Assembly (NCBI GenBank): GCA_050084515.1 | Contig: CM114271.1 | Span: 38,316,001 to 38,380,000 of the forward strand | Source of the DNA: Blasia pusilla | Lineage: Eukaryota | Direction of reading: 5' to 3' | Length of the DNA: 64,000 bases | In this document: piece by piece, positions 1 to 64,000 of the stretch | Numbering within the stretch: position 1 is the first letter of the stretch | Layout of the letters: every line of letters begins with the position of its first letter | Program-made: the position numbers and the translations under genes | Notes under the pieces: model-generated | Told to the model about the DNA's origin: nothing | Seen by the model: only the letters and a program-made list of their open reading frames with translations | Databases searched by the model: none

Positions 1-973
1 CTTCTCGAAGTGGATCGAGTCGGTTGCATTGCCTGACAAAGCGAGTGAGGGAGTAGCTTATGCCTTCCTTGATAGGGTGCTGAGTCATTATGGTGCAACG
101 GCTGAGGTGTTGACAGACCAGAGTATCGAGTTTCACGGTGAGTTCCATACCTTGTGTGATCAGGCATTGATCGACCACTGTACAACTTTGCGAGATCATC
201 CTGAGGCGGATGGATTAGCAGAGAGAGTTGTGCAGACGATGAACAGGGGTTTACGCAAGTATGGCTTGCAGAGAGGTCACCTAAGAGATTGGGACCTCCA
301 GTTGCCATGGTTGGCGATGGGATACAGATTCAGTAGGCAGGCATCCTTAGCGTCTTTTTCACCGTACTTGCTACTTTATGGCCAAGAGCCAGATTTACCT
401 GCGGCCATTAGTCGAGATGCTGATGAGGTGCCGGACCTTGATGACCCAGATGTATGGATGCGAGCATGTTCTTAGAGGGCTGAGTTGTTTTGGAGAATGA
501 TGCCCATGGCGTTCGAGAACTTGGCAATTGTGTAGCATCGGGATACGTTGAGGTATGCGACTATTCGGGATGGTGGTTATCGACCAACTATCTGGAGGTT
601 TCATCAAGGAGATTATGTCTACTTGCAGCAGACGGCACCGATGACGTTGGATGTGAGTGCAAGGCGCACTATCCTAAGAGTGCGTGATGTTTTGCCATTT
701 GGTGTTCTCTTGCTGGAGGGACGCGATGGTATGGTATGGAAGGACCATATGTGTAATTGTGCACCATGTCACCTTCCTAACATTAATGGCACAGTAGATC
801 TGAGCTCAGCAATAGTTCCTGCACGCTTGCGTTGTATGTTGTGTGGTTTTGCTCGTGGTGCGGCCACAATTCTAGTCTGCGATGGATGTTCGAGAGGTTG
901 GCATATGGCATGTCTGACGCCACCTCACACTAGGGTTCCTCGAGGACGATGGATGTATCCCAGATATACATAG
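1..973 (+). pseudogene. Gypsy integrase C-terminal half plus C4HC3 PHD finger (833-967), with in-frame stops
   Basis: ORFs 29-475 and 548-973 are in the same frame, broken by TAG stops. CMLC..CDGC..H..C..WMYPRY, with the last two Cys apparently mutated TGT>TAT. Confidence 0.88.
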
Positions 974-1159
974 AGGAGATACTAGGTAGGTTTTGATTCC
1001 GAATTTTTCTATGACATGGATGACAGGAAGCGACTAACGATGGGGCCACATGAGCACCCGGCCTTTTTGCTCTTAGTGTCCTAGAGATGTATGTCGTGGT
1101 AGGTAGGGATAGATGGCTATCTGGAGTTAGAGGGACCTAACCACCAACTAGGAGGGCGA

Positions 1160-1282
1160 TTGGAGATATTTTGATACTTCTCCCTGTGTGTATGGATGCC
1201 ATGAGTTAGCATGGGATCGTCTGTGTTTGTGTGTGTGTTCGATGACAGTGATGTATGTTATATAGCGATGTGTATGCGCACA
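1160..1282 (+). repeat. B repeat, copy 1, of element 1
   Basis: ttggagatattttgatacttctc...gatgtgtatgcgcaca recurs at 1801-1907; preceded by the purine tract aggagggcga (1150-1159). Confidence 0.9.
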
Positions 1283-1287
1283 AAAAT

Positions 1288-1800
1288 TGTCATGATTGTT
1301 AGGATAGATTGGTGGGATCTAGCAGAGTGTCTACACGAGTAGTGGAGGACATGCCCAAGAGGTCGACGATGACTTGTTGAGGCCCCGAGAAACCTGAGAG
1401 AGCAGGTTTCCCCTTCGTTTTGGCTCATTTGGAGCCATATAGAGAAACTTACTATTTCGGATAAGTTTCCATATTGGGGATAGTTGACTTTCTACTTTTG
1501 GAAGTGGCACTTGACCCGCTACAGTAGGTCAAGAGCCAAGGAGGTGACCTGCGAGCATAGGTTACCGTTGAGAGGGCTTGGGAGAGGGAAGGGGGTATAC
1601 CTCCAAGAGAGAGAGCTTGAGAGCTCATTCTCTCTTTGTTGAACCTCTCGGCATAAGGCGGCGGAGTTATGGTCCCTTGCCTTGTGAGTGTAACCCAAGC
1701 CTCTCAATAGGAGAGTGGGTTTGGTTTGACATGAGAGAGAGTGCACACCTTTGAGAGCTATGGTGTGAGATGGTATAGAGAGAAATTGGATCTTATTTTA
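1288..1800 (+). repeat. A repeat (LTR-like segment) of element 1
   Basis: Starts TGTCATGA like A of element 2, lies between the two B copies, and is homologous to 25310-25500. Confidence 0.8.
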
Positions 1801-1907
1801 TTGGAGATATTTTGGTACTTCTCGCCTCTGTATATGGATGTTATGAGTTAGCATGGGATCGTTTGTGTTTTTGTGTGTGTTCGATGACAACGATGTGTAT
1901 GCGCACA
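1801..1907 (+). repeat. B repeat, copy 2 (element terminus), of element 1
   Basis: Direct repeat of 1160-1282 with a short internal deletion; ends in CA. Confidence 0.9.
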
Positions 1908-1909
1908 AC

Positions 1910-4900
1910 AACTCCATAGTGTTGCAGGTTGAGCAGATGTGTTGTAGGCTAGAATAATTGCAAATAAACGGTGCAGTGCAGAACCTATACGGATCATAAA
2001 AGCTTCTTGAAAGCAAGAGAACACTTCCCTATTATCCTCAAGAAGTCCCAATTCAATAGCAGCCTCCTTGAATATTGGACATAATATTCCATTGACAGTT
2101 CTCAAGCATTCGTATGTGGTTGCTCCTCGAACATGATGGAGGAGTAATCTCAACCAATGACATTCTCCTTCACCTATGAAGAAGTGAAATAAATCAGCTC
2201 ATCCCAATATATAAATACATTACTTTAGATAGTGGCACACAAAAGCAAATGTACTAAAAAAACTTCAAAGTATTCATTTGGATGAGTAAGGTATAAGCGG
2301 CTAATAGGATGGCCACAACCGAAGGAAAATCTCTATATAGATATTATGGAGCAGTCGAGTCACATAGATTGGTTGCAAACCATTCTGTCAAAGTCGTCTC
2401 TCTATTTACTTGTAGAACATCTTGAGGAGCGTCAACATCGTTGAAGTAGACTATTTGCTACTCTGGAAGATGAATTGCTAATCGCACAATACTTGGAAGT
2501 TCAGTATGTATGCTAAACTTAAAGAGTCGCCAACATGCCTCTGAAGAAGAAATATATCTGGAAAAATAATAATTCCAAGTGTTGAAGTAAGGAGAATGAA
2601 GTAATGTTGGAAAATAAAATATAATGCATATCAATCAATTAGCAAAATCATACCCTATATCAAGATATGACGTCGTCTCGTCAACGACGTCGATTGCGTT
2701 GGATGTATCCATATCCTTTGACAACTTAAATGACACAGCATCAGATCCCTTACATACGTATTTGTATAAGTACTTCACAGCAGAAACCATACTTATGATC
2801 TCCAAATTAATGTGACAATCAAAGAGCATGCACAACAAAGGATTGTAGGGCACAACCCAACGATTATCCAACGAATGTTCACGCTTAACTATCGCCCTCC
2901 CATTCTCCAATCTACAAAAACACAATGACATATCAAGACCTCATTACATTGGCGTCATGTGCTATACAATAATAAAGATAAGCCGTGATGAAAAGATCCT
3001 TACATACGATAGATCGGTTATCCATCTTCTGTCTCAATAGTACTGGCCGCAAAAGGTTTGGGATAATCTTTTGTACACTTTTTTGTTTCCTTATCCATAC
3101 ATGGTGCATTTGGATTTAATGCTCCACATGGATCGTGAAGCATGAAATTAGCAACAATAGAATGTAACCTTGGATGGGTAGATTTTTCAGGGATTTGAGC
3201 CAAAATAATATTATCATAAGCATAAGTGGTACGTGGTTTATCCTCACGCCCTAAAATAATAAGCATGTGCACATGCGGCGGACCTCTTTTTTGGAATTCC
3301 ACCACATGGATGCATCCTACAACTTGACCCAATATTTGCTTGTCAATGATAAGTCGTAAAAAATCCTTTTTTTTCTTCTCAAAAACTCGTACAAGTAAAT
3401 CTGGTCGATCTGCAACTGATTGACCAAGTAATAAGGCTAAGGTAATCTCCTCCAACTTAGGATTGCATGTCATGGTCAAAAAGTAGTCAAGTTTTCCCAA
3501 ATGTCTTACAATCGCCATTGCATCCTAATAACATTGATGTATATGACGTAATCCTCCAGTAAAAGAAGAAAGTAATACAATGCGTCCCCCAAACCTTCAA
3601 CTATCCACATCATATCGATGCATGGCATCCTTAACACCTTGGTATAATTCAGCCCTTAATTCTTTTGATTCAAATGAACCCATGATAATCGTTGCATTTC
3701 TAAAGTGGCATAGAGGTCAAACATATATTCTTGAGTAAGTTGAACGAACCGCAATTACCGATTGTCATCTTCCCCTCCAATCCGCGTTTGAAGTCGAAAA
3801 CATGCAAATTTCAAGGCCGTTACACTCTGTGTTCTTCTTTCCTCAATAGCATCACCATCAACTCTCTCGCCATCTATGCCTTCATCTGAATGTTCAATGT
3901 GTCCCTCTTCCCCATGAATAACATGGTCCGATTGTTGGCATCCAAAACTCTTCAACGGTATCCCAAGATGCCAACCTGCTTCACTGTAGATAAATAATAA
4001 AACAAAGTGTAATAGAATATATGCTTCATTGAGGTCAGATACACGCTTCACTCCTCCTCCATGCAATTGTACAATTATATCACGATGGTCAATGTGTTCA
4101 CTTCCATCGCGCAGCAAAATAGCATCAACCTCATAAGTAGTTGGTAAGTTATAACGCTTCACATCCATACCTCTCTTACTTGCCTTGAGAATGATCCGTA
4201 TATTCAGATCACTTGCTTCATACTCCATATGACGAAAGATCTTCACATATAGATTGCATTGATGCAACATGTCTTGCAGCCCTTTCAAGATGTCTATGTT
4301 AAGATCAGAAGATCTAAACATAACTCTTCCTTGATTCTCCGATTCATTCACAGTATCATGACTGTAGAGTTAAGAAAATTGGGGATGGCCCCCTATATCA
4401 AGATGTAAAGGTTCAATAGAATGATAGATGTCGCCTTGGACCCTAAAGTGTCAAGTACCACCAATTTTTTCATTTACATGCACTCAAGTAGATGCAAGTT
4501 GAAGTGCAGAATTGTAAGCTTCAACATGTGTAAGAAGATGAAGACTTCTAGGACCAACACTGGAAATCAACATTTTTAGAAATGGAGGAGACGATTTCAA
4601 GAGGGGTAATTGTGTTCTCCCATGGCCACAACACATGCCATATGGTGAATCATTAAACTTATAACCTTTGACCTTTTCACATTTCCAATGCAAGGCACGA
4701 CATGACGGGGATATCTCTATCATAGAACCCAATGTATGACGACCGCTAGTACGATTCAAACTCCTTTGTAATCGCAACTTCCTAATATCACTTTCTTGGA
4801 AGTTTGGTCTCCTTGCAAGATTGACAAATGTATTTACTCTAACAACCCTATGAATAGTAGATAACGGGCGAATTGTAGAAGCATTTGGTATAGTGAACTT

Positions 4901-5500
4901 TGAGGAGGTAACACAACTCCACTAACGGTAGAAGACACATCCCCAACATGGGGAAGAGTCCAAGAATTGTCGACGATATCATGTTCACCCTCATTAGGAA
5001 GAGTGGTGGATAACTCAACTCGTGGTGTTACATGAGTATTTGGCCCGATTGTGGATGAATTCTCGATAGCTTCATACAGTCCACAATTAGGTAACTCAAG
5101 TCTTGGCAAAATATAAATGTCCTTTGTGGATTGAAGATGGGCTTCTTGATTTTCTCCCACCATTACTCCATCCTCAATGGAAGGCATGGGTAAACATGAA
5201 CATATTTAGAAAAATGGGTTTGAGTGAGGATATACATACAAAACAAATATGAACAATCAATGGGTTTGAGTGAGGATATATAAACCTTATGAATTGACTA
5301 TCAATAGTCGGAAGCTCCATAGTTGGAATAGTTGGAATGTTCTCAACTTCAACATGAAGCGGTTTCCTTCTTTTCCTATACTCTCGATAATATGTCCTCT
5401 TTTTTTTCTTTGAGAACTTCCATTTTATGAGCGCGTATAACACCTTTTCATTTTTGGGCTTCGTTGAATACAACCTTCCAAAAATCACATATATCAACAA
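1910..5500 (-). pseudogene. Helitron Rep/Helicase gene: N-terminal and HUH Rep region, intron-containing, decayed; the helicase part is cut off by element 1
   Basis: CCGHG..LP, YNSAL, RYNLPT, TMTCNP, DRPDL..RVF, VEFQKRGPPHVHMLI, DNRWVVPYNP, CHINLE, AVKYLYKYV.KG.D, YISSSEACWRL, LRLLL.HV.GAT..LRTV.G. GT..AG intron at about 2559-2653. Confidence 0.92.
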
Positions 5501-5794
5501 GATTCAAGGGAATCGAAAGTCTGGAACAACACTAGAATTTCAGAACAAAGAAATTTAGATGTCATTATTATAAAGGATGGAAATTTGGACTCAAAAAATG
5601 TTCGCCAATGAATTGAACTTACGTTGGAGATATTTCAAGGAGTGGTTTGTCTTCAATGTTTGTTTGTTGTGCTAAAATTTCCTTACAACGTGTACGCCTT
5701 TTCTGTTGTGCATTCGCACACATCAATTTTCGAAAGTCACGCAAATCTGTAAGATTTGACGGAAGAGGAAGTATGTGCAACAATTAATTCAGGG

Positions 5795-6147
5795 TGTCAT
5801 GACCATCCGGATTATGTCGTAGAGTATAGTGTGCTAGTAGAGGCCATACCTTATGTAGGGCCGTAGTGTCTAGGTAGAAATGCGGTTTCATCCATAGGGT
5901 TGGGGGTTACTCCGTTGAGGGTGACTTTTCCAGTAGGGCCCGCTCTTAGGTTGGAGGACATAGTGTGGAGTGCACTCAAAGAACAATTAGTTCTTTGAGT
6001 TGAGCCTGTTGCGTTGGGAGTTAGCCTTGGTAGTGAGTAGAGCTCTTGGCTATGGTGGTTCCCGCAAGCTTCGACCTGGATTCTCCCATCGTGGAGTGGG
6101 TTTGGCTCGATTGTATATGATTCTATATATTTTTTATGACAGTAGGT
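5795..6147 (+). repeat. A repeat, copy 1 (5' LTR-like) of element 2
   Basis: Direct repeat of 15781-16134, about 21 differences in about 353 bp by hand count. TGTCAT...ATGACA inverted ends (5795-6141). Confidence 0.95.
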
Positions 6148-7700
6148 CTTTCATGGATTTCACTCAAAGAACTAGAGTAGATCGATGGTAGCTTTGATCG
6201 TGGATCAGTAGGATCTCGTTATGGCTGATTGTGTACTCAACCGTGGATGTTTGTGGCTTGTGGCCTATGTTGGAGGTGGGAATCTGGTGCATGGTTGGTT
6301 GGGAAAGAAGTGCCTTGCTAAGAGCTTTCCAACGCGCTTTAGATCGCCGGATTTTGTCAAGGCAGTTTGAAGTTATCAAAGATTGAAGATTCTGGTTCGT
6401 GTTCGACGGTTTTCTGATGTGAAGAGCTTGGACTGCGGAAGCTCTGTTCAAGTTCATCCAGATCGGGTGAGAGGTTCCTATTGCTACCTGTATTGTGATC
6501 TCATGTGAAGCTATCTGCTTGAGTGTGTGGAGCGTTGCGGATTTCTGTGTGCATGAATCTGGGCGGAAGTGTTGTCGGATTTGCGATTTTGGAGGTGTAT
6601 GGACAACAAGTTTGTCTGATTTTTAGCTCGGAGCACAGAGCTCAATTGTAGCTGATATTTTGAGGAGAGATAGCTATGGTGATCAATTGAATTCTGGTAA
6701 AAAAATTTTCAATTTTGGTTGAGGATTTGTGGAGTAATTGCTGATCGAAATTTTGCGGACTAGCTCAAGGTCTAGCTACTATGGACAACAGATCCGAGGG
6801 GCTGGTTGGTTGGTGACTCGTCTGTTGTTGGAGACGCCTATCCCATTGGGGGCGCCCTGGTTGGGCCTCTCTCCATAGAAAAGGATGGCGAAGTGTGGCA
6901 AACGGGGCATGGCTCGAGCATTTCTCGGCGGTTTGAGGCTTCCAGGCTTCCAGGCAACTCGTGGTAGCTCGGAGCGAGTGGGCGTGAGAGATGGAGTAAG
7001 GAGCAAGGAGCAAGGAGCAAGCAAGCAAGCTTGCTTGCTTGGGCGTGAGGCAGTTTTTGCAAGATTTGTGAGTTGAGTGTTGCATTACTGGTCACCCATC
7101 TTTGGGCTATTCTGCCTGGAAGATGCTTAACTACTGAGTTCTTAACTATGCCAATGTACACACATGTGTAGCTCATTTGGTGTTGTTCGGAGATATGTTA
7201 GGCGCTTTATGCATCTCGGGTTTTTGGTTGATGGACCTATAGCGCATAGTACGGTGTAGCCTCTCCATGAAGGTGATATTTTCATGTGCTGCTAGTGCGA
7301 CTAGCACGTCATCGACCAGCGGCGGAGTAGCTATTGCATTAGAATTGTGTGGTGGGTTCTGTGGATTCAGGGGGCACCACGTTTGATGGATTGTGTTACC
7401 TTGATTTCCATTTGCGATTGGAGGGTTGTCGTTGGACTTCTTGTGTTTGGATCCCCTCCATCGTTGCTTCTTGCTTGCGCGCCCATTGTTAGGGTTGACG
7501 CTGATTTCCAGAGTAGTTTTACTCCTGTGTGCTACCGGTAGTGAGGCTAGAGTGATGACCAGTAGACCATGGGAGGCTTCTTGTGGTGATGACATGTTAA
7601 GTTGCCTACACCCATAGCTAGTAGAGCTAGAATAATACAACGACATCGACGTCACTTGGTTACTTAGTGGTGGTGATTTGGTGGTGGTGCGGCATCGGCG

Positions 7701-9300
7701 TTGGTCATCACGGAGCTGGCTGGTGGTCTGGTTGGGGACCGTGGTGCGGACGGTGGTGGTTTTACATGGAGTGGATTGAGGTATCGGCTACCTTTTCCAC
7801 TTCCGACGGTTGACGAAGAGGAGGACGGGGATGTTCCAAACACCGAGTCTTCTACGTTGTTATCGAGTGTTGCAGCTCCATTGATTTGGGACATGGACAA
7901 AATATATAGGGCCATGAAGGGCCCACAACGATACTCGAGTGCAGCGGGCACCATTGAAGTGGAGGACTTCATTCAGGAGTTTGATACGTGGTGTGATATG
8001 CAGATGTTGCGGAACGCCACGTTGTTTACACCCTTCTTGGCTTGGAAGGGGTTGTTTAAGCACTTGGAGGGACCACCCATGGATGATTACCATGAGTTTA
8101 GGAGGGACCATGCTGCTGAGATTGAGGTGTGGAGACAATATTGGTCTCCAGGCTATGTGTCTATCACCCATGGTGGTAGTGGTAGTAGTGCTCTTACTGT
8201 GTCAACCAGCCCGACATTGAGTGGTGCGAGTACGAGCCGGAGTGGGGGTCCTAGTGGAGGTACCAGTGGGGGTACTAGTGGAGGTACTAGTGCTCCACCA
8301 TTCATTCAGCCCGGTTGTAGAGTTCTTCAAGAATTAAGAAGAACTATCAGGGAGTGAAGATAGAGAAGTTGAGGAGTCTTCAGGAATTTGAGCGAAAGAT
8401 TGGTGAGAGTCTTCGTGAGGCATACACTTGTATGTGACGCTTGATTTAAGTTACCCAGGGTGTGAATGAGGCTCAGGCAGTCTAGTTTTGGTATGGGATC
8501 TTGGACAAAGACTTGCGCTGCAGGGTACGTGATGCTACTCTTATGAGTGATGATTCACCCACATTGGCCCATGTGTTTGCTCTATTTGAGAAGATTGAGC
8601 TTAACATGGTGGAGGAGAGAGTGGTGACATCCGCATTCAGTAGGGATACAACTACTACTTCTCGTGTTCAGCAGTCCACCTCACAGTCTCGTAGTAGTGG
8701 TGGTGGTAGTCGTAGTGCAAGTCGTGGGGGGTACATACGACCTCAGTCAAGTCCTAGAGGGACACCTGCGTAGCGACCATTGCCTTCATTTGCTGCCCCT
8801 GCAGCAAGGACAGTCATGTTGGACATGTGGAGGTGATCATGATAGGAGGTTTTGTTCCCAAGAGGATGGGAGACAAACTTTGGAGGATGGGCCTCAGTCG
8901 GCGCCAACTCAGTGTGATCATTGCGGGAGACCAAGTCATCCTCGAGACCGTTGCTTTGATCTTCATCCATATTTGCGATCAGGCCGCGGCCGTGGTGGAG
9001 TAGCTCCAAGAGGCCGAGGTGGCAAGGGTGGTAGAGGTGGACCAGTGGTTGGAGAGCCTACGGTGGCTACCCCTACCACTACAACAGAGTCAGCTATGGC
9101 TTCCAGGATTGAGCAGTTGGTGCAGAGGTTGGCTATTATGGCTGGTATACGGCATAGAGCAGGTTCGGGAGCAGGGGCTTCCACCTCTTATGGAGGGGAT
9201 GATCTCTCTTATATGGCGAGTGCAGCACAGGTTGAGGCATCAACTGCGATTCTGAGAGGAGCCACTGAGGCGTCGAGCCACGTGGTGCTACTGTGGATTT
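7701..9300 (+). pseudogene. gag: capsid-like region, two zinc knuckles, RGG tract; frameshifted
   Basis: VEDFIQEFDTWC; CWTCGGDHDRRFC and CDHCGRPSHPRDRC knuckles; RSGRGRGG..RGRGGKGGRGG. Confidence 0.8.
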
Positions 9301-9759
9301 GGACCCATAGAGGGGTGAGGCTGGGAAGCAGGCTAGGCTTCCCCAGTCATTCTTGTTGTCTGAGGTGCTTAGGACTCCATCCATGGTTCCTACGCAACCT
9401 ATTGAGCCTACAGTGGGGACTGAGGCATCTACATCGCGTGTAGTAGACACGGATGTAGCATCCAGTGTAGTATTATGGATGGCAACTTCAGTGTTGGGAT
9501 CCCCATTGTTTTCAGCCACTGAGTTGATGGCCTTAGGAGTTGACTTAGCTCATGTATTTCAGCTAGCAGCCACGTTGTGTGAACGTGGGAGTGTTACTGC
9601 TACACGTGTTGAGGTGGATGAGGGTGTTACGGTGGAGCGACCCTCTATGTTAGGTGTAGCATTGAGTACTAGTGCTACTTGGCATGCATCAGCGGTGAAG
9701 ATGGAGGCATTACCAGCTAGACCAGCCATTGATCGTGAGAGGCTTACACCTGGTGTATG

Positions 9760-10150
9760 TATGTTGGACAACCGCAGTGGGATATTCCGATTGGTGAGTC
9801 CTACAGGACAGGTGTATAGACCAGATAGAGTCTTGTTAGACTCTGGTGCACAACCTTTGATGTTGGGAAAGGCGGCATGTATTGGTTTGGGTATTCGGAG
9901 GTCAAAGCTTAAGCCTTGCCCATTCTAGATTCAAACATCACTTGGAGGAGCCAATGATAGGTCTCAATTCATGACGCGGGAGAAGTTGTCTGTACATTTG
10001 AGATCGGATCATGCGACTGATAGCTCTTGGTTGGGAGTACTTGTAGTGGTCACATCAGCCGAGTTGTATGATGTACTAGTTGGAGGAGCAGTATTATACC
10101 CGATGGGTTTTCAGATGGACTACTGGACTGAGATAGCGTCTTATAGATCT
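9760..10150 (+). pseudogene. Retropepsin-type aspartic protease
   Basis: VLLDSGAQ catalytic motif and downstream YDVLVGG..L motif. Confidence 0.85.
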
Positions 10151-10566
10151 GGTTGGCAGTCCGGGGATGGACTTATGAGCAAGGTTCCTGTGAGGTGTAT
10201 TTATGGGCTCGACTAGGAGGGTCTTCCCCAACAATGTTAGCATCCGTGGCTCGTTTTAGTGCAATAGTCACTTGGCTAGGAGACTTTTTGGAGGGTAATC
10301 TTTCTGCTATGGATTCTCCTGTGCATGAGGAGGTAGAGGAGGTCCCTATTTTTGCAGTAGTGGCATCCTCATCGTTGGATGTCCCACTTTGGAGTTCAAG
10401 CGGTTCACTACGGCAGGAGGCTGATCGCCTAGTGCAGGAGGCTTGGTGTGAGGCCATTATACCTCACGAGGAAGAGGAGGCCCCACGGCGGACTCCTACT
10501 TCTGGTCCAATTGGGTTATCCCCTCTGGATACTACACCCATTGTATGGCAGTATCCGCCGGAGGGC

Positions 10567-11502
10567 ATTTGTGTGTTAGATCTCTTTGGTGGGATTAGCA
10601 TTGGTTTGGCTGCAGTATTGCAGGCCGGTATTCTTGTGCGGAGATATGTGTATGTGGAGTGAGATGAGACGGCCCAGAGAGTCTCATCCCGACATATTGG
10701 TCAGTTGATGCGGAGATATCTTGAGTTGTTGCCACCATCAGCTATTCGTGGGTACCCGCGTGCTTTGCCGTCACACATTGCATTGTTGGGGGCGTAGGAC
10801 CTTGAGAGGGTTGGTCCTATGGATTTGGTGATTTCTAGATGGCCATGTCAGGGTCATAGACCTGTTGGTCGTAGTGAGGGATTACCCGACCCTAGGTCTC
10901 AATTGTTTTGGGAGATGTTACGGGTGTTACGACATCTTCAGGTTCATCAGGTACGTGCTCCAGCTTACATTCTGGAGAATGTTCCATTGTTGGGTGACAC
11001 TCAGACCCGGATGATGGCGAGTGTTCATGAGATGCGGTCTTGGATTGGACCAATGGTGTTGTTGGATGTAGCGCGAGTTGGCTCGCGTGCACATCGTCCA
11101 CGCTTGTGGTGGACAAACTTGTTGCCTAGGGAGGTTCTACGTCGAGCATATGATGTAGTGCAATGGGATCCTTGCCTTGTAGTGGATAGTATCTTGGATA
11201 CTGGGCAACTTCCTCAAGTGGTGAGGGTTATAGATCGGTCATCCATGGCAGTGGTGAACCGTGTGGGCCAGCCTAGGATGGCACTACCCATATTTGTGAG
11301 TTTTCCCTCATCACATGCCTACAAGGAAGGTGGTCCTGGGCTTGTATGGGATTCTCATGTGCGACAGTTGGTGGAGCCTAACGCTGATGAGAGAGAGCGT
11401 GCAATAGGATTTGCTATTGGTGTGACAGCGGTTGCTTCCATTTATGAGGCTTCACAACGTCATGTGTTGTGTCAGGCCATGGACCTGAATTGTTTGACCT
11501 AG
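10567..11502 (+). pseudogene. C5 cytosine DNA methyltransferase domain (DNMT3-like) inside the pol polyprotein, two internal stops
   Basis: One reading frame with motifs in order: I VLDLFGGI, II YVYVE, IV GPMDLVISRWPCQG, RSQLFWEMLRVL, VI YILENV, VIII LDVARVGSRAHRPRLWWTNL, IX ERERAIGF...T, X QRHVLCQAMD. Confidence 0.9.
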
Positions 11503-11889
11503 ATTTTGAGTCTTGGTATGGCCGAGCAACGTTGACTTTGCACTATGTCTATGGGTCTTCCACCCCTTGTGATGAGCTTGATGGCTACCGGGACGGTAGA
11601 GACATCGATTGGGAGCGAAGAGAATAGTATTTTGCATCCTTGGAGTAAATGGGATGTAATGGCTGGGCATGTGGAGTTGGTTGCTCATGCTGGTGGAGGA
11701 GTTATTTTCTCAGATGATGGTGTAGCTAAGGATGTATCATGTTGTGAGGGGGTTGCATAGCACCCAATGGCGTCGTCCTCTCCCTCTAGTGTGCCAATGG
11801 AGGAGACTTGGGAGCCATTACTTGGGCCCAAGCTTACGGGAGGTGAGAAACGACGCTTGACACAGTTCCTACTTGCTTATAGTAGTTGT

Positions 11890-12685
11890 TTTGCCTTTGC
11901 ATGAAGGAGTTGGGTGCTTTGGTTGGACCCGGTATACGGATTCCTTTGGCTAGTGATACGCCAATCTTCCTTCGTCCCTACCGATATAGTGATATGGAGA
12001 AGGACCTGATTCAGAGTAGGACGTTGGACCTTTTGGAGGCTGGACTAGTGGAGTTGTCGCATGGAGAGTATGCATGAGCCACGGTCATGCCTACTAAAAA
12101 GGATGTGCATGGCAACTACACGGATAGGCGGATGTGTGGAGATTACCATCCTATCAATCGGTAGACCAAGGCCGATATGTATGCCATGCCTACACCTCTT
12201 GAGATCTTTGATGTGGTGGGACAGGCAAAGATTTTTAGTACTTTGGATCTTCGGGCAGGATACCATCAGTTGCCGATTCGAGAGAGTGACAAGGCCAAGA
12301 CAGCATTTTGGGGTGTCAACTCTCATGGCAAGGATTTTTTGTACCAGTGGAAATTCTTACCCTTTGGGTTGAAGAATGCACCTGCCGAGTTTCAGAGAGT
12401 GATGGACATGATCCTAGCAGGGTTGGATTTTGTTCGGTGTTTCATTGATGATATCTTGGTGTTCAGTAATATGGTGGAGGAGCATCAGATACATTTGCAT
12501 ATTATGTTTGAGCGGTTGAAATCTCATGGTCTAGGTTTGCATCCAGGAAAGTGTAAGTTCTTCCATGAGGATGTTGAGTACTTGGGTCATGTGATCTATC
12601 CAGATGGTTTGGGAGTTCAGCAAGCAAAGGTGGAGGCTATTGCACTTTTTTCTCGTCCGGTAGATGTGAGTAGAGTTCGGGCATT
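11890..12685 (+). pseudogene. Gypsy-type reverse transcriptase
   Basis: PYRYS, RMCGDY, FSTLDLRAGYHQ, KTAF, LPFGLKNAPAEFQR, FIDDILVFS, KCKF..EYLGH. Confidence 0.95.
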
Positions 12686-13302
12686 TTTGTGCGCATACAT
12701 ATCGCTACACAACATACATCGCTGGTCACATCTACACCACACAACACCGATCTTCTCCACACACGGGTCGATCCACACATGTACAAAAATCAACTCATAC
12801 ATATACATGGAGATCACACAACAAACATAAAGAGTAGTAAAAACGGCACACCCGGCCTAAAACTCCACTCCTCAATCTACATCGATATATCGAGCCTCGT
12901 CCACCCTGTGCTATCAAGGAATCCGGACGCTAGCACCCTCGTCCTCTCTCACATACATACAAGGGAGGTGCTCCAACAGCCCAACATGAGAAAGATGGCT
13001 TAGGAAAGCCATCTTCCTCTCTTATATAGGGTTGGGAAGAGCCAAAAGGCTCTTCCCCTAAAAATAGCCCTCTCCTTGGTAACCTGCGCGCACAGGTTAC
13101 CAAGGGCGGGTGACCTGGTCAACAAGTCACCCGGATGTGAAAGACCTCAACATGAAAGTTGTCAGAAACGACGTTCCTGACACAATGGACCTATCTTCAA
13201 CCTCATCCGACACCATGGGACAAAGTTACACTCAAGATAGTTCGCTTGCTCCTACGCCCTATCCACGATAGATCTCGACCTATCGACTACTCAGATGTGA
13301 CA
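12686..13302 (-). mobile_element. Solo A+B terminal-repeat unit of a related family, inserted antisense at the RT/RNase H connection
   Basis: GCATT duplicated at 12681-12685 and 13303-13307; removing the insert restores VRAFMGLVNYY. Minus strand reads TGTCACA...gcgatatgtatgcgcaCA-AA, matching the B end of element 1. Confidence 0.88.
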
Positions 13303-13860
13303 GCATTCATGGGATTGGTGAACTACTATCAGAGGTATGTGAAGGGACTTAGTGTTGTGGCAAAGCCTTTGAATCAATTGTTGAAATCAGATTAGGAGTG
13401 GAAATGGGGAGATGATCAGGAGAGAGCTTTTGTGGAGCTCAAGGCCCAATTGGTGGCGGCGCCTATCTTGAGGAGACCTATTAGAGGACGCCCATTTCAG
13501 TTATACACTGATTGGAGTAGGTTGGGACTTGGAGCGGTGTTGACACAACATGATGATGAGCACATGGAGTTTTTGGTGGCCTATGCAAGTCGTTCGAATA
13601 ATGCAGCGGAGTCGCGCTATAGTTCATATGAGGGAGAGTGCTTGGCAGTAGTGTGGGTTGTGGCACACTTTAGCTGTTACTTGTTTGGCACACAGTTTAC
13701 CCTTGTTACTCATCACCAGCCGCTCAAGTGGTTGATGGAGTCTGACAAGCTTACAGGGAAGCTTGCACGGTGGGCTCTTATCTTATAGGAGTATGACTTC
13801 CAGGTGGTACATAGACCTAGAGTTGCCAACCTTGATGCTGATGGGTTGAGTACATGTACT
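13303..13860 (+). pseudogene. RT connection and RNase H
   Basis: FMGLVNYY, LYTDWS..GLGAVL, YASRS, YSSYEGECLAVVW, HQPLKWL, NLDADGLS. Confidence 0.92.
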
Positions 13861-14199
13861 AGCCAAGAGGATGCAACTGGGGCTAGATGGCATGGCGAGG
13901 TTGATGAGGAGATGGTGCCAGGTTGGCATGCATCTGCCTTTTTATGTTGGTTAGGGGTGGACTCTAGTATGGAGGACCACATGACATCTTACTCTAGTCA
14001 GAGGGTAGATGGCCAGCCTTCAGATCCTAAGGTTGGAGATGGTGGTACGGATCAGCGTGATATTCATGATGATGCGTTGGTGTTGGAGTTCCTACGGACC
14101 AGTAGGGTGCCAAGTATAGTGAGTGCCAAGGAGCGAGACCGTGTTCTTCAACGTGCTAAGAGGTATCGATTGGAGGGAACACATATTCTCCGTGTGTAG

Positions 14200-15508
14200 G
14201 AGGATGGTAGAGTATGAGTAGTGCCGCATTTGGCTCAGAGAGAGCGCATTGTGCGACATGCCCATGAGGAGTTGGGACATTTTGGGGTAAAGCGTACGTA
14301 TAGCTTACTCCTTGGTCAGTATTGGTGGCATGGCATGCATACTCAAGTGCAGCAGTTGGTGTCACGTTGTATGGTTTGTGACCGGATGAGGGCATCATTC
14401 AATGCCCCTACACCATAGTTACAACCTTGCCTATTATGGGGTTGGGTTACCGTTGGAATGTGGACTTTGCGGGACCGTTACCGTTGACTGTAGGACATCA
14501 TCGATATGTGTTGGTGATGGTGGAGCACTTCTCCAAGTGGATTGAGTTGGTGGCATTTCCTGACAAGGCAAGTGAGGGAACGGCGTATGCGTTTCTTGAT
14601 AGAGTGCTTAGTCATTTTGGTGCATCAGTTGAAGTGTTGACCGACCAGGGTACAAAGTTTCAGGGTGAGTTTCAGGTCTTGTGTGACAAGGCGTTGATTG
14701 ATCATCGGACCACATCTCGAGATCATCCAGAGGCGGATGGTTTGGTTGAGCATGTGGTTAAGACGATGAAGAGGGCATTGCGCAAGTATGGCCTACAGAA
14801 GGGGCATCTTGGAGACTGGGATATTCAATTGCTATGGTTAGCCATGGGGTATAGGTTCAGTCGCCAAGCATCCTTGGTTTCCTTCTCACCTTATTTTCTA
14901 TTATACGGCCAAGATCCAAACTTGCCTGCATCAATTCGTCGGGAGTCTAGTAAGGTGGTGAACCTTGACGACCCAGAGATGTGGATGAGAGTGTGTTCTT
15001 AGTGTGCAGAGCTCTTTCGGAGAGTTATGCCAACAACCTTCGAGAATCTTGCCATTGCTCAACACAGGGATACGTTGCGGTATGCAACCATTCGAGGTGG
15101 AGGTTATCGACCATTGATTCATAGTTCCATGTGGGGGACTATGTCTATTTGTAGCATATTGCACCGACAACGTTGGATGTGACGGCAGGTCGCACTATTT
15201 TACGAGTGCGCTAGGTGTTAGCTTCTGGAGTTCTCATGTTGGAGGGTCGTGATGGAGTTGTTTGGAAGGACCATGTGCGTAATTGTGGGCCATGTCATCT
15301 TCCAAATGTGGATGGTAATGTTGACCCAAGCTTAGCCATGATACGTGCTAGCTTGAGGTGTATGTTGTGTGGGTCTGCTAGTAACGCAGCCCGTATGTTG
15401 GTGTGTGATCGGTGTTCTAGGGGTTGGCACATGATGTGTTTGACTCCACGTATGGATGTTGTTCCTATTGGAAGGTGGGTTTGTCCTCGATGTACTTACG
15501 AGGGATAG
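14200..15508 (+). pseudogene. DDE integrase (HHCC plus catalytic core) with C-terminal PHD finger (15359-15493)
   Basis: HAHEELGHFG..CMVC, VDFAGPL, LTDQG, DGLVE; then CMLC-x-CDRC-x-H..C-x-WVCPRC. Confidence 0.92.
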
Positions 15509-15674
15509 ATGACTTGATCTTTGCATGATATGGATTACACATGTGCAACTAACGATGGGGCAACCTAGCACCCGGCCTTCTGATTTTTGCACCCACGAAG
15601 GTGTATAACATGTAGTAGATGTATAGGGCTACCTAGGAGTTAGAGGGACCTAATCGCCAGTTAGGGGAGCAAGT

Positions 15675-15778
15675 TGTGGTACACTTGTGTTTGTGGATGC
15701 TCTCGTCTATGTTATATATGTATATGAGTATGGTATGTCAGCGATGTATGTTGTATGACGATGTGGATTCGCACGACA
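15675..15778 (+). repeat. B repeat, copy 1, of element 2, preceded by a polypurine-tract-like aggggagcaag (15663-15673)
   Basis: tgtggtacacttgtg...gcacgaca recurs at 16133-16235. Confidence 0.93.
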
Positions 15779-15780
15779 AC

Positions 15781-16134
15781 TGTCATGACCATACGGATTA
15801 TGTCGTAGAGTATAGTGTGCTAGTAGATGCCATACCTTATGTAGGGGCCGTAGTGTCTAGGTAGAGATGCGGTTTCATACATAGGGTTTGGGGTTACTCT
15901 GTTGAGGATGACTTTTCCAATAGGGCCCGCTCTTAGGTTGGAGGATATAGTGTGGAATGCACTCAAAGAACAGTTAGTTCTTTGAGTTGAGCCTGTTGCG
16001 TTGGGAGTTAGCTTTGGTAGTGAGTAGAGCTCTTGGCTATGGTGGCTCCCGCAAGCTTTGACCTGGATTCTCCCATCGTGGAGTGGGTTTGGCTCGATTG
16101 TGTGTGATTCTATACGTGTTTTATGACAATAGGT
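15781..16134 (+). repeat. A repeat, copy 2, of element 2
   Basis: Direct repeat of 5795-6147. Confidence 0.95.
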
Positions 16135-16235
16135 GGTACACTTGTGTTTGTGGATGCTCTCGTCTATGTTATATATGTATGTGAGTATGGTATGTCAGCG
16201 ATGTATGTTGTATGACGATGTAGATTTGCACGACA
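16133..16235 (+). repeat. B repeat, copy 2 (element terminus), of element 2
   Basis: Direct repeat of 15676-15778, followed by the AGGG TSD. Confidence 0.93.
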
Positions 16236-17044
16236 AGGGGCAATGAATGATTAGGGTATATACATGCAAAAGACTGGCATGAAAGCCATCATCGTGGAAA
16301 TAGAAATAAGGTATTAAAAAAGTTCCTTACATCGGAGACGTGTTCTTATATACTTCAATTTGTCTCTTGGAAATTAGTTGAGGAATTGGGACATTTGTGA
16401 GAACACCCAACAGTAATCTCTCCACGTTTGGTAACAACCCCTCCAAACTTGCCATATGCATAACACAATGCAGAAATATTAATTTAAAAATATTTTTAAA
16501 TACCAAAAGATAATTATGTAACTAAAATTTGAAAAAGTAGGAGAGTAGAGGGGTTTTCCTTTTTTTTGGAGGGAAAAAAATAAGGAAAAAAAGAGCATAT
16601 TCGACATCCCAAACCTATCCCTTCCCGAACCCGACCCTACGACCCACTCCGCCGTTCAATGGAGATGTAATGGCCAGATGTAATCGGCCGTTGGATGGCA
16701 ACCTAACCCAAATCGGCGGAGGTGGCGGTCCGCCATGGCAAGGTCTCCGCCGGCCCTAGGCAACTCCGCAGTCGCCGCGGGCCCTTGGCGCCTCGGGCCC
16801 CCTTCCCCATCGACCTTCCCCCTCCCCATTCGGGCAATCGACACTCCTATCCAAATGGGGAGGGGGAGCAAAACTCGCTCTCCCCTCCACTTTCCTTCCC
16901 CTCTCGATCGCCTCTTCTCAACTACTTCGGGGTCTGCTCTCTTTTCGACTCTCAATCGCCTCCACTCAGCAACTTCGGGGTTTGCTTTCTCTTCGACTCG
17001 GGCTCGTAAGGCTTCGGCTTGTGGTCTCTCTCCGCTTTGCTGTC

Positions 17045-17275
17045 ACTGTGCTCGACCTGCTTTCTCATGCGGATCTAACTTTTGAGCTTCTGAGAGTTAA
17101 CTACAATGCTCCTAGTATAGGCACTTGAGTGCAGGCAAGTTTTGGCCTTGCCCTCTCTCCGCTCCAATGTCACCACAACGTGTGCTCGACCTGCTTTCTC
17201 ATGAGGCTCTTCGAGCTTATTGATTGGGAAGTTTTTTTTTTCGCTCCTAGTACACGCACTTGAGTGCAGGCACAC
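17045..17275. repeat. Imperfect tandem duplication, about 135 bp period
   Basis: tgtgctcgacctgctttctcatg and gcacttgagtgcaggca each occur twice. Confidence 0.75.
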
Positions 17276-19108
17276 TCGAGTGCAAGCTCAAGCTATAGCT
17301 TCAGAGCCAACTCGAAGCTTTGAAGTCCGCTCCGAGCTCCGAGCGGCCTTCAAGCTTGCTTCCGCCTTGCCTTCGCCTTGCTCGAGGTTTTTTTCATTGT
17401 TTCCAAGGGCTTACAAGTTTTTACATTAAGCCACACACATACACCGGGCTGCTCACTAATATTAATAGAGTTCAGAATTCATAGATCTTCGGAGTTAGGA
17501 GTTTAGAGAATTTTGAGTTCAAAGTTCATAGCTACAAGCACTCACAGAGTTCAAAGTTCAAAGTTTAGACCTTGTAGCTCACTGACAACAAGGGCTTATC
17601 ATGTGTTATGGGTTCCGGTCAAGCGATTTTAGATCTTTTTAGCCTTGAATTCACCACGGTTTTGTCACTGCAGGTTCTGTACTGATGCCCTTAGGATTTC
17701 TAGTGCCGCTAAAGTTGTGTAGTTTTCGAGGCTTGTAGCTTGCTCGTTGTACATTTGAGTATTCGAGTTGAGTACTCTTAGACAGCGAGAAGATGAGACA
17801 ATAGAAAGGGAAACAGGGAGACGTAGAATGCATACACATAATTTCAAAGCTTATCCCTGAAAACATTCATTTTCCAAGTAAGATTACATGTCTTAGAGCA
17901 TAATCTAGATGTTAACTACTACACCTTTCCCCTCTTGCCCTTTTTGAGGGACTTTAGTCTCCTCTGGGTCACTCATTGAATTAGTGGGCACCGAATATTG
18001 ATCGGTGATCCCCTAGGAGATGTTGAGTAGTTCGAGCGTGGTGTTTTCTGACGCTTCTTTGCAGATGCTCCCTCGGCCGCACACTCTCTTCCGCAATTCG
18101 GCCTCCTTACATGGTACGGTGGGGTCCCTTGGACATCTATAAGGAGGTCATTTTTTAAGTCTCAATTGGCCTTGGAAAATACCCTTTTTTTGATACAATG
18201 GGCTCCCCTCTAGCAGGAAGGGAATCCTTAATCACGTTTTCAAAGCCGGATGGACACTCGGGGCCGAGTCTCTCTCCCTAGGGAGGACTGATCCCAAAGT
18301 GCATTTTTTTCCATTTGCTCAATCGGACACAATCTTCTTGAGACCCGGGATACCATTTCAAAGTATCTAATGGCTCCTCATAGGCTTCCTTCACACCGAA
18401 ATGCTTCTTCGATGAAGCCACCTTGACTACACTCTTTCCCTTTCCTTGGGTGGACTTCCTTGCTATTATTCTCGTTGCCATACCGGTTGTTTTGGTTGCT
18501 GCCTATGTGTTGGGGGTATTCTGCAGGTTATGAGGTGAAACTGAACCTGGAGCAACACTTGGGACGGGAGTTTTCGGAGCGTGGGTAGTGGTGCAGCACT
18601 CGAGAATGGGGAGCACCAAGAGTTGCTGATGGAGCTGATCAAAGAGCGGGAGGAGCTGCTGAAAGAGCCGATCTTGCAATAGGAGCTACGAAAGGAGCCA
18701 AAACAGCAATGGGACATGCCAAAGGAGCCGAATCGGAAGTGAGAGCTGCAAAAGTAGTTGACTCGAGAGTGGGAGTTGCCGACCACTCTATAGAGTACTT
18801 GAAATGCAGGAACAAATTATAAGCAATATTTGAGCTCAAAGAAGCCAGAGCATAGCTCGAAGATACATAGTGTTAGAGCTCAGAAGCTCAACCGTAGTTA
18901 GTTGCAAGTGTAAATGAAATATACGTCAATAGATCTCAGAAGCTTGTAAAGAATGATTAAATGGCTTATAAAGAAATGAGTAAAGAGTAAAGATCGGACG
19001 TCACCTGAGACCTGATCCTGATTGAAGTGCCCACATTATTTTGGTGCTCTTAAATTTTTTTGTAACTCAAGCGCTGACGCCCTTCTTCAAATAGCAAGAG
19101 GGATACTA

Positions 19109-22100
19109 TATTGGATTCTCAACATCCACTCCTCTGAGCACCAGTGATTTGATCGGCCCCCTTGTATGAGGAAAAGCCTAGATCGATGGTTCCGACTTAG
19201 ACGTTGAAGGAGTCATAGTAATATGACGTAGGTGGTTTACGGAGTAGCGTTACTAGGTTTATCTAACCCTATATTGCATCAGGGTGCGGAGCACCCTGAT
19301 GCATCGCGGGGGTCCGGGTTTAGGGTCAAGACGACGCGGGGGTCCGGCAAAATTTTTCTATTAATAGAAATGAAGAAAAATAGGTAAAAACCCTAGTTTT
19401 CCCGAGTAGTCAAATAGTCGGGAGCCGCAGCGGTAGCGCATTCTCGTATGTCGAGTTATCTCCCAGTTCAGGTTCCATCGAAGCTCTTCTGTGAGCGCAC
19501 GGACGGACTAGGCCACTTTGTATCTCTAAGTTTTTGTAAAGATTTCAGTGATTTAGTCACTTTCTGTTTTCTCACATGGTATTAGAGCAGTAGGTTTTTC
19601 CAGTATTTTGTATCTGGCGATCTAGTGTGTTTGCACAAAATCTTGAGAGATGGCTACTTCTTCGTCAGTTCGTGCTCGCCCCTCCTGCATTTGGGTGAAG
19701 GGAAGTTAGATGGGTCTAACTATACGTTGTGGAAGTTCAAAATGAGAACTGTTCTCGAATCATTTGAGATCTGGGAAACGGCCACAGGGGTCGATTCAAA
19801 TCCACAAGCTAGTTTGAGTTCTGCAAGTTCATCTTCATCTGAGGATATCGATCCTGTTGTATTATTGGCATGGAGACGTAGAAACGCTGATGCTCTATAT
19901 GCGATTGTCACGAATGTAACTGATTTTGTCATGACTCTCATTCAACATACAACCACTGCTGCTAAGGCGTGGAACATTTTGAAGAATCAGTATGAAACGA
20001 GGAATGAGACTCGGATTCAAAATCTGGAGAATCAGCTTACGTTCGAGAAATTTTCAGAAGGAGAAAGCGCGGAGCAATTTTTGACAAGGATCAAGAATCT
20101 TCAAGATCAGATGGCGTCCTTGGGAATTTCAAAGTCTAGCGAAGATTTGGCACGCCGATGCATAAGGATTTTGCCTCCAAGGTATGACAGTTTGGTCACT
20201 GCACTGAATACTCAAGTAAGACCCACGCCGCTTACTTTTGAACAATTTAGTGCAATGTTGGTAGAAGAGGAAATGCGCTTCAAAGCAAGAGAGGGAAGTG
20301 ACGCAAACATTTTCGCCAACGTCTGAGAGAGGTAGAAATCAGGATTACAGTTCAAATGTCAAGAAGAAATTTCCAAGAAAAGCCTTCAAATGCTTTTATT
20401 GTGGTAAGCTAGGTCATCTTATCAAAGATTGTAGGAAGAGAAGTCAGGATGAGAAGAACGGTTGTTTAAGACCTAAGAAGGAGTTTGGAAAGTCAGAGAA
20501 CCAGGGGAGAACATGAAGTAGATGCTTGGGTAGCAATAGAAGAGTTCATACAGCGGAACATACCACTAAGACAAAGAGTGAAGATTCATGGGTGCTCGAT
20601 AGTGGAGCATCTAGGCATATGACCAATCATAAGGATTGGTATAGCTCTTACATCCTCTCTGAGCCCATCGTTATTCTTGTTGGGAATAATGCAAAGTGCC
20701 CAGTAGAAGGGAAAGGCACAATTTCTTTAGTCTCACAAAAAGGAGATGAAAAGAAGTTAACGATGTACAAGACGTACGAGTTGAAGCGAAATTTGATTTC
20801 AGTGGCAGTATTATGTGATCGTGACCTAGAAGTTCGTTTCAAGAAAACTGGAGCAGTCATTGAGGATACCAATGGGAAAGTAGTGGGTGAAGGTATACGA
20901 CGTGGAAATATCTACGAGTTGTATGCTTTCACGACAAGTGTAGGTACAGATCTTAGTAGCAGTAAGTTGTGGCATGAAAGATTTGGTCACCTAAGCTTTC
21001 CCTTACTAAGTCAGATGCAGAAATCTGGCATGGTTGCTGATTTACCAACAATTTCTGGAGTGTCGGATACTTGTGAAGCTTGTATGATGGGCAAGCAACA
21101 CCAACAACCATTTCCACAAGAGTCCAGCAATAGGGCAAAGGCTCCTCTAGAGTTGATACATGCTGACCTCTGTGGTAAAATGAGAACGGTGGCATTAGGT
21201 GGTTCTTCCTACTTCTTTTTAATTGTCGACGATTATAGTAGGAAGATGTGGGTGTATTTCCTTCGTGATAAGGCAAGTGCTTTTGGAAAATTTAAAGTAT
21301 GGCACAAGCTGGTTGAGAATGAGACAGGAAAGAAGGTACAAAAGCTTCGCACCGATCGAGGAGGAGAATTCTTATCAGAATTCAACAAATATTTGGGAGA
21401 GCATGGAATCAATCGACAGATTAACCACGGCAGCACATACACCACAACAAAATGGAGTTGTTGAGCGTCAAAATCGTAAATGAGTGGTGGAGATGGCAAG
21501 ATGTATGATGAAAGCAAAAGGTTTGTGAAGGCTTTTTGGGTGAAAGCTATTATCTTGCCAGTATACATTCTAAATAGAAGTGCTACCAAGTCGGTGCAAG
21601 GCATGACTCCTCATCAATCATACTCGGGTAAAGTACCATCGGTCCAACATTTCAGGACTTTTGGTAGTGAGTGTTTTGTACATATTCAAGCATCGAGGAC
21701 CAAGTTGGAGTCCAAGAGCAGGAAGTGCATCTTTATGGGATACTGATGATGAGTCTAAAGCTTATCGCCTTTGGTGTCCTGAGGAAAAGAAGATGCTTGT
21801 GAGTCGTGACGTGGTGTTCGAGAACGAGCCTCGTCAAGTGGCGGATATCGATGGTCCGTCCACATTATCATCAAACGAAGAGATAACCCACCAGAGCACA
21901 CCACAGATGTTTACACGAGATCATGAAGAAGAAGATTTTGGTGATGATTACAAAGAGCAACCTGCTCTTCCACTACGGTCGTCATACCCTAAGTGGATAA
22001 AGCAGCTCTTGGATGGTAAGGATCCACCAGCAACTGATGAAGTTGTTACACATCCAAGGAGATCCAAGAGACTAGAGGAGCAGAATAGAGCTTCCGCACA

Positions 22101-24121
22101 TCTCGTCAATATGGCCCTGATGACAGAGGTCTTGAAGGTGGAAGAGCCATCATGCTTGGATGAGGCCCTGGCTCATCCTCAATGGAGAGAGGCCATGCAG
22201 ACGGAGATGGACGCTATTCAGAGGAATGAAACTTGGACTTTGGTTGAAAAGCCAGAGGACATGAAGATAATACGCACCAAGTGGGTGTACAAGACCAAGT
22301 ACAAGTCGGACGGTATATTGGATAAATTCAAAGCGAGGTTGGTCGCACAAGGATGCTCATAAATCGAAGGCTTTGACTACTATGAGACTTTTGCTCCCAC
22401 TTTGCAAGGATGACAACCATTCGAATTGTTCTAGCGGTTGCGGGGAACAAGGCGTTGGCTGTATATGTCTACGATGTGAAGTCTGCTTTTTTGAACGGGA
22501 GTCTCAAGGAGGAGGTATATGTTTCTCAACCACCAGGTTTTGAGACACCCGGATCAGAAGAGAAAGTTTGTTTACTTCATCGAGCATTGTATGGGTTGAA
22601 GCAAGCCCCAAGGGTATGGTATCAACGAATAGATACATTCTTTCAAGAGAAGGGTCTCATGAAGAGTCCTTCAGAAGCAAATTTGTATGTGTTTTGCGAA
22701 GATGGGATGTATATATTGATAGTCTTGTATGTGGATGATCTGATCATCACAGGAGACCACAGTAAGAAAATAGAGGAAATGAAGGGAGTGTTGGAATCTG
22801 AGTTTGAAATGTCGGATTTAAGTCTTCTGCACTACTTTATAGGACTGGAAATTTGGCATGATGATTCTATTTTTCTCTCTCAGCAGAAGTATGCTAGAGA
22901 AATCTTGAAGGCATTCGGGATGACCGAGTGTAAGGCAGTGGTCTCGCCAATGGAGGTAGAGTTGAAACTCTCGATGGAGGATGTTTCACCATTGGTAGAT
23001 GAAAAGATGTACAGAAAGCTTGTAGGCAGTTTGATATTTTGTGTAACAGTAGACCAAACATTAGCTTCGCTGTGGGAGTATTGAGTAGGTTCTCAACTAA
23101 GCCTCGTGAGAACCATTGGAAGGCAGGGATGTGTGTGTTGAAGTACATCAAAGGCACTATCGAGTACGGCATCACCTATGGAGCAGGGACGGAAATGACA
23201 GGTTTTTGTGACTCAGATTGGGTAGGAGATTTAGATTCTCGAAGATCAGTTTCGGGTTATTGCTTCTTGGTAGGATGAGGTGTGGTGTCATGGGTCAGCA
23301 AGAAGCAACCTACAGTGGCTCTTTCTTCTACCGAGGCAGAGTACAAGGCGACTTGTTATGCTTCTTGTGAAGCAGTATGGTTGAGATGGATCTTGGAGGA
23401 CATAGGAGAAGCACCGAGAAAGTGCTCTTTGAATGTGGTGTGACAATCGAGTTGCATTGCCATAGCACATAATCATGTGTTTCATGCTCGTCTGAAGCAC
23501 ATAGAGATCGTACCATTTTTTTCGTGAATTGATCGAGAGAGAGGTTTTGAAGTTAGTCTATTGTCCAACAGAGGATAACCGTGTAGACATCTTCACGAAA
23601 GCCTTGAGCGGAGATCAGCTTTACCGACATCTGAAGGATCTTGGCATAGGTCCAAGATAGTAGTCCACATGAGAATGGATATTGAGGGGGGGTATTGGAT
23701 TCTCAACATCCACTCCTCTGAGCACCATTGATTTGATCGGCCCCCTTGTATGAGGAGAAGCCTAGATCGATGGTTCCGACTTAGACGTCGAAGGAGTCAT
23801 AGTAATATGACGTAGGTGGTTTACGAAGTAGCGTTACTAGGTTTATCTAATCCTATATTGCATCAGGGTGCGGGGCACCCTGAGGCAATATAGGGCAAAT
23901 TTTTTCTATTAATAGAAATGAAGAAAAATAGGTAAAAACCCTAGTTTTCCCGAGTAGTCAAATAGTCGGGAGCCGCAGCGGTAGCGCATTCTCGTATGTC
24001 GAGTTATCTCGATTCAGTTCCATCGAAGCTCTTCTGTGAGCGCACGGACGGACTAGGCCACTTTGTATCTCTAAGTTTTTGTAAAGATTTCAGTGATTTA
24101 GTCACTTTCTGTTTTCTCACA
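19109..24121 (+). mobile_element. Complete Ty1/Copia LTR retrotransposon
   Basis: LTRs 19109-19576 and 23693-24121 (TA...CA); TSD TACTA; PBS tggtattagagc (tRNA-iMet type) 19577-19588; PPT gaggggggg before the 3' LTR. Confidence 0.97.
19649..23660 (+). pseudogene. Copia gag-pol (gag, zinc knuckle, PR, IN, RT, RH) with many frameshifts
   Basis: LDGSNYTLWK, CFYCGKLGHLIKDC, WVLDSGAS, LWHERFGH, IHADLCG, RTDRGGEF, DVKSAFLNG, LYVDD, DSDW. The many small indels may be partly sequencing error. Confidence 0.95.
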
Positions 24122-24329
24122 TACTAAATCGATGGATCTCCCTCCTAGAACGGATCTAATTGTCTTCCAGGACAAAATTCAAAAATTTGTTAAAGAAATT
24201 GTTTTCACATCGGAAGGAACAAAACCCTAAGAATCCCCATCCAATAGCTTCCAAAAATCCCATCCAACGGTTAAGAATTGCAGAGCTCACACACCAGACG
24301 ACCCGAAATGTTGCATTTTAGTTGGGCCA

Positions 24330-24395
24330 AAATGCCACGTGTCATAAGCCTGGGTGTTTGCGCTACGAGAAGGCACTCTCACATAGTAGTATAGA
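24330..24395 (-). mobile_element. Helitron 5' terminus
   Basis: Minus strand A|TCTATACTACTATGTGAGAGTGCCTTC...GCAAACACC...TGACACGTGGCA resembles the 5' ends of the mini-Helitrons at 26353 and 54707. Confidence 0.65.
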
Positions 24396-24529
24396 TTAAG
24401 GAAAAAAATCAAATCCATTCCTAAGAAAAAATTGGAAAGAGTATAATTCCCAGTATAGCATTTTCTAGATGCAAAAAGGAGTCCTAACTAAGTGAAAAAT
24501 GAGCAAGAAACAAGTACTTTGAGAGTGCA

Positions 24530-24945
24530 AAAAACCACTATTTTGTGACTCCTTTACGAATCCCTTGCAAGTTTAAAACTACTACTTTGCAAGTTTAAAA
24601 ATCACTACTTTGACTTGCTATTTTGCAACTTTTTTGCCATCATTTTGCGACTATTTTGTGATTTTTTGGTGAGTGATTTGCAAGTCATTTTTTGTGACTA
24701 CCCAGACTCGCAATCTCTCAGAATGCTGTGAGAATGTTGCAAGTCAGTTACAAGTTGCAATTTTTTTGCGACTGAGCTATAATTGACTTGTGAGTGTAAG
24801 AAAATAGAACTTGTGATCCACACTAAGGTCACAGTTTGCAAGTCAATTTCAAATGCATGATTCAAATTTCAAGTCCACTGTGACTACAGTGCGGATCCTA
24901 CAATATGCAAATTGGTTGTAAATGTAGTAATGACTGGTGGTGGAA
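24530..24945 (+). repeat. Dispersed repeat rich in ttgcaa/gactcgcaa motifs, possibly a non-autonomous CACTA derivative
   Basis: 24860-24935 aligns to the reverse complement of 58990-59060. The superfamily assignment is a guess. Confidence 0.5.
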
Positions 24946-25129
24946 ATTGAGCATAGGGATTTTTTATGGCATAATTGATATTGTACCAAATTATTTAACA
25001 TATAGATGACCAAAATTTCTTCATTCTCCACTAGCTTTTTGGCACAAATGCAAGATCTTGGCACAAATCAACCATCGATCTTGGCAATCTTGGAGAAATC
25101 AACCATCGATCTTGGTACATCAATGACCT

Positions 25130-25645
25130 GATGAGGAGGTGAGAAACATATGTGCAAGTTTTCCCTGGTATGGGCCCACTTAGGGCTATTTGCATTTAGT
25201 TCCCTATTTCTTACATAATTAACTTCTCGATATGTAAGGTATCTCTTGATCCATTAAAGAGGGTTAGGGTTAGGGAGGTAATAGAGACCTAACCTATATG
25301 TACATGTCATCAAGGAGAGGTCTTGGAAAAGGGAGGGGGTATATCTCAAAGAGAGCTTGGGAGCTTGTTCTCTCTTTGTTGAACCTCTTTCCATGAGGCG
25401 GAAGAGCTATATTGTCTCTTGCCTTGTGATTAACCTTGAGCCTATTATTAGAAGAATGGATTTGGTTTGACATAGGAGAGAGCCTTGTGATGTGATACTA
25501 TTGTTGCAAACCAGGTTTATAAGAAACATTTTGGTAAATGATTCTGTGCGTGTTTGGATTCCATGATTAACTCGGGAATCTGTGTTGTTAAGTTTGTTGC
25601 ATGGTGAAAACAACATATGTTGTATAACAATATATATGTGCACGA
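25130..25645 (+). mobile_element. Degenerate solo A+B unit of the split-repeat Gypsy family (left boundary approximate)
   Basis: 25310-25500 aligns with 1565-1750 (ttctctctttgttgaacctct, ccttgtga, tttggtttgacat). 25575-25644 resembles the B end (..tatgttgtataacaatatatatgtgcac). Confidence 0.7.
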
Positions 25646-26138
25646 GAACTCCCTTGGTCATTATATACATGTTGAGTCATGTATAGAGTGCCACATCAAG
25701 TTGGTCAACCGTTAGAATTCTACTATGTCGATGGTGTAAGAGATCAATGGGATATTTGGCTATAATTTTTTCATGAGTGATCAGACGAGGTTCGTTACAC
25801 CTCCTTTACGACACGATCGATCATTTTTACAAACTCCCTCCTTTTATTTTGGGTCAATTACTTGTTGGCCTAGTCAACGATTATTTGATTCTTTTGGTAA
25901 CATGTGTGCGTTGGGTACTTGTTCTGTTTACATTTTAAGGGAGGGGTCTTAGGTTATTCCGAAGGGTATGAGAGAAGAGGACATGGTTTCAAACAACCTT
26001 TTTTCTCATGTTGAGGCTGGGAAATACTCTTCCTTGTAGGGTTTATTAGGAGCTAGGGCATTAGAGTTTGGATTCTTTCATGATGGAGGGTAGATATAGA
26101 TTGGTTGAGATATATACTATCACGAATATAATTGATAA

Positions 26139-26353
26139 CTAGTAAGGTCTGTGCGATGCACAGAAAATAAAAAGGTGTTTGAAGAGCTTTCGCTAATGTA
26201 TAGTCTGTGAAGGGACTAATAATGCTGCATACAAATTCAAATGTTTTTTTTGCTGCCCATAACATGTGAAATATTTTCTTGATGCCTAGTTGCCATGTGT
26301 CAGATAGAGAGGTGTTTGCAAATCAAGAAGGCACTCTCCGATAATAATATAGA
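26139..26353 (-). mobile_element. Non-autonomous mini-Helitron (215 bp)
   Basis: A|TCTATATTATT 5' end, ctgtgcatcgcacag hairpin, CTAG|T 3' end, no TSD. Confidence 0.88.
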
Positions 26354-27689
26354 TGTGTGTCATTTTCACTTGAATTTTACATAAGAAATGATGAGAGAGG
26401 GGCATGGGATAATTCCTTGTGTGTAGTTTGGTAGTCAATATGTATAGTTTGGTAGGAATTGACTACCCAATGTGCCCTCATGTCATCCACCTCGAGTTGT
26501 CAGTAGAATTTTGACTCACCATCACTTTATCGATATTCAATAATTTGAGTGATCCATGCCAATGATCCGTGATTGGTGCCAACTAGTAGTCCACATCCAC
26601 ACATGGAGGATTTAACTTCTTGTGCATGGAGATTTTCATGTTGCAAAGTTTTCCAGATCACACAGAGTTGTTAATGTCGATCATGTAGAGGAGTAATGGC
26701 AAATGCGTCAAGGTTACCCATTCAAGTTCTATTCCTGAACTTATCCCTTATTATTCATGGTGTTGGGTTATGATAATCAGGTATACTTACAAACGTTTCG
26801 ACTGTAGATCCTCTATGTGTGTAACATGTTTTTGGGTAGAGGGCATCTTCTCAAGTAGGGGTCTTCTGGATGACACAAGGTTCTATTAGCTTAGGTGAGA
26901 TGGTAAGGAATACATTAAGCTTAGGATGACCCTAAGAGTTGAATATTATGAGGTAAGATTATCATCGCGGGATTACCATTGGTTCTTGTGAAATAGTGAG
27001 GAATGTGGGAGGCTTATGGTAAGCCTGAGTGCTTGAGCATATATGAAATGTAGGCTAACGATGGATTTTTCAAGTGATATTTCCGCAGACATAAGCATGT
27101 TTCAATTTTGTTCTTCCGGTGTCGCACCCAACTACCCGTTTTTACTCTAGTATGTCTATCCTTTCGATATTAGACCAATGGATTAAACACTCAATTGAAC
27201 AATTAAACTCAACACATCATATCCTTTTGTTCATTGGATTCCATGCAGTACATGAAAATGATTTCAAAATGGAGTTGAATTAGATGTCATGCATCTATTT
27301 TCTTGAACATTGTTGTTGTGTCGTGGAAGCGTGCGTTCACCAAGTCAAGTTGTCTTTACTTATTTGTAATCAAACACACTAAAATTAGTCATATTTTGGG
27401 TCAACCAACTTTGCATCTCTTGATTATGGGTCTTAGATTATCCCTTGACCTCACCAATACTAAATAGGGTTAGATAGTAACCTAACCCCTCACTATCCAA
27501 TATAGACAAGCCATCCAACACTTAGAACAAACTTTTTTGATAATCTAGGAAACTAAAATGATGCTAGCCCACTTAAAGATCCTAACTAGCTAAAGGACCT
27601 TAAACGAGTTCTTGTATCATAAAAAATCAATGCATAAACCTTGGTTCAGGATCAAAGGTGAGTATTGAAAATCGAATTATATGACTTTG

Positions 27690-28010
27690 GCCTTGAGCTT
27701 GAGCTCACAAGACTTAGATAGAGTCTCAAAGGCTCTACTGGTTGCATGTTCTCTAGATAACCGAGAAGCCTCCAAATCAGGTCTAGTCCTTCCAAGTGCG
27801 TACCATCTTCCTGGGAAAACTCTTCCCCAAGCCTTGACCAATCTCTCCAAGTCGATTGCCTATGTCGGTTAATTTCTCAAGGTGTGTTCTCTAGCTTAGA
27901 TTTGAAACATGGCTAAACACGCATCACAGTTGGTTCCTAGTTTTAGGACTTGAGCGGGTAGAGAGAAAGAGTGTTCCCCCTTATAAGTACTTCTGGGGTT
28001 CTCTAGGGAT
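27690..28010. repeat. LTR-like remnant, related to 50168-50490
   Basis: Shared blocks gagaagcc.ccaa, tcttccccaagc, tgaaacatg, acgcatca, gttcctagtt..aggacttgagc, tacttct.gggttct. Confidence 0.65.
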
Positions 28011-29728
28011 AGAATACTCATGTTGTGGAAAAATTCCAGAGTCTAAAAAAAAACTAAGAATTTTAAAAACTACAAAAGCTCAAAGGATCCCTCATAATCT
28101 CAAATGGTGGGATATCTTTATTCCAAATCCCATCTAGAAAAATATTTTTGCATTGAGAACCTAAACTTATGCCCTGAAAAATGAAGACTTAATTGAAATT
28201 TAATTTTAACACCTAGATCTCCTCCTACCATTCATAGTAAGTCCTTGTTTACATAACTTTAACAAATTCTTGAAATGGGCCAGCTAGGCCTTTAGGGTTC
28301 TACAAACATGCTTGGACAATACAAAACTAGAAAATGAGAGGTTGGAGGTATCTATCAAAAAGTAGAAGGAGGATAACTCAATGAGTCGATGAACTCGAAG
28401 GCCATATATGGCTTGAGGGTGCTTGTCACCTTCATTACTTGTGAGTGGAATTCACAACGAGTGTCGTAATGCCAAAATAATGAAATCCTACAATACTTAG
28501 TTTCTATGATTCTCGTGTAAAAATCCAATGTAAGTGGTAGATTTGGGACAGAGAATGCATTGGACCACTATGTCCCTTATAAGAGTAGCCATAGTAAGAA
28601 GAAGATTTAAATGCTTGTTGAAAATGTTTTGGTAGAGATAAAAAAATTTGTGTACTCATATTAACTCGTGGATATATCAAAACATCATACGAGAATAGCG
28701 ATATCAAAGAAACATACGAGATTCTTTCAAAATTTACACCAAAGAGTGGTGTTAGTGACTAACTCTTCACTAGTGTGATGTAAGTTCTAGGTGAATGGAG
28801 AGATCCTATAGGACAAGAAAATAAGGATTTGGTGAAAAATGTTTTCTATTCCTAGCTTTAGACCTAGTGGGAAGGCTTGAAAGATGGCAAGATATTTGTA
28901 GAGGGTGAAGCTACAACCCCAACAAGACAAAGAAGACATGGAAAGCATTCTAAGATTCTTTGGTTACCCCAATTTTTTCACCTCTACAATATCAAATGGT
29001 GTTAGTCCTTACTTTAAAGTCCTCCAACGTCACTCTACAACCCTCCAAAGGGTGGATTCAAATTATTTCTTATTCATTCAAAAGGCAAGATGATGATATG
29101 CAAAGATTAAGCACAAATCAGAATGATGCACATACAAATTGTCTTCTTGGCATGTTACCACAATAAACACTCATCAATAGGATGAGAGTTAGTATTCGGA
29201 TCTCACATAGATATGAAGGTGGCTCTTCCCCTATTAGATATACTGGTGGTGTTAGTGCCATGCATGGGTTATTGATGAGTTCCCCTTCTTGCACCCCTTT
29301 GCTCTAAATTGGTCAGAAAAGATTTAACTAATTAACTGCGATAGATATCACAATATGAGGCTATCCCAAAGGAAAAATGTGGAACAATCAAACTTGTTTA
29401 TAAGAAGGTTGTTGCATATTAGAATATAATTTTAGAAATTAAATACATAAGGGAAAGAGCAATTCCACCCTTGGACATTTATTGTCACTACCATTTGTAT
29501 CCTCCGCAATTTGGAGAGTTGGGAGGACAAATAATGACAAGCCCTAGTAAATCATGAATGGGAGCTAATGTTTTCTCACCAAAACGACTATTTTCAATGG
29601 AATATAAAACTAAACATAATTTTCTAAAATTTTGCAAATTTTTGGCAATTCCAACCAATAAAATAAATTTCCCAAATATTCAAAATCTTTGGGAATTCCT
29701 TCCTTTCATGAAAATGTTTTCTATTCCA

Positions 29729-30020
29729 TGGTAGCAAGAAAATATTTCCTTCTACACGGATAACAAGAAAATTTTTGTGTGTAACATGATTAGTGTCTTC
29801 ACTCCCTTCATGCTCACTAGTACTCACTCTATATTATTATGGAAGAGTGCTTTTTTTATTTGCAAACACCTCTATGTTCCACACATGACAACCAAACAAT
29901 AAGGAAAATATTTCTATTTAATAAAGACAACAAGAAAAAAGTTTGAATTTTTGTGCGGCACCATTAATCCCTTCCCTTCATTATCAAAACTCTTCAATTA
30001 TTCTTTTATTTCCCTTGCAT
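29729..30020 (+). mobile_element. Two adjacent partial copies of the mini-Helitron family
   Basis: 29729-29820 matches the family interior and ends CTAG|T. 29828 starts TCTATATTATTATGGAAGAGTGC and is truncated near the hairpin. Confidence 0.7.
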
Positions 30021-30868
30021 AATCTCTACTACTTTCTAGTTAGTACCCGTGACAACTGTGCCATGCATATTCGTCCCCCATCCCGTACATACATGCCCTC
30101 TGTGAATACGGCCCTGCCCGTCCTCTTGAAATATAGGAGGTGCAAATTATAGTATAAACAATAATGCTATTTCTTTGCAAGAAACTTTCCTAACCTTTTG
30201 CCTTCCGAGTAGTTCCGGTTCTTTTGCTTTGTGAGCAGTTCCGGTTCTTAGCGCCGTAGAGGCATATAACGTGATGCTTGCAAGGCGTGGAGCGAAACAT
30301 CGATCATTGATAGATAACAGTTGAAGGCAGAAAGTGGTAACCACGAGTGAGTGAACTCTTTGAATGTCCACAATCCACTCGGCGGAAATGTCTGCTCCAG
30401 AGTCCACCGGAGCACTTGAGAGCTTCATGTGATCCACTGCGATTCCGGAGCAGAGAAATTATGTGGAAGAGAACGCCGACGCCCTTCGAATTTGTTCGAT
30501 TGCGTATTCGTCCGCAGGAAGTCCACCGGAAAAGAGAGAGAGAGATTGTGGAGTACAGAATGTGATGGAAGAGAACTCCGTGACTTTCTTTGGAGAGAAT
30601 ATGATGATGAAGTAGTGTTTGCCACAGTCTTGCGACTACAGATTGGGGATGGGTGCACAGAAAGAAAGAAGTTACCACAAGACATGAGAGGAGGTAGACC
30701 TTCTCGTTTAGGGTGAGTGATGAACACTCAGAGTGTCGGTGCGGAGCTTCCAGGTTTCAACCAAGAAGCTCTGTCAAACATTATCTACCTTGCCTGATCC
30801 GGATCTCCAATACGCGTTACTTCGAGCTATTAATTACAGCGTTAGCTACCTTGTCAGATTGGCATCCC

Positions 30869-31085
30869 CGTTACACGGTACTAACCAGTGTGCATCAGCT
30901 TGGGGCAGTGAAGCTATGCTTCTGAATATGACGAACACCTCCGGTGTTTCCGGATTTTCAATTTCAGCAAAAATCGCTGCTCGTTGCACGGCACTGACCA
31001 GTGTGCAGCAGCTCGGGGCAGTGAAGTTATGCTTCTGGATGTGATGAACACCTCCGGTGTCACCAGATTTTCATTTTCAGCAAGA
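30869..31085. repeat. Tandem duplication, about 113 bp period
   Basis: cacgg.act.accagtgtgca.cagct.ggggcagtgaag...gaacacctccggtgt...gattttca.tttcagcaa occurs twice. Confidence 0.85.
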
Positions 31086-33738
31086 ATTGATGCTCTGTGT
31101 TGTGAATTTTGAACTGTTTACCAACAGTGCAGGTTTCATCCCCATCACACAGGGTGCGGGAGTGTGGTCGTGTTCCCATCCTGCGTTTTCGGCGGTTGAA
31201 GGGAAATGCTTCCCGCTCTCCCACCCTCCTGAAATTGAGCCGGGTTCCAAGTTCTTCAGTACCGCTGTCTCGGTATTAGGATAGACAGCCGAGAGCGCAA
31301 GGTTTTCGAGATGTTCATGGCTTCTTCCAATGCTGTCTCCGCGCGCCCGCGGAGACACAGCATTCATGTGAACTGCTGCTGTCCTCGCATTAGAAAAATG
31401 AGTTTCGGCATTTTCGGAAAGCCCCAGAGCACGGGATTTTCAATCTTTGCGATGATTTGAAATCCGGAAGGTGGGGAGGTTTGGACTGCTGCCCATTCCG
31501 TGAATCCCACAAGCGAACTTACGTGCGCAGCAGAGGTTGCATACGAGAAAAACGACCTCTGTATTAGCCCGACCTCACGATCTTCCTGTGTGTTGTATGG
31601 GCTGAAAAAGTCACGACGCTGATCCGACCGCTGACCCGGGAGATCTGGTTCCTGGTCACACGGGGGAGACACAAGCTTCTCCCGTGTCAATGATCACCCG
31701 AGGAAACTGCCGCCTGTTCGCACATGACTCCGTCGAAGAAGCCTAAATTCGTCGATATCTCAGATCTATCCCAGATCTCTCAGATGAAACTTGAATGTGG
31801 AGGTAGGTTCGTACAGGTGAGATGAGTATGGACCGAGTTACCAACTCCCCCACATTGCCCGCAATTCCCAAGTTAATGGCGATGAACGGATGTGTCAACA
31901 CAAAAGTGGTGAGCTCTCCAGACTCGCTTTGGGCCGTGTACATGTACAGGCTACATAGTACATGCGTGCTCGTGATACAAATATCGAGGTTCCGCTTTTT
32001 CCACCGCATTAATGCATGGAGACGGCCATCAATGATGCACTTACCCAGCGCCGTGCCGTGCAGATGTAGAGAAAGGCGGCTGCCCATCCGATCTGAAAAG
32101 AAGATCCGGTGCAGCGCTCATCCGCGATGCCACGAGAAAGAGGATTAATCGCACATCCATGGCTCCCGCTCCCTTTCACGTGCTCTGCGGAGTGCGATCC
32201 CGAATACCCCTGCCCAATTGCAATCCAATTCATCGACGCCTGTCAGGGCTCAGTCCTGACTCATCCCCAGTTTGATCACAACGGACTTAACAAGCCTGAC
32301 CAATGAAACGGCAGCGCAAGCTTTGGTTTGGAAAATAACTGTCAGGAGTCCGGAGCACTACATCCACATAGGAATCGCTGCTCTATTTGAGTGTTGCTTG
32401 CGGGTGGGTGCACTGTACACTACGGCACTGGACTGTCAGCAGAACTCACCTTCCGCCCAAACGACGAATGATTCGGAATCGCACAAGGCCGCGCATGTCC
32501 AGGCCTCCTATCCAAGATGGGTGTAAACACGGGACCGTTGAAAAGGAATATTGAACAAAGAAAGAAGGCCCATAGATTGGATGTTGTAAATCCCCTGTCG
32601 CGGTATCCACGACACAGACTAAAGCTTGCATGTGTACTCACAACACAACAAAGAAGAGATTCCCCCCCGTCAAAGGGGAAAAGACTACAGCTTGCATGCG
32701 CACACATGACACAACGCATGTATGTGCACTCACAACGCAACAATGAAGAGATTCCGCCCCGTCAAGGGAGGAAGTGAGACAATTTCTGCTTGAACAGTGA
32801 ATCTCTTCTGGGAAAAGAAAGCAAGTCTCGCTTCATCACGTGTTAGCAATTGCATCCACACGGGGGACCCACAAGCTCTGAATGATGTACATCAATTGCG
32901 TACTAGTGCCGATAGTATACACTTAGGATGGTAAGAACCTGAAGAGGAAGAATACACCCGTGTATCTGGGGATCGCTGTCAACACAAGTTTTGAGTTTTC
33001 ACAGTATAGGCTGGATGACTGAATGGGTGGATAAGCCACCTAAGATTAATCCACCGGCGATGAGTACTAGCAGATAGAGATGAGCAGCCCATGAAGCTCG
33101 CGGAAGGCGTAATTCTGAAGCTAGGGTTTCTTTCTCGGAGAAGAGACGAATTGAATGTACAAAGCACTCCAGGAGTCGTTGAGAGCGTAGTAGTTTTCCG
33201 TTGCGCCCCACAAGAGATGTGGTGACAGCCTCCGAACAGGAAAAGTCGTGGAAACTAACTTATGCATATGAGAGAGGAAGGCAAAGAATACCTCCGCTTC
33301 CAGCCATGGGTTTGCTACGAACAGCCTCGGCCATGACCTAAAAAAATGCTCTACTCTACAGGTAATGATTGCACACACTGTTGCCGTTGCTGCTCGAATA
33401 CGATGGCCGATCACTCCATTTCGTCGCTGACTGTAGAGAGTCGCTGGAGCAGATTGGTGGACGAAGCATTTGCACCGTTACAGCAAAATCAGTAGATGCT
33501 ACAACATGATTCCAGCACACTCGAGCTCTGCACATGGGAGCACCGGCTGATCTCAAGACGACGAAGGCCGATTGCCTCGGATTATTACAGAGAGTGTGCC
33601 TAAGAGGAGGCGGGGAGGGAATCCGACTCCGCCTAAGCCAACCACCAGACAGCCAGAGCTCATGACCTCGAGTGGCGGATCCTCAAGATCGTCCATATCT
33701 TCTGGCTCCTGTCCGCAGGAGATGAGCGAAGTGATCTG

Positions 33739-35633
33739 CTAAAGCTCCCATGTCATCTTACCGGCGGATGGTCCACTCCTAATTCTGAACATTCGACGAG
33801 TGTAGTCCCTCAAGCTAGTGTCGTTGACCTGGCAGTGACTTGCTTCCCAGGAGTCCGGTTTCTTAGCATCAGGGCCCACTCCCTCGGGCCTGTCTCTGGA
33901 GTTGAGATTTTTGGGCTCCTTCCAATCAACCACATACGTCGAAGCGCGTTTCGTGAACTTGGTTTCGAATTCGGGCCAGACTTGGAACTTGTAGTGGTTG
34001 ATGACCGTATATTTGGGATCCGTGTACATTGTCATGTACTCTGGCAGCAAATCGAAGTGATGTATGACGTTGGCCAGCGAAGGTCGGAGCGCTTTCAACA
34101 GAACCAGCGACTTGTGCCTCTGCTCTCTCGTATCTCTACATGTGTAGCCCTGCGTGACTCCCTGCGCCGGATGCACGCTCAGCCCCGAAGGACCGAAGTT
34201 CCTGCAAAACACCGATATCTGCCCCAAGGTTTGATCTACTTCCTTCGGCGGGACGAGCTTCGTTTTCAAAATGACCTTCCCCTGTGTGTCTGCGATGAGA
34301 TCCTTGAAAGAGTTCCTGGCAGATTGCATCGCGGACTTCGAGTCCTTGGGAAGCCGATCCAGCCACCATTTGGGATAGAAGTACTCATCCACATCTGTGA
34401 ACAACAACCAAATGCACTCCCTACCAGCTCGAATGGCGCAGTGCGAGAATCCGGCCTCCTGGGTCTTCACCCAAGGCCACGAATGCCGCGTCACATTGTA
34501 CTCCGCGAGGCTGTTCACCACGCCCCGGAGGTCGTCTTCGCTGTTGTTGTCGTAGAGGAAGAACTTCTCCACTCCCAGGTGCGAGTTGAACTGAACCCAT
34601 TCCTTCAGAAACTTGCCGGCGTTCCACACCATAGTGCAAGCGCAGATGACATGCTTCTTCCCCCGAGACTGCGACGAAGTCTGCAAGCCATCTTCGGACG
34701 ACGACGAGGGCTTTCCGCGCGCCGGCTTCGGCCGATTGTAGTACGCCACAGAAGGGATCACATGACCTTTGTAGCGCAGATACACCTTCTGCCTGAGCGG
34801 CTCTCCTACACTGTCCTCGAACTCTGGAAGCGCGCATCTGTACACTTCTTGAGCAGCTGCGGTGACCTCAGTCTCCACTGACAGCCCGAACACGCACTTG
34901 AACAATGTCAAGTTCGAGTAGTCCCCGAGCTTCCGCTTGTCGAAGACGCCTTTCACGAAGATGGCCACGTCCACCGGAGTGACTACAGCCCCATACACCA
35001 GAGGTGCATCCCACCTCGCCGGCACTCGATACTCCATGCTACTATTCAATCGAGGGCTACCACCGTCGTCCACCTCGATGGAAACACTGCTCGTAGCCAA
35101 TTTCTTTCTGGCTATCTGTTCAGGCCGCATACATGTAATTGCTAATCTTCCATCCACAAAATCCGCATTGAGGACCTTGGAGGTCAAGTTAACCCCGTAC
35201 CGGCAAGAAGTGACCCTGTCTCTCAGAGAGAACTCCGAGAACTTACGAACGAGGAAGAGGTCCAGGTTTTCGGGCAGGGCTACCATGTCTTCTATGTATG
35301 GCTGACGGTCGAAACCGACAGGAATGCCCTGGCTTATGGTCGCGGATCCAAATTTGCGTACTCGAATGCTTTTGTCATCATCCGGCTTCTCGGGTAGAAT
35401 TGCTAGCGCATCCGGCTTCTGGGGTATAACTGCCAGAGCATCCGGCTTCTCGGGTAGAACCGCCAGGGCATCCGGCTTCTCAGGTAGGACTGCAAGGGCT
35501 CCGCGGTCGATCGAGCTGACTGTCTCGATTGTGATGCCACGGTCAATTTCGACTTCGCCTTGCCCCATCTTCAGGTAGTTCAGGTCTGGTCCATGCTGCC
35601 GGGAACGCATGAGCCGTCTTGGATGGAAGAGCG
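33739..35633 (-). CDS. Glycosyltransferase family 92 (DUF23) protein, exon 2
   Basis: Intact long ORF: ICACTMVWN..FLKEW...LGVEKFFLYDNNSED, WPWVKTQEAGFSHCA, FTDVDEY, CRNFGPSG, HKS, INHYKFQVW. Acceptor tgcAG at 35635-35634, phase 1. Confidence 0.92.
35380..35500 (-). repeat. Four in-frame 30-nt coding repeats (ALAVLPEKPD)
   Basis: Visible in the translation and in the DNA (catccggcttct.ggg repeated). Confidence 0.9.
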
Positions 35634-35770
35634 CTGCATGGCAAGTAGATAGAAGCACGCAAAAATATCAGCGATACTTACTGGTGCATCACCGACGGAA
35701 TCAGACAGGCTACCATGCGAGCGATTGGCAGGATGAGATTGGTGAGAGTCGGGATGGCGACATTCATCGT

Positions 35771-35774
<4 letters not shown>

Positions 35775-35822
<48 letters not shown>
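35775..35822. repeat. (GA)24 microsatellite in the GT92 intron
   Basis: Read directly from the sequence. Confidence 0.98.
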
Positions 35823-35824
<2 letters not shown>

Positions 35825-36298
35825 CCATGACGCCGCTCCTAGCATAATCAAACGCCAGTGAAAAACGAGCCCGAAGATAACTCGCACTTCCTAGATTCTT
35901 TGTTGCTAGCCATCACCTGAGCAACACTCTCGCTACTCAAACAGTGATCACAACCAGTCGCCCGTGAATGAAGCCAAATCCGATCCCTACAGAGCACTAA
36001 CTTGGACTTCCGTCTGACAATTGAGATGGTCGTGGCTAGGGTGCCTCATTCCGTACTAACATCGCTTCCACATCCTCTTGTGGCGCTGAAAAGGTACGGG
36101 ATTCGCGCAAGCGTTTCACTATCAGGACCGAACTCCCAAAATGAGGATGTGCGAACACTCGATCGATGCTCACTTTCGTTCGGGAACGATGGCGGTGCAG
36201 AGAAGGATGTCCAGGCGCTTTAAATCCTTAGAATCATAAAACGCTGAATTCCATTCTGTTCTACTCTCCGCTGACAATTAGGATGCAGATATGAATAC

Positions 36299-36515
36299 CT
36301 GGGAATGAGTCGTTCGCCACAGTGAAAATGGTGAGGAAACAAACGGCTGCCGCTAGACCGAGACAGACCCGCGTCATACACCAGCCGGAGCACACCAACT
36401 GATCCGCCAGCTTCTTATATCCTCCTGACCGGTGTTGTTGCAGCTCCATCATGCTCAGTCGAACGCCAGGGCGATCCTTCTTCTCTGCCGGCTCATCTAC
36501 AGCACTCCGCCCCAT
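36299..36515 (-). CDS. GT92 gene exon 1 (cytoplasmic tail plus transmembrane anchor); start may instead be the in-frame ATG at 36644
   Basis: MGRSAVDE...VCLGLAAAVCFLTIFTVANDSFP hydrophobic anchor. Donor CCAG|GTATTC is phase 1, compatible with exon 2 (665-nt intron 35634-36298). Confidence 0.72.
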
Positions 36516-39500
36516 GCTTTTAGCTCTAATCTGCCCCGAGAGGACAGATTTCTGAGCTGACGACTGTGGCGGAACTCTCCGAGTCGGAGAGAGTCTTTTA
36601 ATTAGAATCAGGGGCCGGAAGAGTCCTGCGCGCCCGGGCCTCATCGGCAATTCCTTCACCTCTCACCCCCGGTACGCCAGGTGCTTCAACAATCTTGTCA
36701 GCCCAGGACATCATGGGCCTGCAGCCAGACCTAATTATCATTCCCAGCCGAGACGTTCGCCCGACTTCGATCGACTGAGCACCCGATTCAGCATCCCCGC
36801 AAGCTTCCACGAATCCCCCGTCATCGTCCCTAAACCACTTCCAGCCCGAGCTCCAAACCGACGGACGACGGTTGCGCAGCTCTGCGTATTCCCCCACCAG
36901 CCCCCTGTCCTAGCTCGCACCGCGAACTCCAATTTCGACCACCTAGCGCTCGAGCTCTCACTCTACCCCTCTCTCAACCGCCCGACGTCCCCGGCAGCTA
37001 CTCCAGCCGCTCAAGATTCCTCCGTCACTCTCCATAACTCGAGAAATGTCTCGCTCTCCCCCTCGTAGCACCTCGTTCCACCCCAGTGAAGCACCCCCGT
37101 CCCCGTCCCCGTCCCCTCCCCCCCCAAGCCGAAGCCTTCGCTACTACTCTACGGCGTCTAACCCCCCGACCTCAGAGTAGACGCGAGTGCAAGGCTGCCA
37201 TGCCTGCCTCCTGCTGCTGCTGCTCCTGCTGTCGCCCGCCAGCCAGCCAGCCGTCGATGGAGAGCGAGAAGACGACACCTTGCGAGCGAGCGTTGGAGTG
37301 GAGGAAGAGAGAGACAGACGGACGGAAGCGACGGGATGGCAGCAGCCAGTTGAACCAGTTCTCTTCGCGTAGGCACGCCTCACAAGCTCTCTCGCTCAGA
37401 CGCAGGTGCAGATCGAGCGCGTCTTGTTTGTCACTAAGTAGCTCTTCGCCCACGTGCCGAGCTCTCGTGGGAGGTCGGACGGACGGACCTCGCGTCCATC
37501 GACCCCGGTTCGGTCCAAGCCTGCCTTCCACGGCCCTGTCCCAACTGTCACCCATACGCGCGTCAGAGCGGCAACGACCCGCCTACCCGCTCTCCCTCGC
37601 CTCCTGCTCATCGATTACTTACTCTCCATTTACTTATACTCTTAATTTCTCACCTTTCCTCGCTTTGAAACCTGTCACCATCTGCCCGTGAAACCTGTCA
37701 CCTCCTTCCTTCGGGCCGCCCTCTTCCTTCCTGAGTCCTGACCCCTGCCAGAGGACGGGCTGCGCTCTGTTCGCTCGCGGGGGTTCCGGGGAGTCGGTAG
37801 AATCTGTACCGTCGGCTGCCGTGTCACGGTCGCGAGTTTAGTGACCGGCCGGCAGGCCGGCTCCGTGCCGCGCCTGTTCTCTTCCCGGGGGGAATCTGCG
37901 AGGGCAACGATAACGTTTCTTTTCCCTTTTCGTTTTCCTCGCCGGCGTCGCGGTCAAATAAAGCGGACAACCCTTACTTTCGTTCGCCCGTCGTGCTTGG
38001 TCCACGAGATCCACCGAAATTAGCGTGAATCGCCGGTTCAACATCTTCCCTGATCACGAAATTAGCAGATGTGTAACCTCATGTCAACAGATTACTCCAT
38101 GTAGTGGAGTGGAGTGGGGCGTGGCGCCGGGATTCCCACGGTAAACACACCTTCATAGCGACGAGATCTGCGGTATACTAGATTAGACAGGAGCGATTTT
38201 TTCTACTCAATAAACTACTAGTATTCCATACTTTTATGCTTGGCTAAATATCCTCCCTAGGTATACTCGTCATCATCCCTTAGCGAGTCCTTCTCCCTTG
38301 GGAGGGAGAGGGGAACTCTTCCAAGTTCCATCCTTCGTGAGAAAGGGAAGGAGGGCTTTGTTTTAAGAGTACGAGGAGTCTTTCCTTTCGCCTTTCCTTC
38401 TCTTTCCTTTTTTGTTCCATTCATTTTATTTTTCTGTGTTCTTTGTATTTTTTGTATGAGGAATGGAGAGGGTTTGTCCGTGCCCTCTCATTTTTGTTTT
38501 CTAAACGAAGCATAAATCCTATCACTTTTCAGAGGTATTGATAAGATTCTATGAAGAGTCAAGTTTGCTCAAGGAATATCTTCTAAATTTTATGAGCTTA
38601 ACATTGGGAAGCATCACATTATTCAAAAAATTACCAAGGGAGTGTAAAATAGAGGAGCAGTTACCCCCATTAGTATATAGATAGATTTTATTTCAAATAC
38701 TAATATTGTAAGACTATTGGTTCACAACCACTCCAAGTTTGTTGAGGAACTTTTGATAGCGGCGGCGCAAATTGGCAATTTTATGCTGTAACAGACAAAC
38801 ACACGATCTTTGCCTAACGCGCATGGGACCCGGACTTCTCCGTGCCCTCTCTCTCTCCCCCTGCGTACTCGATCGAGCGGTGCATGGAGCAAGATGTGGA
38901 CAAGGAACGAAACGATACGCCGATTCTCGTCCGTCGATCCGGACTCCTCCCTCCCCTCGATTCCGTATGAAAAGGTCGTCACGAAAAGTCGACGCGAAGA
39001 AAGATAACGTTCACCGGAGGTTAAAGGCGCGCGAGCGAGCGATGGCGCTCGGAGCCCGCGCTCCGCCACCCAACGAGTCCAAACTCGCTAACCACAGTTA
39101 CCACAGCTCACAAATTCAGCGCTGCGCTCCCACTCAACGCCCTCTCCCGGAGTCCGGAGTCCGGGCCCCCGAGCCTTTGACCGCGGGCCCGGGCTGGCCC
39201 CACGCTCCACATCGTCCCGCAGAACGCATTCAAATGGTGCAGGTGTGCATTAACGGCCCCTTGTTCGCTTCGAGGGGAATCAGGGGATTCATTCCCGGAG
39301 TAGATCTCGATGTGGATACCACGCTTGGGGGACCGTCGCCGTCCGTTCTCGCTCGGGTGAGTCTAGCGTGCGTGCGCGTGTTCGTTCGCAGCTCCCCCTT
39401 CGCTGCACGCAGCGATTTTGGACGGGGACGGCGGGAGGCATGGACGGGGACGGCGGGAGGTAGGACGGAGGGCGCAGGGGACGAAAAGAGACGTGCTACA

Positions 39501-39899
39501 TGTCGAAACGGAGAGCGTGACGAGAATTTCGTTTTGATCCGGACCTTGCTGCATGGCGTGAAGTATTTTTATTCATCTTTTTAGAATTCGGTTCATATTA
39601 GGGTTCCAAATGTGAATATTAGGGCTTAGCTTATTGTCATTTGGAGAAATTTCCCAAGGTAACGTCCTCTATTCACCCACCCTTCCCCTCCTTTCCCAAG
39701 TCCTTTCTTGTTTGTCGTATTTGTCGTATGTGCATCTCATTTTGGTTCGATTCACGTTTGTATTTGTTACCCTTCCTGTACATACACTTTTCTTCTCATC
39801 TATTTTATCTCGAAGGGCCCATGATCTTTTCACACTCTTAGCAACTCTACGTATTCATGAGTTTATTTTTGGGAGGGGGTTGGGACTAGAAGTCCTAGG

Positions 39900-42800
39900 T
39901 GATGTCGGTAGGTGAGAGTTTATGTTAGAGGAAGCATTACCGTGGACGGGAAGAGAGTGGTTTGCCAGGACCGCTCGTTCGAATGGGGATGACAGATCAT
40001 TATTGACGGGGATTGTCGACGATTTTATTGGAGGGGGCCATGTCCTCTTCTTGGTGAGTTGCATCCATGCCTCGACCGCATCGGCTCCGTGTGTGGGGAC
40101 CGTGGGTCGTCTAGTCGGGATACTAAATGCCCATGTTGTCCCGAATTCTTCACTCGTTAGAATTCGGAACCACTTAGCGGCTAAACATCCCGACTTTGAT
40201 AGATTTGGATGGGTGGTCCCTCCTGCCGACCATGGATGCTCTCCGGTGCTTCCCGCATCATCGCCCCCTCCCGAGGCATGGGAGTGGTTGAGGTCCCACC
40301 AGTAAAGATTATAGGTCTCTTCGAGACCCGTTTTCCCTGCCGAGGTTGTTTCATAGGATCCCCATGCTATTCGGGGACGACCTCCGCCACGCATTCCTCC
40401 TTCCCTCGCTAGGATCGCCCTTGATCCTATGGATGAGCTCTCGTGGTACCTACTACTTCTCCTTCCACGATGGTGTCTTCGTTACACTCGGGGGGAGGGA
40501 AGGCCGTTCATAGAGAGGTTATAGCACGCCCGAGACGCTTTCGAGGAGGTGATTGGGAGTCTGCAGAGTGAGTTTGTGGCATTCGCAGAGGTAGTAGTTC
40601 ACCTGGTTTCGGCGGACGATCCTGGAGCAGCCAGGTTGCGGCGATGTAGGACACAGGGCGAGCCTGTGAGTACTCGCGCGCGACGTGCTCTTTGCCCGAT
40701 GGACATGGCTCCTTCTTGGTGTTACCATCGATGCCCTCCGAAGGCTACATCCTCGTCCATCGGTTGACATTCCAGCTTTTGCACGTGACTTCCACCACGA
40801 CACGGCTATATGCCTTGACCCGTCCCTCTTTGCACGGGCACTCGGGCGTTCTCCGAGGATTGCGGCGGAGGTTTGTATGCGGTATGACGTCACGAACACC
40901 TTCGTGATTGCTTTCCTTCCGAGGATACCGCTAGCGGCTTCTCCGAAGTTGCTTCAGGTTGCCTCTCACCTAGCTCAGGGAGAGTGCCAACTGATGGCCC
41001 AAGTATTAGGGGGTCGGGCGACTTTTGGCGTTGTCAAAGGGGGGTGGTGGTATCCGTCCGATTGCCATAGGTGAGGTGCTCTTGCGGTTGGTGAGTCGTA
41101 CTCTCGCTTTGCAATTCCGTGAGGCTTTCGATCACATTTGAGTCCACATCAGTTTGGAGTTGCCACGCATGACCGGATGTGAGACGGTTGCCTTAGGTTT
41201 GAGGGCTTGTCTAGATGTACATCCAGTGGGTGGTTCTCCAAGTGGGCGTGGAGAACGCCTTCAACTCATATCTCGGGCTACTATATTCACAGAGTTGAGG
41301 GACGGGTGGCCCCATGGCGAGCCTCATTCCCTTTGTGCAGGCTTTCTATGGGGCCCCTTCGGCCCTCTATTTCCACCATGGTCGATTCGAGGAGGAGGTC
41401 ACGGTCTTGGAGTCTCACCGGGACTCGTCGGGGTGACCCTCTGGGTGGCGCGTTGTTTCTTTGTGGCTCATTACCGAGCGGTTCTTTCACGGTGGAGGCT
41501 TTCCGGGTTGCATGTTCCCTTCATTTGCGAGATGATACTCATATTGTTGGTCCTGGAGATCTGGTTGTCCTGCATTCGAGCACTTTTCAAAGACAGTTGG
41601 CACGTGTCGGCCTGGCGGTGAAGGTGGGGAAGTGCAAGGCTTGGTCTCCATCAGGCCTACGTGATGATCTACATTTACCCGACGGCTTCTTGCGACTGTC
41701 GGAGGGCCGAGTCTTGGGAGTACCGCCGGGAGCCAGGACTTTGTATCGACTTTCGTGGCGGCGGCTCTTACCGAGGATCTTCTCCACGTTGATGATCTTA
41801 CGAGATTGGTGACCCTCAAGTCGCCTTCGGCATTCTCTCTTCTTGTTTTGCTCAGAGACCTGGTTACCTCACTAGAACTGCCTCGGACATCTAGTCACCT
41901 TTCTTCCCTATATAGATCCTTTGATAGGAAGCTCATGCAGGTGTTTGGGGATCTTCTAGGACCCGGCTCCTTAGAGTGCCCCATGGGGAGTTAGCTCAGA
42001 CAGGCCTCTTGGCCGATTTCTTTTGGTGGAGTAGGTCTTCTCTCGACCGAGTTAGTGGCGCCCTCCGCTTTTTTAGGGAGTTGGGCCATAGTGGCACCCT
42101 CCTTTGCTCCCGATTTTTGTTAGAGATAGACCGCTCCTTCTACACTACGTCTCCCGGTCGAGGATGGCTCTTTCCCACTTGATCTTCACTCACGGCTTGT
42201 AGAGATTCCCTTCGAGTTGAGGCCGAGCCGTTCTCCCCACTTTCTCCTCCTTAGTTACCTCCGGTCGTCTAGGCTCCAATCTTCCTTGATGGAAGCCCAC
42301 TTTGAGGCGATTTTTAGAGGCACTATGTCCGGGACGGGAATATCCCCATGGAGGTTAGGGCCCGTATTCGCTCTTGCTCGGAAAGGGGGCAGGCTCATGG
42401 GTAGGGGCGCCCCTTCTCCAGCTTTCCGTGATCGCACCACTTACCTATACCACAGCGATGCGGTTCCGCTTGGGCCTCCCCAACCATCGGTGGTTGGTTC
42501 GACACATCGCGAGTGTCGCCGAGCCTGGATCCACTTGGTGTGCATTTGGCACGCCTTTGTCGATTGGGGGTGAGAGGATAGCCACTCACGATGCAAAGGC
42601 GGGATATCATGTTCGGTATTGCTCGGGAGAGTGGCTTCCATGTGCAGAGAGAGAGGCACTACTCCATGCGGGATTCCCTAATTCGTGCCGATCTCTACAT
42701 GACACGTGAGGTCGAGGTGGTTGTGGCGGGACGTGGTAGTCCTGAGATCCTCACGCTGGGAGGCGGTCTGAGCCCAAGTGGTGGCCCAAGGGCGAATGCT

Positions 42801-43150
42801 ACAAGGAGCGGGCGGCGGCGGCGGGCGGCGGCGAAGAAGACACATATCTACAGTCGACTACACGAGGGACACATCTTCATCCCCCTGGCCATAGAGATGT
42901 ATGGGGCTATGGGGGAGAGGTTCGACTCGTTCCTTACGGACTGCGCCCATCATCTCCACTCGAGAAATGGGTTGTCCTTAGCTCTGCGATTCAGTATTGT
43001 AGGTAGCGGGTCTCCATAGCGTTGCGTGCCAGGCTAATGGGATTTTGCGGCGGGCTCAGTCGTGGGGAGACGCCGGCGCTAGAGGCCCACTTAGTAGTAG
43101 TCATAGCTCTCTTGTTGTTGCTGATATTGTCTCTGCTGTTGGTGAGTTTA
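39900..43150 (+). mobile_element. Decayed non-LTR retrotransposon, CRE-like (RT plus C-terminal restriction-like endonuclease); ends approximate
   Basis: Across frameshifts: GGIRPIAIGEVLLRLVSR, SPHQFGV, GCE, NAFN.ISR, GTRRGDPLGGALF, DDTHIVGP, KCKAWSPSG, RVLGVP, GDPQVA..YLTR, THD, RADL, KK..Y....FIPLAIEMYG. Confidence 0.85.
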
Positions 43151-46100
43151 AATCGTTAGGGGGAATGCCCCCTTCTTCCTTTTCTGGTCGTGTTGTGGCC
43201 TTCAGGTTTTGACTCTTTGAGTCCCCCTCTTTTGTACTTCCGATGGGTTTTCCATCACTCGTTTTTATCGAAGTGCATCTTTGTTTGTTCTCAGGGTAAT
43301 CATATTGCGCTTTCGCTCCGTCTCGGTTCGGTGCTGCTTCTTGTTACGCTTTTGGTTCGCGGTGTGGGTTCGGCGCTACGTCCGGGTGAACCGGAGTCAC
43401 CTGGCCGGTTGAAGTCTCAGACTCCCGTTCCCGTTTCTGAACTGCCGGTAAGAACTTTAAGGAAGTAGGGTAGTTCGGTGTCTTATATCAAATAGTCGAC
43501 CGGCATAGGGAAAGTGACCGTCTACGTTTATGTGCACCGGGAAAATACCGGGTCTCTAAAGCATCCACCCGGCCGTAGGTCCGGAGCAGCTTGTCGACGA
43601 TTTGCATGACGCGGCGCGACGCAACCAGTAATACAGGACGCCGACGAGGGGAGCCGCAGCTCTCAATGCGAAACTGGCAACCTAAACGCTTGCGCTGCGC
43701 TTTCCGCACACGACCGCCTACGTGCGCGCGCTCACTCGCGGTCTCCCTCCATCCCCGACGTGCCATGTAGCAATCGTTCCCCTTCTGTCCCTGCCTGTCG
43801 CCTTCATCCCAGCGCCTTCGTGCGTACTGCTCGGTAAGCCCCCACGCGCGCTGTATGTAGCGTAGCGCCTTCGCCTTTGGAGCCCGGGCGGAGCGGCTCG
43901 CTTCCGAAGAATCCCCGTCTGAGACGTTACCGTGAAGCGAACACAACGACGGCGATCATCCACTGTACTCCACCACGCCGCCTGCCCGGGTTCCCGGCTG
44001 CCGGGCTGGAGGCCGAGTGCTGCAGCACGGAGTCCGGACTGCACAGTGGCGCAGTCACGAGCGACGTAACGGGGGTGCCGGCGTTCGATTTCGCCGTCGA
44101 TTCCATTCGGACAAAATGTGAGATCGGGACCGCCGTCTAAGTTGTCCTAAGGTGTTTTCTTGGCTTGTTCCGGCGGTTCACTTAATAATAATCATAGTTT
44201 TCTAAATGTTATTGATATTATCTCTGATTTTGGTCGTTAGGAGGCAGACCCTTCTTTCTCGTCGGGACCGGTTATCGTGATGGGTTTCCATCCTCTTTTT
44301 ATATATATATTTTTTTATATTTTTCAGTTGCCGGTGTGGCCACGAGTGGTCCGTCCCTGTCAGAGTGTCGGCGATGTCCGTTGCCTCCTGACAGCTACGG
44401 TCGACATTAATAGCTGGCGTTAATCCCGAGCATCTGACTGGAGTCACTACTGGGCAATCTGGGCCGCGATGGAAGCAATCGGGTCTATGGCCATACATAC
44501 CATTGGCATCATCTGTGAGGCCATGCATGCATGGCCATACAGTAGTAGACCGTACATGCATGGTTGGCGTTCGCAACGATGCTTACGTGGACTATTTTAT
44601 TTCGGAAAGTTTCTCATGTCAAAATGAGAAAGGACAACATAACCAAATTGAGATACGGAACTGAATAAAAGTCGAAACAAAAATCAAATCGAAGGGAAAA
44701 TTCTATTCCCCTACAAGAAAATAAAAAATATCTTAATTTAATAAAATGGTTAAATGGTGAAATTTTTTATGGCTTCTGCAAATTCCCATTGTTTTCTTTA
44801 TTGGCCATTTAGAATATCATATGTCCTATGTACCTGGATGTTAATTACTTTCTTCTCCAACTCTAAATCTTAAACCCTTTCTTTTCCACCCGCATAGGTT
44901 TAACATTTTACTAGTAAGTTGCTACTAAGTTACCTGTTATGCACTTTAAACCTACCTTCCCACTATTTGCTATACACCCTAAATCACATGTGATCTCCCT
45001 AACACTTAGCATCATCTCAAAACTTCAAAGAGACATGTGTTACAAAGAGGAAATGTGACTATGGAAGAAACACTCCTCTCTTTTATACACTTGCATATTA
45101 ATTGTAACACCCCAAGTCTATGGCATTTAAGCACCCAAGTGAACTAAATTGTTACACTACTAGTATAATACATGTGGGAAAATAACCAGTCATGGCTATT
45201 GTGTTAATTTAGTTGTTCCGTTAATTGGTATATGTGTCATCATGGGAAGAATCCAAAATGCATATATGTCATTGCCGGAGAATGGGGTTCTCAAACCCCA
45301 TCCTCTTTTATAGATATAGATTGCCCTAATTTTGTGAATAGAAAATCAGTCTGGTCCACGATGGGATTGTTCTCATGATCTTTTCTCTTATTTTATGATA
45401 AAAAAATTAGCAATTTCTCCCATAAGATGCACTCAACCGAGATGGATGGAAGTTAAAATATTTCACCAATGGAGAATAATACAATGAAGCCATTGCAAAA
45501 GACACATGTTGAAATTACAAAGTTGAGAAAAATAAGGATAGTAGAGATAAGTTTTTCCATAAACATATGAAAAGTCAGAAAATCCTAATTTTCATTTTAT
45601 TAATTTCATATTTTTCTCATCAATTGAGAAAGAACTTAGTTGTCATTCTTTTTCTAACCCCCGTCTCTTAATTAATAAAATATAATCATTCATTTTGTTT
45701 CAAATTTTTCTTTACAAATCCCTCGCAAGGAAAGCTTGAAAACTAAAGAATAAATTTAAATAAATTTTATCCTTTTCAAGTTTAATACTTTCCCACTATT
45801 CTACTATTATATTTTCTCATTTTTTCCAAAATAATATTTGATTTCCTTTCCGAAAGGAACTTGAAATTTAAAGTTTTAGCTATTTTCCTATGTATTGAAG
45901 TAAGAATTTTAATTTTTAAAATTCCATATCAATTCAAATAAAACGGTTTTGCCATATGATAAAAGCCACGTAAAGGATCATTTTATGACTAATTTGGTAA
46001 AAGGAATATGTCAAGTTATGAATTTTTATCATAACTCCTCGACTATTTCTTCAAAGGTAAACCTCTTGTGTCATAAATCATTTATAAATTACTAGTTTTG

Positions 46101-47254
46101 ATTTTATTTTCTCAATTTGGTTTTTCTCATACTAGTACCAAAATGCTACTTATTCCTCCATATTTTTTAAAAATTATTTAATTTTAATTATTCATAAAAA
46201 TTTTATATGATCAATTATTTCATTAATGAAAAAAACTCATTCCTTTTTCTCCAATTTTTTTTCGAAATATGATTTATTTTTCGTTAAACTAAATTTGAGA
46301 AAAGAAAGCATACGTTGAAAAACCTAAGAAAGAAAAATTTTACCCAATGATGTTAACATTGAGAAAACCCTATGAACTTTCAAAAATGAAAATATACTCT
46401 AGAATTCTCGAAAGAAAATTTTCTTAAAACAAGATCTAGAAATTGCAAACAAGAAAATCTAACTAGCCTTTTTTCTATAACAAGTCTTGAAAAACACATA
46501 TTGGAAAAAATTTGATGAAAAAAATCGACGTCAAAATTTTTTTGTGAAAAATTACAATGACACAAATTTCTTTGAAAATTGGAAAAAAACAGTTTAAGAA
46601 AACCAAATTCAAGAAGGACTCAACACATATAAATCACCATGTGTCCAAATTCAAGCTTGTTGATATGTGGTGATAAACATAAGTTTAACATAGATACGAG
46701 CTTATAAAAAATATCATTGATGAAGTAGTAGTTTTTTGCTTTTAGGGGAAAATTCCCCACATCTAAGGATTCTCCCCCATACCATGATAAATATATTTTA
46801 TAAATTGACATGAACTATTTTTGAAATAATTACCAATGAAAAAATAAGTCTCTTAGAAGAAAACCCTTTATATGTGTAGTTAGTGAGTCAATTGGTTAGT
46901 ATTCATCCACAAAATGTTTTTCTTCCACATGATGCTTTTAAATATTTTCATTTTAGGCTTATCCAAGACTTGAAACATCTAAGATAGATTTAGATTCCCT
47001 TTAGAAAGCACATAGGAGGGATCCCTATCTTGGAGTCACATGTAAAATTATTCAATAAGAAAATATCATTGAATATTCTTAAATTTAGAGGCATCAATTA
47101 CACAATTGACTCACTCGCGAATGTAGGTGACCTTCCTTGTCTATGTAGTGGCATGTTTTGAGAGGTTGACCATTAGTGGAGCCACTTAATCTTGGCCTCG
47201 ATAATTGTATTAATGGATTGAATGTAGATTTGATGTCATAACAAAGAGCCATTT

Positions 47255-47279
47255 GAGAGAGAGAGAGAGAGAGAGAGAG
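47255..47279. repeat. (GA)12 microsatellite
   Basis: Read directly from the sequence. Confidence 0.95.
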
Positions 47280-50167
47280 TCCACATGACTTAAGTGATTA
47301 GTTCACTTAGATCATGTAGAGACTTAAGTCACAAGAAAATAGACACCATCAATAAAATAAGATGGGAGAAACCATAAAGAGGACTTTAAGAGCATGCAAG
47401 TTCCAAACTCAAAGTGTGTGGGAGTGATCATCTTTTGAGATGTTCATCCTTCCAACACAAGGTGTAGCTAATTAAACCCCTTCTTTACTAACACATTTCT
47501 ATCAATTTATAGTTAGCCAGAAAAAATCTGTTTGAGACGAATGGTTATATGATGTGGATATATGATGGATGTATACTTTTAATCACTTTTTCCCCAAAAA
47601 TCAAAGGTATTACCGTATTATTCAAGGTCGTTAGTTTTAAGATGTAGAAAGATCCCCTCTTTTTTAACTACAAAGTATGGTCAACTTCTTTGAATTTCCA
47701 ATATTTTAATGACAAAAAATTCATCCTAAAAATAAATATTAAAAACCATGAGGAAGAAATTTTTTTGGAAAAATCTAGAAAAATAAGAAGTATAAATGTT
47801 CCCTCAATAAAAACATACATAAATTTTAGCACCCCTATTAATAAAAAATAAAAACAAGGTAAAGCTCTCACATTATGAGGTATCTCGTAACCAATGCAAA
47901 CCACCAACCAATCAACCAACAGTCAGAATCTAATTAGGGAAATAAATCATGATTTGTGTTATGGACTTATGTATTTCTATTAATATGTGGTTCCTTGGAA
48001 CGTTTCAAAACACTTCTTGAGGGAATCCGTATAAACTTCAACCAAGGTTGGATATTCGTGTTGTCAAATTTTAATGGTAAATTCGTATTTAAGCAATGCA
48101 TTGGATCACAATGAATGATGATGTAAAGTGATAGAAAAATAGTTTTTGCCCTGAAAATTGTGATCAAAAAATACCAAGTAGGATTTTTCTCCTAGATTAT
48201 TTTTAGATTTAACTTTATTTGAAAAAAAAATTTGGATATTTGTGGTGATCCCAACAATAAAATAATTTCCCTGTGAAGCCTTTGCATCTATGTCAAATTA
48301 TAGAATGTAACATTCAAGAAGCTTATTTTCATATGATTAATTAATCAATATCTGGGGGTGATGCTCTTCTTACGAAAGGAAAATTTACTCTAAAATAAAT
48401 GAGGCTCTTTTCAAAATGAAAATACGAAGGTCTCATATTACTTCTCATAGAAGGGAAAAAAAGTGAGTAGCTAAGTTACAAATTATTATGTAGGAATAGA
48501 ACCCTTAGTAGATTCCTAAATTTGAAATTTGAAAGAAATGGATAGATTTTTTTTAAACACCCTAAATGGGATGTCGAGATGTCTCTTTTCTCTTGTAGAT
48601 TAATTCGTATTTTTTACCACACTCAAAGATTCTTTCTCACACACATGTGTCAAGACCACACAAGAAAATGAAAGCAAAAATGGCTCATATCACCAATCAT
48701 ATATTTAGTCTTAATAATAAGTAGTGTCATTGTGTCATATCCATCCTTCCCTATAAGGGACTCCACAATGTACCACTACAGCTCCTACCAAATCCAAGCA
48801 TAAGAAATGTTTCCTAGGCTAAACTTGAGAATAATGGCTCTTCAGAGCCACATCCTCACCTTATATATCTTTAGAAAGAGCAAAAATAGATTTCGTAAAC
48901 CCGTAAGCCACCAATCCCACACGAAAGATAGCAAATGAAATTGATGACCTACGTACACATATTATGAAGTGACCATTCATGAAATCAATAGATCATCTAA
49001 CCTAAAACAAAAACTAGATAACTTGATCCCTTCTACATATGATAATATTTGTACCTACCTCATCCAATCATTCAAGATAAAAGACACAACAAAAAATTCC
49101 AATAATTTTCGAGTCTCCACAATGTTAATGTGTAAAACTCAAACCTTTGACTAATTATGATGTGCAAATTCAAGTTTATGTATTTTTTCTGTAACTTACA
49201 CTACTATTGATACCTATACCAAAATAAAATTTTCATCTTTCCTTGATATGGAAAGACTCATACACGCACATACACACGTTAAGACCACATAATTGAAAAT
49301 TATATCAATCATCTTACTCCAAGAAATACCTATGACATCCAAACTAACGTAATCTACTACTTTGTATAGATCTAGGACATAATCATTGTCCCATAGGAAC
49401 TATATAAAAGAAGGATGTCCAATGTAATAAATTCAAAACTTTAGGAAAACCATTAACAAACCAACCTAGTAGCTATATCCTTGAATGATCCACACAAAGT
49501 ACACCTTACATCCATGGATAAGATTGAGAAGCTTGGATCTCCTCGCCCATTCTATTAGCCAATGTTAACACTAGTTTACTATCCTAATGAGAAAATCTAG
49601 AGTCACTCATTGGAATCATTTCCTCAAATCCAAGATTGCATTATCTTTCCAAGTGGGATGCACTTTAAACCTTATGCAAAGGAATTAAGTTCACATAAGT
49701 ACCCCTCAGAATAGAACATTTTTACACCATAAATAGTCATGAAAATTTTACATCTAGGTCCAATACTCATCACATCCAATAATATTTTTGTTCCTCACCA
49801 TGATCATACATGGTGTACACTCATGTCATATTTTGCCCAACTTTACATGGTTAACGTTGAGCATATGGTATCTTTGTTAGTTATATGAAGATATAAAAGC
49901 CTTTGGTTGCATTATGGAGTAAACGCCTTAAACTTTCTCCAAATCTAGATTATAATCTAAATTTGGGAAAGGTTTTGCAACAATGGTTGAAACAATCGTC
50001 TTCTCATTGTCATTGATCTTGAAGCTTGTATAACTTAAAGAGTCATTACAAGTTAGCTTAAGACATTTATCAAGTTTTTCATCTAGTAAATCGAAATGAT
50101 AAATCTTCAATCCCGTCGTAGAGTCCGTCCTCTACTTCACCTAACTTCACCCTGAATCACTCAAGAC

Positions 50168-50490
50168 CTTGAGCTTTGCAAGCAAAAAACATAGATTCCT
50201 AAATACTCAACCGGTTGCGTTTTTCGTAGATAGTTGAGAAGCCACCAAGCGCTAATCAGATCGAGCCCTAAGTGCGTATTTTCACCCTTGGAAGTCTCTT
50301 CCCCAAGCTTTCACTAATCTCCCCAAGTCGCTCGCGTAAACTAGGGTGCATGGATTGATTCCTTGAGGTGGGTCCCTTAGCTCAAATATGAAACATGACA
50401 AAAACGCATCATAATTAGTTCCTAGTTCAAGGACTTGAGCAAGTAGAGAGGGAGAGAATTCCCCCTATAGATACTTCTAGGGTTCTTTGA
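50168..50490. repeat. LTR-like remnant, related to 27690-28010 (may extend to about 50980)
   Basis: Colinear shared blocks with 27690-28010. Confidence 0.65.
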
Positions 50491-53400
50491 GCTAATCCCA
50501 CCTTCATTATTGTCCCCCTCGAGCCCTTGATTTTTGCCCTTAATCCAAACGTGGTTCATGAGTCATGACCCATGGATTGACGTTTGACTAGTTATCCATC
50601 AAAATGGCTTGGCGGAGGCTTCTTGGCTCCCCAAATGCATCTTGGAGATTGGACCTACGTTTCATGTGTCTCATGGCTAGCATCCATCTTGAATCCATGT
50701 TTGGCGTCTCATGGCCCCCCTAAGCGTTTTGTGACTAGTCTTGTGGGGTCTGGCCCATCTTGACTATTCACGTGTTCCTTGCTTCTCCCCTTGACTTATT
50801 GCTTGGCTCTAAGGTCTCAAACCTTGCTTTCCTTTCCTTTGTCCCTGCAAGTAGCTACCTCCCTTTCTCACCTAAGACCAATCACAAGACATATGCACGT
50901 ATGACCTAACATTAGTTATGAGGTTGGTTTCATTGCCCTTTCTAGTCTTCAGACTAGCTAGTCTAGATTTTGAATTTGATGGGTCACACCAAGGTCTTTC
51001 CTCATTTGATTTGCTCCTAGATCCTCGCTAGCTTTGGCGCCATAAACTTAGCTATTCGCGACGAATCCCTATGATGTTGATATTTGAGTTGATTCCTCTT
51101 TCCTTCCATAGAACTTATAACATGCATTATATGGGGCCATTCTAGTTTCTTCTCTAAAGGAGATAATTTCCATGTCATATTTACTCTTTTAAATAAATTT
51201 TACCTTACTTACAAAATAATTTTCTCATATAAATATTTTATTTAAACTAATAATAATTTTTATATAATGCACTAATGCCCCATGATCATAGACTATATTT
51301 TTAGAAATATATCTCTCCATTTTTTATTCAAAATTATGAATTATTAAAAGCTATAAAAATATTCCAAATCTAGAAAAGGAAACATATAACTTATGAGAAC
51401 TCATTGCTCTCTTAAGATATTATTTTCAAAGTAATCTTTGTGTTTTATTTTAATTTTTACATTTTTACATAATTATATGTAATTTAATGACTCATCCATT
51501 TCCTTTCCATATGAGTAATGGATGGGATTTCTTTGAAATTGTGGAAAATAAGGAAGAAAAATTGGTGGGAAGGTTTTTCTTTAACATGAAGAGGCGGGGC
51601 TGATAAGTTCTCCAAACTAAGAAGACAATAGTTAGATGAGGAAAGGGGATGAATGATTTTCCAAATACATAAGAGAGGACTTAAACGAGGAAGGAGGAAT
51701 CTAGGGAGGTAATTGAGAAGGGAAGATCACCTTTATCCAAAATGAAAAGAGGATTTCTTCTTCTTCTTCTTCTTAGTCATGTATTCTCAAACTATAACTT
51801 TCAAACCAAAATTGGAAAAAATAATTTATGATCCACTTGGTGTAACCTTGTAACAATATTTGGAAGGCGAAGAAGAAGCATTTTCCCACTCCAAACACAC
51901 TATTGCCTAATGATGTATTTTTATGGGTTCTTTAAAGGTACTATCTATGGTCAAAAAAATTCTAAGTGAGATTAAATTTAGCCATGGTTTGGATTTTATC
52001 ATGTTTCAGTAAGCCGATATTCTCTAACTGCAAGCAGACAAACTTTTACATTAATTTCTCTTAGTAAGAAATCAACTGTAACAATAAGAAATATTTTCCC
52101 TTTCGAAAACGAGGAATAGCTTGCCTACTCTATATTCGATGTAATGCAGTAGTCATTATAGTGAGCACCAGAGTGTTAAAAACGATATTAATGTGTGAGT
52201 TGCACTCAAGAAGTCGTTATGATCATAGGCCAATCTTTCTATCCGTAGGCCAGAGAAAATTTTTTGGATTTGAAGTAAATTTAATATAATATCATTAGTA
52301 GATATTTTGAAGTAAATTTAATATAATATCAAGCAACTCGCACCAACCTCCCTCGCAAATCTATTTACCGCCACCGCACTTTATTAAATAAATGCAATTT
52401 ATCGTAATCAAGTCCATCGCATACTAAAATTATTATTAATTCCTGCTTTTGTCGTACAATCTGAATGAATAGGTGCTTTGATTATCTGAAAAAAGTCTTA
52501 CTAGATATGGCTTTCAGATTTAATTTTCTACATTATTTTTATTAAAACTATGGAAAACCTTAGGAGGAATGATCTCGTCTAGAAGTCATCTTAGTTTTCA
52601 TGTGTTGAATTTCACGTCTAACCTCACGAATTTAGTTCACAAATATTGAGTTATGATCCACTTAACCTAAATGTTTTGCACATAAATGTTTAGGATCACG
52701 TCTCATAGTGGAAGCGGTCGTAAGGTTCACTTTTGTTTGACTATTTTGACAAAAGAAACTGTCATACATCTTGGGACAATAAAGTTGTGGTTAGACCTTG
52801 GGTGTATTAGAGACCGCCAAAACGCTAACGTCCCATCCTAAGGAAAGAAGATGCACTTCGATAAAAACGAGTGATGGAAAACCCATCGGAAGTACAAAGA
52901 GGGGGACTCAAAGAGTCAAAACCTGAAGGACACATCAGGACCAGAAAAGGAAGAAGGGGGCATTCCCCCTAAGGAAAGCAAAATAAATCCCAAGCTACAA
53001 CCCATTGTTCTTTTTGTTCTCTGTGAACATAAAATATTTTTTTATATAATTGATTAAGGGGGAGAAAAAAAACCTTTCTTTCTTTACCCTTGCGTCGTTT
53101 TTTATTTATTTATTAAGACGAGAGCGAGCTCTTTGTTGACAATCCCAACACACCCTTTAGGGTCCACCTTTTCTAGGTGTTGACTTGGAAGCCTATTTTG
53201 TTTCTAGATCCATGAGAGAGAGAGAAAACCTCGACCGAAACGAAGGGTTGAGTTTGGTTCTGGTGAATTAAATAAAATATTTAATCCCATGCCAGCTGTT
53301 TGGTTTTCTAAGTTTGGGTTTGTAACAGCAACTGGGCTTTAAATGAATAGGTGGAGAATAAAACATTGGGGCTTTGACATTGATACTTTTCTAGCGACAC

Positions 53401-54706
53401 TTGAACGAAACTTGCGTTAGAAGAGATAGCGTTATACGCCTCACCACTAAGAGAGCGCTTTGTGTCATGAAATGGTCCACTTCGTGTTTTATGACAAAAT
53501 ATGTCGTTTTCTCGCGCCTCTTTCAAGAGTCCAAGATTTGGAATTATAATATTTTAATCCATGAAGATCACATGTAATCTTTATGATTGCAATTTTTTAG
53601 TGAGCTTTTGCGCCTTTTTATTCGCTTCTTGCAATGATGTCCATCCAGCTTGAGTTCCATCCAGGATTTCGAAGATATTTTCCATTGTGAGGCCTTTCTT
53701 CTTAGTTGAAAAGGTGAGGGTTTTGGATATGTTTACAAAATGATTTCTTGGTTAATTATTTTGTGAAATGATTCACACTTTATGACATCAGTTGACAAAG
53801 AATCTTAATAAGTTCTATAGTAGATTCTGTTTATGTCATCTTGTTTTAAGTTATGGCAATTACGTAATCCAATGTTATAGTTATGGGGAGGGGAGGGTAG
53901 GAGGAGGGGGCATTTAATTAATAAGCAATATGTTTGAATTTTCCTACTTGAACCACATTAGAATAAATCAGGTAGAGAAAATTCATAGGTATTTGAATGG
54001 AATACAAAAATATTTTATTAAGTAATTGATAATGTATTTAATATTATAATGGGTAATTACAAGTATTATTAAAATATAATAATTTTGATAAAAAATAATT
54101 CTTAATTTTTTTTCTCTTCATTCACATGTGATGGTAAGGGAAAATAAAATTTAAAGAAGAAAGAGTGGATTTAATTTTATGGAAGGGTAAAATTTATTTA
54201 GGGGATTGGGATACCATTTAAATTTGAATGATATCCCAACTACTTAGAAGAGTGAAACGCTATTACTCTTCTAAGATTTGAGAAAATAAGAATTATATTT
54301 ATTTTTTGATATTAGTGATATGATTATTTTCAAAATTAATCATATTAATTTACATATGATATTTAGTGAAGGGCAAATAAATTTGAATGGAAAAGGAAAA
54401 TGATTTTGTTAATTAAATTTAATTAATAAATTATTTAGTGAATGTGATTTTGATGGGAAGGGTGGAAAGAAAAGAATAATTATTGATGGAACTTTTAGGG
54501 AGGAATTTAATTACTTAGGGGAGATGGATATTATCTAAAGGTGATTTTCTTACTCTTTTAAGATTTATAAAAGTGGAAATTGTACTTAAAATTTGAAATT
54601 AAAAATATTCCAAAAATTTTAGTATAATTTTAAAAATATCATTGACACATTTTTTTAAGTCCTTCTATTGAAGGAACTATGTTAGGCGTGCATGGCATGA
54701 GCAACA

Positions 54707-54934
54707 TCTATATTATTGTGGTAGAGTGTCTTCTTGATTTCCAAACGTCTTTTTGTTTGACACGTGGCAACTAGGTAGCAAGAAAATGTTTCTCCTTATA
54801 CTGGCAGCAAGAAAAAAAAATTAAATTTGTGTGTAACATCATTAATCCCTTGCCTTCACAGCCTATACACTAATAAAAGTTCTTCAAACACTTTTTTTTT
54901 TAATTTCCCGTGCATTGCACGGGCACCTTACTAG
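54707..54934 (+). mobile_element. Non-autonomous mini-Helitron (228 bp)
   Basis: A|TCTATATTATT 5' end, CCCGTGCattGCACGGG hairpin, CTAG|T 3' end; homologous to 26139-26353. Confidence 0.9.
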
Positions 54935-54956
54935 TAATGATTGTGAAACAATTGGG

Positions 54957-55334
54957 CAATTTCCAATTATGGATAGTCATATCCCAATAATAATATATTA
55001 TGTAAGCCTGAAAAAAATTATCTACCATAACTGACTCTAGAAAATCTCAAGTGCCATTTAAAATCAATTTCAAAAAATCTTATTGGTTTATAAGATAAAC
55101 GATCTTATTGATTGAAAGTGCCAAGTGTCAAAGAGAGAGGAGTTTGCAAAATGAAGAGACAATCTCCGATAATAATATATATAGGTAGATTATGGATTTT
55201 TTTGACTATTGGAGAATCGCTAACCACTTGGCGAGTATGACATTCTTGTTCCTAGAGTCAGTTATGGTAGATAATTTTTTCAGGCTTACATAATATATTA
55301 TTATTGGGATATGACTATCCATAATTGGAAATTG
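54957..55334. repeat. Near-perfect 84-bp inverted repeat (54957-55040 / 55252-55334) around a 211-bp spacer
   Basis: The arms differ only in the length of one A run. Confidence 0.95.
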
Positions 55335-58300
55335 GATTTATGTAACTTCTTTGTATATCGTGTCTGAAAATCAGGATTACTGTTTCCCATATGAAATTCC
55401 CAGAAATGTACCATGTCTCACTAAAAAACTCCTCGAACCCTTATGGTAAGACCACTCATACTTATGTTTTTTTTGAGGCAGCCTAGTAGCATGTTTAGCT
55501 TAGAATTGTGTGATCTTGGTTTAAAGAGAAAACATTTGCAAGCAATAAATTGAGTTATTTATGCGTTCTCGACATGCCAATACAAACTGTTTTTCATTGC
55601 AAAATAATAGATGGGAATAGTCCTCGGTGTAAAAGAACAAATCAATAAATAGAAATAAATCAAAAAATAAGGGAAAAACTCTTATTACCAACAAGCCAAC
55701 TAGGCTTAGTAGCTAGGATGTTGACACATAGAAGTCTTCTATATGATATCTTGAGTTTGGAGTCTAGGTAGAATGTAATTTGGCACTAGTCGGCATGCTT
55801 GTGAGATGCATTATTTTGAACTTCATGTAATCTTAACCTTCCTTTTCTACCTTGTTCAAATGCTTGTTGTCCTCCCTAAATCAACTTCCCAACTTCAAGT
55901 TCCATGCCCACTTCTTCATATCTAAACCTTCCATTCCCATACCTATTTTAAAAAAATTACTCATATATAAAATGATTATAAACCTTGAAGAACTCTTCTA
56001 GCCATTTACGCAGTTATATAGATTGCTATTTTCCTCCATCCGCTTTTCATTTCAAATCCCCACCTCGTCCATGCCTCACATGGACGAGGTAGGGAGAAGT
56101 GAGACTTTTTTCTTCATCTTAAAAGTCCCTTGCCTTTCTCATTTTGGGAAAAAAGCATAACTCCCCTCATTTGAAACAATCTACCACCCCCTTGCTTATT
56201 TTGATTTCTCTTCTTCCTCCCCCCTTAACCCCCTTCTTGACAACTAATGTGTATGTCCATTGGTAACTTACAAACTCTATCCCCATCCCTCTCACTATTT
56301 CTATGTGGGGAAAATCACTCCCTAATATCCCATCTCATTAAAAAATAACAACAACCTCCCCTACTCATAGTGTCACCTACCTACAACGTGAGTAGCCCAT
56401 CTTGGAGGAGAGAGAATGGAATTTTTCCTTCGTGTGTGGGCAACGAGACCATGCTTGGGGATTACGAATTTGGAAAAAGATCCAAATCAAAGAAACATTC
56501 TTCTATACGAGAACCCCAAGATTTGTTTTGAAATTTGAACACGAAGGTGTCTTTCTAGTGGAGTCTTTAAAACACAATTGGAAGGGACTTCTAAGGCCTA
56601 ACTGCTTCCCATTGGCTCGAAAAATTATTCCTTCCATGAAAAATATCTAAAAGGGTCATGTGATTCAAGTTTCTTTTGGGTGTTGTGGATGTACATGAAC
56701 TTTCCCATTGGAAAATTGCCAGAAATTTCTATTCTAAATACATTTTTATGGGCTTTTGCTCCTTTTTTGCTATGCTGTTGGCTAGTTTGAAAGTTTTAAA
56801 GGTTTTAATTTAAATTGATTGTGAAACCGCATTCAGAAAAACTTCCAATTAATTTATCCAATTTCCACACAATAAAAATTTTTGGATAGTAAATATGGTC
56901 TTTTATTCCAATTTAATTCAATTTTTAGGGATGGATTCCAAAGAAACATAGCCTGGAAAAAAATATTCCTCTATGTCATTTTCAAATCCAGATTAATTTT
57001 TGACATATTTTAAATATGGAATAAGAGAGGTTTCTCACTTGAAATTTTTTTGGAACTAAGATCATGGGTAGCAGGGCTCCGTGGAAATTGAACAAAGGTA
57101 TAAAATTAACTTTTCGTGTTACCATTGCAGACGATGTTGTCCACTTTATGCTAAATTCTTGGCACAAATTTTTTAAAGCTGATCATTTCTCATCCAATAA
57201 AAGAAAAACCCCACCTTCAAAATTGTACCAGAAGAGAAGAGAAAAGAAAAGCACTACACGTGTTGACACCTCCATCCTCAAACTTCATTCCTTCAGCATA
57301 TGATGAGAATGAGAATTCCAATCACAAAAAGAATGAAAGTTCCAAACACGAAAAGGGCTTTGTTGATTCATTCTACCTTCTAACCTTTTGAGCTAATTAC
57401 TCCAAATCTGATAGACAAGGGAAAAGAGGCGTTTTGATACGCCAGCGGAAATGGGGGGAAATATAGCCTTTTAAGAGGATAATTTATTTAAAGATGAACC
57501 ATTATTAGGGTTTGATGATCTCCATTAAAGGAAAATACTCAAGAATTTGGATGACGAAAGCATGAGCTAGGGTGTGAATAACTTTTTCTAGAATGTTTGT
57601 TGGCATAATTAAGTTTCTTAATTATGACAATGTGGTCTAATTCCAAAAGTGTTGGCGCTTGTTTTCTATTAAAGTTTATAATTCTTATGGGGGGCAGTTG
57701 CTCTTATTCAAATGGAAAAAAAGGGTCTAAAACTTGACTGTCGAAACTTCACTTGTTAAGAGTCTCACAAAAATAAGAAGGAAAATGGAGGCCCAATTAA
57801 TTGTGCGAACTTTTTAATTATACTTAACGGAAAATCAGGACATCTTTCCTCGTTCGTAGACAGAAAAGAAATTAAAAAAATTATGCAAGAAAAATTTATA
57901 TTAATACGAGAATATTATTAAGCTGCCCGTAAGTGGCCGGGCAAGGTGCACGGGAAGTATCGGACTATACTATGCACATGGCACCTTAAAAAAAATTCAA
58001 GTAAAGGGTGGCAAAAGTAATTGTTTTGAGAGGGCAAGGTTGGGAGGCACTCCTTTGTCAGAGCATATATTTTGAGTGAGAGATCATATATGTGCTTTCT
58101 TATTTCTAGATTTTATTAATTGAAATTTTGTATGAATAAAATTTTAATTAATAAGAGGTGAATATCACAAAATATGGGAAAAAGAAACTCATTAGGCCAA
58201 TCAAAATTTGGTAGCTTAATTCTTGTCATGTTAAGAGATTTAATGTGATATAGTCTTGTGTTCTAAATCTTGCTAAAATGGGATGTTGCCTGAGGTGATA

Positions 58301-58974
58301 TGCTTATACAATGCACGACGAAAAAATAAACAAAAAATCTCAACCTTCTCTTGTTAACATCCCTCGTATAGGAGACTAGGACATAGGTGATGCATGTGCA
58401 GGTAAGATAATGCTCATGTGCCTTTTATGACTCATAAGTGTGTGAGTATGCTAATGAGGTAAAAAGTTGAAATAGAAAACCCATGCCTTTCTTGGAAAAT
58501 AAAATCACTTTGTGGGAATTGAAACAATGAATAGGAAGGTGTTTATGGGATGTGATGTTACTTACATTAAATGGTAATGTAAGGAATCCCATAGGTCTTG
58601 AAGTTTGTGATGGACTAAGAAATCTTCATTCACTCACTGACTAACATACAAAAGGAAACCCAAATATACCTATACTATTATTTGTGTTTGTGGTTAAGGA
58701 ACGTAAAATTCTTGTTAGACCCCATATGTGCTATAAGGATGGTCGAAGCCAAAATAAGTCATGTCAATTTTTGTCATTAAGATTTACTTATAAGTTCTTT
58801 TAAGGACAAATTTCCTCATGAATACTTGCTTTTTGTCTCTTTTATGATTACAACTTGCTTAAAATTTTTTTTGGAATGTAATATATTTTTGTATATGGCA
58901 TGCACCAATAATATAGTGTTTCTTATTTTATCTTGTAGTAAAACATGAACATGCCTACAATAATATAGACTAGT

Positions 58975-59945
58975 AATTTATTGTTGTGCCATTACTATAT
59001 TTACAACCAAATTGCAAGTCTTGAAAGCCGCATCTTAACCGTGTTGGACTTGCAACTTTGCCAGTCCTACACCCGCAAAACTCATAATTGGACTTATTAT
59101 TTATGGTTGCGACACGACTCAACGGTTTTTTTTTCTTACACTTGTAGTTTAGTTGTAGTTGGGTCGCAATGAACTTGAAAAGTTTTTGCAACTTTGCGTC
59201 TTAACTACAATTCCGAATTGCAAAAAAAATCGCAGCAAGACTCACAAGATGATCATAAAGTTTTTCATTTCCAAAATTTAGGTTTAATTTCATGCTTGCA
59301 AAAATATTCCAATTAATACACGTGACATTTAAATCAAAGTTGCTAAATGATGCAATAGCCGCTACCATGAACTTGGTGTGCCGCACTTGTGGGAGTGCAC
59401 TGAATCTATAGACGATCCTACATCCAAAGACATCTCCATGGATGATGTTGTCATCAACGCTGGTCCATAGCTCTCAATCAGCTTGCTATTGCGAACCCGA
59501 TTTCGAAACCTTTCCCCCTTGTCCTCTACACCATTCCAAAATAGGAGAAAAAGAAAGAGAAGGTGAGATTGTAATGATAGGAGCTTTGCAGTGTTTGAGA
59601 GAAGGATGATTATGTGGCAAGTGGTAGGCTTTTGGGATATGTTTGCGAGTCTTGTATGAGCCTTCTATGCCTCTATTGTGAGTATCAATCGCGAGTATTA
59701 TTTGAGTCGTGGGACTCACAAAGTACTTTCTCGGGAAAAATGCATGGAATTGCAATTATTTGTAGCTTCCTAGACTTGAAAAGTTCAAACTTTGTGTATT
59801 TTGAGAGTTGCAAAAGACTCGCAATTTTCCATTTTGCAAGTTCCAAGACTTGCAATGGTTTGTGACATTGATGAGTCACAAAAATTTTGTTTGAGACTCA
59901 TCTACCATTGCCACAAGTTGCAAAGTACTATAAAAGTCGCAAAGG
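58975..59945 (-). repeat. Second copy of the ttgcaa-rich dispersed repeat
   Basis: Reverse-complement similarity to 24530-24945. Confidence 0.5.
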
Positions 59946-62739
59946 ATGAAATTGTATCCAAAGGGTGAGTATTTATATCCAAATATGCCCTCATCTCCTC
60001 ACTTTTAAAGTTTCTTCCACTTGTTTACTTTTTTACCTCACTTCTTTCTGAACTAGAGTCTTTCTTGGAATAGTCTAGTGGTGCTGCAAGCGAATAGGAA
60101 AGCAGATGTGCTATGTAGACCTCAAGTATTATCCATGAAATGGCAGGGAATCCTTGAGCGAGAGCATACACATGAGACAAGGTGTTTGCGCTTGTGGTAC
60201 ACGTCTTTGCCTACTCTGATCACACACAAGTCTTATAAGCCGACCAAGGTGGTTGTTGGTGAGTAACACTTTACTCTACTTACCTTACTCTACAAGGATT
60301 CTCCAACAACCCGATGTTAGATACAAAAGTGGATGCGTGTACGTAAGACCAATACCCACATCATTGCAAATGGAGGATGCGACCAAGGTTGCGTGGACCT
60401 AACACATGTACTAATTGTCAAATAAGCCTTGATTGTGATGTGCATGGTAGAGAAGATCCAATCTTACATAAAAAATGTCCTTAGACATGCCAAGTCCACT
60501 CTAATCTTAACAAGGATTATCCTACTCTTTTAAGGACCCGGTCCCATGCGGTCGAGGTCGCTAGGACCCAACCTTAGGGTTCCGGATAACCAAGATCTAA
60601 CAAATGGGACACACATACATTAATGGGAACATGCAAAGGCTTGTGCCCTGCCTTCGTGCCGCTAGAAGGTAGAGCACACACCTTTGCGACTTTGCCACCA
60701 CCCATTTGCAATTATCAAGAACTAGGGAATTGACAAAGAGGAAATAGCAAGTACATAAACCCCAATGGTATTCTTCCAATTGCTCCATGATGGGCGCAAC
60801 GACCCTATCGTTGCGATTGGGCATGGAGCGGGTCTAGACAAAAACAATGAGAGAAAAGTAACCCTCTACTATCTATATAATCTATCTCTGAAAAGAGGAT
60901 GGGGTTGAGGAAACCCTCCTCCAGGTTGACCCATGTGGTTTATGCTCTGCTGGCACGTGTAGTATTTAACAAAAGAACTAAATTAAGAGGTAATTTAACT
61001 ATGTGATTTTCACCCGTGATTGTACTAATATTGATAGATATATTAGATGAGACAAAGAGATGGAAAGAAAAATCATATTATAGGAATGGGAGAGTCTTTC
61101 CTTTCCAGTGAGGCTACAACGAAGTACCCGTGAAATTACCATCGTGAAAGAAATATAATTCTTTTGGGTTTCAAGAAGGAATTTTATGCTCCACACCGGT
61201 CCTGAATGCTGGTCTGGACCAATGACCATTCCCTCCGTCCCTCCTCGGGGCATCCGTCCACTTCGGTTGGTTCCCTTATTTGTTGACAGCCCCTATTACC
61301 CAAGTCGGTCGTCCGCTTTTGTCTTACGTTGCCCTAAAAAGCAAGTTTTTAGGGCGGAATTGGGGTATTGTCGTCGCAGCGAATCCACTTCTCGCCCGCG
61401 AAAGCCGACGGCATTTTTTGTCACCTAGACCCAAATCTCGCTCGCGATCACGTGAGTCGCACCGCCAATAGCATCGAATGGCGTGGGCCGCGAGGCGGAG
61501 GAGAACAGGGATGTCTCGCCTCTCGCGCATGGGCTCGAGAAGCGCCGCAAGAAACGCTCCAAGAATTGTGGCGTCGCTGCGCGTCCAGTGCGTCACGATG
61601 CGCCAGGAAAGCTGTGCGCTTAGTGGGGGCCTCGCTAATCAAGGCTTTCGCAGTTGTGTTGCCCCTGATGACGGCGCGGCGAGGAGGAGGAGGGAGCGGG
61701 TTTAGCGGTGGGAGTGATTAATTAATTAGCGGGCTGTTAAGGGCCGGAAACGGCCCGGATTCGAGACGGGGAGACTATCGAGTCTCGACTGCTTCGCTTT
61801 CGTGGGTGGCGGTTAGAGCTCTCGATCGGAGGGGAGAGGCATGAGAAGCGACGCGATTCCGATTCCATTCGCGCTGCGCCGGCGAGCGGGCATCGGTGGA
61901 GGAGTGAAGGAATGGAAGGACACGCTGAAGGTGTTCAATTCTACAGAAACTCCGAGGATTTCTGGATATGGATTTGGCTGGAGACGATGGCCGTGAGTTC
62001 TCTCTCTCTCTCGCCTGGAGCGCTGAATTTAGAGTTCGTTTTTAGGGGATGAGGAGCGGTGGGATGTGCATTTGGATGGAGACAACGGCTGTGACTGATT
62101 GGAATTACCACGATTGGAGTTCCAGAACGCCTTCAAGAGCCGGCCCTCGAGGTCTGCGATTGCGTGGCAAGACAGAATCGGGTTGAGGTTGCTCTACTCT
62201 CACGTCGGTGCGTGAAAGCTAGAGCGCATCACCTGCAACGAACGAAGGACCTCTTAGATTCTCGGCGATGGTGGCGGTTTGTCCAGTTCAACTGTTGCAG
62301 TCTTTGCAAATCGAGTCTCCTGTCGCTTTGGGATCCCCGCACACTGTAAATCACTTCAGTCATTCATTTCATCCACTCTCTCTTTGTCTATTTGTCTATG
62401 CCCATATGCAGGAGCGAAGCGTTTGGAGGAGTTGATTATAAGAATGAGATTATGAAGAATCTTTGAATATTGGAAGGAATGAGAGATAGTGGAGCTGTTG
62501 CGACTGTCAGTCAGCGAACGAGTGGCGCCTTCATTCTGATTGTGAGCGGAAGGCGATCGGTAAACGAGGAGCCGTCGGTTGATTGCTCGACTGTGCGAGG
62601 GTTCGATTCAGGAGATGGGCGTGCCGGTGGCGAGCGGAGGCTGCACAGAGACGCGATGGTGTTCGGCGGAGCGGGGCTCGTGGAATTTTCGAGGCTGAAG
62701 CCCGAGACCTTCGCAGGCGGAGGCTGAAGCGCCGTGCCA

Positions 62740-63510
62740 GAGCGAGAGAGCGAGCTTGATGAATAGGAATGGGAGAGAGAGCTCGAGGAAGAGCAATCGG
62801 AGTGAAGAAGTGGGAGAGAGAGGAAGAGGAAGAGGATCCGGAGGGAAGAATTGGGACAGAGAGCTCGAGGCAGAGGAGTCGGAGCGAAGAATTGCGGGAG
62901 AGATCTCGAGGAGGAGGAATCGGAGCGAAGAATCGTGACAGCGCTTGAGGCAGAGGAATCGGAGGGGAGAATCGGGAGAGAGCCAGAGGAAGAGGAATCG
63001 GGAGAGAGAGCTTCAGGAAGAGGAAGAGGAAGGAAGAGGAATCGGAGGGAAGAAACGGGAGAGAGAGCTTCAGGCAGAGGAAGAAGAATTGGGAGAGAGA
63101 GCTCGAGGAAGAGCCCGAAGAATCGGAGCAGAAGACGTGGCGAGCCAGCCTGAGACGTAGGAATCGCCGATGACGAATCCACGCGCGATCTCGAGGCAGA
63201 AGAATCGAAGTCGTAGCATCAACGCGCGAGCTTGAAGAATCGCAGCCGAATCGAGGAGCGAGCCCGAGGAATCGGATAACAAGAACCAAGCAGCGACCTC
63301 TCGGCATCGCCATCGGAGCCGCAGTACCCAGCAGCGACCTCTCAGAATCGGCATCGGAGACGCAGCAGCGAGGCAGCGAGCTCTCGGGATCGTCGTCCGA
63401 GCAGCAGAACCCAGCAGCGCGCTGTCGGAATCGGAATCGGAGCAGCAGAAGCGAGCGGCGAGCTCCCGGAATCGCATTCCGAGGAGCTGATCCGAGCCGC
63501 AGCAGCGGAA
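62740..63510 (+). repeat. Purine-rich degenerate minisatellite (gaggaagaggaatcgggagagagag-like units grading into cagcagcg/gaatcgg units)
   Basis: Repeated ctcgagg(a/c)agaggaatcgga motifs. Confidence 0.8.
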
Positions 63511-63532
63511 GGACTATCTCCGGGCTCTAACG

Positions 63533-63664
63533 ATGGCGCTGCGGCCGCTGCCGTTGGATTCGTGCATCGGGTTCGCGGGAACGGTCCCCGGCGGCCTGCT
63601 TCTGAGTCCCGACCGGAGCACGCTCATCTATCCCCTCGGCACTACCATCGTGCTGCGCAGCCGA
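63533..63664 (+). CDS. CFAP52: First coding exon of a cilia- and flagella-associated protein 52 (WDR16)-like WD40 protein; the gene continues beyond the window
   Basis: LPLDSCIGFAGTVPGGLLLSPD..TLIYPLGTTIVL matches my recollection of the CFAP52 N-terminus (L.LD.VIGF.G.VP.GL..HPD...IYPLG.T..). Phase-0 donor GTAAGC at 63665. Confidence 0.82.
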
Positions 63665-64000
63665 GTAAGCGCCACGTCATCGTCTCATCGCGGGTCCCAA
63701 GGCTTTGGTTTCCCTCATTTCCCGGTCGTTGCGAAGGACGGGCTTTCTCCAGTATTTCATCAAACTATCGATTTGCAATCACTCCTTTTCGCTGCGTAAA
63801 TAAATAAATAAACTTCCACCCAACACTTCAATTCTTTAATAAAAAGTAGTAAGGTATAAAAAGTTGATCCAATGGAAGAATGTAATGAGAGAGAGTAAAG
63901 TGAATGGGTAAACATTTCTTTTCTATTGGTTGCGTATCTAGTCTCAATCGTCGATACCACTGTCGACAGCATGGTATGTAAAATAAGACAAAGTAGTAGA

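Follow-up and report, generated by a model that had tools for sequence, protein, structure and literature searches.

How does a Ty3/Gypsy retrotransposon with a DDE integrase come to be bounded by split direct repeats instead of two LTRs? Such repeats are found in DIRS-order elements, TOC1 among them. The question is raised by an element in a window of 64,000 nucleotides of the Blasia pusilla genome (contig CM114271.1, positions 38,316,001 to 38,380,000), in which all features lie on the forward strand unless stated otherwise. The element occupies positions 5795-16235 (10.4 kb) and its repeats follow the order A…B-A-B. Repeat search and raw sequence placed the four repeats within 1 base of where the first-pass annotation, made from the sequence alone, had put them: A1 (5795-6147) matches A2 (15781-16134) at 94% identity over 354 nt, and B1 (from 15676) matches B2 (from 16133) at 97% identity over 104 nt. 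Chance cannot account for repeats this long (104-354 nt) and this similar (94-97% identity). A1, which starts with TGTCATG, was extended to 5795-6162; the part shared with A2 stops at 6147, and the true end (the U5 end, …GGATTTCA) was set at 6162 from an alignment with 15 relatives and from same-species DNA contigs that keep the full joint. B1 spans 15674-15778 (repeat match from 15676); it begins at what reverse-transcription logic makes the U3 start, and in a base-by-base reading its last bases are an integrase-type CA at 15777-15778. A 2-nt spacer, AC (15779-15780), separates this CA from the TG that opens A2 at 15781, and the B1/A2 boundary is a CA-NN-TG palindrome of back-to-back integrase ends. 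In relatives, the spacer region reads GACAGCTGTC, a 10-nt palindrome. B2 (16133-16235) closes the element with CA at 16234-16235. The element is decayed: it has many stops, carries a nested insertion and has lost bases at the A2/B2 joint.

The A…B-A-B layout belongs to the lineage and is no accident of the window copy. A second element, of which the 3′ end lies at 1-1907, runs through the integrase C-terminus, a PHD finger and a polypurine tract into B (1160-1282), A (1288-1800) and B (1801-1907) according to repeat and alignment comparison. The B-A-B order claimed for it is borne out by its B copies (1159-1254 versus 1800-1896, 90% identity), and its positions 1-1295 align to 14528-15788 of the main element at 71%. 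Of the related metagenome loci, 53 had sufficient 3′ flank to be assessed; 26 of these, at 19 distinct sites, end in polypurine tract-B-A-B, in line with the proposal that split repeats are lineage-wide, and 17 pass from polypurine tract-B into flank. None of the 26 B-A-B ends has a duplication directly 3′ of A2. The second B copy is upheld by independent contigs from several samples. In the reference units B, at 73-129 bp, is always shorter than A (282-513 bp).

The window element is a decayed copy of a streptophyte (plant-lineage) Ty3/Gypsy family with the domain order gag-PR-DNMT-RT-RNaseH-IN-PHD, and Ty3 is the closest solved relative of this family. A degenerate gag-like open frame with two CCHC zinc knuckles (8628-9443) and an aspartic protease region with a DSG motif (9311-9928) were recognized by eye in translation, neither having a Pfam match. 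Between the protease and the reverse transcriptase lies a C-5 cytosine DNA methyltransferase domain (10147-11502), matched by PF00145 at 10798-11502 (E 2.4e-6, 27.6 bits, cut-off 22); its translation has what we take to be FxGxG-, PCQ- and ENV-like motifs. The reverse transcriptase (12165-12680; PF00078, E 4e-30) is broken at 12680/12681 by a nested solo unit of 618 bp from a related subfamily (12685-13302, reverse strand, TGTCAC…GCGCACAAAA), which expressed copies lack, their RNA and DNA joints jumping from 12680 to 13303. Downstream are RNase H (13396-13788; PF17917, E 4e-33), an integrase with an HHCC (H2C2) zinc domain and a DDE core (14218-15002; PF00665, E 9e-13, and translation) and, at the integrase C-terminus, a PHD finger (15215-15508) read in translation. 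Integrase relatives 80-85% identical carry both PF00665 and PF00628, the PHD profile. The PHD finger occupies the place where chromoviruses have a chromodomain. The earlier assignment to Gypsy with a DDE integrase thus stands, and neither the window ORFs nor three long relatives gave a match to a tyrosine recombinase (PF00589); the methyltransferase and PHD domains had been overlooked.

The ends used by the integrase were located from target-site duplications. AGGG stands directly before A1 (5791-5794) and directly after B2 (16236-16239) in the raw sequence and is absent after A2, just as had been reported. Tallied over nine testable units, perfect 4-bp duplications flank the A start and the terminal B end in eight: the window element (AGGG), L008 (AAGG), L042 and L074 (both CATA), L005 (TACA), L047 (TGTG), L079 (ATGC) and the nested solo unit (ATGC at 12681-12684 and 13303-13306). 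In the ninth, L001, three of the four positions agree. Eight perfect duplications of nine have P about 2e-11, allowing nine boundary choices. Each borders the TG of A on one side and the CA of the terminal B (AA in one subfamily) on the other. The DDE integrase, the TG…CA-type inverted ends and the 4-bp duplications are marks of DDE integration. To our knowledge, split-repeat DIRS-order elements make no target-site duplication. An LTR finder that paired A1 with A2 would set wrong ends, as had been anticipated.

The landmarks of reverse transcription adjoin other repeat boundaries. The polypurine tract AGGGGAGCAAG (15663-15673) directly adjoins B1, and a purine run (…TAGGGGGGCGA) adjoins the B1 start in all 28 B-A-B units (26 loci and the two window elements), whereas none of the 46 loci with an identified B1 has a tract next to A. 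Inside A lies a hairpin (5975-6000) with arms CTCAAAGAAC (5975-5984) and GTTCTTTGAG (5990-5999) around a 5-nt loop, and about 30 nt upstream of it a TATA-like box, TATAAAG in better-preserved relatives. The right arm, 5988-6000, is a putative self-primer: it is complementary to a putative primer-binding site, ACTCAAAGAACTA (6162-6174), that adjoins the A1 end. The 13-nt exact complement was reached in 0 of 1000 shuffles. Complements of 9-16 nt occur at six of ten 5′ ends, with 16 nt in L008, 11 nt in L029, L079 and L001, and 9 nt in L032; shuffles reached them in 0-2 of 1000 cases for five of the six and in 21 of 1000 for the sixth. At the remaining four ends, mutations or too great a divergence preclude an exact match, and L074-type elements show, by eye, an equal design in other letters (AAAATCCA/TGGATTTT). 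Judged from their sequence, these landmarks look standard and predict an ordinary cDNA with LTR = B+A. Of the non-standard reverse transcription and end regeneration once proposed for this element, the reverse-transcription part is thus not supported, and the odd step most likely falls between the finished cDNA and integration.

That step is also marked at the A2/B2 joint, where the U5 end (the last bases before the primer site) meets the U3 start (the first bases after the polypurine tract). In the window copy, a ~20-nt deletion with GT microhomology falls exactly at this joint and has removed ~15 nt from the end of A2 and ~5 nt from the start of B2; same-species DNA contigs keep the full joint, 6160/6161 to 15670-15674. 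In an alignment of 16 copies, 3 of about 13 indels fall exactly on the joint (Poisson P about 1e-4): +19 and templated-looking, +1, and about -20 with microhomology. DNA contigs of one genome add three further joint variants, 1-4 nt apart. Two stranded RNA-seq runs with the same species label contain sense RNA over the interior, B1 and A, with a depth of 111-182 over 15042-15775 (111-163 over 15409-15775) and only 0.37-0.47 over 16143-16500; A2/B2 and B2 are uncovered, and a single read from the two runs carries an A/B joint. These reads stem from family members at least 90% alike and not from the window locus, only 12-17 of about 4,300-4,400 per run being at least 99% alike to the window element. 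In one run only, 25 fragment starts pile up at 5956, which may be an alignment edge. The RNA lacks the A/B joint and B2; therefore, both must be re-made in each cycle.

In the reading that we hold to be probable, if only somewhat so, the normal cDNA is integrated in circularly permuted form, its ends being joined before the integrase opens an internal site. The repeats of reverse transcription and the integrase ends are apparently out of register by the length of B, ~100 bp; the layout would be odd because the integrase apparently cuts the DNA copy ~100 bases inside the reverse-transcription ends. Transcription would start inside A1 and stop inside A2, so that the RNA would run from R through the primer site, coding region, polypurine tract and B1 into the beginning of A2 and leave out B2. 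The minus strand would be self-primed as in Tf1 at the site adjoining the A1 end, the plus strand would begin at the polypurine tract adjoining B1, and the expected cDNA would be an ordinary (B-A)-interior-(B-A). Within each LTR, the integrase ends (TG of the A start and CA of the B end) would stand back to back in the CA-NN-TG palindrome. The cDNA termini, U5 end and U3 start, would be joined, in a 2-LTR circle or by end-joining after cleavage, and the DDE integrase would open the molecule at the palindrome in the primer-site-proximal LTR and insert it with a 4-bp duplication, giving A-interior-B-A/B. We infer the joined-end intermediate, the integrase cut at an internal site and the preference for one palindrome from the anatomy described above. 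As a precedent, foamy-virus and HIV-1 integrases are described, in the portions of the two reports drawn on here, as cutting the palindromic LTR-LTR junction of 2-LTR circles (PMC1180852, PMC1905944). A 2-LTR circle would, however, hold two identical palindromes, and opening the other one would give A-B-A-interior-B, a form seen at 0 of 11 5′ ends (about 10 independent; P about 0.001 for equal use). For a circle to hold, one palindrome must be preferred for reasons that the model does not explain, or that form must soon be lost through recombination between its two A copies. Most A/B joints are precise, which would fit a templated process too, and the 17 of 53 ends with polypurine tract-B-flank could be dead-end direct insertions and not deletions, of which the simple model predicts none.

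Part of this difficulty could be eased by a route without a circle, in which a double-strand cut at the left-LTR palindrome of linear cDNA frees a ~100-bp B fragment as right-end donor, the A start serves as left-end donor, and the two cDNA termini left free are sealed by host end-joining. Only the order of steps would differ, the product being identical, and all the anatomy cited for a circle applies equally. Since B is the short arm, no palindrome lies closer to a DNA end than the left one, and this could be why it alone is used. However, the chromosome would stay broken until repair, the sparing of the right-hand palindrome is unexplained by the route itself, and we found and know of no precedent; we regard it as unlikely. 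About equally doubtful is that reverse transcription alone makes a linear A-interior-B-A-B, through one more template switch and through priming of the plus strand at B/A, the integrase then acting on true termini as in any LTR element. The missing A-B-A-interior-B form and the precision of most joints favour such a deterministic process. It is opposed by a B/A boundary without anything purine-rich or primer-like, by a polypurine tract that adjoins B and not A, and by the A/B template missing from the RNA; the exact match of repeat boundaries to tract and primer site would be a coincidence, and we could construct no series of strand transfers that yields the product.

Two further explanations seem very improbable to us. 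Circular cDNA inserted by a tyrosine recombinase in trans would account for a layout that is as described for PAT/Ngaro-type elements (legends of Fig. 1 in PMC7192593 and of the figure in PMC5890265), but it is already contradicted by the 4-bp duplications in eight of nine units, and the DDE integrase, the TG…CA-type ends and the lack of PF00589 in the proteins searched speak against it too. The decay of the window copy (stops, nested insertion, joint deletion) would suit an ordinary LTR element, with LTR = A or A+B, in which insertion was followed by a local duplication or deletion, or else a misassembly. Such an origin is hardly compatible with the layout recurring in contigs from several samples, at 19 distinct sites, and in both window elements, which are 71% alike, or with the absence of duplications after A2 (0/26) and of tract-A contacts (0/46). 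We thus retain the joining of cDNA ends followed by integrase opening of an internal site; the earlier interpretation as a whole is partly supported, and the observation underlying it is confirmed.

The layout itself is not new, since a figure legend already has it: de Mendoza et al. (2018, Nat Commun) gave a Klebsormidium Gypsy-Dnmt3 element "DIRS-like repeats, Gypsy domains" (Fig. 4c legend, PMC5890265). Going by that legend and the main-text passages, it has been in print since 2018, noted but never explained: these passages are silent on duplications, the primer site, the polypurine tract, any analysis of the joint and a mechanism, although the supplements may hold more, and a PHD finger has no occurrence in the main text. 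New here are the 53-locus census, the duplications in eight of nine units, the adjacency of primer site and tract, the palindrome and joint anatomy, and the RNA gap at A2/B2. Like KnitGypsy-Dnmt3 (streptophyte 'Gypsy-DNMT3') as presented there, the window family combines a Gypsy polyprotein carrying a C-5 DNA methyltransferase with DIRS-type repeats (PMC5890265). Klebsormidium nitens proteins are among its integrase relatives (51-59% identity), and the closest named ones are from liverworts and mosses (Calypogeia, 80-81%; Riccia, Sphagnum, Marchantia). It shares the A1…B1-A2-B2 layout with PAT-like and Ngaro-like DIRS-order elements, for which the portion of the source used here gives a model with the joined element termini at the internal B1/A2 and transcripts without the outer ends (PMC7192593). 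Unlike these tyrosine-recombinase elements, it has a DDE integrase, TG…CA ends, 4-bp duplications and Ty3 as closest solved relative. As in Tf1/Sushi and Tcn1-type elements, the primer site by the 5′ repeat is complementary to a sequence in the repeat and not to a tRNA; in the relevant passages, elements of the Tcn1 clade are predicted by REXdb to be self-priming, and mosses and lycophytes are among the hosts of Tcn1-like elements (PMC6317226, PMC2864245). Those elements have plain LTR pairs, whereas the window family has a PHD finger in place of the chromodomain and a second copy of the primer site hairpinned with the primer arm. Finally, retroviral 2-LTR circles, as described in parts of PMC1180852 (foamy virus) and PMC1905944 (HIV-1, in vitro), likewise bring together a DDE integrase and CA…TG in a joined-end molecule. 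Their palindrome is formed by the joined cDNA termini, whereas here it lies within the LTR with a 2-nt spacer and the termini are joined at A2/B2.

In the decayed Gypsy copy at 5795-16235 (element 2, hereafter the window element), repeat search and alignment placed A1 at 5795-6147 and A2 at 15781-16134 (94% identical over 354 nt), and B1 at 15676-15779 and B2 at 16133-16236 (97% identical over 104 nt). Base-by-base reading put the start of the element at 5795 (TGTCATG) and the ends of B1 and B2 (both ...CGACA) at 15778 and 16235; between B1 and A2, which opens with TGTCATG at 15781, stands the spacer AC. The four repeat blocks reported by the first-pass annotation were borne out in position. 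AGGG stands at 5791-5794 and again at 16236-16239, and B2 therefore falls inside the duplication. At the window's left edge lies element 1; its alignment with element 2, at 71%, reaches from the integrase across B into the beginning of A. The independent B-A-B set of element 1, claimed by the same annotation, was found again by alignment (B 1160-1282, A 1288-1800, B 1801-1907). Elements end in TG...CA, except for ...AA in the element 1 subfamily. The split direct repeats A1...B1-A2-B2, a feature of the PAT/Ngaro type, are thus present, and the element is not bounded by two identical LTRs with abutting polypurine tract (PPT) and primer site.

Further repeats occur in the window. A fragment at 25305-25650, just after TTAGGG-like repeats at about 25262-25277, resembles the 3′ part of the A of element 1 followed by a B-like end (...GTGCACGAGAA); no target-site duplication was evident around it. 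Direct repeats of about 470 bp at 19109-19577 and 23693-24122 (89% alike, about 4.55 kb apart) are probably another LTR element. There is a tandem repeat of two 113-bp units at 30869-31094 and a longer tandem array with units on the 70-bp scale at 62743-63271.

The reading frame of the window element is broken by many stops, but translation and a Pfam search of its ORFs still allowed the domain order to be read. CCHC knuckles and a DSG protease come first, as motifs read by eye in the translation; Pfam gave no match for these regions of the window ORFs. A C-5 DNA methyltransferase (DNMT) domain, left out of the first-pass annotation, lies at 10147-11502 (PF00145, 27.6 bits; cut-off 22), between the protease and the reverse transcriptase (RT; PF00078, E = 4e-30). 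RNase H (PF17917, E = 4e-33) and an integrase with an H2C2 zinc domain and a DDE core (PF00665, E = 9e-13) complete the Pol order PR-RT-RNaseH-IN. A PHD finger terminates the integrase in both window elements (15215-15508 and 700-960); this domain (PF00628) is widespread among relatives and occupies the place of the chromodomain in chromoviruses. Three long relatives showed the same domain set, and PF00145 scored above its cut-off in relatives as well as in the window ORF. Tyrosine recombinase (PF00589) was absent from the ten window ORFs and the three long relatives, whereas PF00665 was present. The best PDB match was the Ty3 Gag-Pol polyprotein (7q5b, E = 2e-94), followed by Ty3 RT (4ol8, E = 3e-73). 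The DNMT is inserted ahead of RT in the window element and in the relative P0028, and between RNase H and IN in the relatives P0096 and P0106, which suggests two placements or two captures. The RT region carries a nested solo unit on the minus strand (12685-13302, 618 bp), an A+B-type unit of a related subfamily with an ATGC duplication and its own TATA box and hairpin. This unit is missing from the expressed copies, and reads of relatives, whether RNA or DNA, pass over it.

Fifteen integrase-PHD proteins were aligned into a query that recovered 80 metagenome loci, in which A and B were marked by blastn against 12 reference pairs. Fifty-three loci, those whose sequence extended 700 bp or more beyond the integrase match, were classed (L025 being corrected by hand). 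PPT-B-A-B was seen in 26 and PPT-B followed by unrelated flank in 17; three had B-A and then something else (L023 and L024 rearranged, L049 truncated), one had a B interrupted by another insertion, and six had no B detectable with the reference pairs used. Judged by 3′ flank, 19 distinct sites were represented among the B-A-B loci and 14 among those with B and then flank. Whole B-A-B elements were available in three loci, with duplications outside the TG of A and the last B (AAGG, CATA and CATA), and whole A-interior-B elements in four (TACA, TGTG, ATGC and GGTT/TGTT). Counting the window element and the nested solo, 4-bp duplications were perfect in eight of nine units. Neither a B ahead of the 5′ A nor an A-B-A form occurred at any of 11 5′ ends. 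In the distant relatives L040, L077 and L039 the CA-NN-TG palindrome is present, and the contigs stop before any second B would come into view.

One insertion site was shared by two contigs, with B-A-B in L025 and a single B in L047, and flanks 99.07% identical across 7.6 kb. Some A-interior-B copies at least must therefore be deletions between B1 and B2; others may be direct dead-end insertions. The element interiors of these contigs were only 91% identical, against 99.07% for the far flanks, so that the element either has a much higher mutation rate than the DNA around it or has undergone gene conversion with other copies. In the two rearranged loci (L023 3246-3878 and L024 1297-1929), what comes after PPT-B-A and the primer-site sequence is the initial ~180 nt of A in inverted orientation, with the hairpin as the hinge; plus-strand copying of a longer-than-usual primer, or a palindrome-mediated rearrangement, would account for it.

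The landmarks of reverse transcription were found in a different register from the integrated ends. In each of the 28 B-A-B units (26 loci and both window elements) B1 begins directly after a purine run, as in ...TAGGGGGGCGA|GTTGTGG... and ...ATAGGGGGGCA|GTTTGG..., which occupies the place expected of the plus-strand primer site. Immediately after A1 comes CTCAAAGAAC(TATG), which is exactly complementary to a sequence within A, about 30 nt downstream of a TATAAAG box. Complements of 16, 13, 11, 11, 11 and 9 nt were found at six of ten 5′ ends; such lengths were reached by 0-2 of 1000 shuffled sequences for the five longer complements and by 21 of 1000 for the shortest (9 nt). The other four ends are mutated in this region or too diverged for an exact match. 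L074-type elements have the same primer-site design in other letters (AAAATCCA versus TGGATTTT), and in the nested solo another hairpin takes this position. Judged from sequence, the site abutting A1 is a putative self-priming site of the Tf1 kind; the window contains no tRNA genes, and no tRNA-type primer site was seen by eye.

Because the PPT abuts B1 and the primer site abuts A1, the LTR in terms of reverse transcription is B+A, and the predicted cDNA is therefore [B-A]-interior-[B-A]. In terms of the integrase, the unit begins where A begins and stops where B stops: the integrated ends are these, whereas the PPT adjoins B1 and the primer site adjoins A1. At B1|A2 the integrase ends stand back to back across a 2-nt spacer (GACA-GC-TGTC, with AC or AT variants), and at A2|B2 the last bases before the primer site are joined to the first bases after the PPT. 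With these two registers, the integrated copy is a circular permutation of the predicted cDNA. The anatomy of dozens of fossil insertions argues, for this plant-lineage Gypsy family, against an integrated copy produced directly from its own reverse-transcription landmarks. The first-pass proposal of a DDE-integrase Gypsy lineage with a non-standard scheme of reverse transcription and end formation was right in spirit, while the landmarks point to an ordinary cDNA.

Two stranded RNA-seq runs (X22 and X23), whose species label is shared with the DNA contigs, were mapped to 5500-16500 at 90% likeness. Nearly all reads derive from relatives of the window copy, with 12-17 of about 4,300-4,400 mapped reads per run being at least 99% alike. 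Sense RNA covered the whole interior; the family is transcribed today. Depth was 111-182 over 15042-15775, including the PPT and B1, 28-39 over A2 (15776-16142) and 0.37-0.47 over B2 and flank (16143-16500), and a single read contained the A|B joint. The template RNA therefore lacks B2 and the A|B joint, both of which have to be re-made at every transposition. A pile of 25 fragment starts at 5956 was not taken as the transcript start, since it occurred in X22 only, on a TATA-like box, and may be an alignment edge. A role of B as a GU-rich polyadenylation downstream element was likewise dropped as evidence, its G+T content (0.60-0.71, against 0.57-0.65 in A) not being distinctive; it stays a mere speculation on what use B2 might have. 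Reads joining 14020 to 15028 (16 in X22 and 27 in X23, the latter run with nine other letters between the two sides) skip 1007 nt of the integrase region, which suggests either splicing or a deletion derivative that is expressed. Transitions made up most of the differences between the window copy and the reads of relatives over 5500-16500; X22 gave 243 G>A, 198 C>T, 184 A>G and 169 T>C. The plus strand of the element is G- and T-rich, with a GC skew of +0.11 to +0.27 across 6001-16000.

The A|B joint is made imprecisely. In an alignment of 16 copies, three of about 13 indels fell exactly on it, against 0.09 expected (P about 1e-4): a templated-looking insertion of 19 nt (L007), an insertion of 1 nt (L031) and a loss of about 20 nt with GT microhomology in the window copy. 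Three more joints, with differences of 1-4 nt, occurred in DNA contigs of the window's species. An AG/AA difference at the joint between contigs of one site (L014, L016 and L021) indicates that some of this variation arises after insertion.

On the simplest account, the permuted product forms in two steps: the cDNA termini are joined, as a 2-LTR circle or through end-joining after cleavage, and the integrase then opens the molecule at the internal palindrome beside the primer site and inserts it with a 4-bp duplication. Palindromic LTR-LTR junctions can be cleaved by foamy virus and HIV-1 integrases (PMC1180852, PMC1905944). The weak point of such a route is its symmetry, as opening at the other palindrome would yield A-B-A-interior-B, a form never seen. 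Possibly this form collapses fast, by recombination between its close A copies, into the common A-interior-B; possibly only the palindrome about 100 bp from a DNA end is used. It is also possible that reverse transcription of another kind builds the product directly. Strand-transfer schemes drawn on paper, with early cleavage of a one-LTR intermediate, long 5′ flaps or re-priming at the PPT, gave A-interior-B or a plain LTR pair and never A-interior-B-A-B.

We regard passage through joined ends as a serious possibility, somewhat short of an even chance: a whole lineage of DDE-integrase LTR elements in charophytes, liverworts and mosses would have to pass through joined-end, 2-LTR-circle-like DNA, with integrase attachment sites inherited as a palindrome about 100 bp inside the LTR. 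Whether circular or joined-end retroelement DNA serves as an integration substrate is an old question, and the usual answer for retroviruses is no. If the joined-end route holds, DNA considered a dead end in retroviruses would be the productive substrate here, and a DIRS-like repeat layout would have arisen independently with a different enzyme. Integrase relatives with a PHD finger, and sometimes a DNMT, were found in Calypogeia (80-81% identical), Riccia, Sphagnum, Marchantia, Klebsormidium and Closterium, and many more are metagenome proteins. The hosts thus include bryophytes, some of which are genetically tractable, and the family is transcribed, so that the joined-end idea can be tested. 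Annotation is affected as well: an LTR finder that takes A1 and A2 as its pair will stop short of B2, put the duplication in the wrong place, and arrive at wrong counts both of solo LTRs (A+B) and of A-interior-B derivatives, which are common. With a DNMT and a PHD finger aboard, the family is already relevant to epigenetic conflict between transposon and host.

The odd layout itself is on record. KnitGypsy-Dnmt3, a Gypsy element of Klebsormidium nitens, was described by de Mendoza et al. (2018, PMC5890265), and its DIRS-like repeat layout is published in the legend of Fig. 4c; duplications, priming sites and mechanism go without mention in the main-text passages covered. A 2026 preprint mentions “streptophytes (Gypsy-DNMT3)”, and its available text does not discuss the repeats. 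Within the open-access main texts searched, the 2018 legend was the only account of this layout with an integrase. The window element is a new member of this family. The duplications, the existence of two registers, the RNA data and the host range are added here, and together they make a mechanism that can be tested out of what had been a remark in a figure legend.

Like streptophyte Gypsy-DNMT3, the window family has a C-5 DNMT within the Pol polyprotein and DIRS-like A-coding-B-A-B repeats. It shares split repeats with the DIRS order (PAT/Ngaro), from which it differs by a DDE integrase in place of a tyrosine recombinase. We know of no DDE-type target-site duplication in that order, whereas the window family has duplications of 4 bp. 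With Tf1/Sushi it shares a primer site beside the 5′ repeat that is complementary to sequence within the repeat. In REXdb the Tcn1 clade, found in non-seed plants, is also predicted to self-prime (PMC6317226). Unlike in Tf1/Sushi, the C-terminus of its integrase carries a PHD finger instead of a chromodomain.

Follow-up and report, generated by a model that had tools for sequence, protein, structure and literature searches.

A decayed Ty3/Gypsy retrotransposon in Blasia pusilla with a DNMT3-like cytosine methyltransferase domain between protease and reverse transcriptase

The window analysed here is a 64,000-nucleotide stretch of Blasia pusilla DNA, and its positions 5795-16235 hold, on the plus strand, one old, dead copy of a Ty3/Gypsy family. 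The copy is 10.4 kb long, contains the methyltransferase domain described below and is flanked on both sides by the 4-bp target-site duplication AGGG (5791-5794 and 16236-16239), its termini reading AGGG/TGTCATG...CACGACA/AGGG with TG...CA ends. The pol order PR-RT-RNaseH-IN, the DDE integrase, the TG...CA ends and the short target duplication identify it as Ty3/Gypsy, and we hold this identity and family membership with high confidence. The Pfam search gave no match to a tyrosine recombinase (Phage_integrase); rve and Integrase_H2C2 are present instead.

The coding part, all on the plus strand, starts with a gag-like region at 7677-9443, which includes a CCHC knuckle and is broken by frame changes and stops; it is seen both in the open reading frames and by tblastn of the Marchantia protein P0123, whose residues 1-450 align to 7893-9272 in frames 3, 2 and 3 with four stops. 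The aspartic protease region (9272-10201, frame 2) contains LLDSGAQ and a protease-like ORF at 9311-9928, and by tblastn it is 67% identical to residues 451-758 of P0123, with two stops. Pfam Asp_protease_2 finds no match in the window copy, though it does in the relative P0141. Downstream of the methyltransferase domain (10567-11502), the first part of the reverse transcriptase occupies 11889-12679 (frame 3, residues 723-957 of the Marchantia polymorpha protein P0128), and the Pfam match to RVT_1 extends over 12165-12830 (E 4.1e-30). It is interrupted at 12680-13302 by an insertion of 622-623 bp that is missing from relatives: the insertion-free joint (12679/12680 to 13302/13303) occurs in 20-40 RNA reads per run and also in DNA contigs. 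RNA reads on the insertion itself come mostly from the opposite strand (bin 12820-13180), and 71 nt of it are 83% identical to an inverted copy at 1220-1287. The end of the reverse transcriptase and the RNase H follow at 13303-13788 (RT_RNaseH 4.4e-33, RT_RNaseH_2 1.6e-31; RNase H at 13396-13788). The integrase zinc-binding region and DDE core lie at 14218-15002 (rve 9.3e-13 at 14382-15002; INzn and IN by tblastn). C-terminal to the integrase, at 15215-15508, a PHD finger (PF00628, 6.5e-11, 42.5 bits) keeps all eight zinc ligands.

The repeats of the element are split. Repeat A1 (5795-6147, beginning TGTCATG) is 94.07% identical over 354 columns to A2 (15781-16134), and B1 (15676-15779, ending CACGACA) is 97% identical over 104 nt to B2 (16133-16235), the last bases of which, CACGACA, form the right end of the element. 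A polypurine tract, AGGGGAG (15663-15669), stands a few bases 5' of B1. Two identical long terminal repeats around an internal region were not found in the window; the order is A1...B1-A2-B2 (A-coding-B-A-B), with no B 5' of A1.

The methyltransferase domain is read on the plus strand in a single frame (frame 1 of 10447-11502, translated as P0001 with stops as X) and is recognized by its motifs, PF00145, phmmer and the family alignment. Motifs I, IV, VI, VIII, IX and X are all readable and in unrearranged order. Motif I is LDLFGGIS (from about 10576), followed by YVE and then a stop codon; motif IV is WPCQG, containing the PCQ with the catalytic Cys; motif VI is ENVP, motif VIII SRAHRPRLWWTNL, motif IX ADERERAIGF and motif X LCQAMDLN. 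PF00145 (DNA_methylase) matches at 27.6 and 27.9 bits (E 2.4e-6 and 2e-6), above the curated cut-off of 22 bits, over only profile positions 62-119 of 324, that is, motifs IV-VI. Among PDB sequences phmmer ranks catalytic domains of DNMT3A first (E 2.7e-9), in an alignment that spans motifs I-VIII and displays SAAHRARYFWGNL and EMERVFGF, the DNMT3 strings named in the original prediction; DNMT3B follows at 1.2e-7, DRM2 at 0.06, M.HhaI at 0.26 and DNMT2 at 0.32. The original prediction, made from the letters of the window, had described an intron-less C5-methyltransferase with its motifs in canonical order in one frame, resembling DNMT3 and set between protease and reverse transcriptase inside the duplication-delimited ends of a dead element. 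Each of these points is borne out: the six motifs share frame 1, no intron-like break was seen in the reading frame of the domain, the DNMT3A match and the PF00145 check agree with the proposed affinity, and the protease-like ORF and RVT_1 lie on either side.

The copy is decayed throughout. Two in-frame stops (codons 72 and 117 of P0001) fall within the domain, and comparison with the family alignment shows that two conserved glycines have been replaced, one just ahead of WPCQ (AGW has become SRW) and one in motif X (LGQ has become LCQ). Because of these two stops and two lost glycines, the methyltransferase of the window copy cannot be functional; beyond the domain the damage consists of further stops, frame changes and the 622-bp insertion.

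The affinity to DNMT3 is clearer in the intact relative P0002, for which phmmer against the PDB gives DNMT3A/3B as best (6e-12), then a tobacco DRM (1.2e-8), DRM2 (1.6e-4), M.HaeIII (3.5e-4) and DNMT2 (0.0069). The AlphaFold model of P0002 has a pLDDT of 91.3, and among the Foldseek matches listed for it all are DNMT3A/B/C (E about 1e-19 to 1e-16); TM-scores normalized to the target are 0.79-0.85 for isolated DNMT3 catalytic-domain chains. Judged by sequence and predicted fold, the element domain is nearer to DNMT3 than to DRM, DNMT2 or bacterial enzymes, and its motif order is not permuted.

The domain recurs in many relatives. Near-length protein matches (n=183) include Calypogeia, Riccia and two species each of Sphagnum and Marchantia, with Closterium as a more distant named relative; 14 of the 24 longer matches are polyproteins of Marchantia polymorpha, annotated there as gene models. 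P0123 carries gag-PR-DNMT and P0128 PR-DNMT-RT-RH, each in one ORF, and PF00145 scores 24.7-43 bits on the relatives. Metagenome stretches confirmed to encode a relative number 452, from which 80 loci were retained. Where enough upstream sequence is present the protease ends within 900 nt 5' of the methyltransferase in 57 of 60 loci, and where enough downstream sequence is present the reverse transcriptase starts within 2.5 kb 3' of it in 46 of 52; no metagenome locus examined has another domain order. The original prediction had envisaged a land-plant lineage of such elements and pointed to other copies as a check: the named relatives from liverworts and Sphagnum mosses confirm the former, and these counts answer the latter. 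The order PR-DNMT-RT is common to two subfamilies that are mutually only 35-39% identical. Motifs I, IV, VI, VIII, IX and X are kept across the family alignments, including the catalytic Cys, ENV and the RxR of motif VIII. In the second subfamily E replaces the P of the catalytic PCQ (ECQ), a change that might abolish catalysis.

Two pol layouts are found among the long proteins with the domain: in 129 of 163 it lies between RNase H and integrase (RH-DNMT-IN), and in 29 of 163 it has the PR-DNMT-RT order of the window. In the DNMT tree as in the RT-RH tree a single branch (SH-aLRT 97 and 99, respectively) separates the two layouts, and every one of the 20 PR-DNMT-RT rows lies on the same side of it. 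Because the two trees agree in grouping these 20 rows, the methyltransferase domain has travelled with its reverse transcriptase; both trees are unrooted, are built from rows without plant host DNMT3 or DRM, and are silent on donor, direction and number of captures.

The domain has been under purifying selection. Comparison of the window copy with 13 ungapped loci gives a dN/dS of 0.19-0.30 for the domain, and the medians by domain are 0.31 for DNMT, 0.16 for RT, 0.17 for RH, 0.19 for IN, 0.21 for GAG and 0.43 for PHD. Among all 91 pairs of close copies the median is 0.49, with values up to 0.84, as expected because decay follows insertion, and this narrows the selection argument to the deeper comparisons. 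Most genomic copies of the family are dead, and 62 of 64 metagenome loci have stops within the domain. The methyltransferase is nonetheless a standing, selected pol domain of a streptophyte lineage (Closterium, liverworts, Sphagnum), and not a fragment picked up. That the window holds a dead copy of a Gypsy family with such a standing, selected DNMT3-like pol domain is given a probability of about 0.85.

Relatives of the window copy are transcribed. In three raw RNA runs of one study and the same species label, with reads placed at a likeness of at least 90%, 4286-4683 reads per run fall on the element and cover all of it; the first mate maps for the most part to the minus strand, as sense RNA does, and the depth on the DNMT bins is 41-78. 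Only 11-17 reads per run are at least 99% alike to the window copy, so the RNA stems from relatives and not from this copy. Starts of sense-RNA fragments pile up at position 5956, within A1 (25 molecules against an adjacent depth of 92 in run X22; 23 against 94 in run X24), which is likely the transcription start; the 3' end of the transcripts is placed inside A2.

The A-coding-B-A-B layout is also present in L057, L058, L062, L075 and L043, and of 18 stretches that are long enough, 9 have a B...B pair 3' of the PHD finger. A perfect 4-bp duplication flanks four of the six complete elements (the window copy, L043, L057 and L058); the two sides differ by one mismatch in L075, and the flanks of L062 give no clear duplication. 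A G-rich tract occupies the place equivalent to the polypurine tract in L009, L033, L043, L057, L058, L062 and L075; no TGG-type primer-binding site is evident after A1. By reasoning from the transcript map and the polypurine tract, B+A would be the LTR unit, and ordinary LTR replication should then give B-A-int-B-A. The integrase-type TG...CA ends and the 4-bp duplications stand at the start of A and the end of B. Canonical strand-transfer schemes were reasoned through with the primer site placed either just 3' of A1 or where A begins, and with plus-strand priming before B or before A; none gives A-int-B-A-B, an arrangement that would be obtained solely as a circular permutation of B-A-int-B-A. 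Split repeats combined with a DDE integrase pose a puzzle of their own, namely how such elements replicate.

These observations can be joined into a wider picture, which is speculative and rather unlikely to hold in full: an old green-plant Gypsy family with a DNMT3-like enzyme and an integrase-PHD reader would have one layout in streptophytes, land plants among them, and another in chlorophytes, with the land-plant branch still transcribed. Its integrated copies would be circular permutations, and a DDE integrase would work on junctions of the circle or concatemer type, the element itself also writing DNA methylation. If true, this would be testable in the model liverwort Marchantia.

What the domain does in intact members can be proposed in outline. 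It would be translated within the gag-pol polyprotein, and the methyltransferase would enter the particle alongside reverse transcriptase and integrase. There it may methylate the new double-stranded DNA of the element before or at integration, while the integrase-PHD may read a histone tail by which the landing site is chosen. The original prediction had likewise proposed that the enzyme could be packaged, released by the protease and directed at the element's cDNA or insertion site, a hypothesis already put forward in the Discussion of de Mendoza et al. (2018; PMC5890265). The domain of intact copies is probably an active DNA C5-methyltransferase; that it acts chiefly on the cDNA of its own element is possible, at less than even odds.

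DNMT2 methylates RNA, and the domain might likewise be selected for something other than DNA cytosine methylation in vivo, such as RNA methylation, or serve pol as a structural module or in binding DNA or SAM. The ECQ subfamily would suit this reading: it otherwise retains the domain, at an unchanged position in pol. As described in PMC5890265, no methylation by the Klebsormidium domain was seen in yeast, where human DNMT3B likewise gave none, and RNA methylation was raised for LINE-borne DNMTs; against the reading, the SymbioDIRS-Dnmt3 domains of that paper methylate CG in yeast. The catalytic Cys, ENV, the RxR of motif VIII and motifs IX and X are however kept, and the fold and closest sequences are those of the DNA enzymes DNMT3A/B/C, with DNMT2 far worse (0.32 for the window domain, 0.0069 for P0002), and we regard a function other than DNA methylation as unlikely. 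A further alternative is that a fragment of a host DNMT3 was captured once, or that a host DNMT3 gene lies beside or inside a nested transposon. Nothing speaks for it beyond the fact that, to our knowledge, ordinary Gypsy pol has no such methyltransferase domain; both versions were rejected because the domain recurs at an identical pol position in hundreds of copies from several species, and in uninterrupted single ORFs, and because the DNMT tree mirrors the RT tree. The chance of either is close to nil.

An active DNA methyltransferase could also have the host genome or rival elements as its chief target, or serve self-limitation, and leave the element's own cDNA unshielded; both ideas are in the Discussion of PMC5890265. 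The composition of the copies is in keeping with this. The CpG observed/expected ratio is 0.58 in the element and its family and 0.93 in the neighbouring gene, and, compared with DNA contigs of relatives, C>T and G>A changes are in excess in the window copy (A/T in the window against G/C in the contig at 264 places, the reverse at 124), which fits heavy methylation of the copies. The same decay would be produced, however, by host MET1, CMT or DNMT3, and a neighbouring Copia element without DNMT is similarly CpG-depleted (0.64); a role of either kind, on other targets or in self-limitation, is judged unlikely.

Hosts fight transposons chiefly by methylating cytosines, and a transposon with its own de novo methyltransferase is therefore a paradox, one that stands eight years after such elements were described in an alga and in dinoflagellates. 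In Marchantia polymorpha genetics, methylomes and transformation are available, and the question of its purpose can be put there if liverworts and peat mosses do harbour this lineage in abundance and transcribe it. The family also matters for annotation: ORFs of relatives are filed in databases as 'DNA (cytosine-5-)-methyltransferase' or as hypothetical proteins, and could be miscounted as host DNMT genes in surveys of the plant methylation machinery.

Chromoviruses are Ty3/Gypsy elements with a chromodomain after the integrase. They share with the window element a chromatin-reader module on the integrase C-terminus, which in the latter is a PHD finger and not a chromodomain; the database relative P0353 has both according to a precomputed Pfam list. 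Cellular DNMT3 (animal DNMT3A/3B/3C and plant DNMT3) has the same catalytic fold and motif order and gives the best match in sequence and structure, with an identity to human DNMT3A of only about 22%. By contrast, the element domain sits inside a retrotransposon polyprotein with no adjoining PWWP or ADD, neither reader being found by Pfam in the window ORFs or the relatives' polyproteins, and unlike DRM it is not circularly permuted. The green-algal RT-RNaseH-DNMT-integrase-PHD polyproteins in database entries of Scenedesmus sp. PABB004, Monoraphidium neglectum and Cymbomonas tetramitiformis share the DNMT sub-type, at 35-45% identity and with E about 1e-50, and likewise combine the RT, RH and IN of Gypsy with a PHD finger that follows the integrase; their methyltransferase lies between RNase H and integrase, whereas that of the window lies between protease and reverse transcriptase.

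Literature searches returned no printed description of such elements in land plants, and no Klebsormidium protein was among the homologue-search matches or sequence-cluster members. SymbioDIRS-Dnmt3 of Symbiodinium, as described in PMC5890265, also combines a Dnmt3-like domain in Pol with A-coding-B-A-B repeats. It is a DIRS element with a tyrosine recombinase, whereas the window element has a DDE (rve) integrase, TG...CA ends and a 4-bp target duplication. The closest published counterpart is KnitGypsy-Dnmt3 of Klebsormidium nitens (de Mendoza et al., 2018; PMC5890265), which in its description has the repeats of DIRS elements together with a Gypsy domain set, and a domain with a Ka/Ks below 0.2. 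Its acquisition is placed there 'in the K. nitens lineage', and the KnitGypsy and SymbioDIRS captures are treated as independent. Measured against that description, the window element is alike in its Gypsy pol, in having within the Pol ORF a Dnmt3-like domain that is free of introns and not rearranged, in the DIRS-like A-coding-B-A-B layout and in the purifying selection on the domain (0.19-0.30 here), and the hosts on both sides are streptophytes; it differs in that the hosts of its family are land plants (liverworts and Sphagnum) and Closterium. Compared by published wording and not by tree, the window lineage is most likely that of KnitGypsy-Dnmt3. The kind is already known from one green alga; in liverworts and peat mosses relatives of it are frequent, and they are transcribed.

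The methyltransferase-like domain of the window element is a single continuous reading in frame 1 at 10447-11502, with two stop codons inside. Its motifs stand in the canonical C5 order and in one frame, as the original prediction had it: motif I (LDLFGGIS), YVE, motif IV (WPCQG), motif VI (ENVP), motif VIII (SRAHRPRLWWTNL), motif IX (ADERERAIGF) and motif X (LCQAMDLN). The Pfam DNA_methylase profile (PF00145), which had been proposed as a check, gives 27.6 bits for the longest piece free of stops and 27.9 bits when the stops are read through (E ~2e-6), above the curated cut-off of 22 bits, in a match confined to profile positions 62-119 of 324. Among sequences of solved structures the DNMT3A catalytic domains are the best matches (E 2.7e-9, the alignment covering motifs I to VIII), and the alignment contains the DNMT3A strings from which a DNMT3 likeness had been proposed; DNMT3B (1.2e-7), DRM2 (0.06) and bacterial M.HhaI (0.26) follow more weakly. 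The motif order is unpermuted, whereas that of DRM is permuted. An intact relative, P0002, matches DNMT3A at E 6e-12 and has a predicted fold of mean pLDDT 91.3. The structural neighbours of this model, among the matches listed, are all DNMT3A/B/C, with TM-scores of 0.79-0.85 (normalised to the target) against isolated catalytic-domain chains.

The domain is embedded in a Gypsy pol, as claimed. Upstream of it, gag-like ORFs that include a CCHC knuckle occupy 7677-9443 and a protease (PR) region with LLDSGAQ occupies 9272-10201, and reverse transcriptase (RT; RVT_1, E 4e-30), RNase H (E 4e-33), a DDE integrase (IN; rve, E 9e-13) and a PHD finger (15215-15508; PF00628, E 6.5e-11) follow downstream, all on the plus strand. 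Chromoviruses carry a chromodomain after the integrase, in the position taken here by the PHD finger. The 64-kb window holds no second copy or solo repeat of the element elsewhere. A Copia-type element (gag, integrase, RVT_2) at 19586-23084 (+) is likewise split into several ORFs, and at 33739-35667 (-) an intron-less open frame of 642 codons encodes a glycosyltransferase family 92 domain.

The copy is dead, as had been noted from its stops: against P0123 and P0128, two Marchantia polyproteins, its reading frame shifts at least five times, and the aligned pieces contain at least 12 stops. Reads of relatives skip 12680-13302, and DNA contigs contain the joined form, as do 20-40 RNA reads per run; the skipped stretch is therefore a 622-bp insertion into the window copy, in the RT-RNase H region. 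RNA over it comes chiefly from the opposite strand, and 71 nt of it match an inverted stretch at 1220-1287 (83%); the insert probably represents a small repeated element. At three places most RNA reads differ by one base in length from the window copy. A further joint, found in RNA only (16-36 reads per run), skips 1007 integrase-region bases at 14020-15028 with nine other letters between; it lacks GT..AG ends, and a transcribed deletion derivative is the likely source of these reads. CpG o/e is 0.58 in the element vs 0.93 in the neighbouring glycosyltransferase gene, and the window has A/T where DNA contigs of relatives have G/C at 264 places, against 124 for the reverse. Both the CpG depletion and the A/T excess are what decay of a methylated copy should produce. 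The coding strand of 5795-16235 is also strongly asymmetric (G 3108 vs C 1979; T 3018 vs A 2337).

A 5.8-billion-protein collection yielded 183 near-length protein matches, the named ones coming from Calypogeia fissa, Sphagnum troendelagicum, S. tenellum, Marchantia polymorpha, M. paleacea and Riccia sorocarpa; the 24 longer matches include 14 M. polymorpha gene models, one from Calypogeia and one from Sphagnum fallax. P0123 joins gag, CCHC, PR and DNMT within one open frame of 1278 residues, and P0128 joins PR, DNMT, RT and RNase H within one frame. A metagenome scan confirmed 452 stretches encoding relatives, 80 of which were kept as loci and form two subfamilies, whose identity to the window domain is 57-74% and 35-39%, respectively. 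Where enough sequence was available, no more than 900 nt separate the protease end from the domain that follows it in 57 of 60 loci, and RT starts within 2.5 kb after the domain in 46 of 52. The RNase H-DNMT-integrase order is absent from all metagenome loci examined. A one-off capture by the window copy is ruled out by this shared position and by the single-ORF polyproteins. Stops interrupt the domain in 62 of 64 loci examined. In the 35-39% subfamily GWECQG replaces GWPCQG in catalytic motif IV, the other motifs being kept (loci L053, L055-L072 and L074-L080; proteins P0096 and P0099), and in the protein P0145 the motif is GWECAP.

Selection was estimated by dN/dS, which for the window domain vs 13 ungapped relatives is 0.19-0.30 at dS ~0.7-0.8; in these deeper comparisons constraint on the domain is still visible. 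Median values per domain are 0.31 for DNMT, 0.16 for RT, 0.17 for RNase H, 0.19 for IN, 0.21 for gag and 0.43 for PHD. Close copies give higher values (over all 91 pairs the median is 0.49 and the maximum 0.84); such a rise is expected once neutral decay sets in.

Searched exhaustively with HMMER, 1.84 billion cluster representatives yielded 1999 proteins at E <=0.001 (176 at <=1e-30), many of them polyproteins of 1000-3456 residues; named kin are Scenedesmus sp. PABB004 (annotated "pol"), Monoraphidium neglectum, Cymbomonas tetramitiformis and Closterium sp. NIES-54. Domain mapping covered 164 proteins of at least 900 residues and located the DNMT region in 163, lying between RNase H and integrase in 129, between protease and RT in 29, before RT in four proteins where no protease was detected, and as the sole domain found in one. 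Most of these DNMT-bearing proteins have a PHD finger, which follows the integrase in both layouts; P0353 has PHD and chromo domains both listed. Trees of DNMT and of RT-RNase H were built from 50 rows with both regions present: seven PR-type proteins (all that passed the length filters), 30 of 92 RH-type proteins (four chosen, 26 random), 12 loci and the window. In these quick, unrooted trees a single branch splits the layouts (SH-aLRT 97 and 99), with P0145 and P0370 on long branches. Since the few named members fall so, the PR-DNMT-RT layout seems to belong to streptophytes (Closterium, liverworts, Sphagnum) and RNase H-DNMT-IN to chlorophytes. The nearest match to the window RT is Marchantia P0128 (84% over 355 columns), which makes a liverwort or other bryophyte the probable host. 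One 1974-residue polyprotein of the family, P0344, is assigned to a "Minisyncoccia bacterium" metagenome-assembled genome, where it is probably a binning contaminant.

The element starts with TGTCATG and ends with CACGACA, and AGGG flanks both sides, in agreement with the predicted TSD-delimited ends. Its repeats are not arranged as two plain LTRs. Repeat A1 (5795-6147) is 94.07% identical to A2 (15781-16134) over 354 columns, and A2 is bordered on both sides by B repeats, B1 (15676-15779) being 97% like B2 (about 16133-16236); no B repeat lies upstream of A1 in the window element. The same A1...B1-A2-B2 order occurs in loci L057, L058, L062, L075 and L043. Of 18 stretches with enough sequence, nine have two B repeats spaced 300-700 nt from each other downstream of the PHD finger; the remaining nine gave no automatic match, L043 among them having the layout by eye. 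In both subfamilies a G-rich polypurine tract lies directly upstream of B1. At the B1|A2 junction CA is followed, after 1-4 nt, by TG, which resembles two element ends joined. Perfect 4-bp duplications at the A start and B end mark four of six complete elements (AGGG, AAGG, CCAA, GGTC); of the other two, one has a single-mismatch duplication and one is unclear.

Three raw RNA-seq runs from one study, bearing the species label of the best-matching DNA data set, contain 4286-4683 reads each at 90% or more likeness to the element. Cover spans A1 to A2, with depths of 41-78 in the methyltransferase bins, and the first mate is overwhelmingly on the minus strand, which in most stranded libraries means sense RNA. 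Only 11-17 reads per run are at least 99% alike to the window copy (about a third are 95-99% alike), and therefore relatives are transcribed rather than this copy. Fragment starts cluster at 5956 inside A1 in two of the three runs, and depth is ~1 at 16069-16400 vs 40-47 at the A-to-internal junction (5961-6321); transcripts therefore begin in A1, and most of them terminate in A2 and do not reach B2. By this transcript map and the polypurine tract, B+A would be the LTR unit in the textbook scheme, and the expected provirus would therefore be B-A-internal-B-A. The integrated form A...B-A-B is a circular permutation of the canonical LTR-replication product; no derivation of A-internal-B-A-B from ordinary strand transfers worked by reasoning.

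Elements of this kind are known, and the window copy, whose original reading was real and correct, is a dead member. As that reading stated, they occur in a charophyte alga and a dinoflagellate: de Mendoza et al. (2018) describe Gypsy elements of Klebsormidium nitens with Dnmt3 inside Pol, and Dnmt3-bearing DIRS and LINE elements of Symbiodinium (PMC5890265). It reports purifying selection on element-borne Dnmt3 and proposes cDNA self-methylation, with CG methylation in yeast obtained only for the Symbiodinium DIRS domains and not for the Klebsormidium domain (PMC5890265). The enzyme's role in the present element can only be inferred. Full-text searches, and passages of two Marchantia/bryophyte chromatin papers as well as of PMC11982613 and of bioRxiv 10.1101/363937, revealed no description of such elements for liverworts, mosses or other land plants, although supplements may list them. 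New here are the presence, abundance and transcription of DNMT-bearing Gypsy elements in land plants, the conserved PR-DNMT-RT layout vs the algal RNase H-DNMT-IN layout, the integrase-PHD fusion, and the integrase-type ends and target duplications documented around split repeats. The split layout itself is shared: the DIRS-like arrangement is defined as A-coding region-B-A-B (legend of Fig. 1e) and ascribed to KnitGypsy-Dnmt3, the Klebsormidium element (legend of Fig. 4c; PMC5890265), and on these legends it is the layout of the window element, A1...B1-A2-B2.
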